This document shows, piece by piece, positions 1 through 64,000 of a stretch of DNA of 64,000 nucleotides. This DNA is from Amphiscolops sp. MND2022 (taxonomy: Eukaryota). The notes beneath the pieces were generated by a model, which saw nothing but the letters and a program-made list of their open reading frames with translations, was not told where the DNA came from and made no database searches. Both the position numbers and the translations under genes were made by a program. Numbering within the stretch: position 1 is the first letter of the stretch; each line of letters begins with the position of its first letter. The stretch spans positions 50,778,001 through 50,842,000 of the forward strand of contig OZ076421.1 in NCBI GenBank assembly GCA_964187785.1. The letters are read 5' to 3'.

Positions 1-252
1 ACCATATCTCGGAACCCAACGAGATTTGTTCAAGACTTAGCTGAAGCCTTGAGGTTTTCCCGGAAAGATCCATTACCCGAATGGAAACTCTCGCGTTACC
101 ATGTCAATCTGTTGATGTGGCCTGAGTGGTATGGTCAATTCAGAAGCGCTTGACATGTCGCCGCTCAGTGATGAAAAAAACTGACGTATCTGAAAACGTT
201 AGTAACAGGCTAGGCTAAGGCTGTCATTGCCGATGTAGCCTATTGTGGCGCT

Positions 253-1092
253 TTGTACCGAGACGCACTGAGGTCTCTAGAAAGAAAGTTTGGACAACCT
301 CAACCGGTTGTCACCACACATCTGGATAAACTCAGCAATTTTCCACAATTGAAAGTACACAACTCTGATAACATAATCAGTTATTCTCTGGCAATCTCGA
401 GTTCAACCGTTGTATTCAAATCTATGAACTACGAAGCAGATCTCAGAAGTGCATCGCTTCTGAACATGGCCGTCAGTAAGCTACCTCCGCATATGAAAGA
501 CTCCTGGTCTCTTCACGCAGTTCGAAAATTCTTTTCTCAGCCGACTCTTTTGATTTTCAAAGAATTGCTCAGCGTCAAAGCGGAGGCTCATGAACGGGTG
601 CAATCCACCACCGCTCCAAAGCCAACTGCAGATGAATCCAAAACTAAAACGAAAATCTTTGTATCCATAACGGAACCGAAGATAGCATCGAGTCCTTGCC
701 TTGTTTTTAAAGGCAATCATGCCATATGGAATTGCGCAGTCTTAAACAGAAAACGCCTACTCAAAGGGCTCATGTAGCTGCGAGTAATCAACTTTTGTTT
801 TTCCTGTTTGAATGGGAATCACGGTTTCCGAATGTGTGTAAAGCCACGCAAATGTGCTCACAAGGTTTGGAACAGCAGTCATAACATTGTGCTACATGGA
901 GCAGAGCGGGTTTTTCCGCGCAAAACGTCAACAACTACCAGTTCATCCAGGAATACGAAAGAGGCGAATCAAGACGAACAGACTTCTCTATCAACTTGCG
1001 CCGTATCTGTTGCAGATTTGAAAGATCTTTTACCAATTGCACCAGTAGTAATCCAGGTTGGAGATAAAAAAAAGACCGCTAGCGCTGTGTGA
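253..1092 (+). pseudogene. BEL/Pao gag fragments with zinc knuckles
   Basis: ORFs 253-777 and 808-1092; ALRSLERKFGQP motif and Cys/His knuckles. Confidence 0.8.
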
Positions 1093-3180
1093 TACAGCGT
1101 GTAGTCACTCGTGGGTCGACACGAGTCTAGCTGAAAACTTCTCTGTTAATGGAACGCCTGTCAAGATAATTCTTAACGGCATCAACTTCAGCGAGACAGT
1201 TGACACAGAACAAGTTGCCGTTCAGATTACTTCTGATAGTAACCCTGATTTCTCCATTGACTTTTCACCTTATGTCAAGAACGACAGAAGTGTTGGTTCT
1301 GATCGAATTGATATAGCGACTTTGAAGCAAATGTTCCCTCACTTGGAGCCAATTAAACCTATGTTCTACTGGCATTTTGACGTACAAATCATCTTAGGGC
1401 AAGACGCTTTTCGAGCTATTTGACCAATTGAAAACTTCGAAAGTGAAGATCGCAATGCACTGGTCGCAGTTCGGCTCCTAAATGGATGGGTTCTCAGTGG
1501 GCCAGTTCCATCCACATCAACAATGGTGTCAACGTGCTTCCGAGCGAACACAGAAGTTTCTCTTTTGACAGACCAAGTGCGATCATGGTACGGAACTGAA
1601 TTCTTGGGAACCTACATCCAAGACGACACGCGCTCGAAAGCGGATCAGCGACCTGTTAGCATCCTTGAGTCAATAACAAACCACGATGGTGCAAGGTACG
1701 TAGTCGGCATGCTCTGGACGGATGACAGCATTAAATTGCCTGGCAATTGTTACTCAAGTCTGAAACAGTTCAAGTCACTCGAACAGCGTCTGTCGAAAAA
1801 CTTGTCACTGAACAAACCATACTCGAAAACTGTAAGCGATGATCTCGAGAAAGGGTACATCATTGAAGTTAGTAAAAAAACATGACCCAACCTGTCGAAC
1901 ACCAAGAGAGTGGTACTTACCGCATCATCCGATGGTAAACCCCCATAAACCGGGCAAATTGCGTCGGGTTTTCAATTGAGCTTCCAAACTCCACGGTCAT
2001 TCATTGAACAATGCCTCGCTCATCGGACCTGATCTTCTTCAGAACCTACTGCACGTTTTGTTGCGCTTCAGACAACACATTTTGCTCTATCAGCAGACAT
2101 AGGAGGAATGTTCCTTCAGGTTGGTGTACCCGAGGTGGACCAACGATCTCTGCGGTTTTTTAGAGGGGAACCTCAACCGATGTCAGTTTGTCAATACACA
2201 CGGCTTGTTTTCGGAGCAAAAGTTTCGCCGACACGTGCGAACTTCGCATTGTTGAAGACAGCGGTCGAGAACAAAACTGAATATTCAGAGGCTGCTCTCG
2301 TTGTTCAGCAAAACTTTTATATGGACGACCTCCTAATTTCTGTACAGTCGGAAAATGAAGCCTTCAATTTGAGCAAGCTACTTGTTACCATGTTGAAGCT
2401 GGGTGGCTTCAAATTAACTAAATTTGTGAGTAACCCTCACGAGTTTTCTAATGAATTGAACTCAACGAACAATGACGCAGTCGAACCAGTGAAAGACATT
2501 TCTAACGAGTCAATCGACGCTTTCCATGTACGAAACCAATCACGCAGCGGTCTTTGACACTATTGGCCTCATCATACCCTACACGATCAAAGCTCGTCTC
2601 TTGCTGAAGGATATGATATATGCAGGCTCAACGGTCAACGCTGGGATGATCATCTGTCCGATGATATTAGTCACGCCTTTTTGGAATGGTGTAGCGCATT
2701 GCCAAAGCTTGAGCAGTTTTCAATCCAGAGGTCCTACTTCACAGGCATACCAGAGGATATTGAACTACATGTCTTTGGTGACAGCTCTGCAGACGTTTTT
2801 TGCGCTGTTGCTTATCTTCGCGGTAGGATAGCTGGTGCAACACACACAAATGTGAGTTTTGTTTTCGCTAAAGCTCGCGTGGCGCCAATGAAAACGCTTT
2901 TTGTGTCAAAACTTGACTTGCAGGCAGCGCTACTTGCTAAAAGACTTAGTTACCAGGTTAAGCAAACGCTCACACTTAATATGACTCGAACCTTTTTACG
3001 GACCGACAGTACCGTCGTGGTCCAGTGACTAAACTCTTCCAAGAAGCAGCCAACTTTCGTCGCAAAGAGTTGCAGAGTCTTTAGAGAACAGTACAGTTGA
3101 TCAGAGGTTCCATGTATACACTGATAAGAACCCAGCTGACGCGGGCATTCGAGGACTGACAATTGATGCACTGACAGGAA
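1058..3180 (+). pseudogene. BEL/Pao protease, reverse transcriptase and RNase H fragments
   Basis: DTA catalytic-like motif, YLPHHPMVNPHKPGKLRRVF, FGAKVSP, NFYMDDLL, KARVAPMK; broken over several frames. Confidence 0.85.
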
Positions 3181-3631
3181 GCAATAGGCTCCTGGGTCCT
3201 GAGTTCCTCAGAACATTGCAATGGCCTTTCACCCCGAACATCGATATTCTCTTACAGATCAAGCAAAGCAGTGCTAGGACTGATTAACATCAGCTCCCAA
3301 TTGTCGCGAGCGTCTTCTCTAGAAACAAGGAATCGAATGTGATCTCCAACTGGGAGAGGTACAGATCTTTTTCGAAACTTGTACGAATAACCGTGTACAA
3401 TCTGAGATTGCACGTCAATCGCAGGCACAACCGCACCGATGCAATTGACAACCCATTTGAGTTAGAGGAAGCAGAAATGAAACTTTTCTTCGTTTCCCAG
3501 CAGGAAACGTTCTCAAATGAGTTTGACGCGCTTCAGAAGCAGCAGAACTTCTCTAAGTCGAGCCGCATTGTTTCACTATCGCCATTCGTTGTCCAAAGGG
3601 ATTGTTGCGCTGTACATGACATACGAGGCGT

Positions 3632-4445
3632 TTGAATCTGTCCGACTTTGACGCAAAACATCCTATCATTTTGGACGACCGTCACCCCTTAGTGAAACTT
3701 TTTGTTCATCACATGCACGCGATCTTTTGTCACCAAGGTTCCGACTATGTCAGAGCTCAGCTGCAGCAGCGTTTTTTTTCATTTTGCGAATTCGTTCACT
3801 TCTGTGATCTGTGAAGTCGAATTGTTTCGTTTGCCGCAAACGTAAAGCGGAAACATTGCCCCTATGTTTACGGAATTGCCCATTGAACGTTTGGGTTACC
3901 GACTGCGACCCATTTTCTTATTGTGGTGTGGACTCTTTCGGCCCGTTCCACATCGCAGTCCGCCGGTCAACAGAGAAGCGCTGGTGCTTCTTATTCACTT
4001 GTGTAACCACGCGGTCCATACACATTGAAGTAGTGCCATCGTTAGACGCAAGCTCATGTGTCATGGGTATCGATCGATCCATCTTCCGACGCGGAGAACC
4101 GTCGATTATATGCTCCGACAACGGCACCAATTTCGTTGGCACAGACAAAGAGTTTCTCGTTTGCCTCGAGAACTGGAATAAAAAAGCACCCTCCTTCTTG
4201 CTCTCAGGAAGGTTAAATGGATGTTTAATCCTGCTGGTGCTCCCCACCACGGGGGATCATGGGAGTGAATGGTGCGTAGTTGCAAACAGGTTCTCTATGT
4301 AATACTCGGCTGTCGCAGGTTGACTGATGAAGTTTCCCTTTACCTCGCCGAACAATTCCTAAATGCGCGACCTTTAACATCCGTTAGTAACGACCCGACG
4401 GAAAATGAAGCCCTTACACCGCACCACTTCTTGTTGGGTGGATAT
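3632..4445 (+). pseudogene. BEL/Pao integrase
   Basis: HHCC remnants (HHMHAIFCH, CFVCRKR), GVDSFGP, SDNGTNFVG, NARPLT, PHHFLLG. Confidence 0.85.
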
Positions 4446-7400
4446 TGTTCTTCAAGAAAGTTTAAAAGGGATTAGCGCAGGGGATGAAGGAGATAGAGGA
4501 TAAGATGAATATGTGCAATCATTTTGTGGTAAATGCGAGCATCGGAGGGGATAGCACTGGAGGCAATTATGGCACTTATTGGGGGGACTTTGGATACGTA
4601 GTTGCAAACATTGAGGAGCAGAGATTTTGTATTTTGTTTGTTTTGAGGGGGGTTTCAAAAGATTTATAAAAGTATCTACATTATTGATATTTTTATTAGG
4701 TTCAATAGCTTTTTCAGAGCTTGTTTAGAGAAGGTGATCGATATACTGTTAATGAAGTCTTAATGCGTTGTTAAACTGATTTGGTTTCTGTTTTTCTATA
4801 TTCTATGTGAAATATTCCTTTTGTCGGGATGGAAGCTTCATGTGGGGGCAGCTGTGGACGTTTTGGATAGCGGGGCTTTCGTTGTAGCAAATCACGAGTT
4901 AGTTGACGAACTGCGGTGAAATGTTGTAAAGGGTTCGAAGTAGCAACACCATCTTGAGGTAAAAGTAGAAGAAGCGCAGAAGCTGAAGCCTGGGTGGCAC
5001 TGGGCAGCAGTGACGAGATGGGTGGCAGTGGCGATGATGAAGATACCGTATTTGCAGAGACAGTGGAAATGACAGTGGATGTGGGCACAGTGAATATGGA
5101 CGAAGGTGGAGCAACAGGCGCTGACAGAAGAAAGTCCGTCCAACATTTGGTTGAGATGGGGGTACGCCAGCGTGGAGGAAGAATTAGGAGTTGAAGATGA
5201 GGGAGATGTCAACATTAGAAGATGAAGAGTATGTGTGATATCTGGAACGAACTTTTGATTAATGTTTCTGTAGATGTATATTACTTTGTTGAGTGTCAGT
5301 TTAAAGTGTGTTTGTGTCGTGTTGTGATTAAGTTCATTGGTAGGAGACAAAGAGGTTAAGAAGATGGAAAAAATCTTAGATAATTTCAAAAACAGGCTCC
5401 GAAATTGAAAGTTTTAATGAAGTGGCCTCAAGATTTTAACGATAGTTATCTTGGGAAGATACTACGACTATTTTAATTTAAAGTTGAAGAGAAAAATTGA
5501 ACGTTTCCATCGTAGTGGTCTTAGGAAGACTATTGACATACTAGTATACATCCCGAATGCTCGAAGACAACAAGTGAACCTGAGAAAGGTACTAGTGAAA
5601 GTGAAACAAGTTAAGGAGAGTATATGGAAAATGTTTTTTGATGAATTGAAACAATCATATTCTGATAGGAAGAGGTTAACGATATACGGACTTTGTTTTT
5701 TTTGAACCGTGAACACGTGAAGTCTTTGGTGAAAATGTGTTAAATTTAAAATAGAGAGGGTTTGAACGGAAGATGTGAGATTAAAAATGTCAAACTCTGA
5801 AAGTGCACCATGTATTTGTCGAGATGTCAAGTAAACTTGCCAATTAAACAATAGGAGAATTGATAATATTGTTGAAAATTGGAAAGGTCAATGAAACAGT
5901 AATTAATGGTACGGGAGAAGCTGCCAAAATGCGGAGAAAAGAGAAATTTTAAAAACGTTTTTCTGAAGCAGTTTTTGTGGAGAATTCTTGAGAAGATTTT
6001 TTTTGTTTTTTCATCTGAGGGGTAAAAACGTGTAAAATGATATTTGGATATGAGTGAAGTTTCAAAGAAGGAGGAATGAAGGTGAGCGAGAGTTTCAAGA
6101 AGGTTTTTTTGAGAAAATTGTTAACATGAATTGTAGATAAAGTCAGAGTTTGAATATCACTGCTGTGGAGCTGGAGAAGATTACGGTACGTGTCAAAAAT
6201 GTGATTGTGAATGACAAAGGGATCAGTGGTAGGAAACAGTTAAACATGTGTGCGGAGAAGATTTGGAATTTCAGTGATGAAATCGTCGGTTGGACAAGAA
6301 AAGGAGTTGATGCAAACAATAGGATTGACAGTTTGTAATACATATGAAGAAGGAGGATGTTGAATCAATCTTGGAGGTACTGTTGCAATTTCAAAATTTA
6401 TAAATAGAAGGACAAGTTTAGCAAAGACCTTTGTTTATTTCATCAGGAGTTTTAGTGGTGGCTGGAAAATTTTTGTTTCGTTTGTTTTTTCAAACTTAAA
6501 GAGAGTTTGGCGATTCTGAAGTTTAATCGTGCAATGGATTAGTTTTAATGTACAAACGAGGTATAAAGAGAGCGAGAGTGGTCATCAAGTAGTGCTTCGT
6601 CTATTTACTTCATTTTCGGGACGAAGTTTGCAACACTACGGGGAACATGCATGGGTAGTAAGAAATCATCAATTAGGTTGAGGACTTCTTGAGAAACAAA
6701 AAACAAAAAGAGGACGGGTAGGGTCGTGGTATGGAGCGAGGATATAGTTTTGTTTGACCAGGTTTTTTTACGAATTATGCCCACGGTGTAGAGGTGGCCT
6801 AAGGAGTAGTGAGAATGGTAGGAGAAGGTAGAGTGAATTTGTGGTTTTGGAAAAAAAATTTTGTGGAAGTTTTTGTTCTAGAAAGAGTTGGTAGGTTTGG
6901 TTGAGGAGTTTTTTAACAGAAGGAGCAGTAATAATATCATTGGGGTTAGTGTTAAGATGTTGAGTTGGTTTTAAAAAGTTGAATTGAAATTGGAAAAAGC
7001 GTATTAGTTTATTTTGCCAAAAAGAGTTCAAAGATTTTGGAGCTGTAGGCATCATATTGACTGAAGTTACGATCTTGCGGAAATCTGAATTTATACGTGG
7101 TAGGAGTCTCATACTACTGAACCACGTATTTTTCCTTCTCTTCCTTATACTGAGAAGTTGGTTGTACATTATAGAGAGAGGAGTCTGTAGTCTTTGTTGT
7201 AGTATCTGTCATTCAGACATGATGTAAGGAAAAAGAAGGAAGAGAAGGTGTTTCTTCAGTGCATTGTAGAGCATAATTTGCGTGTGGTGCACGTTCAGTA
7301 GAATCTGGATGGTATGTATGAGCAACGTTAAATACTAAAGAGTGAAAAACGTTAACTTGATAAATTGTAGGTTTTTTCTTTGTAAGTGGAATTTCTATAC

Positions 7401-9686
7401 AGCCAATACGTTCAGTAGGTAAAGTAGCAAAATGGTTGGTAGATATTTGTATAATTGTTGCACAAGTGTCAGGTTCATTCTGAGCGAAGACTTCAGTGAA
7501 GTTAACTGTTGTACGAAATTTAGTAAAGAAATCAGTATGTGGAATTGTAGGAAAAACTGATTTTGTGGTGTAGCTATGAAGTGAAAGTTATAGTATTTTT
7601 TTGGGAAGTGTGAAATTTTCGAGGAGTTGGGTTTTGAACGGATTTGTAGTCTAGAGTTAAATATATTTATATGTATGAGTTGTCTTTAGATGAGAGTTAT
7701 GTGACTTTGATAAAGTTTGGGAGTACAATTAAATAATGTTTAAACTGTGAAGTAAAGTCTTGGATGTGAATGTTTTGTATATATTCTTCGAAAAATGATG
7801 TGCCAAGAACATAAGAACTTTGTATTTTATATCGGCTACGGAAGTACTGCAAAGGAAGTGTAAATTGTCTAAAATCATCTTTGATAGTTGTGTTCATTTT
7901 GAGAGTAACATGATGTAAAATAGGGACGTCTGTTTGGTTTGCTACGGTTAAAGTTTGCCACGAGTCAAAATATCATTTCGTGTTATATTGAAAAATTCTG
8001 CAATAGTGATGTAAGTGGGATCTTTCATCACAGAATTGGATGCACCACTGTTTGGAAAATAAAATTTCCGATCATGACGGGAAATCACGTTGACTTTGAA
8101 CAAGGGGAGTGTGACAGTATAATGAGTAGATACAACTTGTTGGTGTTAGAGCATTTGCCATTTCAGTGGGGTGATACAAATGTACTTCAGAGTTGATAGG
8201 ATCATTTGAAGTTTGTGGTTGAATGGTGTTAAGTTTGTTTCTTGTGTTTGAGTGTGATCTAGTACCTAGAATTTCTTCGTCTTGAAGGTGGTCTAATTGA
8301 GGATGTAAACCTGGAGAAAATGTGATGTCTATAATACAAGCGAGATCTATATCTGTGACGAGAATCATGTCTATGCGAAGAGCGATACAAGGATCGACAA
8401 GGAGAACGGTAAGATCTAGAATCTTTTGTATAATTGTCATTTTGTGTACGAGTATATGTGGAGGATTTGTACTTTTGTCATAGACAATACGACCTCTAGA
8501 TGTAGAACGTGATGTTCTTCGACTTCGATATCGAGTACCATGTCTTGTTCTGTCTTTGGAAGGAGAACGAAAGTACCGTACAAATGACTTTTGAAGGGAT
8601 TTCATTTGTGCGTATGCTTCTCGTTTATCTTCATCAACTCTTTGTCTTTGTTTCTTGAAACAAACTGAGATGGAGTGTTTTGTTCTGTGACAGTAAGGGC
8701 AGTCTTTTTAAATGCAGGTTTTGTTTTGTTTTGACGGTCTCGGTGTTGTGTAAACATAAGTTGACCGTTTCGGGAAGAATCGAGTGTTTGTGTTTGGAAT
8801 TGTTTCGTAATATTAGCTACTTCAGGAGTAAGATCATGTGTACGTAATTTGTCATTAGCTATATCTTCAAGGTCAACGAGTTTTACTAATGTACGATAGT
8901 GAATTGAAGGTTCTAAAACAGTAGAAATGTTTCACTTGTCCGTTAATAGCAAACTCTTAGAGATTTTTCAGGAATTCCTTTTGTAAAGATTTCATTAAAC
9001 TTCAAGTTTGTTGTTGATGCGTTTTCAATGCACCAGCTTTTTTCTGTTGTTGAACCTTGAGAGCAAAAAAAACAACTGTTTACCTACTGTTTTGTTGTCC
9101 TTTTTGACAAGGTTAACTCCAACTTGAGCGTAATAAACTTTTTTGAGATGAAAATTGTTTTTTAAATGCTTGTAAAAAAAAGAGGCCAATCTTGTTTCAA
9201 TGTATCATACAAACGAATGTACCAGTTGAGGGCTGTACCACATAAAAAAACATTGTATAATTTCCAATCGTCGACCGTGCCAAAATTTATATTCATGGTC
9301 AGATGTAGGTTGTAAACCCAGTGAGAGTGTTACACGTGCCTCAATATGTTGAAGATATTCTTCTGGTGTGTAATTTTGATCTAAACCATCCAAGTGTTTA
9401 ATTGGTTCAGAACTAGATGCGGACGAATTACTATATGTTGGGTTTGATAATGTTGAAGAGCGTATTGTCGCAGGTGGTTTTGTATGATATTTAGCTATAT
9501 TGGAAGGGTTCGGAGGTATATTTTGTACAGTTGTACATGGTGTAAATGGTTGAGTAGATGTAGTGTTAATGTGAGAGTTTGTTCTGATATCAGTTGAAGG
9601 AAAACTTGATGTATGAAAATGTGAATTTCGAAATGTATGGACTGTATGATTAGAAGAGTGTGATGTTGAAAATGAATTCATTTTTA

Positions 9687-10613
9687 GGAGTCTGAAAGAA
9701 GTTTCGTCTACTTATGCAATCGTGCTTGTTTTTTTCTCCCGACCTTTTCATCAAAAAACTTCAAATATCTCAAAAACTGTCCATACGATTTTCACGAAAC
9801 TTTGCACAGTCATTTTACATCCAAAAGAGCCCCTGCGTGCGCAAAGGCATTAAAATTGTATGACTGGAATGTGAGAAACATGGCCAAAACTAGCCCAAAG
9901 TGGCCAAAACCAGCCTAAAACAGCCATTTTTCGACTTTTTTCCCAATTTTCTCAAAAACTGTCCATATGATTCGAACGATATTTTTCTACAGTCTTTTTT
10001 CATCATAACAGAATCCTATATGTGCGATGGTATCAAAATTGTATGGCTGGGATGTGAGAAACATAGCTAAAATTAGCCAAAAAAAGGCCAGAAACTTTCG
10101 ACTTTTTCAATTTCCTCAAAAACTGTCCATACAATTGGAACAAAATTTTCTACAGTTATTCTACGCAATATTAGAGTCCTATTTGTGCAATGGCATCAAA
10201 ATCGTATGGCTGGGATGTGGGAAACATAGCCAAAAACAGCCCAATATTGGCTACAAAACAGTCATTTTTCGATTTTTTTCGATTTTCGCAAAAACTGTCC
10301 ATACGATTCGAACGAAATTTTGTACCGTCCTTCTACACCATGGAGTTGTCCTTTGTGTGTAATTTCATCAAATTCGTATTGCTAGGATGTGTGAAACATA
10401 GCCTAAATTAACCCAAAAATCCCACAAAACAGTCATTTTTCAACTTTTGCTAAAACTGTTCATACGATTCGAACGAAAATTTCTATGGTCCTTTTCTACA
10501 TCATAGTATGGTCCTATGTGTGCAATTCCATTAAATTGGCATGACTGGGATTGGAGCGAGTCAGAAGAAAAAAGACCTAAGCCGACTCCTTTACCGCATA
10601 TGCAGCTCTGGTT
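9687..10613 (+). mobile_element. DINE-1/HINE-like non-autonomous element, family 2, inserted in gag of element A
   Basis: Starts after a T-run with GGAGTC(T/G)G plus hairpin; ~5 internal ~150-190 bp subrepeats (AAAACTGTCCATACGATT...GTGAGAAACATAGC); 3' CCGACTCC then CCGCATATGC(A/G)G hairpin; homologous to 42667-43265. Confidence 0.65.
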
Positions 10614-12973
10614 TTGGTAGTCTTATGAGGGTTGTAGTTGGAAAATTGTGGTGTATAATTCGGATTTGTACTTCTTAGACTATATGAAAGTGGATTTGTA
10701 GGAATTATTTTGTAATGGAGGTCGAGATAAGTTTCTAGAAGTAGTATAGTAAGATAAAGTTTTGGTATGAATAGGGTATTTATTGTTAGAATAGGGTGAG
10801 TATTTCGTGAATGAGAGGTTTGGCAGTAGTATATAGTTAAGTTTAGTGAGGTGGTTGTCTTGTTGTAGTGTTTGTCTGAACTTGAATTTCTGGTGGTCTT
10901 TGTTTTGTATTTGTGACAGCTGCATTTGAGGAACCTTCTCGAGGAGGATTATGTGGAGTAGTATGTGTAGAATATTGTGGTGGAACGCGTGGTGGCTTTT
11001 TTCCGGGTGACGTTTGTTGAACTGGAAGTGGTTGTGTAATATTTGTTTTCGATGTCGATATGGTAGATGTATCATCTTGGTTTTGATTGTTATGTTCCTG
11101 TTCGCTTTTTGACTAACATGTATGTCTTATAAATTGGCGCCTGTTGTGAATAATGAACTAGGTTAGTTATTTGTAGTTACGTCTGAAGGATCAGGTAAAT
11201 ATTGGATTGTAATTGTATTTAGTTGTTCATGTTTGCTAGTATCATGTTGTCTTATTGGTTGTTCCTGAGGAGCATCTTCATATTGTTTTTCTTGCGGTGT
11301 TTCTTCTTGATCTTGAATTGGGTCTCCATATTGATCATTGAGATTTTGTTGCAATATTTCTGCGTTACCTTCATCAAATGATGTTTCAGAGATAACCTTA
11401 GAAGATGTATATGGTATATTATCAGTTGTTTCAGGTTGTTCTGTAATAAAATGTTCGTCTAAATTCATTTGTTCAAAATCAGATGTAGGAAATGTTGTAA
11501 GGTCTTTATAAAAACGATGTTTGTTTTGGTATTTTTTGATAAATGGTAAAAGTTCTACTTCCGTCAGTACTTGTGGGAAGTGATTGTATGCAGTTTGATC
11601 TTGTTGTTCCCATATTAACTGATAGTTGAATCTGAAAAATTTCAAAAAAAAGTGTGAAACGACTTTGATTGGTGGAATCGTAACTTCATTGATAATAATG
11701 TTGTGAAAGAATTTGTATTGAAATAGTTTGATTTGTAATATATCTTGTTGTAACCAATAGTGAAGGTTGTTATATCGTGTTATTTTTGTTTCAAGATCTG
11801 GTACTTCAAAATACTCATTCTTTTTCTTTACGCTTTCTAAAAAACAGGGACGATAAAAAGGGGATTCCGAGTTTTAATTGTGTTCTATCAGTATGTCCAT
11901 ATAAGTAATGAAAACATGAAAATAGAGAGTGTTTAATTTTGTGGGTAAATTGTTCTCTAGAGAGGTCTCGGATTTACATTGGAAGGTGATCAAAAATGAT
12001 TTGAAAAGGTGTTTGTGATTGCGTTATATCTAATGTTTTGTATGGAAAGTAATGTAAAAAGTCAGCATGTTCTCTAAGTATGGGTATAGTTTTTATAGGG
12101 CGTGGTTCTGTTTCAAATGGAAGTGGGTTTGTATATTGAAAACTCATATTATGTAAGTACGTTATGACATGGTGTAAAAAACGTATTTGTCTTTGTTGAG
12201 AGTATAGTATAGTACAAATGGTGTTGGAAGCATTTTATTTGGTATCAAAAAGTATGTTCAATCTGAGGGTTGGTAAATTAGAAGAGAAGACTTTCCATAG
12301 GGGATACACGTATTGAAAAAAAATGTGTGTTATAAGGAGTATTATATGGGAAATTTTGATAAACAAAGACACTTTGAAGAAATAGTAAAAATACAAACAG
12401 GGAAAAAGTCGAAAATTGTTAGATATTAATGAAATGAGAGTAGAGATAAATTGATAGAAACCAAGGAGTCCAAAAAGAGGTAGCATTACACTTGTGATCA
12501 AAAGGATTTTGTCGAAAAAATAAAATTTAGGTACAAAAGAAACCAAATGTCTATTAAAGAAAAGAGCAAGACAAGCAAGTAGTCCTAGAGAGAACCTGAG
12601 ACAAATTAAAAAATCCTACAATATCATCAGCTGTAGGCATCTTTAGAATTGGACAAGTAATGTAGTATGATGTTTTGTTTTTTCAATAAAGGTTGTAACA
12701 AATTGTGAAAAATAGTATAGTTTTTTATCGAATGTATTATAATATGTATTGTTTTGTATGTAAAACATTTATAATGATGTATCTATATCCCGTGGCACTG
12801 TTTTGAAAAAACGAAAAATATGATAGGTGAAAAAGTATGAGAAGAAAATTTGCAAAAAAAATTGAAAGACAAAGTTTTTGTACAAAAGGTGTGCCAACAC
12901 TAAAAAAGTTGAGCCAAGCAGCTAGAACCGGAGTCTCAACTAGCAGCAGTCGTTGGATAGCACTGTAGAGAAA

Positions 12974-13280
12974 CCAACACGTATTGCACGTCTGCGGTTG
13001 AAACGTTAAAACAAAAACCAACACGAATCCCTGCGGTAGTGGTTGGAATGGAGAAAAAAAATTTACCATCACATATCACTGTTAAAGTCGTTGAATTGAA
13101 AATACTCGAGCCAACACGAATCATATTTGTTGTGGTTGGAACAAAGAAGATTTGACCAACACGTATCACTTTGATAGTGGTTGGAACGGAAAGGAAGAAT
13201 AACTGACAAGAAGTATGTAAGATACGTAGTCAGAAGCATACCAACACGATTCAATTTTCAAGGAAAATTTATTGGAACAT
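12974..13280 (-). repeat. Leader array of six ~45-bp stem-loop repeats (element A)
   Basis: Units CCAACACG(T/A)AT...GTTGGAA with self-complementary ends. Confidence 0.8.
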
Positions 13281-13416
13281 TGAATTATTAGCGATAGATG
13301 TTGAAAAAAGTAGCAGATACTGTGTGTCGAACAAAGAGATAGCGTATAAAGAAGCTGAGAAAAGATGTACAGGAGGAGTGAATTTGTGTAACACGAGGAA
13401 AAGAAAAGATGACTTT

Positions 13417-13429
13417 CGTGGTTGCTCCA
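13417..13429 (-). promoter_or_regulatory. Primer-binding site candidate (TGGAGCAACCACG)
   Basis: TGG-starting motif 2 nt inside the LTR end; equivalent motifs at 26757-26769 and 40457-40469. Confidence 0.6.
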
Positions 13430-13431
13430 AA

Positions 13432-13882
13432 TATTCTGCTCAACATTGTTAGGATTTTATCTTTAGGTCTTTTATATGGTACCTAAGAAGTTTCTAAGTT
13501 TCAAGCGAAACCGTTCTAAGTATTTAGCTTATTTTTAATTTCACAAGTTCTCTTAGTACTGATTTCTCAGATTATTCTTCTTTCGCTTCTTAGATGAGAA
13601 GTCGTCTGGATTACAAGAATCAAGTTATTCTTCTGAATATGAAGTTACAGTGATTACTTCAGTGATAACATATCTTATAGATTAGATTATATCTCTTTCA
13701 AACGTTCGCAGGAAGTTTACTTCTAAAATGAAATTATAACGAGATAATAAGTAAATGTCAGCATCTTATTTCTAAAGTAATTATTTCTGAATGAAGTGAC
13801 ATCTGTCAAGTTATTAGGTCAAAGAGTTCAGGTATATTTCGAGATTATGAAAGTACTTGAGGACATGCATCATGGCATCCCA
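13432..13882 (-). repeat. 5' LTR of element A (diverged)
   Basis: Shares GAAGTGACATCTGTCAAGTTATTAGGTCAAAG and the GGACATGCATCATGGCATC end with the LTRs at 26772-27264 and 40472-40928. Confidence 0.75.
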
Positions 13883-15234
13883 TCTCGCGACTCTTCACAG
13901 ATTCTGATAATTCTGATACACCTGCGCCTTCTCATTCTGATCCAACTGTTAGCTCAAGTGTAAAACATTCTAAAAGTAATAAATATAAACCCAATATTAT
14001 ATCCAAATTTTAAGTCCTAAACAAAAAAATACCATGCAATGATCCGCACCTAAAAAACTCCTTTTAATAATAGTTACCCACCTTACCCTCAAACTAGCAC
14101 TCCTCAATTAACTGGAAAAACTTCACTACCCTCCTCCTACTTATAATTTGCATAATAGATCTCCTAAAACTCTTTCTCCTCGTCATTCCCAATTACCCTC
14201 ATTGTCTTCTCCTCCTTATCTAAATAATTCTACTTCTCCTGAAGATACCATTTTTGACAACTCATCAAAATATTTCTCTCATACAAACTGTATAGCAATT
14301 GACCAAATTTTATCCTCTTACGCCACCACCTACGAAATTCAATGACATCCCATTAACATACATCTGTCAATAGTAAATTCAATCAACCCGAAAGCCCAGT
14401 TGAATATTATTCATTCTGTCGCTTCCCACTCGAACAAACTTAGGCCTCTTTCTTTCAATAAATTCCATCACTTTTCCCTTTGCTCATCGTTCAGTTGCTG
14501 TTTCAAAGCCGCTAAACTCGCGTTCTTTTCTCAAAACTTCCAATCGTCTTTCTATCAATTCCCATTTTCGAAATGTCTTGCTTTCAAACGTCTTATCTTT
14601 TAATCAGGTATAATGATCATCACTAAAGTTCTCACTACAACTGAGTTGTATAATCTCACCTACTCTCAACTACTACAGTTTCACTTCACCATAAAAGTTT
14701 CTACAACCCATAAAAAGTTGTGTAAACTATAAATTTTTTCTCTAAGCAAATATTATCTTGTTCATAAAATCTATAATCAAAAAATGACTTTTTCTCTATG
14801 TGAAGAAGAACTTTTCTCTAGTATCGCATCTCTGTCACCACCTCTTTTCCTCAAGTCTGGTACTCTTGAACTCCCCCATACCTCCGTTCCACTTCATCTT
14901 GAAATCATTCCTTCTTCTGAACCCACTCTAACTGATTTTCAACCTTCCTCTTCAACACATACTTCCACTGTACATAATCAACATATCTCTTCTACTTTTA
15001 AAACTTTACTTCTACTTTCCTACTCCTCTAGCTAGAACCTAAAGTCACTATTGATAACGTCACCCATACTGTTCCTCCCAGAAAAAATATAACATTCCTG
15101 ATGATCCTGTTTCTGTTGACTCTGGTATTCTACCTCCTGTACTCCAACTTGTGAGAAGTCTTTCTCAAACCAAGACTTTGACTGATGAATTTCTCCGCGC
15201 GCACCCCAGTTTTGAAGCTAATCTCTCTTCATTA

Positions 15235-17891
15235 TACATGACTCCTCCAACGTATAAAATCCGATTTCCACAAGATCGTACCTTCGAGATTTGGTCAAAC
15301 AAAACTATATCCTCGCTTCATACCACGACCCTACCCGTCCTGTTTTTGTTCCTCGAGGAGACCTCAAGCTGATTGATGATTTCTTATTACCTACTCATGT
15401 TCCCAGTAGTGTTGTAAACTTCTTCCTGGAAAAGAATAAAATAGACGAAGCTCTACTTGATGACTACTCTCGTTCTCTTCTTACCTCGTTTTTACAATAA
15501 AACTAATCCATTGCAGGATTAAACTTCAGAACCGCCAATATTTCTTTAATTTTGAAAAACAAACAAAACAAATATTTTCCAGCCACCACTAATACTCCTT
15601 ATGAAATAAACCAAGATCTTGCTAAACTTGTCCCTCCATCTACAAATCTTGAAATTGCAACCGTACGTCCAAGATTCATTCAACAACCTCCTTCTTCATA
15701 TGTATTACAAACTGTCAATCCCAATGTTTGCATTAACTCCTTTTTGTCCAGCCGACACGATTATCACTGAAAGTTTAAAATTTTTCCGCTCACTTGTTGA
15801 ACTTCATTCTATTACTGATCCCTTTGTCGTTCTCAATCATAATTTTGGTACTCTTTAAAGTCTTTTTCAGCTCCACAGTAATGATATTTAAACTGACTTC
15901 ATCTGCAGTTCTTGTTAACAATTTTTTCAGAAAGGTCTTCTTGAAGCTACTACTCAAATCACAAATTCTTCCTAATCTTTTCTGTTTTTAGTCGGCGCTT
16001 TTCTAGGTAAAAGTGCTCGACACTTACGCTGGCTAGTTTTTTTTTCGTCAGACTACAATCTCACTCTGATTGGGCCACTTTTCTTACAATCGAAACTACT
16101 AAAACTACTACCATAAGGCCAAGCCCGGTCAGGGGAAATTAGTGTAAAAGAGTCCCCCCTTTCATTTTTTTACTAATTTACCGTAATCTACAAAAAAGGA
16201 CGTGCCCCCTTTGGATTTTTTTTCGGCACTGCGACTTTTTTTCGAAATTTTTAATGTCTCAAAAGGGTCCCCCCTTCAAGTTTTTTCATATTTTGCAACA
16301 GAATGTATGTTAATAAAGCCCAAAGGGTGCCCCCTTTTACATTTTTTGGCACTATGCGACGGTTTCTGAAATAAAATTCAAAAATTTCACGTTTTTTTCA
16401 AATAAAAGTCTTTTGCGCTTTTTAAGCCTTAGATATAGCGCCGACTTTAGAGGTTCCCGTCTTGTTTAATTTCACACCTCCCTTTTCAAACCTCCACTCA
16501 TCTCCCAGTTTCATTTTACACATTTTCACCTCTCAGGCTCTCAGGTGACATCTCGCAAAATTACCATGTTCGCTTTCACAATTTGACTTTTTTGATCTCA
16601 CATCTTTTTTTCAATCGCTCTCCATTTTAGTTTCATTTTATTTTCGCTAACGACTCAACTTGTTCAATATTCAAAAAGTGACCAATATCCGTATACCGTT
16701 AACCTCTTCTTAACAGAACATAATTGCCTCTTTTCATCAAAAAATGTTTTCCATTTTTTCTCTTCGTTTGATTTTCATGTGTAATTTTCTACAGTTCACG
16801 CGTTGTTTTCCATCACTTAACATGTACACTAAACTATGAATCTTCTCAAGATCACTACTATCAAAACGTTTGATTCTTCCAAGGATTTTTAATATAAATT
16901 GTCGTAGCATCCTCCCAAAATTACTCTATCGTCAAAATCTCGGAGCCACTCTATAAAAAACAACCAACATTGAGCCAGATCACGAAAATATCTAGGAATT
17001 ATCTTGCATTTTTCTTTCATCTTCACCTTTTCGCCTCCTATCAAAAATATTAATCACATTACGGCACAATAACATTTCAAACTAACACTCAACAAAACAA
17101 AATGCATCCACAAAAACATTAATCAAAAGTTTTAGTTATCACACATATGCTTCATCTTGTCATTATGACGTCGCTTTTTTTAAATTCGTAATTCTCGCTC
17201 TACGCTACCGTACCCCCATATCAACCAAATAATGGACTCTCTTCTGTCAGCGCCTGTTTCTTCAACTTCGTCCACTTTCACTGTACCCACATCAACTGTT
17301 ATTTCCACTGTGCCTGGAAAAATGAAAAATCATCTTCACCACTACCACCCATCTCGTCACTGCTGCCCAGTGCCTTTCAGTCTTCATCTCCTGCGCCTCT
17401 TCCACTTCTGCTCGCAGAAGCTTTTGATATTTCGGCCCGTTAACAAAAATTCTCGTCAACTAACCGTGATTTGCAACAACGAAAGCCCCGCCATTCAAAA
17501 CGTCCACAGCTGCCTTTAGGTGAAGCTGGCTCGCCGACAAAACGAATACAGCTGTATATGAACAGAAATTAAATCAGTATAACAATGCTTTAAAACTATT
17601 TGAACAGCATCTCAACCAACTCCTCTATCAACAAGCAATTAAACTTGAAAATTTATCAATGATGTAGATGCTTTTGTAAATCAATTAAAACACCCTCAAA
17701 ATTAACAAAAGTCAAATCAACGCTTACAAAACCCCTCTAATATTTGCCACACAGGATACAAATTTCCACGAATAAGTGCCATAATTGTCTCCATTGCTTT
17801 CCCTTCCTGTGCTCGCATTTACCCCTCAAATACTGCTCATAAACATCTTATCCCCTGCCTCCTTCATCCCCTGCGCTAATCCCTTTTAAAC
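15235..17891 (+). mobile_element. Inverted paralogue of the 3' region of element A (4450-7115), interrupted by a family-1 element
   Basis: Long colinear matches to the reverse complement of 4450-7115, e.g. TGGTCAAACAAAACTATATCCTCGCT, CCAGCCACCACTAA, CCTTCATCCCCTGCGCTAATCCCTTTTAAAC; lacks ~300 bp present at 6761-7060. Confidence 0.8.
15990..16466 (+). mobile_element. DINE-1/HINE-like element, family 1
   Basis: T-run, AGTCGGCGC plus hairpin, AAGGGTCCCCCC subrepeats, 3' GCGCCGACT-TTAGAGGTTCCCGTC-TTGTT; absent from the paralogous segment near 6060. Confidence 0.7.
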
Positions 17892-18099
17892 GTGAACCAA
17901 TTACTCCCCCACGACGAATTTCACAGGATGATCTTACCCCTTTGATTACTTCTCTTCTATTAGGAAGTTGATTAATACTTTGATTAACATATAATACAAA
18001 AAAAAACATCAATTTTGAACCTAAATTATTTTTCTAACAATCCACTTTTCTTTTCCAACCCCCTCCCAATCGCTTCCTCTGTTCGTATCCTTTTTCCCA

Positions 18100-18263
18100 A
18101 ACTAATTTGGTCGAAACATTGTTCTTTAATATGCCATTATTTTTTGCAAAAATGTTAAATTTTTCTTTTACTATATTTAAATAAATATATAGTAAAAGAA
18201 AAATTTAACATTTTTGCAAAAAATAATGGCATATTAAAGAACAATTTTTCGACCAAATTAGTT
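18100..18263. repeat. ~164-bp near-perfect AT-rich palindrome
   Basis: AACTAATTTGGTCGAAAC...TTTACTATATTT pairs with ATATAGTAAAAG...TTTCGACCAAATTAGTT. Confidence 0.9.
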
Positions 18264-18656
18264 ATATATATATAAACAGCTTCATGTTTGTCAAGGCCAC
18301 CGCCACATTTTCTTAGCTTTTTTTCACATCACTCTCACATCTTGTCCACCAATCATTCAGCTGTCACTCACTGTCAACTCTGTGCTTCATTTTTCAAAAC
18401 CCCCACGTAAATTGAAAAGCTAAGAAAAAGATAACAATTCAAAAATTCAAAGCGCAACGTTCAAAAATAAGACATGTAAATCCTAGTGTATTCATATCCC
18501 TATACTTCTCTAAACCTCACTCAATCGATAAATTAACACCCAACTCCAGTCTTTTAATCAGTCTCAAGCTAAAAATTGCATTTTCGCCGAAACTCACGTA
18601 AGGAAAGAATGATCATGCACAACTTGATGAAAAGTTGAACATAATAAACTAGTTTG

Positions 18657-18722
18657 AACATATTAAACATTTTAAACATATTAAACATATTAAACATATT
18701 AAACATATTAAACATATTAAAC
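18657..18722. repeat. 9-bp tandem repeat (AACATATTA) x~7
   Basis: Direct reading. Confidence 0.9.
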
Positions 18723-20895
18723 TTGATTAACAAACGTTTAACACATGTTAAACTAAACTCAGACATTCACTCGTACATTTCATCGACTTCTCCTAACTCA
18801 ATTTGCTGTAAAGTAATAACTTCATCTAACTCAATAAAAACTCAATTTGCTGTAAAATAATTTTACTTTTCTTCATATACCTCTACTCATCCCCCACTCT
18901 TTATCAGAATGTCTAGACTGGAATTATGTATCTTGAATTTCAATGTAGCTACTTTATATTCAATACCATACTTTATACTGTAAAGCCATTATTTGATTTA
19001 CGACCGTTCACAACTCAAATAAAGTCTTCACCATCAAGTTGTCATCGTTTTCTAAAGCCCTAATAAATGCAGCTCTCTTAAAAACTTCCTAAAGTACTCC
19101 GCTGAAAAATTCTGGGAACGTGCATGGAAACTTGTACAAGGCAGCCTCCACTCTTTGAACTATAACTGAGAACAATTTCCACTTCTTCACCGTCGCGATG
19201 ACTTTGTGTGCACGCTCAAGTATCTCAGATAAGTTCCTTATGTATTCACCGTTAGTCAAATAGCACGCTTTGCAAACTATCGAAGACGTGTCGAAATCAT
19301 CACACTCTATAAACTTTGACATCCAATCTTGATTTATGAAGAATTGGTATCGAATGTAGCACGAATTTCTTTGACATGCCTATAAGTCATTGCTAGGTGG
19401 AAACTAGGTGAGCCATATGGCAACATCTTCATCCTTTACGTTTGCATATTGAGGTAACCAGTTAATATAAGGAAGCATTGTATAAACTAAATGTTTAATT
19501 AACCCATTGATCCGCATGTTTCTGTTCCAGGTGTTACAGACTAGCTACCGCACTTCAACTCTTCCACTCAAGACTGAGCAAAAAAAGGATTACCACCAAA
19601 GATTAACCATCTCCACTACAACCCATAAACGACTGAACAGTAAGTTTTTTGATGTTGACGATTATATAGTTAACCCGGGTTTCACGACCATCTTACCATC
19701 TTTTGACACCAAACTAATCATACAAATTTCGTTACTATGATCTTGCCATGATTGGCCTGGAATCATAGATGGCCCAGAGTATGGGCAATCTGAAATCATA
19801 AAAACCTAAAAGTTCAATTATAATCAGATAAATGTTGGACATGGCAACCAATAGTACACAAAGTGCACAGAAACTTGTTGCTGAGGTCCTTATGCTGTAT
19901 TTTTAGGCCTCCCTATGGTCAGCCTGGAACCATAAACCTTTATAGTCCAGAGTATGACCAGCCTGTAATCATACTGTGAGTATGATGGCAGAGTATAAAT
20001 GACCTGTTTTTGTATTGGAGCGAAACCCGGGAACCAAAGTGTTTGTTACAAAATGATCCAATTTAATCAGCTGCGTTCACTTTAACAAGAGCGACCATCC
20101 AAGATATGAAGATGCGATACCTCGTGTATCACACGTGTAAGTTGACAAACTTTCAGAGGCTTTACGACACCGCTCAAGTTTCAATTTTTGGTGTAATTTT
20201 TGGATATTCCGGGCGTTCCACCGTTGGACCACACAGCTCCAGTGACATCTGCAGGCTTAGTGGATTATAATCACTGGTGGATGATTCATTGGCATGTTTG
20301 CAGGTAGTTCGATTTTTTGAAATGAACTACAACTCGACCCAAGAGAAGATATATCGAATTTTGAAGTTCCACAACTGCATATCTTAACGTTTACCTTGGA
20401 ATTAAAGTCTGAAGTCTGAGTCAAGAAGAATTGTGTTTTTGGAGGGATAATAGAATGAAACTACAGCTCCGAACAGTTGTGATCTAGACCTTAGTTGGAC
20501 GGAAAATCTCGTTATTCTCAGAAAGTTGTGAAAAATGTGACTGAGAAATCAAGATTTGTTTTTTTTTCTGGAAATTTTTCTCGGAAAAGTAGCCTAGGGA
20601 CAAAACCAATAGAGGCATTTCTAGGTTCAAAATTTCCCTAACTTTTCAAGAAACAAATGGGAAGCTCTGATAAATTTGGAAACTCGAAAACGTAGCACGC
20701 CCTTAAGAACCCAAAGGAGAAATTCTCAGAAATATCCAAAACTCAAAAAAATGTTCACGTCCCGCTCGTGATTTGAACGGCACGGCACTCTGCTGGCTAA
20801 GCACTCATTCTAACACCTAGTAAAAATGGCAGGGGTTAGAATCCTTACCCTATGCGGGAGTAAGGAAACACTTTGATTCTCATCTGTTCTTTTTT

Positions 20896-21418
20896 AGTCG
20901 GCGCTTTTATAAATAAAAGAGCCCGACTATTACAGTCACTCGTTTTTTTTCTTTAAGACAGACTCGAAGCGACGAACGTTAAAATTAACGTTCAACTACC
21001 AACTACTAAATACAGTACTAAACTACTGGACCGGCAAAGGCAAACGGGGAGCGCATTTAGGATAGTGCAAAGGGTCCCCCCTTTTAGTTACTCCATTTTT
21101 ATCGTAAGACAAAACAGGACGAGACTATAGGGTTTGAGTTTTTTTCGGCACTGTGCGACTTTTTTTCGAAATTTTTTTTGTCTCCAAAGGGTCCCCCCTT
21201 CAAGTTTTTTAATATTTTACAGCAAATTGAAGTTTCAAAAAGCCCAAAGGGTCTCCCCTTTCAAGTTTTTCGGCACTATGAGACTGGCTCAAAATTCTTA
21301 TTTTTCGATTTTCCTTTTTTTTCAGAAAACCCAAAGGGTCCCCCCTTTTACAATTTCAAAAAGTTTGAGCTTTTTGAGCCTTAGATATGGCGCCGACTTT
21401 AGACGTTCCCGTCTTGTT
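20896..21418 (+). mobile_element. DINE-1/HINE-like element, family 1
   Basis: AGTCGGCGCTTTTATAAATAAAAGAGCCCGACT 5' hairpin; 3' GCGCCGACTTTAGACGTTCCCGTCTTGTT. Confidence 0.75.
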
Positions 21419-22184
21419 GAAGTTATAACCGATTCCTAAACACCACGGTTAAAATGACGCTACTTTGCATTTTTTTAACGTGACTGACGTTACCTTGTGC
21501 GGTAAAGTTTATAACGACTCAGTTGCATTTGGAGGTAGATTTGATGACAAAAAAATCTGCATAAACTCAAATTGTTGACGATTTTTTCGAGCAGCTTGAG
21601 AAAAATCGAATGCAACAGGGAGTTTAGAGAAATCGTTAAAAGTTGATGACAAAAGCTTCTAAAAAGTTTCAAGCTAGTTCAATAAGGGACGGATCGATGT
21701 TTTTTTCCCGAAAAGTTTCGTCGTGTGAAGAAACAAACACTTTCGAAACGTTTTCGAACAACACAACTTTTGCAACAGCTTTCGGTTTGAAATTGGATGT
21801 GAGCACCTATAAGAGGATAGTGTTGAGGTGTTAGATGGAAATTAGATACTGAACAACTAGTTAACGTTTTCAGTCGGCGCTTTTATGAAATAAAAACGCA
21901 ACAGTTATAGTGGCAGTTGAAAGTAATTTTTGCAATCCACACAATTCGACCAAAATAAATCTTCAAAAGTTCTACAAATCTTGTTGGTATTACCAAAAAG
22001 GTACATTTAGTTCTAGTGGTATAATTTTACCTCGTAGTGATACAATTTCAATGGCTTTTCCAACCTATAAAATTTTTTTTACAAACAGGAAACGAAGTGT
22101 GAGAACGATTTCAAGTGAAGTTTCAGAAGTTTGTTTTAGATTCACATCTTCACATTAATAATACAGTCACTGTGAATCATACTG

Positions 22185-23363
22185 ATGGCGGATGCAAACA
22201 ATTTTCATGACCAGCAACAGCAGCAGCAACAACAATCACTACTACGGCCACTCCCAGGGATAAGAATGGAAGTTAATCAACAACAACAACAACAACAACA
22301 GCAACAACAACAACAACAGCAACAACAACGAAACGCTACAACGCCGGCAACACAACACAAGCGGAACGAATTAGAACAAAAATACCAATTTGATGTACGA
22401 TTTCCACACTATTTCCGATCAATCCACAGCCACCAAAGCCTACCACTTCATTATTTATCCCGATCTGACGTTTATTTCGAATCGGTAGGGCTTGGCCAAA
22501 TCGCTACGTACGATATGAGAAGAATTGAGGAAAACATTCGCAATCTTAGTTCTGTTGCGAAGATCACGCCACAATTACGTCCCGGCAGATCAAGAGCACA
22601 TTCAATAAAGGTTGATTTCACAATGCACCTCGCCAACTGGCAGAGAGTGCAGCAGTGTGCAAATGAAAGAGAAATGATTAACATGCTTATAGAATTTCGA
22701 GAACTCCGGCAAGCCTTGTGCTTTGAACCCAGCTTTGTTAGCACTGAACACGATGAATTAAGTACGCGAAACAAATACCTTGAAGACTTAAAGATCAAGA
22801 CACGTCGCTTATCCAGAAGAATTTTGAAAGACAACCCAAAAGTCTTAGTACTTCTGGCTCAAACGGCTCGTGAGCTGCCCTTCCAGTTGAACGCACTTTG
22901 CGTGGTTCACTGGATTCCTGATTTCGTATTAGCATGTTCGCTTATTAACATAAGGAATAGCATTACCTCATTATACACTAGCATGTTCGATGCTTTGCAG
23001 AAGCGTGATATTGCCCCACTGAGCGCCGACTATGTTGCTGATATGATACACAACCAAGAAAGTCCGCTCGTGAGAATGATCGATTTTGACGATCCCCATC
23101 CATTACAAGATGATGATTGTCTGTTAGAGAGGAATGAGTTTTTGAAGGGGTGTATGCCAATTTGGTACAAGTCATGGTCAACCCCAGACAACCAGATAGA
23201 TCTCGTACAAGACATGCAACTCGCGATGTCAATGCAAGAAGACCAAATTAGATCAAACTTGCCCCCACTAAGTAATCGGGAGATACTGGAACGAATACGT
23301 GCACTACGAGTGCAGGAAACTCTAGCACAAAGAAGACTGGTTTGCCACCCAGCTAGTTTTTAA
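22185..23363 (+). CDS. Intact 392-aa protein of unknown function with N-terminal polyQ tracts
   Basis: Uninterrupted ORF from ATG with normal amino-acid composition after the polyQ; no recognised domain. Confidence 0.6.
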   Translation: MADANNFHDQQQQQQQQSLLRPLPGIRMEVNQQQQQQQQQQQQQQQQQRNATTPATQHKRNELEQKYQFDVRFPHYFRSIHSHQSLPLHYLSRSDVYFESVGLGQIATYDMRRIEENIRNLSSVAKITPQLRPGRSRAHSIKVDFTMHLANWQRVQQCANEREMINMLIEFRELRQALCFEPSFVSTEHDELSTRNKYLEDLKIKTRRLSRRILKDNPKVLVLLAQTARELPFQLNALCVVHWIPDFVLACSLINIRNSITSLYTSMFDALQKRDIAPLSADYVADMIHNQESPLVRMIDFDDPHPLQDDDCLLERNEFLKGCMPIWYKSWSTPDNQIDLVQDMQLAMSMQEDQIRSNLPPLSNREILERIRALRVQETLAQRRLVCHPASF

Positions 23364-23560
23364 GAGTCGGAAAAAACTTTCGACTACTTATGCAACCCTA
23401 TCGTTGGTTTCTCCAGACCTTTGAATGAAAAATTCAAATTTCTCAAAAACTGTCCACACATTTTTATAAAATTTTTCTGAGTCATTCTACACATAGGAGC
23501 ACAATATGGTGTAGAATGACTGTAGAAAAAATCACTCGAATCGTAAAGACAGTTTTTGCG
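23363..23560 (+). mobile_element. 5' fragment of a family-2 HINE-like element
   Basis: GAGTCGGAAAAAACTTTCGACTACTTATGCAA start and AAAACTGTCCA subrepeat, as at 42667. Confidence 0.6.
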
Positions 23561-24461
23561 AAAATTGGTGAAACCCTGTAAACTGTTGAAAGAAATAGCC
23601 CCAGTTTCTAAGGTACTATTCGGGTTGAAAGGATTTTTCCACTTTCAAGGTTTTTTGTTGGTACGATATAGTTTTCATCTCCGCCACACTACTCGAAGCC
23701 CGCCACACGAGCCAAATAAGCAATTAAAAACTATGGCGAAGGTGACGTACTGCTTGGGAAAGCAGAAAAATCATGGTGCAGCTCGGGTTCCACCCCGCCC
23801 GACCTACTGTTTGGCATGTGTACCCTGTAGCAACTGGTCCACCGTGACTAAATTGTCCACTAAATTATGTCACTAAGTGATATCTGGCAGAATTTGGAGA
23901 ACAAACGCAACAGATGATGATTCTCATCCCTTTAAGTTTTAGGTAGCTTTTAAAATATAATTCAAACCCAGAAACACGTGCTACGGGGTTAGAGGTACGG
24001 AAACGAGAGCTGCGATACTCATAATTTCCGTTGGTGAAAAGCCTTCCGTTGGTTTCTCTAAAAAATATTTTGAGGTGAAAGATTACGCCGAAATCATTCA
24101 AGAAATTATTTCATATAACAAACAAGAGTCTAATTTGTCCACAAGGCTTCTACCCTTTGAAAAATTAGAATTTGCAACTTAAAAGAAGAAACTTTCAACA
24201 AGAAAATTTTGACGGAGGTCGTTGTTGCGACTCTCAGACTTTAGACAAACGGGTTACTTGTGAGAGCCATGCAATTGTTTCATCGGTACCTCGATACTAC
24301 GACCCAACCCAAAAATAACAGGGAGTTATCCCCCAAATTGTATTAATTGTTTGGAAGAAATTACAGTCTCAGCTATGCTTATCCTGAGTCCCCATGTGTT
24401 TTCACCGTTAAAAAAGTCGAATTCGAACTTTATTTTCGATTTGGAAACCATATGTATTTTT

Positions 24462-25007
24462 AGTCGGCGCATTTTCCTTTTAAGGAAAAGAGCCCGACTA
24501 ATACAATTGCAAGATTGTTTCAACAGATAACAGAATGTATGCGCAGTGGACACTTTTTTATAGAATTTCTAAACTACTGGAAAAGCAACTAAGGTAGTTC
24601 AAAGGGTCCTCCCTTTCGTGTACTCATTTTTTAACGTAAGATACAAAGCCGGACGGGGTTCTAGGGCCCCTCCTTTGAAGTTTTTTTGGCACTGTGCGGC
24701 TTTTTTCAATATTTTGTTGTCTCCAAAGGGTCCCCTTTCGAATTTTTGATAGTTTGCAGCAAAAGGAAGCTTGAAAAAGCCCAGAGGGTCTCCCCTTCTG
24801 AATTTTTCGGCGCCATGAGACTTTTTCGAAATTCTCTTTTTTCGCTGTTTCCGAAAACTTTTTATTGTCTTCCCCTTCAATTTTGTTCAATAATTTGGAA
24901 CAAACTGATTTTTCAAAAATCCCAAAGTATCCCATCTGTCACAAGTTTAAAAACTTTGCGCTTTTTGAATCTTAGATATAGCGCCGACTTTAGACATTCC
25001 CAATTTG
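24462..25007 (+). mobile_element. DINE-1/HINE-like element, family 1
   Basis: AGTCGGCGCATTTTCC...GGAAAAGAGCCCGACT; 3' TAGATATAGCGCCGACTTTAGACATTCCC. Confidence 0.7.
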
Positions 25008-25320
25008 TCTCTGTTTACTGTAAACTTAGTGCAGCAACCAGTCACGTGTTTTAGGCTAGCAATGATGTCTTGACGACACAACCATAGGTCAGTCATATCA
25101 TTTGTATACGCAATAGTTTAAAAGTAGTCTGCGCAATGTCATTCTGAAATATTTCTAGATACGTTTAAAACATTTACAGGACGCCCGCTAAGCACCGGGA
25201 TATTTTTCGCTAAAATGTAACGCATCAGCCCAGGTAGACGCACTACCAACTGCGCCAAGACACACTACCAACTGGTGGAGATTTGGCGAATGGAGTAATA
25301 AAGTGGTGTTCAGGTAGCTA

Positions 25321-25516
25321 TATAAATTATTCAAGTAACTATTTAGAATAGTCAAGTAGTAGATGGAGATCGTGGAGATTTGGCAAAATTTGGTAAAATT
25401 CGACAGAGATTATGATTTAAATCATAATCTCTGTCGAATTTTACCAAATTTTGCCAAATCTCCACGATCTCCATCTACTACTTGACTATTCTAAATAGTT
25501 ACTTGAATAATTTATA
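25321..25516. repeat. 196-bp perfect palindrome with no spacer
   Basis: 98-bp arms centred at 25418/25419 (ATTATGATTT|AAATCATAAT). Confidence 0.95.
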
Positions 25517-26669
25517 AAATTTCTTCCCCCGTAATGACATTTGGAAAACAAAAAGTTGGGTTTGTCCGGAGTTGCAGAAGTTACCAAACTTTGCTTTGCA
25601 GGTTTAATGCGGTTTAATGCGGTATCTTTGACGTGGACTTCAAAATGTATTTTTGGCATAACTAATCCGATCAACTTATCAGCATATTTTCTGGCTCATG
25701 TGGTTTTCATCATTCTGCGAAGATGGTTCGATTGTCCTCAGAATGCTTATTTGAAAATTGGTGAGTCAGATGAGCGTTTGTAAGTTTTCATTGTTTTTTG
25801 CTTTTTCACTTTTCATAACCCAATCAGATAGAATGCCAAGTTCAAATTTTCAAGTATATTGCCATTAGATGTAACTCGACAATCATCATGTTTCGCTATT
25901 CTAACACACGTTGAGTTCGTCTTTACTTGGAGCGCGATACTGTATAGCGATTGAATGCAGTTTTAGCATTTTTGGAAACTTGTCGGCGATGGTCCAGGCA
26001 AATTCAGTGTGGATTCCGACGGAATGATTGCAGGATCTCGAATCTATTCAGTACATTCTCAACTCAGAATCATGACGTTCAAAGGACAACGTCATTCTTT
26101 CAGTTGTTCTTTTCGCAGAATCCGAGGTGGCGTACTTGTCATCGAGATTGGCACATTTCAATCACGTAGACAAGATTGGTGGTAGCATCCCGGTCAAACT
26201 GCCCCTGTTATTCTGTCATTTTAAGAATGTTGGCATTCTCTAAGACAAGGTAGTTGGAGAAGAAGGAATGATCTCCTAACGTGTCTCGCAGTCTGCAATT
26301 GTCGTTGTTTTGTTACTGTTTCTTCGAACCTCTCTCGCGTTTCAGTGATCTGCTTGGAATTGTGGCTTCAGCGAGTGAAATTGTCGAGATGCATCTCTCG
26401 AGAACTTATCGTGTCAGCTTAGTGGAGGAGAAGAACAGAAGCTAATTCTGATTTCTGGATAGGGCTCTAAAATCGCAAACCTCATTTGACGGAGTTGATA
26501 GTTGCTCATCAAGACTACATTTAAGTTTGGAAGAAACTGTTCTGTTCTCGGTAAGAATCTGGCGTTACTGTATTATAAGGTTGCCAAGATAAAGCAGAGA
26601 CCCCAGAAAATTGAAAAGAGTTCTAGAGCTTAAATTCATACAGCTTGAAATAGGAGTGTCAAGTCAGAC

Positions 26670-27264
26670 CAAGAAATAGCGCATGAAAAAGTTGTACAGG
26701 AAAGGATGTACAAGAGCTTTCAATATGTGGAACAAAAAGAAGAGAGAAGAGAATTTCGTGGTCGCACCAAATGTGCTGCTTAGACTTTGTGCAATGTTAT
26801 TTTGTAGATCTTTCAAGGTATACATGAGAAGTACGTAAGTCTTGAGCTAAGTCGTCGCCGAGTTAAGTCTTTTCCTTCAAGTTTCACTAGAACTACTCCA
26901 CTAAGAAACTAAGAGACAGAAGGACTGAGATCTCAGATTTTCTATCTTTCTCTTCTTAAGTGAGAAAGCTTCTAGAATCAAAGATTCGAGTTATTCTTCT
27001 GATGGGTTAGTTACAAAACTTACTTCTGAACAAAACTGGATTATTAAGGTTAGATATAATTCAAATCAGTCTAGGATGACAAAAGTTAGATTAGATCTAA
27101 GATATAATTCAAATCAGTCTAGGATGACAACAGTTAGATTAGATCTATAATGATTTAGTCACCAAACGTCAGCAATCTAATAATGTATTACCTTCTAAAT
27201 GAAGTGACATCTGTCAAGTTATTAGGTCAAAAGTTTAGATACATTTCAAGATCATGGCATCACA
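26670..27264 (-). repeat. LTR (26772-27264) with PBS (TGGTGCGACCACG) and ~100 bp of leader, same family as the element B LTR
   Basis: TG...CA termini; high similarity to 40370-40928; internal ~49-bp tandem duplication at ~27050-27150. Confidence 0.85.
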
Positions 27265-30200
27265 AACAACCGGGAATTTTTGAAAAAGAAAAATTATCTG
27301 CACCTTTGGAGTGGTGTGTTTCAAGTGGTTTTGTTTCAGTTTGAGATGGTTATAGAGTTTTATTTTCTTCTTCCAAAGAGCATGTATGATACTTAACGAG
27401 TGAGAACAACCTAGGACAGTTTAACTTCTTATGTTTTAGACGGTTCACTTTGTTGCAAAGTTTTTGAGGTCACAGAGTTTGACTGACAGTTTCGTTCAAG
27501 TTATTGTTTGACAACTTCTCTCTTTGACCATGAATCTTGTAAGTATCTTTTCATCAGCTTGCAAAAAAGAAAGTTCTTCAGGTGATCTTTCAGGAGTGAA
27601 ACATTTTTGTATTCGAAGAATTATGACAAAGTTGTCAATGAGTTATGAACCAACATTGGCAGGTAGTGAACAAAAATTGAAGAAGTCAACCAAAGTTCTA
27701 TTTCATTTTCCACGAAAGTGAAGAATAGGAGTGAGCGCTGAAAAAGTGTTTCAAACCTTAAAGTAAAGGAGCTTAGATCTCAAGTGAAAATCTTAAGTTG
27801 TCTCTTTTTGTGTTCTGTCAGAAAAACAACGATAATTTTTTAGAAGTATTGAAGTGTTCTGAAAAGATTTTTGTACCATAAAAAGAAAACTATACAAGAT
27901 TGTATTAGGTGTAATAAGGGAGAAATTTTGCAATAAGCACTATGTAAAAATATACGGATAGAAGGTTACAAGGGTACATACGATATTCTACAGATTACAA
28001 GAATATTGTAGCACTAAATTAAATATGGGTTATAAGAATACATATGACTAGCATCAAAAATAATGAATCTATGGGTCATTAAAGGACATCTTATTAGCAT
28101 CATTACTATGGGAAATATGGGTTATAAGGTTAAATAAGATGATGATTACAAAAAATAGATCGAAAGTTTAGAGTTAAAATAAAGAATTAGTCTGAAAGTT
28201 TAAAATTCGAAACAGTTTTGACGGAATGGTGATTAGATTTGGAGTGATGAATTGACGATCTGCCAAGAAATCAAGAGTGATGATAGCATGATCCGCAAAG
28301 ACGTGAAGACTGATGACGTTGAAGAAGAGCAACGTTAAAGAGGTTGGAGCCGGCCAGGAAGTGAAGAATGAGGCTTGTCGTGTGGGAGTTAGGAGTAGAA
28401 GATTGACGTCAATCGCTGACTTGCTACATGATTTGAGTATCAAAAAGGAGAGCGAGAAGGAAGACATGAGTGAGGTGAATAAGTGATGGTAATGTTTCCA
28501 GAAAATGGATGTTTTTGTGGTGGTTGGACATGGTGCTTAGTCGGATTGTACGGCTATAACTGTTGGGTGAAGCCAACTTCAAGCATTGTGGAGTTAAATG
28601 CGTCGCGAGTTTCTACCAGAGTATGTTGGAAATAAGTATCGTTTCTTTTGAATGAGGTGTTGAATACGAAAACTGAATCAGAGGTAGTTTCACATACTGC
28701 AATTTAGGATCCATCCATGTGGAATCGATAACATTGCTCAAACAAAATACGTTTTTTCTTTTTTTTGACCGACGTTATAAAGCAATTTAAGGAAGGCTTT
28801 TTTTCGTGGATGGAGTCATTTTGTCACTATTACTTTCTTGTGGCAGTTTGAACGCCATTGTGTGCAATATAGCGGCTTTGAGGCTCTTTGCATTGGTAGG
28901 TGGAAGTGACTTTTCTGGTTCTAGAGTTGCCATTGGAAGAGAACGGAAGAACAGAGGCAACTGGATAATCCTGATAGAAGGAAGTGGCTGAAGAGGATTG
29001 AGAAAGATTCTGATAAAATGATGTGGTGGTCGATGTGGTGGTCGGTGTGGTAAGCCAAGAAGGCAACAAAGTAGGAGGCCGAGAAAGAGCAGTTTCTGAA
29101 ACAAGAAGAATCTGAATACATCGAATCATTTTTTTAGTTGTGTACTATATGGTGCTATATGATTGTTATATATTTTGAAGTGCTTCTAGGTTGAAGAAAA
29201 GTTCTACATTGTATATGATAACAAAGTTGCAAGCAACTTCAAGAGCATGAAAAATGCGCTATATTGAGTGAAGCAAAAAGTTCAAAGGAACTTCAAGAGC
29301 GTGAAAAAAGTGTGATATATTGAGTAAAGCAAAAAATTCAATGGAACTGAAATAGATTGAAAAGGAATGTGCTATGGTGTATCATAAAAAATGACACTGT
29401 TCTGAACGGAGTGTAAATTGCTTACCTGTAGATTGGATACAAAACAGAAGAAAACTGCCAGAACATCCGAGGTGTTCCAAAATTGAAACAAAAATGTTTT
29501 ACTTGTAGAATGTTGACTAGTTATTTGAAGGAAAAAAGAGTATTCAATGATTTGAGAGTAGATTGGATAGCTTGTGAGGATTGATTAAATATTTGAGAGT
29601 CTAGATTCAGCGATGGAAGGAGTTTTGAAGTTCGTTCATAATGGTGTAGAAGTCTAGTGAGAGTTGTGAGAGGTGTATCATTTGATCTTTTGTACGGTTC
29701 AAGCTTTTCATCTATGTCTTTGAGAGTGTGAAGACTAAGCATGACAGTCAGTTTGTCAGTGGTAGTTTGTGATGTTCTTGAAGGAGGTTTATGGCGTTCT
29801 ACGCGTTCACGTTCTATATGAGTCGATTTGTGTTCTGAAATTTGTTCTAATTTGACCACAAATGAAATAACTCTTGCAGAGATGAAATAAAATTCATTAT
29901 ACGAGTACGATTGTTTTGACAAAACTGTTTAACAAGATGTATCTTTATCTTCAAGAGGTGATGAAACAAGATGTTTGAAAACAGTGAGTGGTTTGACTAT
30001 TACTGTAGGAATGTTGCAGGGCAACAAAAAATCGTCGAAAAGTTCCAATTATTCTTGAGGTACTTTCCGTGGTCAAAAATTATCCTTGTGAGGAAGGAGG
30101 TAAAAGTACTGTTTTATGGGAGTATATTTTCAGAGATTTTCCGTAATTTTGGAGTGGGCAATCGTATTTAGATTGGTCATAGTGAAAGGAGAAGTGTACA

Positions 30201-31122
30201 TATAATTGGCAAAAATATAGTTCTGTGGTTTTTTGTACTGTAGGAATTTTGTATAAATTTGATGATGAGTGACTGTTTGTGCAACTGGAAGAAAGGACGG
30301 ATCACTTTCATGCGTTTGCAAGTCAATATGGACGGGCGAAGAAAATTAATTTGTAGTGAGAAATCTTCAACCCCATTATCAAGCCATTATTGGTATGGCG
30401 ACGTTATTTTAGAGACCATAGAGGTAAACAAAGTCTTGATTTTTGTCATATAGTTTGAAAGTATAGTCGGTAGGGTGCATATACAATGAAGTGAGTTGCA
30501 TTTTAAATATGAAACGATCCGGGGAGAGGAGTGGTATTAAATGATCGTCTTTAGAACTTATCATTAATAGAGAAAGAATGTTTAGAATGTAATATTGGTG
30601 GATCTATTGGTGAAAAAAGAAGTGCAGGGTCATTCTTCATTTCATATTGCTTTTTCTGAGGTGGAGGTGTTCCATGAGATTGTTCATAATTATTTGATTC
30701 TGGATGAGTTTGATGTTCGATTGGTTCAGTACGAGAATTTTGTTCAGAATTGGCAACCGATGGTTCTTGGTCCATGGCTTCGAGAAAGAGAATTGGAGAA
30801 TCGTTATATAAAAGTTGAGCTGTACAATCAGTATTTTTAGTTCTAGGTCAAGTTGTGCCTGTGTCACATTTATTTTTGAAGAAATTTTTTTCTAGAGAGT
30901 ATATTCAGTTTGAGTTTTTGGTGGAGGAGCAAGAACTCGAACTTTTAATGAGTGATTGTTCGGGCGATGATCTCTATTACAGGGGTGATCTCTAGTTGAG
31001 GAAGGAGCTCAATCTTGGAAAACTAGAGAGAGGTGTAGAATGAAGAAACATGATGAGAACTTAAAAGTGTTGTTTTGTTTCTTAATTTGGTCAAGAACGG
31101 CTATTGTCACAGAAGTAAGGAG

Positions 31123-33540
31123 TCAGAATGACAAATTCGAAAAAGATGGCGAGAATAAGTTAAATTGTGTCATCTTTGGATTTCGTTTCAGACGTATTGT
31201 ATAGAGAGGTGGTGGCGAACAAATACCACAAGGTTTATTAGGAGTAATTGTTGAATCATCTGAGGTGTCAGAAGATTCATCCAAAGGGTTTTCAATTATA
31301 GTTGACAGTTGATGTGAACTTTCAAAGGGTGGTAATGGTATTCGAGCATGAGAACCGTTTAGGTTTTTTATCATTTCGGTGGTACTACTAATAAAAAAAA
31401 CTATGTGCTATCGAACGAAGAACAGTGCTATTTTGTTCAAGATAATATTAATTGAAATTGTTTGTACAGTTTTATGAGAAGTGTAATAAGACTTTGTATG
31501 AAAAGAAATGCCGAAAAACAAATTCTACATTGAGTGAGGATATAACATGGATATCCAAATAGTGAGATAAAAGCATCGGAAAATCAAGTAGGTGTAAAAA
31601 GTGGAGTTAAATTAAGGAGTTAATCATGTAGTCCAATACAAGGTGAATTGTGAGGATTAGTCTGAGAAACGTGTGAATCTGATTAGTCTGGAGTATTGGC
31701 AGAAATGAATGAATAACTAAGGGATTTTCCAAGTAATTGAAGTGTTGTATCATAATAAGTTAAGAAAAGTATTCTGTTCCAAGGTTCTGCATTAGAATAT
31801 ATGTCTGCATCTTGGGCTGTCAATGTATGGGGTCGTACCGTAGGTTTAATTTGAGATCGTGTGAACATAAGTGGTGGCTCACGTTTTATTGGTTTGGGTC
31901 CAAGAATGTATAAGTCTTGATCATCCCAATCTGGATCGAGTTCAATAATGTTTCGTGGATTATTATCACATTTCCTCGGAGTAGCATAGTCATGTTTGTC
32001 GTGTAATAGGGTTAACTTTATAAGGGCATCTTTGAAGTGGATAGGTATACGATCGAAACAACGATCAGCTTTCTATAACAGTGAAAGAATTTGTGGACCA
32101 CCATAAAGCCAAACAGTGGAACCTTCAACGTACAAACTTTGAAAAACTACATTACAGTGCATCTGCAAGCTTTTTCTGAGCGTTTTGCGGAAATCAGGAC
32201 ACGAAATCTGGGATTACTTCCCCAAGTAGTACTCTATACTGTTAATCGGAATTCGGCAAGTATTGAGTTTTCTACTGACATTGCGAGTTTTGTAAGGAGT
32301 TGATTTCGTTCTCATCCGCAAACTGTATGAATTGTATTCAGTTCTTGTAATGTCATTGAGCGAAAAACTTGAATAATTGTGTAATCAATTCTTGTACTAA
32401 GATGTGCAACGTAGTCGATTGTAGCAAAAATTTTTGAAATATTTAGTGCAATAATTTCTCTGAAATGTATTCATTTGAAACTGAAAGGGAATTTGGTTGT
32501 CCTGTATGCACGTCGAAGCCATTGGTATCTGTAACAGAAAGGTCGGAATGTTGTGTTGCATATAGAGGTTCTTGATACTGCTAGAGAAAGCTTGGGCATG
32601 TGGAAAAAATTCAAAACGGGAAAGACTAGGATTATGTGGGATTTGTGTATGCGGCGCGTGTATATATGGAAAACGAGTTTCTTTGATACCATATGTAGTG
32701 TCAGATTTATTAGGCAAAGTTGAGTGTACGATAAAATCCCTTTTAATCCAAAAACTGTCTTCATTTTTGTCATTTGTCCAAAAAAGTTTTGTAATGTAAA
32801 GACAAGTCAAAAACCATGAATAAACCAAACTAAAGTAAAAGAGATTTTGTGGTTGGTTTACAGAAACCATCGGCAAAGTAACATGGTAATGTATGACCAT
32901 CAGTGATTATAACATTTTCAGTATCATCATATGTAAGATCTGTTTCAGAAATTTGAAGTCTTCAACTGACTAAATTGACTTCAAACTAGTGATGTGCTGG
33001 ACAGCTATGTAAGGGGTTGCTGAGTGGATCATAAAGCCAAGTTTTATCGGCAGGCATGATTGTGAATGTACCAGTTCATATTGTGTTGAATTTATAGACA
33101 GTAAAAGGGGTTTGAAATCGTTCTAATTGTTCTGGGAAGTAATGATCTTCCATGATAGTAAAAGTTTTGTTATAATTAAAACTGTTCAATACTTTATTAT
33201 TAGTACCATTAAGATGTCTAATTAAATTTTTACATTCTAGAGGGTCAAGTGTAACTGGAAGAGGCACTGTGTTATGATTCCATTCAGTTCTTATGATTCT
33301 TTACACTTCTAGAGGGTCAGGTGTAACTGGAAGAGCCACTGTGTTATGATTCCATTCAGTCCATTCCATTCCTAAAACACACCGGTAATTAACTGAACCT
33401 TGAAAACATATCTTCTTTTTCGCATGAGCTTCACACTTGAATGCTTTAACTTTTAGCTTTAGCACGAACCTAGACTCTAGCATTGACGTTAGCATGTTGT
33501 ATATTGGATGGGGCTTTGTTTCACCTTTATTAGGTTAAAC
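31123..33540 (-). pseudogene. Putative envelope/glycoprotein-like ORF relic downstream of integrase
   Basis: Cys-containing ectodomain-like fragments (AFKCEAHAKK, LDPLECKNLIRHLNGT, TLPCYFADGFCKP), N-x-T sequons, hydrophobic stretch near 31400 followed by a Ser/Pro-rich tail. Confidence 0.45.
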
Positions 33541-35035
33541 TGGCGAAAGTTGTTTTTCACAGCCATAACGAGTAACCATCAAACTTTGATATTTGGATCA
33601 TCAGATGGAATATAATTATCATTATCAGTTAGTTCAATAGGAATGGCGTATGCACTATATTTATATAAATAAGGTAGAATATGTATTATAAAGAGGAGTA
33701 GTCTTGTGTTAAAAAGATGTAGTATATTTGAGTCCAGAAATTGGGTTGCAGAAAACGATTTGCCATGAGCTAGATCAGGAAGATTTGGATCGCTGTGAAA
33801 CTCGATATAGGTTACAATGAAGGGAGCAGGAGTCGTTTTCTGCTTGAAAAATGGGATATGAATTTACACCGTTGAATTTCACTTTAACTTCAAACTTGAG
33901 TTCTAGGTTAGGGCTTTGAAGTCTTTTAGGTTCTGTTTCTTTTCGTTTAGTTGAAAGAGTATCGTTGTTATAAAGAAGCGTTCTGTGAGAATAGTTCTAG
34001 CGTTCTGTGAGAATCGAGGATCGGATTGATGTTCGTATATAGTTGTGCCATTAACACGTAGTGGACAGTTAGCGAAGTTTTGATTTTGAGGTCTGTGTTT
34101 TAAAATCTACCGGAATTCGTACGTGGGTTGCTACAGAAACAGGAAAGAGCACTTCAGAAAAGAGGTTACCAGAGAGGTATTCTGGTTGAACGTCAGAAGA
34201 AAGTAAAGAAGCAGAGTCTACACCAGATGTAAAATAGTGTGGAACGAAGTCTGATGAAAGTGTGGTACTTGAGCCTGTGGAAAGAAGTTGAACGTGTTAT
34301 CGAACAAGTCGAAGAGCGAAATTACCTGATACAGATGGAAGATGCAAAGTTGAGGTATCAGTACTAAGTCTGCATGAAGGAAGAGGTTTAAGATTGTATC
34401 TATGTTGAGGAACCAGAATATAACTCTGGGATTCTTGAGATGGTATATAATCGGGTTCTTGTGAAGTGGTTTCAAGAAGGTTAGATAAGGAAGTAGAGGT
34501 TTTACGAAGAGGTTTTAAAGGTGGAAAAAGTTTAGATTGCGTAGAACATTCAGTCAGAGAGTTGGTGTAATGAAGGTAGAGTAAATTCAAAATTAGGTGT
34601 TTGTACAACATCGAGTTGTGTTTGTTGTCTTTTAAATCTAATAGCAGTAGGTTGTCTGTAAGTAACAAATCTTGTTACAGTTTCTGGTTCTGGTATATAA
34701 ATTGGTATATCAAATACGGATGGTGGTAGTGGTAGTGGTTGAGATCTAGGTGTAATAAGTATTTAAGATAGTTACGGGTGGTCGAATAGTATTTGAAGTT
34801 GTAGGAGGAAAACGAGTACTAGAAGTTGTTATAAAAGATGTGTCTACAATGTGTGATTTTGGTCGTTTAAGGTGGTCAAGGTGGTTACATTGCGGGTTTG
34901 AGATGTGATAGGTGTTTGTGACTCTGAGGCTCGGAGCAGAAGGAGAAGTTTCAGATGAAGAGTCCAGGATGAGAGCTTTTGGCTAGAATTTAAGATTTGA
35001 AAACTTCAAGCGAAAAGGTAATTTTGAGCGACTGA

Positions 35036-38000
35036 TCAGGAGTCGTAAATATTGGATTGAGGTATGAAGAGTTGATAATCTTTTCGTGGTTGGTGTCTCA
35101 GATTATAATGGGATTTGGTTTGTCGCGTAATGGGACTCTGATAAATTGGTTTGTCATTTTGAGAATATGGCGTTTTCTTCAGGAGGGATTTGATTGATGT
35201 GTCTTCATAGGATACGTTATAGTGAAAGATAGGGTTTGACGATAGATTATGTGTGGATAAAGAAACCTCTTGTGAAGATGTATCACCGGAAAGTGTGTCT
35301 TCTGAGTTGAACGGAGATGAGTCATATTTGGCATATTTATTGGGTTTTCGAGTGTCATATAGGATGGAGTCCGAAAAACGCATGAAGTTACTAAGATGAC
35401 GGTATAAAAGTGTTTTTTTGGATAATAAGGTATCAAGTGGTTACTATGTGTCTGAAAGGTGGAATCATCTTGAACGAAGTTCATAAGTCACATCTAAAAG
35501 TCTATCGAGTATTTTATATGGGCCAATCCGAAGCGGTTTAGGTTTGTCTGAAAAACGAACTTGTGAAAAAATGCGTTTGGTACAAAAGTTCCAAGAGGAA
35601 GAGGTTTTCCTTCATGGTAGGTTTTTGTAATATTTACTTGAGAGCTAACTTTGCGTACAGTGTAGTCATATACGCTGAAATAGATTTGTAACATAGCTGT
35701 ATCTACAGCGAGAAACCATTGTGGGAGATATTTAGAGAGTGTTCTATAAAAGAATGGATTAAGGTCGGTTTTATCATGATGAGAGTGTTCAGGTAATTCT
35801 GATGAAAATTGTCAAATACAGGTTTTGTTTACATCTCGGCTGAGCTTTAGGTCGAATGTGAGTAGAATTCGAGGACGTGTGTGAAAAACTATTTCATAAG
35901 GAGGAACGTTTAAAGCAGGTTGCGAGTTGTGGCCATAAGGGTACATGTGGATTTGATAAGCTCAATCTTTTGGTGAGTTTAGTAGGAACAAACGATTATG
36001 TGTGCCAAGATTTTTGTTTTGTACTTCAACTTGTCCATGCGTCCAAAACACAAATTTGTCCCAGCAGAGTAAGTTGTTCTAGGAGCGTGACGAATTCCCA
36101 TGAGAGTGCAAAGTTGTGCCATATCAGTATTAATCTATTCTGACCCGTGGTCAGTGACTAGGTATATGGATGGACCAAATTTGACTTTCCAGTGTTGTAG
36201 AAGTGATTCAACAACAGTTTTGGCGGTATTTGATTTTATAGGAACAGTAACAACAAAGTGACTGAAATTGTCTACGATTACATGAATGTTAGATTTGTTC
36301 TGTGAAAGCGGGTTGATAGGGCCTTTTGTGTCCATTGAAAGTCTGTAAGTGAAGGAAGGAGCGTGTTCAGAAAAAGATTGTACTGGAGCTTTTTGGATCT
36401 GTCGACTGAATTGTTGTTACGTTGGCATTCGAAAAAACCATGTACGAAAATGGAAAGCAATTTTTCAAGGAAAAGATTTTAATATAATTGTGAGAAAGTA
36501 CTTTATCAATTTTAATACCAGTATGGCAGTGGTCATGGAGTTCAATATTAGTTGTTTTGAAGAGTTTGAACGGGAGACAGATTTTTAAAAGATGTTTAAG
36601 AGGATTAGCAAACAAATCTGTATTAGTTTTTGAATAAAGTTTACTAAGAATCGTAGAGTCATCAAGGAAGAATTGTGAGAAAATTTTCTAATAAGCATGT
36701 AAAAATGGAGTACCAGTATTTGAGGTGTTAAGGAGTTTGGTTTGGTGTTCTGTGTTATCCAATAATATACTAGTTTGAGTGCTGGGCCTTGTTCCTGTTG
36801 TTGTTTAAGAGTAATTATATCTAAAGAGTAGTCGTCTGGTAAGAAAAAGACCTTGAAAATAGTTTGTGTAATTAAAGAATGATGGGTCATAAAGTGGAAT
36901 GATTTGTGAACAATGTGTTGAAAGTTTGATAGGTTATTGTGTTTCAATTGCATTTGTAGAATGAGTATCGGAATTTGGGGTTGGAATTGTAGAAAAATTT
37001 TCGGTATTGATAGAAGTGTCAGTTGTAAAAAGTGTTGATACTTTGAAGTGTCAGGTGTAAAAGGTGTAAAATATTTGTCGTGTTTTTGATGGGTATTTTA
37101 AATTTGGGTTGAAAGGGTGCAAGGAATTTGAAGTAAAAAGAGTCTATAGGTTTAACTATGACATCATTACCTTTGTCATTAATACGTATTGAAAATTAGT
37201 CTGTGCCATAATCAGCAAGAATAGAATGACAATCATATTTTTGATGAGGTAAAACTTCTTCGTGTTTGATTAAGTAATGTCAAGGTTTAAGTGTGGTTTT
37301 GTAAAATTGCGAAATCAATTTGTGGAGGTAGTTGTTTGTTTAAGTTGGTTAAATTGGAGTTCAGTTTTTGTAAAAGAGCGACTGAGCATGTCAGCAACAG
37401 AAAGGTTTTTTCCTGGTGTATGAATGATTTTAAGGAGAGTTTTGCTAATTGCATTTGAGCACGATAAAATAGTGGAGTTATAATTGCCTTCCTTTGTGAA
37501 ACAATGTAAGAGGTTTGTGATCTGTAACAATAAGTGTTGCATGTGGAGATCCAATAATGAGGAGTTCATATATTTGAAGTGCCTGTACAATACCGAGTAG
37601 TTCACGGCCGAGTGTTGACAATTCTTGTTTTTGAGGGTTTAGAATACTGAAGTTATACGAAATTACTTCCGTTTTGTGATCTTCATTAACTTGGAAGAGG
37701 ACGGCACCTAGTCCAATTAAGGAAACATCGACAGTAACAAATAATGCATGTTTTGTCTTGGGTATTGTAAGTTCAGTATCAGATGTAAGAGAGGACACTT
37801 CATGTAAGAGGAGTGTCCAGTTCCATGGAGTGTTTTCGTGTAGAAGATCGTAAAACGGTTTGAACATAATGTGTAACTTTTCAATAAATTTCGTATGAGT
37901 TGAGTCCACCTATGAAACTAATAAGAGCAACTTTACCAGTAGGAGATGGGAGTTCGTGAATAGCAGCATTTTTTCAGTGATTAGGTTTTATTGTATTATA

Positions 38001-39330
38001 ACCAATTTCATGTCCAAGGAACTTGACTTTGGCTACCAAAAATAATGTTTTTTCCGGAGCCAATTTGAGGTTGTGTTTTGTGCTAATTAAGTGAAGTTGT
38101 TGTGTAAGTTTGAACATGTAATCTTTCGAGTTAGAAACAAGTAATATAACATCAATATAGACAAGTGCTAAAATTGGTCAATAAGTGTTCTGAAGAGGGA
38201 TGACATTTGTTTTGTGAAGAAAATAGGAAGACCTTTCGGACAATAAAATCATCGTATAAAAGCAAAAAGTTTGTTTCTTGGTGAGAAACTTGTAAGTTGT
38301 ATTGTCTCTTCTTCAAGAGGAGTATGAGCATAGGCGTACGTAAGATCTATTGCACCTTTGTACATTTGTTTGCGCGTGCAAGTTGAGGAGCAAGAGGTTT
38401 AATAGGCCAAGATTGTTCTGCGTTGGAGTTCAGGTGTCGTGTGTCTAATACACATTTTGATAGTCTCCTTTTGGTATTATAATCAGTGGATTCAAATAAG
38501 TGGTACCATATGTGGGTTTATCAAGTGGTGAAGAACCAAATTGTTTATTGGTATGTTTTTCAAGTTCTTTCAAGATGAGCAATCAATTTGTCTCGGTAAT
38601 GTTTTGGAACTTTAGAGGGACGTTGTGTCATATGTTGGGTGTTAGCTTTAGGTTGTATGCGAAATGAAGTAGAAATTTTATGAGTTGCATTATAATTTTG
38701 GTGTTTTATTTAAAAGTTACAAAGTGTTACATATTCAGTATCTGTTAAGTCAGAAAATTGTAACTTGAATTTGTTTATAAATTTTAGGTTTTCTATAGTG
38801 TAAGGAAGAAAAGGGAAGATACGTGGTTTTGTATTAAGAGAAAAAGATTGAACGTTATAAAGAGAATTGGGTGTAATTGATGTTATAGATCGGTCTGTCC
38901 TAAAAATTTGATTTAGTGAACATTGTGAAGAATAATATGTATCTTCAGTATATTGAGGAGCATAATTTGTAGGTACAAGGGGTTCTATACTTTCGGGATG
39001 GTATGAATGAGCAACATTGTGAACTAACGAATTGATGTCATGAACTTGATAATGTTTAGGTTTTTTGATTGTGATAGGAACTTCAATGTAACCAATGTTT
39101 CCAGGAGGCAGAGTAGCAACGTGATTTGTTGAGTTTTGTATAATAGTGGCGCATGTGTCGGGTTTATGTTCGTTGACTGTTTGGTGTGTATCATGGACGG
39201 TGTCTTGTGGATAATGAAGTGTTTGAATATGTTCAGTTTGTGGTGTAGTTATGTTATAATTGTAATAAGGATTTTCAATGGTTGTATCAGAAGATATATA
39301 TTTTCTACTATCAGATGTTTCAAACTAATC
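35036..39330 (-). pseudogene. gypsy pol (RT, RNase H, integrase), frameshifted
   Basis: CVLDTRHLN, IDLTYAYAHTPL, LVYID; VTVDVSLIGLGAVLFQ, RELLGIVQAL, TDHKPL; MDTKGPINP, IVDNFSHFVV, LVTDHGSE. Confidence 0.88.
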
Positions 39331-39953
39331 AACAAGAAAACTAGGATCGAACGATTTGGTCTAAAAATAAGGTGTATGTAGTGTTGTAGAATCTATGAAG
39401 CAGGGGTCTATGAGGAAGAACACAAAGAGGAATTATTATATTGAGTATCATAAGGTATTTAAATGTAAAATTGTTTTCGAATTTGGGTAAGGAAGGAATG
39501 ACTGTAAGTTTGTTCTAAAATTTGGGTATAAAAGGACTAAGAATTGATCAAAAATTAGTGCACGACCTGCAATGAATGCAAAGAAAAACCATAGAAGTAT
39601 GATGGAATTTACAAGATCATCAGCTGAAGGCATTCGTTAAAATAGGTTTATAATGTATTACAAAGTTTTTCGTTCAATACTTTGTAATAGAATATGTAAT
39701 ATATTTTGTATGATATATTTTTGAATGTTCTATACTATGTAGTATAAGAATATTCAACAATATGTAATACAATATATCTGTAATATAGTTTTGTACATTA
39801 TATTTGTAAGATAGTTTTGTATAAGAAATTTGTAATATAGTAATGTGTTTATATCCGTGGCAGTATTTAAAGATTTCAAGAAAGGTGTGCTAACTCAAAA
39901 GGCGTTGATCCAAAATTAGACCAGCAGGAATTGTCGGTAGCACTTTTGAAAAA

Positions 39954-40257
39954 CCAACACGTAGCGCACGTCTGCGGTTGGTACGTTAAGGAAACCAACA
40001 CGAATCACTTTTGCAGTGGTTGGAACGGAAAAAGATTTTTACCAACACGTATCACTATTGTAGTGGTTGGAAGGAAGGTTATTTGATTAACACGTATCAC
40101 ATTTATTGTGGTTGGAACGGAAAGAAATGACCAACACGTATCACTTTTGAAAAAGGGTTGGAACGTTGAAGAAAGTGACTGACAGGAAATACGTGTGTTA
40201 CGTAGTCAGAACTATACCAGCACGAATGAATTTTGAAGGAAAATTGGTTGGAACCTT
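39954..40257 (-). repeat. Leader array of six stem-loop repeats (element B)
   Basis: CCAACACG...GTTGG units corresponding in order to those at 12974-13280. Confidence 0.8.
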
Positions 40258-40368
40258 GAGCTAAAACCTGTAGAAAAGACTGTGTAACGAATCTTAAGCT
40301 AAAACCTGTAGGAGAGACTGTTTAACGAACCTTAAGCTAAAACCTGTAGGAGAGACTGTGTAACGAAC
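40258..40368. repeat. ~36-bp tandem repeat x3 in the leader (AAGCTAAAACCTGTAGGAGAGACTGTGTAACGAA)
   Basis: Direct reading. Confidence 0.85.
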
Positions 40369-40471
40369 AAAGAAATAGCGCATGAAAAGTTGTACAAGAA
40401 AGTATGTACAAGAGGTATGAATTTGTGGAACAAAAAGAAGAGAGAGAAGAGAATTTCTTGGTTGCACCAAA

Positions 40472-40928
40472 TGTGCTGCTTAGACTTTGTGCAAGGTTAT
40501 TTTGTAGATTTTTCAAGGTATACATAAGAAGTTCTTAAGTCCTAAGCTAAGCCGTCGTCGAGTTAACACTTTTCTTTCAAGTTTCATTAGAACTACTCCA
40601 CTAAGAAACTAAGAGACAGAAAGACTGAGATCTTTCTCTTCTTAAATGAGAAGGCTTCTAGAATCAAAGAATCGATCTATACTTCTGATGGGTTAGTTAC
40701 AATAATAGTCAACTTCCTTGTTTATTAAGATTAGATATAATTCAAATCAGTCTACGATGACAACAGTAAGATTAGATCTATACTGATTTAGTCACCAAAT
40801 GTCAGCATTCTAATACTGAAGTAATAACTTCTAAATGAAGAAGTGACATATGTCAAGTTATTAGGTCAAGAGTTTAGATACCTTTCAAGATTATGAAAAT
40901 ACTTAAGGACATGCATCGTGGCATCACA
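40472..40928 (-). repeat. 5' LTR of element B (457 bp), PBS TGGTGCAACCAAG at 40457-40469
   Basis: Minus-strand TGTGATGCC start and GCACA end, followed by a TGG motif. Confidence 0.85.
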
Positions 40929-42098
40929 GAGGTACATTGGCATATCCAAGAAGCTTTCAGAAGTGTTTAAATTTTTGCAAAAGGATGGGACCTATATTGA
41001 GAGGTGTACCTATCGAGATTTTAATAAAAGTTTCGAAGATTGGATTACTTACACTTAGCTTTTTGTATCGAAATGAGGTGCTGCATTCAGCTACATATTT
41101 TTCTATATAACGCGAACTGAAACTAGCTCCTTATTGATCAATGAGAGCAACAGTACATCAAAGCGTTGAAGGTTCGTTCATGATGACTTCTCAATTTCAG
41201 AGTACCGAAAAAGCAAAAGGGTGACCAGAAAAACAAATTGTTTCTGATTTAAAGTCAAAAAATCAGTTACATTGAGCTTCTTACGATGGAACTTTTTTTA
41301 ATCAAAATTTGATGAGATCGAGTGCAGCTGAGTTTGCTGGAAAGGTTTGGAACGTTTAAAATCTTTGAGTCTCGTTTTTTTGCGGTTCCTTCTAGACAAT
41401 TTCCTCCCGAATATATTTTCACAGATGCGTGTGCAAAAGGGTATCATGGGTTCATCTGATATTTAGTTCATGAATTTTGCCATGAAAGTGAATGCCATAA
41501 ACAAAAAAAAACTTCTGTCGTTGTTTGTAACGAGTTTAATAAATGATCAATGTATGAAGCAAATGTTTCCATAATTGGTCATTATTATAGGGATATATTA
41601 TATTATATTATATATAGGGATATTATTATATTTTATCGTCGTTAAACTCCTTAGAAGAACCTTCAAATTAGAATTTTTTACAAATTTTGTTATGGTTATA
41701 ACATAACAACAAAATTATGTTATGATAAAGCAACATAATATGGCAACACAAGACACCCGCTAAGCACCGGCATAGTTTCCTCCCTTTTCGCCTTCACCCA
41801 CTGAGTCATAGCTATTTTGGGATGGGGAATAGGAGCTAACTAATAAGATTCACTTTAGATCTTATTCCCGTCCTGAAATTTTAGATCTTATTCCCTTTAG
41901 ATCTTATTCCTATTTTTACTTTAGATATTATTGCCAGTCTGAAGGCTGAGTAGGGATACTCTCAGTATGAAGGCTGAGTAGGGAGACTGTGCAAGTGGAG
42001 TAATAAAAGTGGAATTTTGGCAGAATTAGTAAAAAAAACGCCACACAGATGATGATTTTCCTCCCCCATTTTAAAATGAGGGGTCGGAAAATAATAAT

Positions 42099-42491
42099 AT
42101 GAAACATGTTATTGCATTCAAGTGTGAGGCAAAGTTTTGTCCCATACAAGTTGGTGGCAAATTTCAGCGTTCGGAATCCATACCTGTTCCGAATCAAGAG
42201 GGTTCGGAAAACTTGGCTGACCAAATGAGACCACAGGCTGCAATTAATGAACCTGGTCCGCCAATGAATGACCTCCCTAGTGAACTGGATCGGCCATATC
42301 TGGCTGGTCAAGGTGGTCAAACACAAACTGCATCTAATTCAGGCCTGGCTGCTGGAATGGGACCACAAGTTGCATCTAATGAGCCGAATTGGGCAATGAA
42401 TGCCTTCCCCGATCAACTGCAGTTGACAAACATGGTCAACCCAATGTCACAACAGTCTACAGTACCTCAGACTGCTGAATCTCAGGGATGA
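42099..42491 (+). CDS. Gln/Pro/Gly/Met-rich ORF or exon, paralogue of 45063-45587
   Basis: NEPGPPMNDLPSELDRPYLAGQGGQTQT and ASNEPNWAMNAFPDQLQLTNMVNPM shared with the second copy; 3' flank also conserved. Confidence 0.4.
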   Translation: MKHVIAFKCEAKFCPIQVGGKFQRSESIPVPNQEGSENLADQMRPQAAINEPGPPMNDLPSELDRPYLAGQGGQTQTASNSGLAAGMGPQVASNEPNWAMNAFPDQLQLTNMVNPMSQQSTVPQTAESQG

Positions 42492-42666
42492 TTTTTCATC
42501 AAAATGTGGACGAAATAACACTCACAAGATCAAAAAAAGACAGCTTCGGTTAAAACTTTAAAAAGAATAACTTAGTTTTGTTTTGGAGATAAATCGAAAT
42601 TTCAGGAGCTGAAGTCTGCAAATACTGAATGAACAAAATATTGAAGTTAATGCTTACACTTTTTTA

Positions 42667-43265
42667 GGAGTCGGAAAAAATTTTCGACTACTTATCCAAT
42701 CGTGTCGTTTTTTTTTGTTTTTTTTTCTCCCGACCTTTTCATGAAAATTTCAAATTTCTCAAAAATCAAAAATTGTCCATACGATTTTCATTAAATTCTG
42801 CACAGTCTTTCTACACTCACAGGGGCCCCTTCGTGCCCAAAGGCATCAAAATCGTATGACTGGAATGTGAGACACATAGCCAAAATTAGCCCAAAAATGG
42901 CCAAAAAACAGTCATTTTTCGATTTTTTAAAATTTTCTCAATAACTGTCCATACGACTCGAACGAAATTTTCTACAGTCGTTCTAAACCATATTATGGTC
43001 CTTTATGTACAATTTCATTAAATTCGTATGGCTGGGATGTGAGAAACATAGCCAAAAGTGACCCAAAAATGACCAAAAACCGCCTTTTTTCGGATTCTTC
43101 AAAAACTGTTCATACGATTCGAACGAAACTTTCTACAGTCATTTTCTACACCATAGTATGCTCCTATGTGTGCAGTTTCAATAAATTCGTATGATTCTGG
43201 GATTGGAGCGAATCAGAAGGAAAAAGACCAAAGCCGACTCTCTTACGGCATATGCGGCTCTGGTT
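42667..43265 (+). mobile_element. DINE-1/HINE-like element, family 2
   Basis: GGAGTCGGAAAAAATTTTCGACT 5' hairpin, three subrepeats, 3' CCGACTC and GCATATGC hairpin. Confidence 0.7.
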
Positions 43266-44316
43266 TCCAAAAAGCTTTCGGTTTCTGTTAAGACTTCAAT
43301 AGGGATTTTCACACCTGAATCCTAATACAAGTGTTTACACTGATTGAAACTTCCATGGCTCAAAATTCCAGTTTTGACTGAATTTTATCGAGCTGTCTAA
43401 ACGTTGTATATCAGGTTTGGCGGCGATTGGAAAGTTTCTGAATGCAATACTTCTATTACTAAATGCAGCTGAGGCATCAAAATCCTACAGCTATCACAAC
43501 GCAGCTCAAACGTCAGTGATTTTTCAGATTTCCAAGTTGGCCTAAAATTAAAGAGCAATTCAAAAATTGAAGTGTGAAAAAAAGTGGTGGAAACAGCGAA
43601 GAATTGGAGAAAGTATTCGTTTTGATTGAAACAGTAGACACTGCCAAGTAATTCTAGTTTCCTCAAGTAGGCTTCCGAAAATTTTTGCTTCTTTCTGTAA
43701 CCTTCAGTGAAAAATATCTTGAAACTCTTGCCAAGATCTTGCACAGTCTTACAAACTTCCGTTTACTCATGGAAAACTTGATAAGATCTTGTTAATTCTT
43801 CCTTCAGACAAACCTCTTGAAGTTCTTGATGAGAATCTAGACAAGAGTCGTCTAATCAAGAGTGTCAAGAGAATGAATAACTTGTTAAACAAATAGCATT
43901 TTTTTATAAGTATACCTACTGTTTGCACTGCCAGCTACGCTATCATTCTTTGAAGTATTGGATAAAGGGATTTCAGAACGTGATATCTTGGTTGGTAGCG
44001 CGAACAGCTGCTGTATAATAGGTACGCTGATCAAGACGCAGTTGGCGTTTTTGTTTGGTTTCGTTCACTTTTGTCACTTTTTCTCCTGAATTCTTGTCAA
44101 GATCTTGCAAGATCGTACATATTCACCGCGCTATTTATAAAAATCTTGCCAAGATTCTTCTTTTAAGGGTTTCACGAAAATGCAAGATTCCTATCAAAAA
44201 TTTCAAGAGTTGGTCCATTCAACGAGACTAGTTCTTTGACAATTCTGGTTCTTCGGGACTTTTTCAACCAAATCACAGTCAAATTTTGATCTCGAAAGAC
44301 ATCATACATTGCTTTT

Positions 44317-44714
44317 AGTCGGTACATTCTAACAAAGTAACAAGTTGTTTTTCTTTTTTTCCGTCAGACCTCAGAATATATGCGTAGTGGACACTTTTTT
44401 ACAGAACAACTGAACTAGTGGACCGACTACCGGAATCTAAGTTAGTGCAAAGGGTGACCTTTCGTGTACTCAAGTTTTAACATAAGATACAAAACCGTAC
44501 GGGACTACAGGGTCCCATTTTTGAATTTTTTTCGGCACTGTGCGACTTTTTTTCGACTTTTTTGTCTCCAAAGTGCCCCCCTTCAATTTTTTGCATCTTT
44601 TGCAAGAAACTGGATTCTCAAAAAGTTGAAAGGGTCCCCCCTTTCAGAATTTCAAAAACTTTGCGCTTTTTGAGCCTTGGGTATAGCGCCCACTTTAGAC
44701 GTTCCCGTCTTGTT
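44317..44714 (+). mobile_element. DINE-1/HINE-like element, family 1 (diverged)
   Basis: AGTCGG start after TTTT; 3' GCGCCCACTTTAGACGTTCCCGTCTTGTT. Confidence 0.65.
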
Positions 44715-45062
44715 ATCAGAGATTTATCAATATTTCAGTTCAAATAAAGAGTTCAGGAAGCAAGCAAAATTTTTAGTTGAAAGTTGATCCTGTGCGTGGC
44801 AGCCTTTTCCCAATGTTTCCCAGGTTTTGTGAGGATGAAATAAACACTTCGACGACCTTAACTATTAGTCACTATTAGTCTTTGAAATTATTGGTAGTCG
44901 TTGTGGTCTTTTCAGTCGGCGCTTTTCCAAGAAAAAAGTACCCGATAAAGATAGTGGCTAGTTTTTTGCCCTTACAGAAATTCACTGTGCAGAGAAGTTT
45001 TTCAAAACAAAATTTCCTCTGATGATTATTGAGTTATCATCTCTGTACAAAATCAGCAACCG

Positions 45063-45587
45063 ATGGGCATATTTCCTCCAAACCAGCAGCATCAGCAAAT
45101 GGGACCACAGGCTGCATCTAATGAAACTATTCCGCCAATGAATGACTTCCCTAGTGAATTGGATCCGCCATATGTGGCTGGTCAAGGTGGTCAAACACAG
45201 ACACCACCTAGATCAGGCCAGGCTGTTGGAATGAGAGCACAAGTTGCATCTAATGAACCTGGTCCGTCAATGAATTACCTCCCTAGTGAACTGGATCCGC
45301 CATATGTGGCTGGTCAAGGTGGTCAAACACAGACACCACCTAGATCAGGCCAGGCTGTTGGAATGAGAGCACAAGTTGCATCTAATGAACCTGGTCCGTC
45401 AATGAATTACCTCCCTAGTGAACTGGATCCGCCATATGTGGCTGGTCAAGGTGGTCAAACACAGACACCACCTAGATCAGGCCTGGCTGTTGGAATGAGA
45501 CAACAAGTTGCATCTAATGAGCCGAATTGGGCAATGAATGCCTTCCCCGATCGACTGCAGTTGACAAACATGGTCAACCCAATGTGA
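45063..45587 (+). CDS. 174-aa ORF built from 120-bp (40-aa) tandem repeats
   Basis: Three copies of ASNEPGPSMNYLPSELDPPYVAGQGGQTQTPPRSGQAVGMRAQV-like units, frame preserved. Confidence 0.45.
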   Translation: MGIFPPNQQHQQMGPQAASNETIPPMNDFPSELDPPYVAGQGGQTQTPPRSGQAVGMRAQVASNEPGPSMNYLPSELDPPYVAGQGGQTQTPPRSGQAVGMRAQVASNEPGPSMNYLPSELDPPYVAGQGGQTQTPPRSGLAVGMRQQVASNEPNWAMNAFPDRLQLTNMVNPM

Positions 45588-46599
45588 CAACAGTCTACAG
45601 TACATCAGACTGCTGAATTTCAGGGATGATTTTTTAATCAAAATTTGGACGAAAAACTCTCACAAGATCAAAAAAAGACAGCTTCGGTAAAAATTTTGAG
45701 AACACGAAATAACGTTTTGAAGAAAAATCGAAACTTCTGGAATTGAAAGTAAACATTTTGCAAACACTTTTCTGAAACATTTCCTACAATGATTATAGAG
45801 GTGTCATCTCTGTACAAAATCAGCAAACGTTGGGAAACGTTCCTCCAAGCTAGCAGTATCAGCAAATGGCACCATATAATCCATGGAGAAAGTTAACGTC
45901 TTCATTCGGCATTGAGCCCGATATCAGTACATTGAGGAGGGGATCACAGTGGACTTATCGTACTCTAACTTTGAACTTTACTGCAGCTTTACAACAATGT
46001 GAACTTTAGTTTAACGAGGAAACAAATCTTGAAAAAGCAAAATATTTCAAAGATCATAACCATTGAATCAAAATGCAAAAAAAACTTTCAGAAGAATCTT
46101 GTTCACAAGTTTCTCAAGAACGAGTCAACTTTAGCTGATCAATTCGTACAATCAATTGAATTACAAGAGGAGTGACTATCTTGGCAAACTCTCTCGCAGC
46201 GTTGCAACAGAATAGAGTAAATGAAAGAGCAGGTACATTAGTGTTGGGACTAAACTGAACCTTTTTTTTAAAAAAAAAGTATAGGACCAAATCAAATTTA
46301 GCTCTGATTTCTGCAATCATCCAGGTTACTTGAAAAGCAAATAAAGATTCTTTTCTTGGGCACTTGAAATGTAGGTTTCCAATTTCTTCCTAATTTCATT
46401 TTTCATTGATTGTATTTACTACTAAATTGGCATATGGGACATCACTTTGGACAATTTAGTAACATTTGGCACCTTTTTTGGAACTTTTGTTTATTTGACA
46501 GGTATTTCTTCATTTACTGAAACCATTCAACTAATTTACGTCAAGATAATTGGTTCTATGTAGTTTTTGAAACGGGTTGCTTCTATAGTTTCATTTTAT

Positions 46600-47330
46600 T
46601 CACTCTCTCGCTTTAGCCGTACTGTCTGGTCGTACTATCAGGGTTTGTGCCGAGGAACAATTATTCATACCGGCTAGTACTTCAGCAAGATAGTTGATGA
46701 AATCTGAAGGAGTAGTTTGGTTTGTTGTCTCGAGGACAGTGTCCTGAGACTTACCATTGGTAGATTCTTGATGTTGCAGGGGTTCACGGGAATGCATGGG
46801 CCATCCACTGAGAAACTCAGGAACCATATGGGGGTAGGGTTGTCTCCAGTCACCATGTCGCTTTTTGTTCGCTTGTGTGGGAGTCCACTGAACTCTTTAT
46901 AAACGTGTGTTTCATATTATACAGTGTAAAGCGCGATTTAGGGCGATTTTCCAAATTTTTTTCAGTTTGCAGGTCCGGGGCTCCTTTGTAATCCACTTGA
47001 ACTTTGTTCCATCATGGTAAAATTAGCACTCCCATGCATATTTAGCGTGTTTTGGATGGTAGTTTTTCTGGGCAATTGCCGTACTATTTGTGTCTTGCAT
47101 TTGAGATTTTGAGCTAGTTCTAATATCTTTAAACATCCTTATAACTCGAGTTGTAATCTCATCACTGATCATTCTGGTCGTCTCTATGGTCATTTCTCTG
47201 TTTTCTCTGCTATTTGTATTGAGCACTGAACTAAAGTCCTCATGCAAGGTTAGAATTTTGATGTAGTCTGCTCGACTTTAAGTCCTGATTGGTGACACTG
47301 TCATTCTAACCACTTACTTCATCATTTCGT
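46600..47330 (-). pseudogene. Possible degenerate gag N-terminal fragment of another LTR element
   Basis: Coiled-coil-like coding relics (ENREMTIETTRMISDEITTRV; FINYLAEVLAGMNN) with stops; no catalytic motif. Confidence 0.3.
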
Positions 47331-47820
47331 GAGTAGTATTCAGCTTTATATCTAAATTTTCCAGATCAGACATCAACATTGTATACACATTGTCCACATC
47401 AGACATCACGTCCGAATGTCTCGACCGCTTTTCTCTGGCTTTCGGGTTCTAGTAGAAGGCATTGTAGAAAGTGGTTGTTCCAATGTTCAATTATCAAACT
47501 CGTGGTACTAAACATATGCGTGTAAACTACGTTAAAAACAGCTCGTAGGGTTACTTACCGGAATTAAAACCCAAAATTACGTCGCCATTACGTTAAAAAA
47601 GTGTCAATAGCATCAAAGTACTGGCGGTATAGGTGGCCAGAATGTCTGAAGTCTTTATAAGTACGTATTACATATAAATGTGATTGGCAGCAACACAACA
47701 TGTTATTCTATTTGATGGCAAATATTGATTGCTGTAATAGCACAGTGACGGACGCTGAGTTCGTCTGGCTAGAATAAATTTCCAGTGAATTTCTAATTGT
47801 TGTGATATAGCCTAATTGTT

Positions 47821-48714
47821 GTGATAAACTTATTAAATAGTTTCCGGTTATATGAAAACTTGATGATGGTTCTCACAAGAAGTGCACTGGTCTCCTCTTC
47901 CAACAGTGATGGGACAACTCAACTGGGTGGAACATGTGCTGTGGATCATGGACTCTGTTCTGTATGTCATGGATCGCAACAAACGAGGGACTGGATTCAA
48001 TGTGAAAAATGTTCTCACTGGCTTCACTCTCAGTGTCTGAAAATACCAAAGGAAGTATTCGTTTACTTATCCTCGTCTGAAAATTTCTCCTATATTTGTG
48101 ATTCGTGTGTTAGCAAAAAATCAGCCTTTGATGACTCAACTGAAATTGCAAAACTAGATGAACTTAAAAAAGATATCAAAACAATCGTCGAAAACGTCAT
48201 TGAAGAAAAGTTGCCGAACAAAATTCCTATATCTACGAAAGAACCTAAAACACGAGATCGGCATGTACCTGAAACGACCATAACTGAGGACAATAATTAT
48301 CATTACAAAATCAGAATATCCGGAATTGAGGAAATGGATTCCAAGTTTTTCATAGATAGACAACTGCATGATAAGTCCGAAGTCGAAAAAGTTCTTGATG
48401 ATTTAAATTGCTCCGGAAATGTTATTGAAACTCAACGACTTGGGAAATTTGATAAAAATAGAACTCGGAACCTACTTGTAACATTTGGATCTGTATGGGA
48501 TGCTCGCAAAGTCATCGCAAAGGCCATCAAGAAAAAATATTTCCTAAACAAAAGGGTTTTGATCACCCCTGAACTGTCCCCAAAGGACCTTTTACTGGAA
48601 AGACAACTGTTAGCCAAACGTTACGAATTGATCAGGAGTGGCATAGATCGTAGCCGTTTGAAAATAAAAAAATTGAGACTCTACAAAGACAACGAACTGG
48701 TAGAGGTGAACTGA
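47821..48714 (+). CDS. LINE ORF1 with PHD finger, intact
   Basis: CSVC...WIQCEKCSHWLHSQC...YICDSC (C4HC3); IRISGIEE, RLGKFDKNRTRNLLVTF, ITPEL typical of LINE ORF1 C-termini. Confidence 0.85.
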   Translation: MINLLNSFRLYENLMMVLTRSALVSSSNSDGTTQLGGTCAVDHGLCSVCHGSQQTRDWIQCEKCSHWLHSQCLKIPKEVFVYLSSSENFSYICDSCVSKKSAFDDSTEIAKLDELKKDIKTIVENVIEEKLPNKIPISTKEPKTRDRHVPETTITEDNNYHYKIRISGIEEMDSKFFIDRQLHDKSEVEKVLDDLNCSGNVIETQRLGKFDKNRTRNLLVTFGSVWDARKVIAKAIKKKYFLNKRVLITPELSPKDLLLERQLLAKRYELIRSGIDRSRLKIKKLRLYKDNELVEVN

Positions 48715-48730
48715 CTAGAAAATTACGAAA

Positions 48731-51541
48731 ATGTCCACCGCATCTTTCTTTTAAACTGCCGCAGTATCTTATCCCCAGAAAAAAGACTTCACTTATCGTG
48801 TATTCTCCAATCAAGATTACCTGATATTCTCTGCCTTACTGAAACCTGGTGGGATGAATCTTCTTCAGACAATACTTTTCTCACAGCTGCCTACTCAGTC
48901 ATAGCAAAAGCCGTGCGTGAAACAAATCAGCATGGAGGTGTGGCTATTATGGCAAAAAAAGAACTGGTTGCATCAAAAATAGAATGCTTGGACAATACAT
49001 TTTGTTGTGGTATATCAATTGATACCTATGGAATTATTGTTTTTACAATCCTCCAAACCCTAGTGAGTATCGTGTTCCTGATGATGTAATCTCAAATTGC
49101 TTATACTCGGCCTATAATGTTCTCAGTAACGCTTTCATTGATAAAGTATTAATTATGGGTGATTTCAACTTACCAAACGAGGATTGGGCACAGTTCCCAG
49201 CGATCAGTACAGAATATTTCTGTGAAACCGAAAAATTCCTTACTGCTAAAAATTTCACCCAGCTTGTAAAGGAACCAACCCACAAAGATGGTAATGTCCT
49301 TGACCTGGTATTTACAAACTATGACGAACCTGAAGTTCTTGATATTGAAAAACATCGAACTTTTTCTGATCATTTCAGCATATCTGTGGGTATCCCTAAA
49401 AACTCTGAAACAATGTACACACAAACTGACCTCAAACAATACAGTCTCGCAGCAACCGACTTAAATTCGATTGACCTAACACTAGCTCAGTCACTATTCT
49501 CGTTCGAACTAGACCAAAATTCTGTCGACTTCATTGCGGACTGGCTGATTTCATTTCAAAACATTCTCAAACAGTTCTTAGTTAGCAAACGGCAAAAGCG
49601 AAAAATGTTGCCGGATTACTTGAGCTCTCACAGTTTTCATCTCTTCAACTGCCTCCAACAGAATTAAAGCAACTATATGGCCTCAACTTGAAAAATTATA
49701 TGAAATACAATACTATCTGTAAAGAACTTGAAAAGTCTATTGAGTTGGACACAAATGTATTTCTCGACAAGTTTTGTGCCGTAAATAGTAATGTAAATGA
49801 TTGTTACAAACTGATTAGAAAACTCAAAATTTCCGACATTCCGAAGACAATGATTGATCCCAAAAAGAAAAAAATTACTGGAAGTTCCAAAATTGCAAAC
49901 GCCTTCAATCAGTATTTTGGATCAGTATTCAATGCTTCTGACGATACATTCACCGATTTTACTGATAATGTACTGAATGATGTAGAACTATCTACCGAAA
50001 TCGCAAAAGAGGCTCTAGATTTATCAACTGATGGCATTGGCCCTGATGGTATTCATGGTCAATTTTTACGGAAGTGTTCAAACAGTCTCTCAATACGTTT
50101 CTACAACCTATCAAAGGTTATTGTAGAAACTGGAGTGTATCCTACATCCTGGAAAAAAACCATTATCACACCCATATTCAAAGAGGGATTGAAAATTGAG
50201 ATAGCCAACTACCGTCCAATTGCTTCTTTGAGCAAACTTTCACTCGCATTTGAAAGAATTCTTTTCAGGAGCATTTCCAAGCATATACAGGACAAACTAT
50301 CCTCCCATCAATTTGGTTTTCGAAAATCCCGATCATGTATCATCCTGTTACTGTCGTTCTTTGATAAAACCTTTGAGTGGATCGATTCCAAAGAAAAAGC
50401 CTTTGCAATCTATTTGGATTATTCTAAAGCATTTGATCGAGTCCCTCATTCTATACTACTGAAAAAACTACGATCTCTGGGTCTGGGTGGATCTCTACTC
50501 AAACTAATAGCTTCATATTTGCAAAACCTAGTGCAACAAGTTAAAACTGAAAACTGTCAATAAGAAGAGTGTCCTATTACAAGTGGTGTGCCCCAAGGCT
50601 CAGTGGTCGGCCCGCTTTTCTTCATTGCGTTTATAAATGACCTGCCCGAGAATTGTGAGTGTGTTCCATTTCTATTCGCTGACGACCTTAAACTGGCAAG
50701 TTCATGTCTGTTCGAGCTTCAGAACGATTTGTTATCACTAATGAAGTGGAGTGAAGAAAAGAAACTCGACTTTAACTTGCAGAAGACGAAATTATTACAC
50801 TTCAGTAAATCAAAGATGCAATGTGATAACCCTGTCCTACACCTGGGAGAAAATGATATCTATCCTACAACAAAGAGTATTCGTGATCTTGGTGTCTGGG
50901 TCTCTCCAAATTTGACATGGACCGATCACATAAATATTAAAATAGCAAATTGTTATAAACGCCTAGCCATGTTACGTCGGAACCTTCCTAAAATGCTTAA
51001 CCCTGACATGAAATTTAAATTGTACCGCATCTACATTTTACCCGCACTTGCTTATGCTTCAGGTGTTTGGCATCCGAACAGAGGAGGCTTAAAAAAAATA
51101 CAAAGGCTGCAGCGGATCTGTTTCAAGTGGGTTGACTATAGGAGCTCATTTCATCAACTTCTTGACAAATATCACCATTTACCGATCTCTTTACATCTTC
51201 AAATGCAGGATCTGCTACTGATCAACCAGCTCACAATGGGCCTTTATGACTTCACCATATGGGATTATGTGTGTTCAAATCAACACAACAATAATTATGA
51301 GCTCAGAAGTAACACCAAAAATATTTTCATGTCTGACTACACACGTTTAAAGTGTACACGGGAATTTTTCTTCAATCGAATCATCAAACTTAGCAATTTT
51401 GTACAACAAGAATACAACATTAAACTGCCAAACCACCCTGCCGCATTTGAATCCGATCTAAAGAGAATTTACTGGAATCACTACAAAACTAAATATGAAG
51501 ATAGTGGCTGTAAAATGTTCCTGAAATGTAGCTGTTGTTAA
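48731..51541 (+). pseudogene. LINE ORF2 (APE endonuclease + RT) with a few frameshifts/stops
   Basis: LNCRSI, LTETW, HGGVAI, MGDFN, LDLVF, SDH; NYRPIASL, QFGFR, YLDYSKAFDRVPH, GVPQGSVVGP, FADDLKL; stops at ~49667 and 50561. Confidence 0.92.
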
Positions 51542-51588
51542 AAAAAACTGTACATGTTATCATCAAGTTGTTCTTTTGTGTTGACTAG

Positions 51589-51773
51589 NNNNNNNNNNNN
51601 NNNNNNNNNNNNNNNNNNNNNNNNNNNNNNNNNNNNNNNNNNNNNNNNNNNNNNNNNNNNNNNNNNNNNNNNNNNNNNNNNNNNNNNNNNNNNNNNNNNN
51701 NNNNNNNNNNNNNNNNNNNNNNNNNNNNNNNNNNNNNNNNNNNNNNNNNNNNNNNNNNNNNNNNNNNNNNNNN
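51589..51773. other. Assembly gap (185 N)
   Basis: Run of N. Confidence 1.
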
Positions 51774-52765
51774 GTTATGCCGTTAGGCAAAACGCCAGTT
51801 TACGCAGAACGCCAGTTTTTTCAGGTGGTCCTATTGGCAAAATGCCTTTTCATCTCAAAGTTGCCTGAAAATGTCAAAAATGAGTTCCTCTCATGATTTT
51901 ACAATGAATGCATGTTCCCAATACTCGTTTTACAGTTTTATTTCGATTTTTTCGAAAACTTTGAAAAAATGCTCCAAACTGGCGGTTTGCTGAGTTACAC
52001 CTGGCGTTTTGCGTTCACAGGCAGGCGAAGCGCCAGTCGAGCGGACAACCAGTTGTAGAGAGGTTGTTTCAGTTGAAGCAACGGAAATTGCTTGAGAATG
52101 CCACGAAGTTTGCCCAAATTGCGTTTAAAGTTCATAATGCGTTTCCTGACGCGTAGTAGTCGAGTGGAAACGTTTATTTCGTTTCCACTTGTCTGCAGAC
52201 CACGGGTGTATGCCATTTCCCCCTTGTATAATGACATACAAGGGTTTGATTGACCACTGCGACAAACTGGAAATGTTCATTTTGGAAACCAAGAAGCTAA
52301 ACAAGGACGAAGAAGCCTGAAACTATCCAATTTGCAGACCAAATTATTTGATGAAAAAGAGAGTTGATAACTACGTGATTTGAAAAACACCCTCCCGCAA
52401 ATAGGGGTTTTAGAACATATATATGTATGATGACCTAAACTGCACTAGATTTGGTGCTTTGGAATTGCAATCATCTAATCAATCAAGTATGTGGACGTCA
52501 ATTGATACCAAGAAATTAATCAAACGATGACCGGAGATGGAAATATTCCACTTTTCCCTAGTTACGCATTTTTCTTCTGACTAGGAATCTTGTTCTGAAA
52601 TTTTTACAGAATGTGAGTGATATTTATTTCAGAAGCATGATGAATGAGTCAATTTCGCATTTGAACCCAGAATCCCGAAGATTTTTCGTGATACATCTCT
52701 GAAGTTTCTACTTTACTTGTCTTAGCACGGAGAGTTTCCTCGAATTCTATTGGGTCATATTTTCT

Positions 52766-53385
52766 CACTTTTCCCCAACCTTGTACTTTCCCTTGGTACT
52801 GAAACAGAGATAGGAGCAGCAGCTCTCTCGAGGTTCAGAAGTTCCGTGGGCACTTTTCCCCAACCTTGTCCTCACGGGAGCTTTGATTGACCAACATAAC
52901 CTGTACGATCACAATTACAAGCTGAAGATTAGCAAGGATTGTATAACAAGTTTGACCATATATCGAGACAACGTCACGTGTAGCTGCTTAGTCTTGAACG
53001 ATTCCCTTGGTACTGAAACAGAGATAGGAGCAGCAGCTCTCTCGAGGTTCAGAAGTTCCGTGGGCACTTTTCCCCAACCTTGTCCTCACGGGAGCTTTGA
53101 TTGACCAACATAACCTGTACGATCACAATTACAAGCTGAAGATTAGCAAGGATTGTATAACAAGTTTGACCATATATCGAGACAACGTCACGTGTAGCTG
53201 CTTAGTCTTGAACGATTCCCTTGGTACTGAAACAGAGATAGGAGCAGCAGCTCTCTCGAGGTTCAGAAGTTCCGTGGCACTTTCCCCCAACCTTGTCCTC
53301 ACAGGAGCGTGTCCCTTTGAACGATTCCCTTGGTACTGAAACTGAGATAGGAGCAGCTCTCTCGAGGTTCAGAAGTTCCGTGGGC
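52766..53385 (+). repeat. Tandem repeat upstream of the SET-recombinase gene: 214-bp period x2 plus a 109-bp unit, sharing a ~60-bp core
   Basis: Core TTCCCTTGGTACTGAAAC(A/T)GAGATAGGAGCAGC(AGC)TCTCTCGAGGTTCAGAAGTTCCGTGG at 52788, 53002, 53216 and 53325. Confidence 0.95.
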
Positions 53386-53502
53386 AGACTTGGCCACAAC
53401 CGTTTAGCCGTTTTGCCGTTTACACCTGACTGACACTCACTGCCGATTCAAACTCCTCAAATTCTTCATTCAAATTCCTTTGTAATTGTTCTGTCATTCA
53501 AC

Positions 53503-56500
53503 ATGTCCTCTCTGCGTCACAAAACCTGCCTTCGGCACCGATCGTGTGACTTGTTACCTAGAAACGAGCCATTTGACTTTCTGGAGTCAGACCCTCCCCA
53601 CTTTGAAATTAAACCAGTTTTAAAAGCTGGCTTTGGTTTATTTACCACGCGTTCTTTCCAGAAACACGAGTTTATAATCAATTATCGGGGAGATTTCATT
53701 GATCAGCAAAACTCAACGGACAATATTTACAGCATCGAGACTGGAGCTCCAGAACATGTTACTGTCGATGCTTCCAAGAGGACAGAATGTTTAGGGCGAT
53801 ATATTAATGATGTCGACCCCTTCCATGCTCAGAACTGCAGAACTGTGAAAATTTACAACAACGACAGAAGCCGCTGGACAATCGGAATTTTTGCCACAAA
53901 AAACATTTCTTCTGGAGAAGAACTACGGTACAGTTACGGTACAAAAGTTGCACCCTGGAGAGAAATGAAGTTCTGGAAGGCTGAAGTTCGTTCCAAAAAA
54001 AACCGTATCCGTAAACATCCCGTGCCTTGCACGCAAAACGACGTTGCAGTTGGTGCCTCCCGTAATCACAAAATAGCTGACAAATTTATGGAAGGTTGGT
54101 CTCCGGGATTCTCCCACCTACCGAAAAGGACTGCAGTCGACTCGGGAACAGTATTGCCAACAGAAACTTTGCAAACAGAAACTTTGCAAACAGAAACTTT
54201 GCCAGCAGAAACTTTGCAAACAGAAACTTTGCAAACAGAAACTTTGCAAACAGAAACTTTGGAAACAGAAACTTTGCCAGCAGAAACTTTGCAAACAGAA
54301 ACTTTGGAAACAGAAACTTTGCCAGCAGAAACTTTGCAAACAGAAACTTTGGAAACAGAAACTTTGCCAGCAGAAACTTTGCAAACAGAAACTTTGCCAG
54401 CAGAAACTTTGCCAGCAGAAACTTTGCCAGCAGAAACTTTGCAAACAGAAACTTTGCAAACAGAAACTTTGGAAACAGAAACTTTGCCAGCAGAAACTTT
54501 GCAAACAGAAACTTTGCAAACAGAAACTTTGCAAACAGAAACTTTGCAAACAGAAACTTTGCCAGCAGAAACTTTGCCAACAGAAAATTTGTACATATCT
54601 GGAATCGACTTGCCGCCAACTCAAACAACCCCACGCTTCTCTCAAATCGACTTGCCGCCAACTCAAACAACCCCATACTTCTCTGGAACTGAAATAGTAA
54701 TACAAACAACACCTCACATTTTTGAAGGGGCCGACACATCTCTGGTTTTTATGGACATTCCAACATCCATTCAAACACCCAACACCAACACCGACCGCGA
54801 AGATGATGCTGATGATGATCATGACCATGAAGAAGAAGAAGAAGAAGAAGAAGAAGAAATTGACTCCGAAATAGAATTTCAAACATTTGTTTCCAAGAAC
54901 AATAAGCCAAAGAGGCCTGCCGTAGAAACTTGCTTGCTGTGTGAAAAACAAGTTAAAAAAATGAGGGACCACCTCACAAACAAGCATTTGATTGGAACTA
55001 ATGATAAGTTGCGGAAATTTTTGTCAACATACTACAGTACGTTGCACACCCATCGTTGTTATCAGTGTTCTGACTGCTCCTTCCGTTTCGGGGATCGTGG
55101 CAAACATCCCAAAAATCATCCCATAGAACGAATCATGGACAGGGAAAATATGACGTTCTTCCCTCAAAGTATCAGCGTTGCAATTGATCAGATCCGCCAA
55201 CAACTTTTGCTACCATATAAAGAATTAGTTGAAACGTGGGTGAGACACGAGAAAGGGCTCTTTGAAGACGGCGATGTGTCAGGTACATGGAACGTGTCAT
55301 CTACTCAATTTTCGTTTTTATGTCGTGCAATTGATGCAACAAAAAATTTTACAGAACCCACAAATTTGGCTGTTTTTGTCAGGGAATATTTTCAACAACG
55401 CGTAATAACAAGATCAACAATGGTGAATAACCTAATACTTTTTGAAAAAATGGTGGATTACATTAAAGCGTACAAACGGCCCAGTTTTGCAGTAATAATG
55501 GAAAACGATTGGAAGAAAATAATCAAAGATGTTCGAAAGAAATACCAAAAAGGTGCACTCAAGGAGAAAAAGAGAACAAAACGAGGTCTTTTTGAAAGAG
55601 TTCCAGACATGGAAGGAGTTGCCTTCGTGGTAAATCGAATAGCCGAATTGTGTGAGGCGGATGTGAAAGAAGAGACCCTTAGTCTGGACGAACTCAAAGT
55701 ATTCAATTTTGTTACACTTTCTTCTACCATGAATGGCCGCGTTGGCCCCCTTATGGATTTAACTTGGGAGGACGTAAAGAAAATAAAACAAGATGGCAAA
55801 ATTACCTCCGATAAACATAAAACAGGACATTTCTATGATCATGAACTCAAAATTCGTCCTGAACAATTTCCTTGGTTGTACCGATTAAGAAAAGAGTTCG
55901 AGAAGAAGTACGGCTATCGTGGAAAGCTGGTGTTTGCAACCTCTCAAGATACCCGAGACCATTCAATGGCTGCAACAATCAGAAAAGTACTTGCCAATCA
56001 TTTCGAGGATCACATTTTAGAAAAAGATTACCATGGAACACCAATAAGAAAAATGTGGGACACCTACTTCCATTACAATGCCGACGAAATTCCAGCTGAA
56101 GCACGCGCTTTTCATTCAATACAGTCTGCGCACACAAAAGATACAGCTGATAAGAACTATATTGTGCCAAAAACAAGTGGTATTGATTTCTATCACGACA
56201 CCTTGAGAAAAAATGCAAAATCGAAAGCTGAAATTGTGGACAAATCTCCTTCCTCTACACTTCCCTCAACTTCAAAATTTTCTACACCACCAGTCAAATC
56301 GTCCCTTTTGACTCGAACGAAAACCCCCTCATCAGAAACAAAACCGTCAGTGAAGAAGTGTCTGAAGAGCACAGTTGGTTCAGAATCTTCGTACAACCCA
56401 AGTTCTTCGGAGAGCGAGTCTGAAAAACAACCGTCGTCCATCACGATCAGAAAATCAACTAAATATCTCAAAACATTGAATACCTGGAGAGACGAAAAAC

Positions 56501-56682
56501 CATCACCAGCTGTCCTGAAAGCTGTTGCCCTCTTCGAGAACATTGTGTGTCGAATGGGAAGAAAAGAAGTAGTGAAAACCATCGAAAAGGCCGAAATCAA
56601 ACTGACCCGTGAGGAGTTGTCCAGAGTTCTCAACAAAGTCAAATGGGCTGGTAACCAGCACTTACCCAAAACGGAGTTTTAA
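53503..56682 (+). CDS. Intact 1059-aa SET domain / pentapeptide repeat / zinc finger / tyrosine recombinase fusion protein
   Basis: SET: GFGLFTTRSF..FIINYRG, GRYIND, ELRYSYG, PWR. C2H2-like CLLC-x9-H-x4-H at 54931. Recombinase: NGRVGPLMDLTWEDV (R 55738), DKHKT (55810), TPIRK (R 56047), AHTKDTADKNY (H 56131, Y 56158). Confidence 0.88.
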   Translation: MSSLRHKTCLRHRSCDLLPRNEPFDFLESDPPHFEIKPVLKAGFGLFTTRSFQKHEFIINYRGDFIDQQNSTDNIYSIETGAPEHVTVDASKRTECLGRYINDVDPFHAQNCRTVKIYNNDRSRWTIGIFATKNISSGEELRYSYGTKVAPWREMKFWKAEVRSKKNRIRKHPVPCTQNDVAVGASRNHKIADKFMEGWSPGFSHLPKRTAVDSGTVLPTETLQTETLQTETLPAETLQTETLQTETLQTETLETETLPAETLQTETLETETLPAETLQTETLETETLPAETLQTETLPAETLPAETLPAETLQTETLQTETLETETLPAETLQTETLQTETLQTETLQTETLPAETLPTENLYISGIDLPPTQTTPRFSQIDLPPTQTTPYFSGTEIVIQTTPHIFEGADTSLVFMDIPTSIQTPNTNTDREDDADDDHDHEEEEEEEEEEIDSEIEFQTFVSKNNKPKRPAVETCLLCEKQVKKMRDHLTNKHLIGTNDKLRKFLSTYYSTLHTHRCYQCSDCSFRFGDRGKHPKNHPIERIMDRENMTFFPQSISVAIDQIRQQLLLPYKELVETWVRHEKGLFEDGDVSGTWNVSSTQFSFLCRAIDATKNFTEPTNLAVFVREYFQQRVITRSTMVNNLILFEKMVDYIKAYKRPSFAVIMENDWKKIIKDVRKKYQKGALKEKKRTKRGLFERVPDMEGVAFVVNRIAELCEADVKEETLSLDELKVFNFVTLSSTMNGRVGPLMDLTWEDVKKIKQDGKITSDKHKTGHFYDHELKIRPEQFPWLYRLRKEFEKKYGYRGKLVFATSQDTRDHSMAATIRKVLANHFEDHILEKDYHGTPIRKMWDTYFHYNADEIPAEARAFHSIQSAHTKDTADKNYIVPKTSGIDFYHDTLRKNAKSKAEIVDKSPSSTLPSTSKFSTPPVKSSLLTRTKTPSSETKPSVKKCLKSTVGSESSYNPSSSESESEKQPSSITIRKSTKYLKTLNTWRDEKPSPAVLKAVALFENIVCRMGRKEVVKTIEKAEIKLTREELSRVLNKVKWAGNQHLPKTEF
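54163..54582 (+). repeat. 15-bp coding tandem repeat x28 (ETLQT/ETLPA/ETLET)
   Basis: GAAACTTTG(CAAACA/CCAGCA/GAAACA) units counted from the translation. Confidence 0.97.
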
Positions 56683-56830
56683 CCAAGCAACTGATGTAAC
56701 CAAGAAACTGAACCACTGTAACCAAGCAACTGAACAACTGTAACCAAGCAACTGATGTAACCAAGAAACTGTACTACTGTAACCAAGCAACAAATTCAAA
56801 AAGGTCCCACTAAAGAACTTGTAACCAAGA
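56681..56830 (+). repeat. Seven AACCAAG-core short repeats (mostly 17-22 bp spacing) directly after the stop codon
   Basis: TGTAACCAAG(C/A)AACTG units. Confidence 0.85.
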
Positions 56831-57379
56831 TACCAACCAACTTCAATTTGGCAGCATGACCTCCTGTTGGCATGGGACCTGAGGGGTTTGGATGGAGGTG
56901 GCCCCTCACCAGGTTTGATGAATCAGACATTCACAGAATCAGCGCTTTGTCTTAGTGTTTTTACATTGTTTCGTTTTCGTTAGATATGTTGTGCTTTTTA
57001 GATCTTCGCTATAACTTGCCAAAATCCGCAAATCCATAAAATATGCACCTTTACGTCATTTAATATCGTGAAAAAATGCAAAGGGATGATCGCCAAAATG
57101 AACAACATCATAACATTTTTTATTAGAAACAAAGATAGTATTTTTTTGGAGAACTTTTGAGAACAGAGCATTTTTACCCTCTAATGTTGTTAACTTTGTT
57201 GGTGTTAAAGAGGGGAACCGACAGTTTCCGAATTTCTTGTAATGCTCGCAGACTACTTTATTACTCCCGGTGAACACTTCGGACGCAGTACGAGAGTGAA
57301 AATCATACAAACCATTCTTTTAATGAGAATTTTCGGTAGACCTGTTGCTATCGGGTAACATTTATTAATGAATAAAATT

Positions 57380-57432
57380 GTTAGCCTTGGGACACCTGCG
57401 TTATCATTTAGCAGATGTACCGCCCCAGTCAA
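57380..57432 (-). rRNA. ~53-nt fragment of 28S (LSU) rRNA, P-loop region; further copies at 58299-58345, 59179-59231, 60065-60117 and 61710-61762 (not a functional gene)
   Basis: Reverse complement TTGACTGGGGCGGTACATCTGCTAAATGATAACGCAGGTGTCCCAAGGC matches the conserved eukaryotic LSU motif TTTGACTGGGGCGGTACA...AACGCAGGTGTCC(T/C)AAGG as I recall it. Confidence 0.85.
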
Positions 57433-58914
57433 TGAACTAAATCCAATCGTGATTGAACGATTCCCTTGGTACTGAAACTGAGATAGGAGCAGCTCTCTCG
57501 AGGTTCAGAAGTTCCGTGGGCAGACTTGGCCACAACCGTTTAGCCGTTTTGCCGTTTACACCTGACTGACACTCACTGCCGATTCAAACTCCTCAAATTC
57601 TTCATTCAAATTCCTTTGTAATTGTTCTGTCATTCAACATGTCCTCTCTGCGTCCTCTTTTGCGATCAGCAAAACTCAACGGACAATATTTACAGCATCG
57701 AGACTGGAGCTCCAGAACATGTTACTGTCGATGCTTCCAAGAGGACAGAATGTTTAGGACGATATATTAATGATGTCGACCCCTTCATAAATACAGCTTA
57801 CGTTTATCCCAATAAATTTGCATGGCCGCTTGGATGGGCAACATTCGGTTTTCCGTTGGCATGTCCCCAAAACTGTTTCACCAATAAGAAAAATGTGGGA
57901 CACTTCCATTATAATGCCGACGAAATTCCAGCTGAAGCACTTTGAAACTGGCGTTTTGCTGAGTTACAACTGGCGTTTAGCGTTCACAGGCAGGTGAAGC
58001 GCTAGCAACAAAAACACATACACACTTTCAACATTGTCAATGAACTAAATCCAATCGTGATTCATTCTGTTTAGTCGTAACTCTTTGAACACGTTTTTGT
58101 CTTTCAAGATACCAACCAACTTCAATTTGGCTGCTTGTCCTCCTGTTGGCATGGGACCTGAGGGGTTTGGATGGAGGTGGCCCCTCACCAGATTTGATGA
58201 ATCAGACATTCACAGAATCAGCAACCAAGCAACTGATGTAACCAAGAAACTGAACCACTGTAACCGAGCAACAAATTCAAAAAGGTCCCACTAAAGAACT
58301 TGGGACACCTGCGTTATCATTTAGCAGATGTACCGCCCCAGTCAATGAACTAAATCCAATCGTGATTGAACGATTCCCTTGGTACTGAAACTGAGATAGG
58401 AGCAGCTCTCTCGAGGTTCAGAAGTTCCGTGGGCAGACTTGGCCACAACCGTTTAGCCGTTTTGCCGTTTACACCTGACTGACACTCACTGCCGATTCAA
58501 ACTCCTCAAATTCTTCATTCAAATTCCTTTGTAATTGTTCTGTCATTCAACATGTCCTCTCTGCGTCCTCTTTTGCGATCAGCAAAACTCAACGGACAAT
58601 ATTTACAGCATCGAGACTGGAGCTCCAGAACATGTTACTGTCGATGCTTCCAAGAGGACAGAATGTTTAGGACGATATATTAATGATGTCGACCCCTTCA
58701 TAAATACAGCTTACGTTTATCCCAATAAATTTGCATGGCCGCTTGGATGGGCAACATTCGGTTTTCCGTTGGCATGTCCCCAAAACTGTTTCACCAATAA
58801 GAAAAATGTGGGACACTTCCATTATAATGCCGACGAAATTCCAGCTGAAGCACTTTGAAACTGGCGTTTTGCTGAGTTACAACTGGCGTTTAGCGTTCAC
58901 AGGCAGGTGAAGCG

Positions 58915-59109
58915 CTAGCAACAAAAACACATACACACTTTCAACAATGTCAATGAACTAAATTTATTAATGAAGAGATCTTTTTCATCATGTACAAATT
59001 TGCAGTTGTTGCCGTACCGACAGTTTCCGAATTTCTTGTAATGCTCGCAGACTACTTTATTACTCCCGGTGAACACTTCGGACGCAGTACGAGAGTGAAA
59101 ATCATACAA
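58915..59109 (-). pseudogene. CCCH zinc-finger coding fragment (also 59801-59995 and 61446-61640; broken copy at 57220-57310)
   Basis: CEHYKKFGNCRYGNNCKFVH = C-x8-C-x5-C-x3-H. Confidence 0.75.
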
Positions 59110-62100
59110 ACCATTCTTTTAATGAGAATTTTCGGTAGACCTGTTGCTATCGGGTAACATTTATTAATGAATAAAATTGTTAGCCTTGGGACACCTGCGT
59201 TATCATTTAGCAGATGTACCGCCCCAGTCAATGAACTAATTCCAATCGTGATTGAACGATTCCCTTGGTACTGAAACTGAGATAGGAGCAGCTCTCTCGA
59301 GGTTCAGAAGTTCCGTGGGCAGACTTGGCCACAACCGTTTAGCCGTTTTGCCGTTTACACCTGACTGACACTCACTGCCGATTCAAACTCCTCAAATTCT
59401 TCATTCAAATTCCTTTGTAATTGTTCTGTCATTCAACATGTCCTCTCTGCGTCCTCTTTTGCGATCAGCAAAACTCAACGGACAATATTTACAGCATCGA
59501 GACTGGAGCTCCAGAACATGTTACTGTCGATGCTTCCAAGAGGACAGAATGTTTAGGACGATATATTAATGATGTCGACCCCTTCATAAATACAGCTTAC
59601 GTTTATCCCAATAAATTTGCATGGCCGCTTGGATGGGCAACATTCGGTTTTCCGTTGGCATGTCCCCAAAACTGTTTCACCAATAAGAAAAATGTGGGAC
59701 ACTTCCATTATAATGCCGACGAAATTCCAGCTGAAGCACTTTGAAACTGGCGTTTTGCTGAGTTACAACTGGCGTTTAGCGTTCACAGGCAGGTGAAGCG
59801 CTAGCAACAAAAACACATACACACTTTCAACAATGTCAATGAACTAAATTTATTAATGAAGAGATCTTTTTCATCATGTACAAATTTGCAGTTGTTGCCG
59901 TACCGACAGTTTCCGAATTTCTTGTAATGCTCGCAGACTACTTTATTACTCCCGGTGAACACTTCGGACGCAGTACGAGAGTGAAAATCATACAAACCAT
60001 TCTTTTAATGAGAATTTTCGGAAGACCTGTTGCTATCGGGTAACATTTATTAATGAATAAAATTGTTAGCCTTGGGACACCTGCGTTATCATTTAGCAGA
60101 TGTACCGCCCCAGTCAATGAACTAATTCCAATCGTGATTCATTCTGTTTAGTCGTAACTCTTTGAACACGTTTTTGTCTTTCAAGAACACAACAGTCTCA
60201 TAAATGATTTTATCGTAATCTTTCACAACTTGTGACTCTTTTGAACTCAGCACCTTGACATGGACTGTTCTCTCGGAAAAATGTTTCTGGAAGAAAGCGC
60301 TAGCAGAGTCGCGCCAAATCATGGTGACGTCACGAACTTTGGGGGTGTTTGATGAGAATAAAAAAGCCTTCTCGTCTTCGCCTGGGGAGAGCGAACATGG
60401 TATTGCGTAGGCGGGGTGGTTCAAAAAATGGGGTAGGAGCTCGGAGCAGTAATGTTGGTAGCTTTGTTGGTATTAAAGAGGGGATTGTCGTCACATAATT
60501 TATTAATGAATAAAATTTATATGATATAAAGATATAAAATTAAGTTGGTTATTATGGTCCATAGAAGATCTTCACGAACAAATGCACCATGTGTTGTTTG
60601 GGATTCTGTGTTTTTTATAGTATCCCCCCCAGCACGGAGAGTTTCCTCTAAGGAGAGAAGTGCAATTACCCTTGCAATATCTGGCCCACATACTTAACGT
60701 ACTTTCCACTTTCTGAGTCGAAAAACTTTGATCAATTCGCGTTCAGGTCCATTGAAAAAGGCATTGCTTAATCGCCACTTCTTCACTTGGACAATTAATC
60801 CAAGATCAGGCAGTCTCACAAGGTATTCTGCGTCAGTCATATTCGTCATAACGAGGGCACTTTTCCCCAACCTTGTCCTCACAGGAGCGTGTCCCTTTGA
60901 ACGATTCCCTTGGTACTGAAACTGAGATAGGAGCAGCTCTCTCGAGGTTCAGAAGTTCCGTGGGCAGACTTGGCCACAACCGTTTAGCCGTTTTGCCGTT
61001 TACACCTGACTGACACTCACTGCCGATTCAAACTCCTCAAATTCTTCATTCAAATTCCTTTGTAATTGTTCTGTCATTCAACATGTCCTCTCTGCGTCCT
61101 CTTTTGCGATCAGCAAAACTCAACGGACAATATTTACAGCATCGAGACTGGAGCTCCAGAACATGTTACTGTCGATGCTTCCAAGAGGACAGAATGTTTA
61201 GGACGATATATTAATGATGTCGACCCCTTCATAAATACAGCTTACGTTTATCCCAATAAATTTGCATGGCCGCTTGGATGGGCAACATTCGGTTTTCCGT
61301 TGGCATGTCCCCAAAACTGTTTCACCAATAAGAAAAATGTGGGACACTTCCATTATAATGCCGACGAAATTCCAGCTGAAGCACTTTGAAACTGGCGTTT
61401 TGCTGAGTTACAACTGGCGTTTAGCGTTCACAGGCAGGTGAAGCGCTAGCAACAAAAACACATACACACTTTCAACAATGTCAATGAACTAAATTTATTA
61501 ATGAAGAGATCTTTTTCATCATGTACAAATTTGCAGTTGTTGCCGTACCGACAGTTTCCGAATTTCTTGTAATGCTCGCAGACTACTTTATTACTCCCGG
61601 TGAACACTTCGGACGCAGTACGAGAGTGAAAATCATACAAACCATTCTTTTAATGAGAATTTTCGGAAGACCTGTTGCTATCGGGTAACATTTATTAATG
61701 AATAAAATTGTTAGCCTTGGGACACCTGCGTTATCATTTAGCAGATGTACCGCCCCAGTCAATGAACTAATTCCAATCGTGATTCATTCTGTTTAGTCGT
61801 AACTCTTTGAACACGTTTTTGTCTTTCAAGAACACAACAGTCTCATAAATGATTTTATCGTAATCTTTCACAACTTGTGACTCTTTTGAACTCAGCACCT
61901 TGACATGGACTGTTCTCTCGGAAAAATGTTTCTGGAAGAAAGCGCTAGCAGAGTCCAGCCAAATCATGGTGACGTCACGAACTTTGGGGGTGTTTGATGA
62001 GAATAAAAAAGCCTTCTCGTCTTCGCCTGGGGAGAGCGAACATGGTATTGCGTAGGCGGGGTGGTTCAAAAAATGGGGTAGGAGCTCGGAGCAGAAATGT

Positions 62101-64000
62101 TGGTAACTTTGTTGGTGTTTAAGAGGGGATTGTCTTCACATAATTTATTAATGAATAAAATTTATATGATATAAAGATATAAAATTAAGTTGGTTATTAT
62201 GGTCCATAGAAAATCTTCACGAACAAATGCACCATGTGTTGTTTGGGATTCTGTGTTTTTTATAGTATCCCCCCCCAGCACGGAGAGTTTCCTCTAAGGA
62301 GAGAAGTGCAATTACCCTTGCAATGTCTGGCCCACATACTTAACGTACTTTCCACTTTCTGAGTCGAAAAACTTTGATCAATTCGCGTTCAGGTCGAAGC
62401 ACGTTCATCGCTGCCCAAGTTATGGAGACATTTTTTAAGAATGTAATGTGTATGTGCCCGTTTCAATGTGAATTGCAGTTTTGATCTGAAATACTGTTTT
62501 CGAAAGTATTTAATACTATGCAATAATTTACATGATCCTTTACAACAAAACTTTTTCCGCTTAAAAAATCCTTTTTAAAAATAAAAAGCACAACATTGGG
62601 TACTCACTGTTTTTTATTTATGTGCGTAGCCTATTTTTTGAATAGTAGGTGCTGAGCATTTCATGTTCATATATTTTGAACTTTGCCTTTTGAGGGTGCT
62701 TGATTTTGGAGTTTTGGTGCTTCGATAATCAATGTTTTTTGTAATTCTGTGCCCCCATATTGTTCCTATTTGTTGGAGTTTCAAGTCCAGGAATGGACGG
62801 GTCTCTATCTGTTCTTGACACAGCTGCGTATGACGCCTTGAAGGATTATGTATCGCTACGGTATGAAAAACTACCTCAGGAACAGGAAAAGAAAGCAAAT
62901 TTTTATCGATAATTCCCAACTGATCGCGAGATGGATCAAGACGACGAGTCTGCCTCCCCTGTTAAGAAAAAATCAAGGACTGATGGTACGAGAATATTGC
63001 CTCGAGAGCTGCCGGATTTTGCAACATACAATCATTATTAAAATCACCAGTCAATTAAACCGGAGATACGAATTTTATCCCCATACGTATTCGCTGCTTT
63101 GGTCGAAGTCATTTATGACGAAGGCTCCAGCGATATAAATTGCCTCTTCGCATCACCTCTTTCACGTTAGAAAAAGTTTACATTTACATTACATTCGCTC
63201 ACTTACATTTCTAATCAATTTTAATTTTGTCGCTACCACTTTGTGTTTTGTAATTCGACATTTTCATTGATTTTTTTTGAAAATTTTCGATTTAATACAG
63301 AGCGCCCCAAAGTAACCAAAACAACTAATTGTTGTAGCGTGTAAATTTTGCAGTGGAAGCTACAGAAAGAAATGGACTCCAAGCCTCACCTTCAAACTGT
63401 TTCGAGCCCACTCGTTGCCAAGAAGTGTTGGTTGATCGTCAAAGCCAGCGTGTGTAAATTGGGGTAAAGGAACCCACCGCAAGTGGGGAATTGGGCCACC
63501 AAAGAAGTCCCGAAGAATTTCCTTGACCAGGAGGAAGACACACGGCGGAGGACATGCAGCCGCCACCTGATTAGGTAACATGTGTATTTGATTTTGTTCA
63601 GTGTGGTTTTTGGATGTGTGGCATTTTTCTAACTAAAGATAACATTGAAACAATCAAGCGCCTGATTGATCATATAGTTTTGTGCGATGGTGAAAGGCTT
63701 GGGAAGGAATCATTATTTCGAAATAATTTTTCCAATTAACTTCTGTAATAATTTCTATTCAATTTCATCAATCAACAATGTTTTATTCCAGATCTTTCTA
63801 CCAGTTCTTCTATCGCTCTTCCTTGGTTCGTCACTCCTTCTCCAGCTCCAACAGTCATCAGCTCAACATCTTTCCATCATGATATCCTCAATCATCCTTC
63901 ATCCTCCATTACCATCATCAGTCTCTCTGCAGCTGCTGAAACAAAAAAGCCAAATGTTAGTTCCACTTCGGAAAATGCTCAAGTTTTGCTCTGCACTTTT

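What the first reader, a model, noticed from the sequence alone, without database searches (positions are those of the whole stretch)
57220..62396. Tandem array of patchwork mini-genomes built from short pieces of the SET-YR locus and foreign fragments
Seen: four copies of a module made of the upstream core plus start codon (copy of ~53321-53518), a SET piece (53701-53826), ~90 bp of unknown origin, a piece at the YR TPIRK motif (56040-56104) and a piece from before the gene (51976-52033). Between modules lie shuffled blocks: rRNA, CCCH, the post-stop repeats in reversed order at 58110-58300, and coding-like fragments at 60122-60424 and 60694-60855. More than 90% of the ORF is deleted while the upstream ~200 bp is always retained. 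Inference: these look like defective, cis-signal-retaining derivatives amplified head-to-tail by repeated YR integration of circles or by rolling-circle copying. Alternatively, the array is a host small-RNA locus that samples both strands of the element and could silence it.
Basis: partly seen in the sequence, partly recalled or inferred. Interest (0 to 1): 0.82.

Follow-up and report, generated by a model that had tools for sequence, protein, structure and literature searches.

The report
Transposon carrying amplified host-gene scraps
A young jumping gene in an animal genome carries, behind its own gene, a repeated patchwork of scraps of itself, of ribosomal RNA and of host genes of the kinds that often police jumping genes, copied backwards, which may be a passenger or a way to dampen that policing.

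Summary
The array is real: four 598-bp modules at spacings 913, 886 and 1645 bp, one SNP apart. It follows an intact SET–tyrosine-recombinase (YR) gene of a young multicopy family. The units are not independent mini-genomes. Unit 2 and the head of unit 1 are deletions of one 1645-bp patchwork unit. Joins carry 0–5-bp microhomology or short duplications, with no fixed recombinase site. Self pieces are all same-strand (1427 vs 0 14-mers), which argues against a two-strand silencing trap. New here: the foreign pieces that could be identified are an extended-Tudor gene end, a CCCH finger and 28S rRNA, 3 of 3 antisense. The Tudor piece occurs on four ENA contigs, one apparently with another SET-YR copy, while a flank ORF occurs on one. 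So the array probably travels with the element; this rests on contig lengths only. Best reading: template-switch cargo of a Crypton-like transposon, expanded by unequal exchange. Boldest reading: an antisense counter-silencing cassette, like TART–nxf2 in flies. Neither the donor gene nor any small RNA was seen.

The parts
51774..52036 (.). Segment with inverted repeats (MITE-like or the element's left end); donor type of the 'pre-gene' piece. It lies next to a 184-N assembly gap.
   Evidence: Inverted arms 51787-51815 / 51976-52022; 92% match to 57945-58005
52163..52189 (.). Perfect 10-bp inverted repeat with a 7-bp spacer (15-bp arms at 87%); candidate YR recombination site, absent from the array units
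   Evidence: Only such site in the 64 kb; found in 1 of 100 shuffles of 51774-57216. Function is inferred from geometry only.
52788..53324 (+). 214-bp tandem (2.4 copies) of the upstream core plus an unassigned filler with an open frame; patchwork also upstream of the gene
   Evidence: no Pfam hit for the filler
53317..53518 (+). Upstream core, leader and first 16 coding bases; copied at the head of every unit (putative promoter, inferred)
   Evidence: 202/202 identical in all four units
53503..56682 (+). Intact intronless ORF, 1059 aa: SET domain, 15-bp repeat linker, Zn-finger-like motifs (by eye), tyrosine recombinase, conserved C-terminal helical region
   Evidence: Pfam SET 1.7e-11; YR fold, VIA Z 11.9, rmsd 4.4 over 272 residues to XerH; R769, K796, R872, H900, Y909 (P0001 numbering) invariant in 8 of 8 aligned
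56680..56943 (+). Post-stop 22-bp repeats and following block; donor type of 58105-58302
56944..57216 (.). Unassigned block; its last 35 bp recur at 60450-60484 and 62095-62129
   Evidence: no Pfam hit
57217..57452 (.). Partial first unit: part of the CCCH piece, AT-rich 20-mer, 28S piece, Tudor 3' piece
57453..58365 (+). Unit 1 (913 bp): core module, contiguous Tudor end, post-stop blocks in swapped order, 28S piece
58366..59251 (+). Unit 2 (886 bp) = long unit minus 759 bp, joined at a 2-bp microhomology
   Evidence: 1 difference in 886 bp
59252..60896 (+). Unit 3 (1645 bp), the long unit that holds all blocks except the post-stop pieces
60897..62395 (+). Unit 4, a truncated long unit; 10 differences from unit 3, all in the last 440 bp
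57664..57786 (+). SET piece (also 58577, 59463, 61108), preceded by a 9-bp insert that near-duplicates the bases before it
57787..57878 (.). 92-bp block of unknown donor, in all four units
   Evidence: no match elsewhere in the window; no Pfam hit in 5 frames tested
57879..57940 (+). YR piece around the second catalytic Arg, with a 4-bp deletion (also 58792, 59678, 61323)
57380..57432 (-). 28S rRNA fragment, about 53 bp, model positions from 2621 (also 58299-58345, 59179-59231, 60065-60117, 61710-61762)
   Evidence: Rfam RF02543 E 5.9e-8, 37 bits against a gathering score of 50
58975..59158 (-). 184-bp piece of a CCCH zinc-finger gene, flanked by a 13-bp direct duplication whose empty site is at 60498-60517 (also 59861-60044, 61506-61689; part at 57217-57359)
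   Evidence: Pfam zf-CCCH 3.8e-9; PDB CCCH hits; duplication
60113..60449 (-). C-terminal half of an extended Tudor domain with stop codon and start of the 3' UTR (also 61758-62094; shorter pieces at 58006-58109 and in every unit)
   Evidence: 57% identical to P0050, E 3.3e-27; P0050 has Pfam TUDOR 2e-5 and weak PDB hits to Tudor-SN, TDRD1 and Tudor
60485..60854 (.). Unassigned block: AT-rich 20-mer with AATAAA on both strands, an 18-bp copy of 52724-52741, and a 54-aa minus-strand open frame (60697-60858)
   Evidence: no family found
58105..58302 (+). Post-stop blocks 56826-56943 then 56742-56821 (or 56681-), order swapped, same strand, 7 substitutions in 198 bp

Best explanation
The array is captured cargo inside a recently active, Crypton-like SET-YR DNA transposon. 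Step 1 (shown for the product, inferred for the enzyme): one composite unit of about 1.65 kb was built by serial template switching at short microhomologies. It joins pieces of the element or its sister copies (all sense) to pieces of a host extended-Tudor gene, a CCCH-finger gene and 28S rRNA (all antisense); the polymerase sometimes returned slightly upstream and left 13- and 15-bp duplications. Step 2 (shown as sufficient): duplication, microhomology deletion and unequal exchange turned that unit into the present four and a half units. Step 3 (inferred): the array now moves with the element through YR-mediated transposition of the whole element, not of the units. Step 4 (inferred): each unit begins with a copy of the element's 5' region, so the array is probably transcribed into chimeric RNA that is antisense to the captured host sequences. 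I think it most likely a hitch-hiking passenger whose only possible effect is through that RNA.
For: Derivation of units from the long unit with 1 and 2 differences. Microhomology of 0, 2, 2, 5, 0, 4, 3 bp at the 7 simple joins with both donors in the window, sum 16 against a null mean of 5.2, p = 0.005. A 9-bp near-duplicate insert, and 13- and 15-bp duplications around the CCCH and CCCH+rRNA inserts. SNPs and junction types change along the array in a neighbour-wise, non-tree-like pattern. The SET-YR subfamily has 7 other proteins on 8 contigs, with 1-4 substitutions from the window's protein; in another subfamily one identical protein is on 9 contigs. The unit-3 and unit-4 variants of the Tudor ORF (P0049, P0052) are each on 4 ENA contigs, the longest 457,440 bp, the same length as the contig with the split SET-YR P0014/P0015. 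The right-flank ORF is on 1 contig of 390,497 bp, in a cluster of one. The first AATAAA after the SET-YR stop lies inside the array, at 57371.
Against: Co-mobility rests only on contig counts and one matching contig length; no DNA of another copy could be read. P0049/P0052 span no junction and could come from native Tudor copies. In one search, 9 of 10 exact look-ups found nothing, including 3 of 3 array ORFs (51-54 aa) and 6 of 6 ORFs to the left; the window's own SET-YR is not among the 7 cluster members. The contigs may be haplotypes or separate assemblies. The element's ends were not found, so 'inside the element' is inferred. Three of the 10 joins scored were left out of the test (an insert, an 11-mer micro-template, and one with an unknown donor side); donors taken from within the array may bias the score. 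The intact Tudor and CCCH donors were not found. Promoter activity of the core is untested.
Confidence: 0.6

Rival explanations
1. Selected counter-defence. Same origin, but the array is kept and amplified because RNA from the duplicated 5' regions is processed into piRNAs or siRNAs antisense to a host Tudor gene (piRNA pathway) and a CCCH gene, which lowers silencing of the element, as proposed for TART-nxf2 and for piwi/aub capture in flies.
For: 2 of 2 identified protein-gene captures belong to RNA-control families, and 3 of 3 identified foreign pieces are antisense to the element. The pieces are amplified, and each sits behind the element's 5' region. Their sizes (184 and 337 bp) are near the 140-235 bp reported for fly captures, which were amplified up to 8 times (PMC13534243, section 8 part 1). 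The element also encodes a SET domain.
Against: 3 of 3 on one given strand has a chance probability of 1/8, and RNA-templated capture would give the same result without selection. Tudor and CCCH are large families; which genes these are is unknown, and the PDB hits of P0050 are weak (best E 0.008, to Tudor-SN). The rRNA piece and about 24% unassigned sequence have no role in this model. No small-RNA data.
Confidence: 0.25
2. RNA-templated capture (alternative for step 1 only). A reverse transcriptase or polymerase theta extended the + strand and jumped onto abundant germline RNAs (28S, Tudor mRNA 3' end, CCCH mRNA), which necessarily leaves them antisense.
For: All identified foreign pieces have the same polarity; one is rRNA and one is a CDS end plus 3' UTR. 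The 13-15-bp duplications resemble target duplications. LINE and BEL reverse transcriptase remains lie in the window.
Against: No poly(A)/poly(T) tract at any insert. No spliced junction can be shown: the genomic relative P0050 is also uninterrupted over this stretch. The noncoding pre-gene piece must have come from DNA or an unusual transcript.
Confidence: 0.3
3. One reading: defective mini-genomes integrated head-to-tail by the YR, or copied by rolling circle.
For: The 5' 202 bp are kept in 4 of 4 units while 94% of the ORF is lost; the YR looks catalytically intact.
Against: Three different unit lengths with different breakpoints; no shared crossover sequence; the one YR-site-like palindrome is not in the units; nested deletions explain the units.
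Confidence: 0.06
4. Host small-RNA trap locus that silences the element.
For: TE-dense region; sense self pieces would give antisense RNA if the array were read from the - strand; AATAAA occurs on both strands.
Against: 0 opposite-strand self 14-mers; the array appears on several contigs with the element; reading from the - strand needs a promoter that was not seen.
Confidence: 0.1
5. Assembly or amplification artefact.
For: Near-identical units; a 184-N gap 5.4 kb to the left; units 3 and 4 have 0 differences over 1058 bp and 10 over the next 440 bp, which consensus collapse could cause; a private N643 residue where all 4 members covering the position have Y.
Against: Ordered SNP gradients between units; both unit-specific Tudor variants recur on 4 ENA contigs, in a record set whose SET-YR alleles differ from the window's. 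The copy number could still be wrong.
Confidence: 0.05

Closest known systems
Drosophila telomeric LINEs that captured nxf2, piwi or aub fragments (PMC7785250: abstract and section 7 read; PMC13534243: abstract, passages and section 8 part 1 of 2 read)
   Same: A transposon carries short host-gene fragments of an RNA-silencing-type family, amplified within the element and able in principle to give antisense RNA.
   Different: Here a YR DNA element, not a LINE. The fragments are Tudor, CCCH and rRNA, interleaved with self pieces behind copies of the 5' region. Donor identity and piRNAs were not shown.
Pack-TIR / Pack-MULE capture by template switching, FoSTeST model (PMC8277862, passages read)
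   Same: Microhomology at breakpoints (median 2 bp there, median 2 bp here), short captured pieces (median 224 bp there), later amplification by transposition.
   Different: No terminal inverted repeats or DDE transposase; several donors plus self pieces in one unit; the unit is tandemly expanded beside an intact gene.
Crypton DNA transposons (PMC3212892 and PMC13465315, passages read; CryptonV seen only as a mention in PMC8869645 and PMC5753468)
   Same: Single YR gene without reverse transcriptase, multicopy, accessory domain fused.
   Different: N-terminal SET domain; no DUF3504 hit; the His of the H-x-x-R motif is T or N; a cargo array; ends not found.
Starships and endogenous nimaviruses with YR (PMC13465315 and PMC10871703, passages read)
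   Same: YR elements with cargo; some nimaviruses insert into 28S rDNA.
   Different: About 10 kb with broken scraps, not functional cargo or viral genes. The 28S piece is internal and 53 bp, not a flank. DUF3435 appeared only as a 0.90 Atlas neighbour.
Defective-interfering or petite-type reiterated genomes (recalled, not read)
   Same: Cis 5' region kept, coding sequence lost, head-to-tail.
   Different: Units are unequal, chromosomal and hold host pieces; no origin or circle was shown.

Membership tests
Crypton (YR DNA transposon, broad sense) | Tyrosine recombinase fold and catalytic residues | tested here: met
   VIA Z 11.9, rmsd 4.4, 272 aligned; the top Foldseek rows are nearly all YRs; R, K, R, H, Y invariant in 8 of 8, with the H-x-x-R His replaced by T or N
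Crypton (YR DNA transposon, broad sense) | No reverse transcriptase in the element | tested here: met
   Between 51774 and 62396 the only long ORFs are SET-YR and its overlapping alternative frames; the LINE at 47.8-51.5 kb lies across the gap
Crypton (YR DNA transposon, broad sense) | Dispersed near-identical copies | tested here: met
   7 cluster members on 8 contigs, 1-4 substitutions; flanks not seen, haplotype duplicates not excluded
Crypton (YR DNA transposon, broad sense) | 4-6-bp direct repeats at the termini | tested here: inconclusive
   Ends unknown; only 6-7-bp matches, at a level chance could give
CryptonA | DUF3504 domain | tested here: not met
   Pfam at E <= 1 gave only SET and a weak HMG_box
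CryptonV | YR clade and microsatellite targeting as in Repbase | not testable with these tools
   No Repbase sequences are available here; only a mention was read
Pack-TIR / Pack-MULE | Host fragments joined at microhomology | tested here: met
Pack-TIR / Pack-MULE | Terminal inverted repeats and DDE transposase | tested here: not met
   The enzyme is a YR; no long inverted repeat within 56600-64000 or 51774-53600 (the two regions were scanned separately)
Pack-TIR / Pack-MULE | Parental gene present elsewhere in the genome | tested here: inconclusive
   Only a 57% relative was found; two searches found no donor
TART-type antisilencing capture | Captured fragment is from a piRNA-pathway gene | tested here: inconclusive
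   Extended-Tudor family through P0050; gene not identified
TART-type antisilencing capture | Fragment amplified within the element | tested here: met
   Tudor 2 long copies plus short ones; CCCH 3 full and 1 part
TART-type antisilencing capture | Antisense piRNAs that target the host gene; fast evolution of the captured region | not testable with these tools
   No RNA data and no donor sequence
YR-integrated or rolling-circle concatemer | Identical units with one fixed junction | tested here: not met
piRNA-cluster-type trap | Element pieces on the antisense strand or on both strands | tested here: not met
   1427 same-strand vs 0 opposite-strand 14-mers; the direction of transcription itself was not testable

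The most novel reading that the evidence does not exclude
A YR DNA transposon of an animal carries a two-part counter-defence: a fused SET domain acting on chromatin, and a mobile, self-promoted tandem cassette, assembled by copying host RNAs, that makes antisense small RNAs against a Tudor piRNA-pathway gene and a CCCH RNA-control gene, while sense self pieces act as decoys. This would extend capture-based antisilencing from fly telomeric LINEs to DNA transposons.
Probability: 0.2. Interest if true: 0.85.

Novelty: new variant of a known kind. Interest (0 to 1): 0.58.

Why it matters
If the array moves with the element, it is a multi-donor capture cassette in a YR DNA transposon, caught young enough that every join can be read, so the capture mechanism (DNA or RNA template) can be tested directly against the donor genes. 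If its RNA targets the host Tudor gene, antisilencing by gene capture is not peculiar to fly telomeric retroelements. The carrier is worth describing in any case: an active-looking SET-YR fusion family with 10 clusters at 38-100% identity, for which my four searches listed no description. Repbase Reports and most subscription journals were not searchable. If it is a neutral passenger, it is a neat but modest example of repair scars expanded by unequal exchange.

Tried and rejected
Donor searches: the 87-aa CCCH-side frame against longer proteins gave 0 hits among 15 candidates. The Tudor piece against similar lengths gave only the window's own ORF. The 50%-representative search gave 3 hits, of which P0051, a repetitive squirrel protein, was dropped as spurious. 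Pfam on 62 of 70 stop-free frames from the unassigned blocks and flanks gave 0 hits at E <= 0.05 (8 short right-flank frames were not sent). My by-eye Tudor reading of 60697-60858 found no support. A fold of P0050 had pLDDT 47 and its Foldseek search was uninformative. Rfam at gathering score gave 0 hits in 64 kb; BaMV and lncRNA hits below threshold were rejected. Unit 3 folds no better than 8 rough shuffles, so there is no long hairpin RNA. The sigma-70 scan was empty and is not suited to an animal. The 28S piece as an integration target was rejected: it is internal and both flanks are non-rDNA. Terminal direct repeats were not found. 9 of 10 exact ORF look-ups failed. Literature: searches listed no Tudor capture by a transposon; one search listed 3 papers on templated insertion, seen as listings only; PMC4738411 held nothing relevant (passages).


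Full report
Setting. The window is transposon-dense DNA, with BEL/Pao remains at 0.2-4.3 kb and a decayed PHD-endonuclease-RT LINE at 47.8-51.5 kb. An animal host is inferred from the eukaryotic 28S piece and the Atlas neighbours; the organism was not identified. A 184-N gap separates the LINE from the locus.

The observation. Self-comparison finds four modules at 57453, 58366, 59252 and 60897 that differ at 1 of 598 positions. Each holds the gene's upstream 202 bp with the start codon (identical), a 123-bp SET piece, 92 unassigned bases, a 62-bp YR piece with a 4-bp deletion, and a piece 92% identical to 51976-52036. Only 205 of 3180 ORF bases are kept. The matches have E-values from 1e-17 to 1e-101, far beyond chance. 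About 76% of 57217-62395 could be assigned to a donor type.

The gene. 53503-56682 encodes 1059 aa. SET is found by Pfam (1.7e-11). The core model (pLDDT 80) matches tyrosine recombinases: Foldseek PDB best E 0.017 with nearly all listed rows YRs, viral library best E 1e-4 to nudivirus VLF-1, VIA Z 11.9, rmsd 4.4 over 272 residues. R769, K796, R872, H900 and Y909 are invariant in 8 of 8 aligned proteins; the His of H-x-x-R is T or N. Ten clusters at 38-100% identity were found, all from ENA and unnamed. The window's subfamily has 7 members on 8 contigs with 1-4 substitutions, none identical to the window's protein; in another subfamily one protein is on 9 contigs. The closest Atlas clusters are unnamed animal proteins (0.96-0.98). 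It works like a Crypton in the broad sense of PMC13465315 (passages); it is not CryptonA, and its ends are unknown.

The foreign pieces. 28S rRNA, about 53 bp, five copies, on the - strand. A complete CCCH finger, 184 bp, - strand. A 337-bp piece, - strand, 57% identical over 103 aa to P0050 (E 3e-27), which carries Pfam TUDOR and weak hits to Tudor-SN, TDRD1 and Tudor. The piece runs to a stop near where P0050 ends and on into probable 3' UTR. So 3 of 3 identified foreign pieces are antisense to the element, while self pieces are all sense (1427 vs 0 14-mers). Three on one given strand has a chance probability of 1/8. The other blocks stayed unassigned.

How it was built. At the 7 simple joins with both donors visible, microhomology is 0, 2, 2, 5, 0, 4 and 3 bp (sum 16, null 5.2, p = 0.005; 3 of 10 scored joins were left out). 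The core-SET join has a 9-bp near-duplicate insert. The CCCH piece is flanked by a 13-bp duplication whose empty site exists at 60498, and the CCCH+rRNA cassette by a 15-bp duplication of Tudor sequence whose empty site exists in unit 1. These are the marks of serial template switching; that reading rests on my own knowledge of MMBIR and polymerase-theta repair and on the Pack-TIR passages in PMC8277862. No sequence is common to the joins. Some self pieces differ from the neighbouring donor by 3-8%, with clustered changes, so they came from sister copies or through an error-prone polymerase.

How it was amplified. Unit 2 is the 1645-bp unit minus 759 bp (1 difference), and the first 657 bp of unit 1 are that unit minus 278 bp (2 differences). 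SNPs change stepwise along the array, and one SNP is shared across two junction types, as unequal exchange would give. Units 3 and 4 have 0 differences over 1058 bp and 10 over the next 440 bp (Fisher p 4.5e-6 with a boundary chosen afterwards): recent homogenisation of the core, or consensus collapse. The only 10+7+10 palindrome in the window (52163-52189; 1 of 100 shuffles) fits the YR-site geometry given in PMC3212892 (arms of 11-13 bp, spacer of 6-8 bp) approximately, and it is not in any unit. YR integration or rolling-circle copying of units is therefore unlikely.

Does it travel? The unit-3 and unit-4 versions of the Tudor ORF are each on 4 ENA contigs, the longest 457,440 bp. A split SET-YR of a different allele is on a contig of the same length. 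The right-flank ORF is on 1 contig of 390,497 bp, in a cluster of one. The simplest reading is that element and array occur together at several loci, which also argues against a one-off misassembly. Limits: identity of contigs is inferred from length, these ORFs span no junction, 9 of 10 look-ups failed, and haplotypes or repeated assemblies are not excluded.

What it does. Each unit starts with the element's 5' region, and the first AATAAA after the SET-YR stop is inside the array, so + strand RNA antisense to the captured host sequences is plausible; this is inference. The most likely state is a passenger (best explanation, 0.6). The counter-defence reading (0.25) has a close precedent: fly telomeric LINEs captured nxf2, piwi and aub fragments of 140-235 bp in at least nine events, amplified them up to eight times, and make antisense piRNAs (PMC7785250, abstract and section 7; PMC13534243, abstract, passages and section 8 part 1). 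Against it: the donor is unknown, the families are large, the rRNA piece has no role, and RNA-templated capture alone would give antisense polarity.

Verdict. A real feature, and a new variant of known gene capture by transposons, in an apparently undescribed SET-YR family (searches; PMC open-licence papers and bioRxiv only). Interest 0.58.

Noticed in passing
window 52163-52189: Unique perfect 10-bp inverted repeat with a 7-bp spacer, 1.3 kb upstream of the SET-YR start; lox/dif-like geometry, possibly the element's recombination site.
   Followed up: partly
window 52788-53324: The upstream 214-bp tandem is itself a patchwork: the core motif plus a filler with an open 41-codon frame of unknown origin; the core motif occurs 8 times in the locus.
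   Followed up: partly
window 53629-53940 and P0002-P0048: All SET-bearing members read Asn-Asp where SET enzymes usually have Asn-His (the usual motif is recalled); the SET is kept down to 38% core identity.
   Followed up: partly
window 54154-54591: 15-bp coding tandem (29 copies) between SET and YR; copy number varies between near-identical elements, and each subfamily has an unrelated acidic repeat at this place.
   Followed up: no
window 60498-60517: AT-rich near-palindrome with AATAAA on both strands, reused at three different joins.
   Followed up: partly
window 4000-20000 and 26000-42000: Long stretches with strong GC skew (up to +-0.46) that match each other as decayed repeats, with an inverted pair 4460-6760 / 15292-17891 at 73-83%; broken ORFs without Pfam hits.
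   Followed up: no
window 22185-23363: Intronless 392-aa ORF with poly-Q, no convincing Pfam family, exact sequence not in the collection.
   Followed up: partly
window 45063-45587 and 42099-42491: 132-bp coding tandem (3.2 copies, Gln/Pro-rich) with a related copy 3 kb away.
   Followed up: no
window 47806-51541: Nearly whole LINE (PHD ORF1, endonuclease, RT) with a frameshift and a stop, ending just before the gap.
   Followed up: partly
window 62745-63167: Right flank reads, by eye only, like a decayed integrase-type gene with two stops; no Pfam hit.
   Followed up: no
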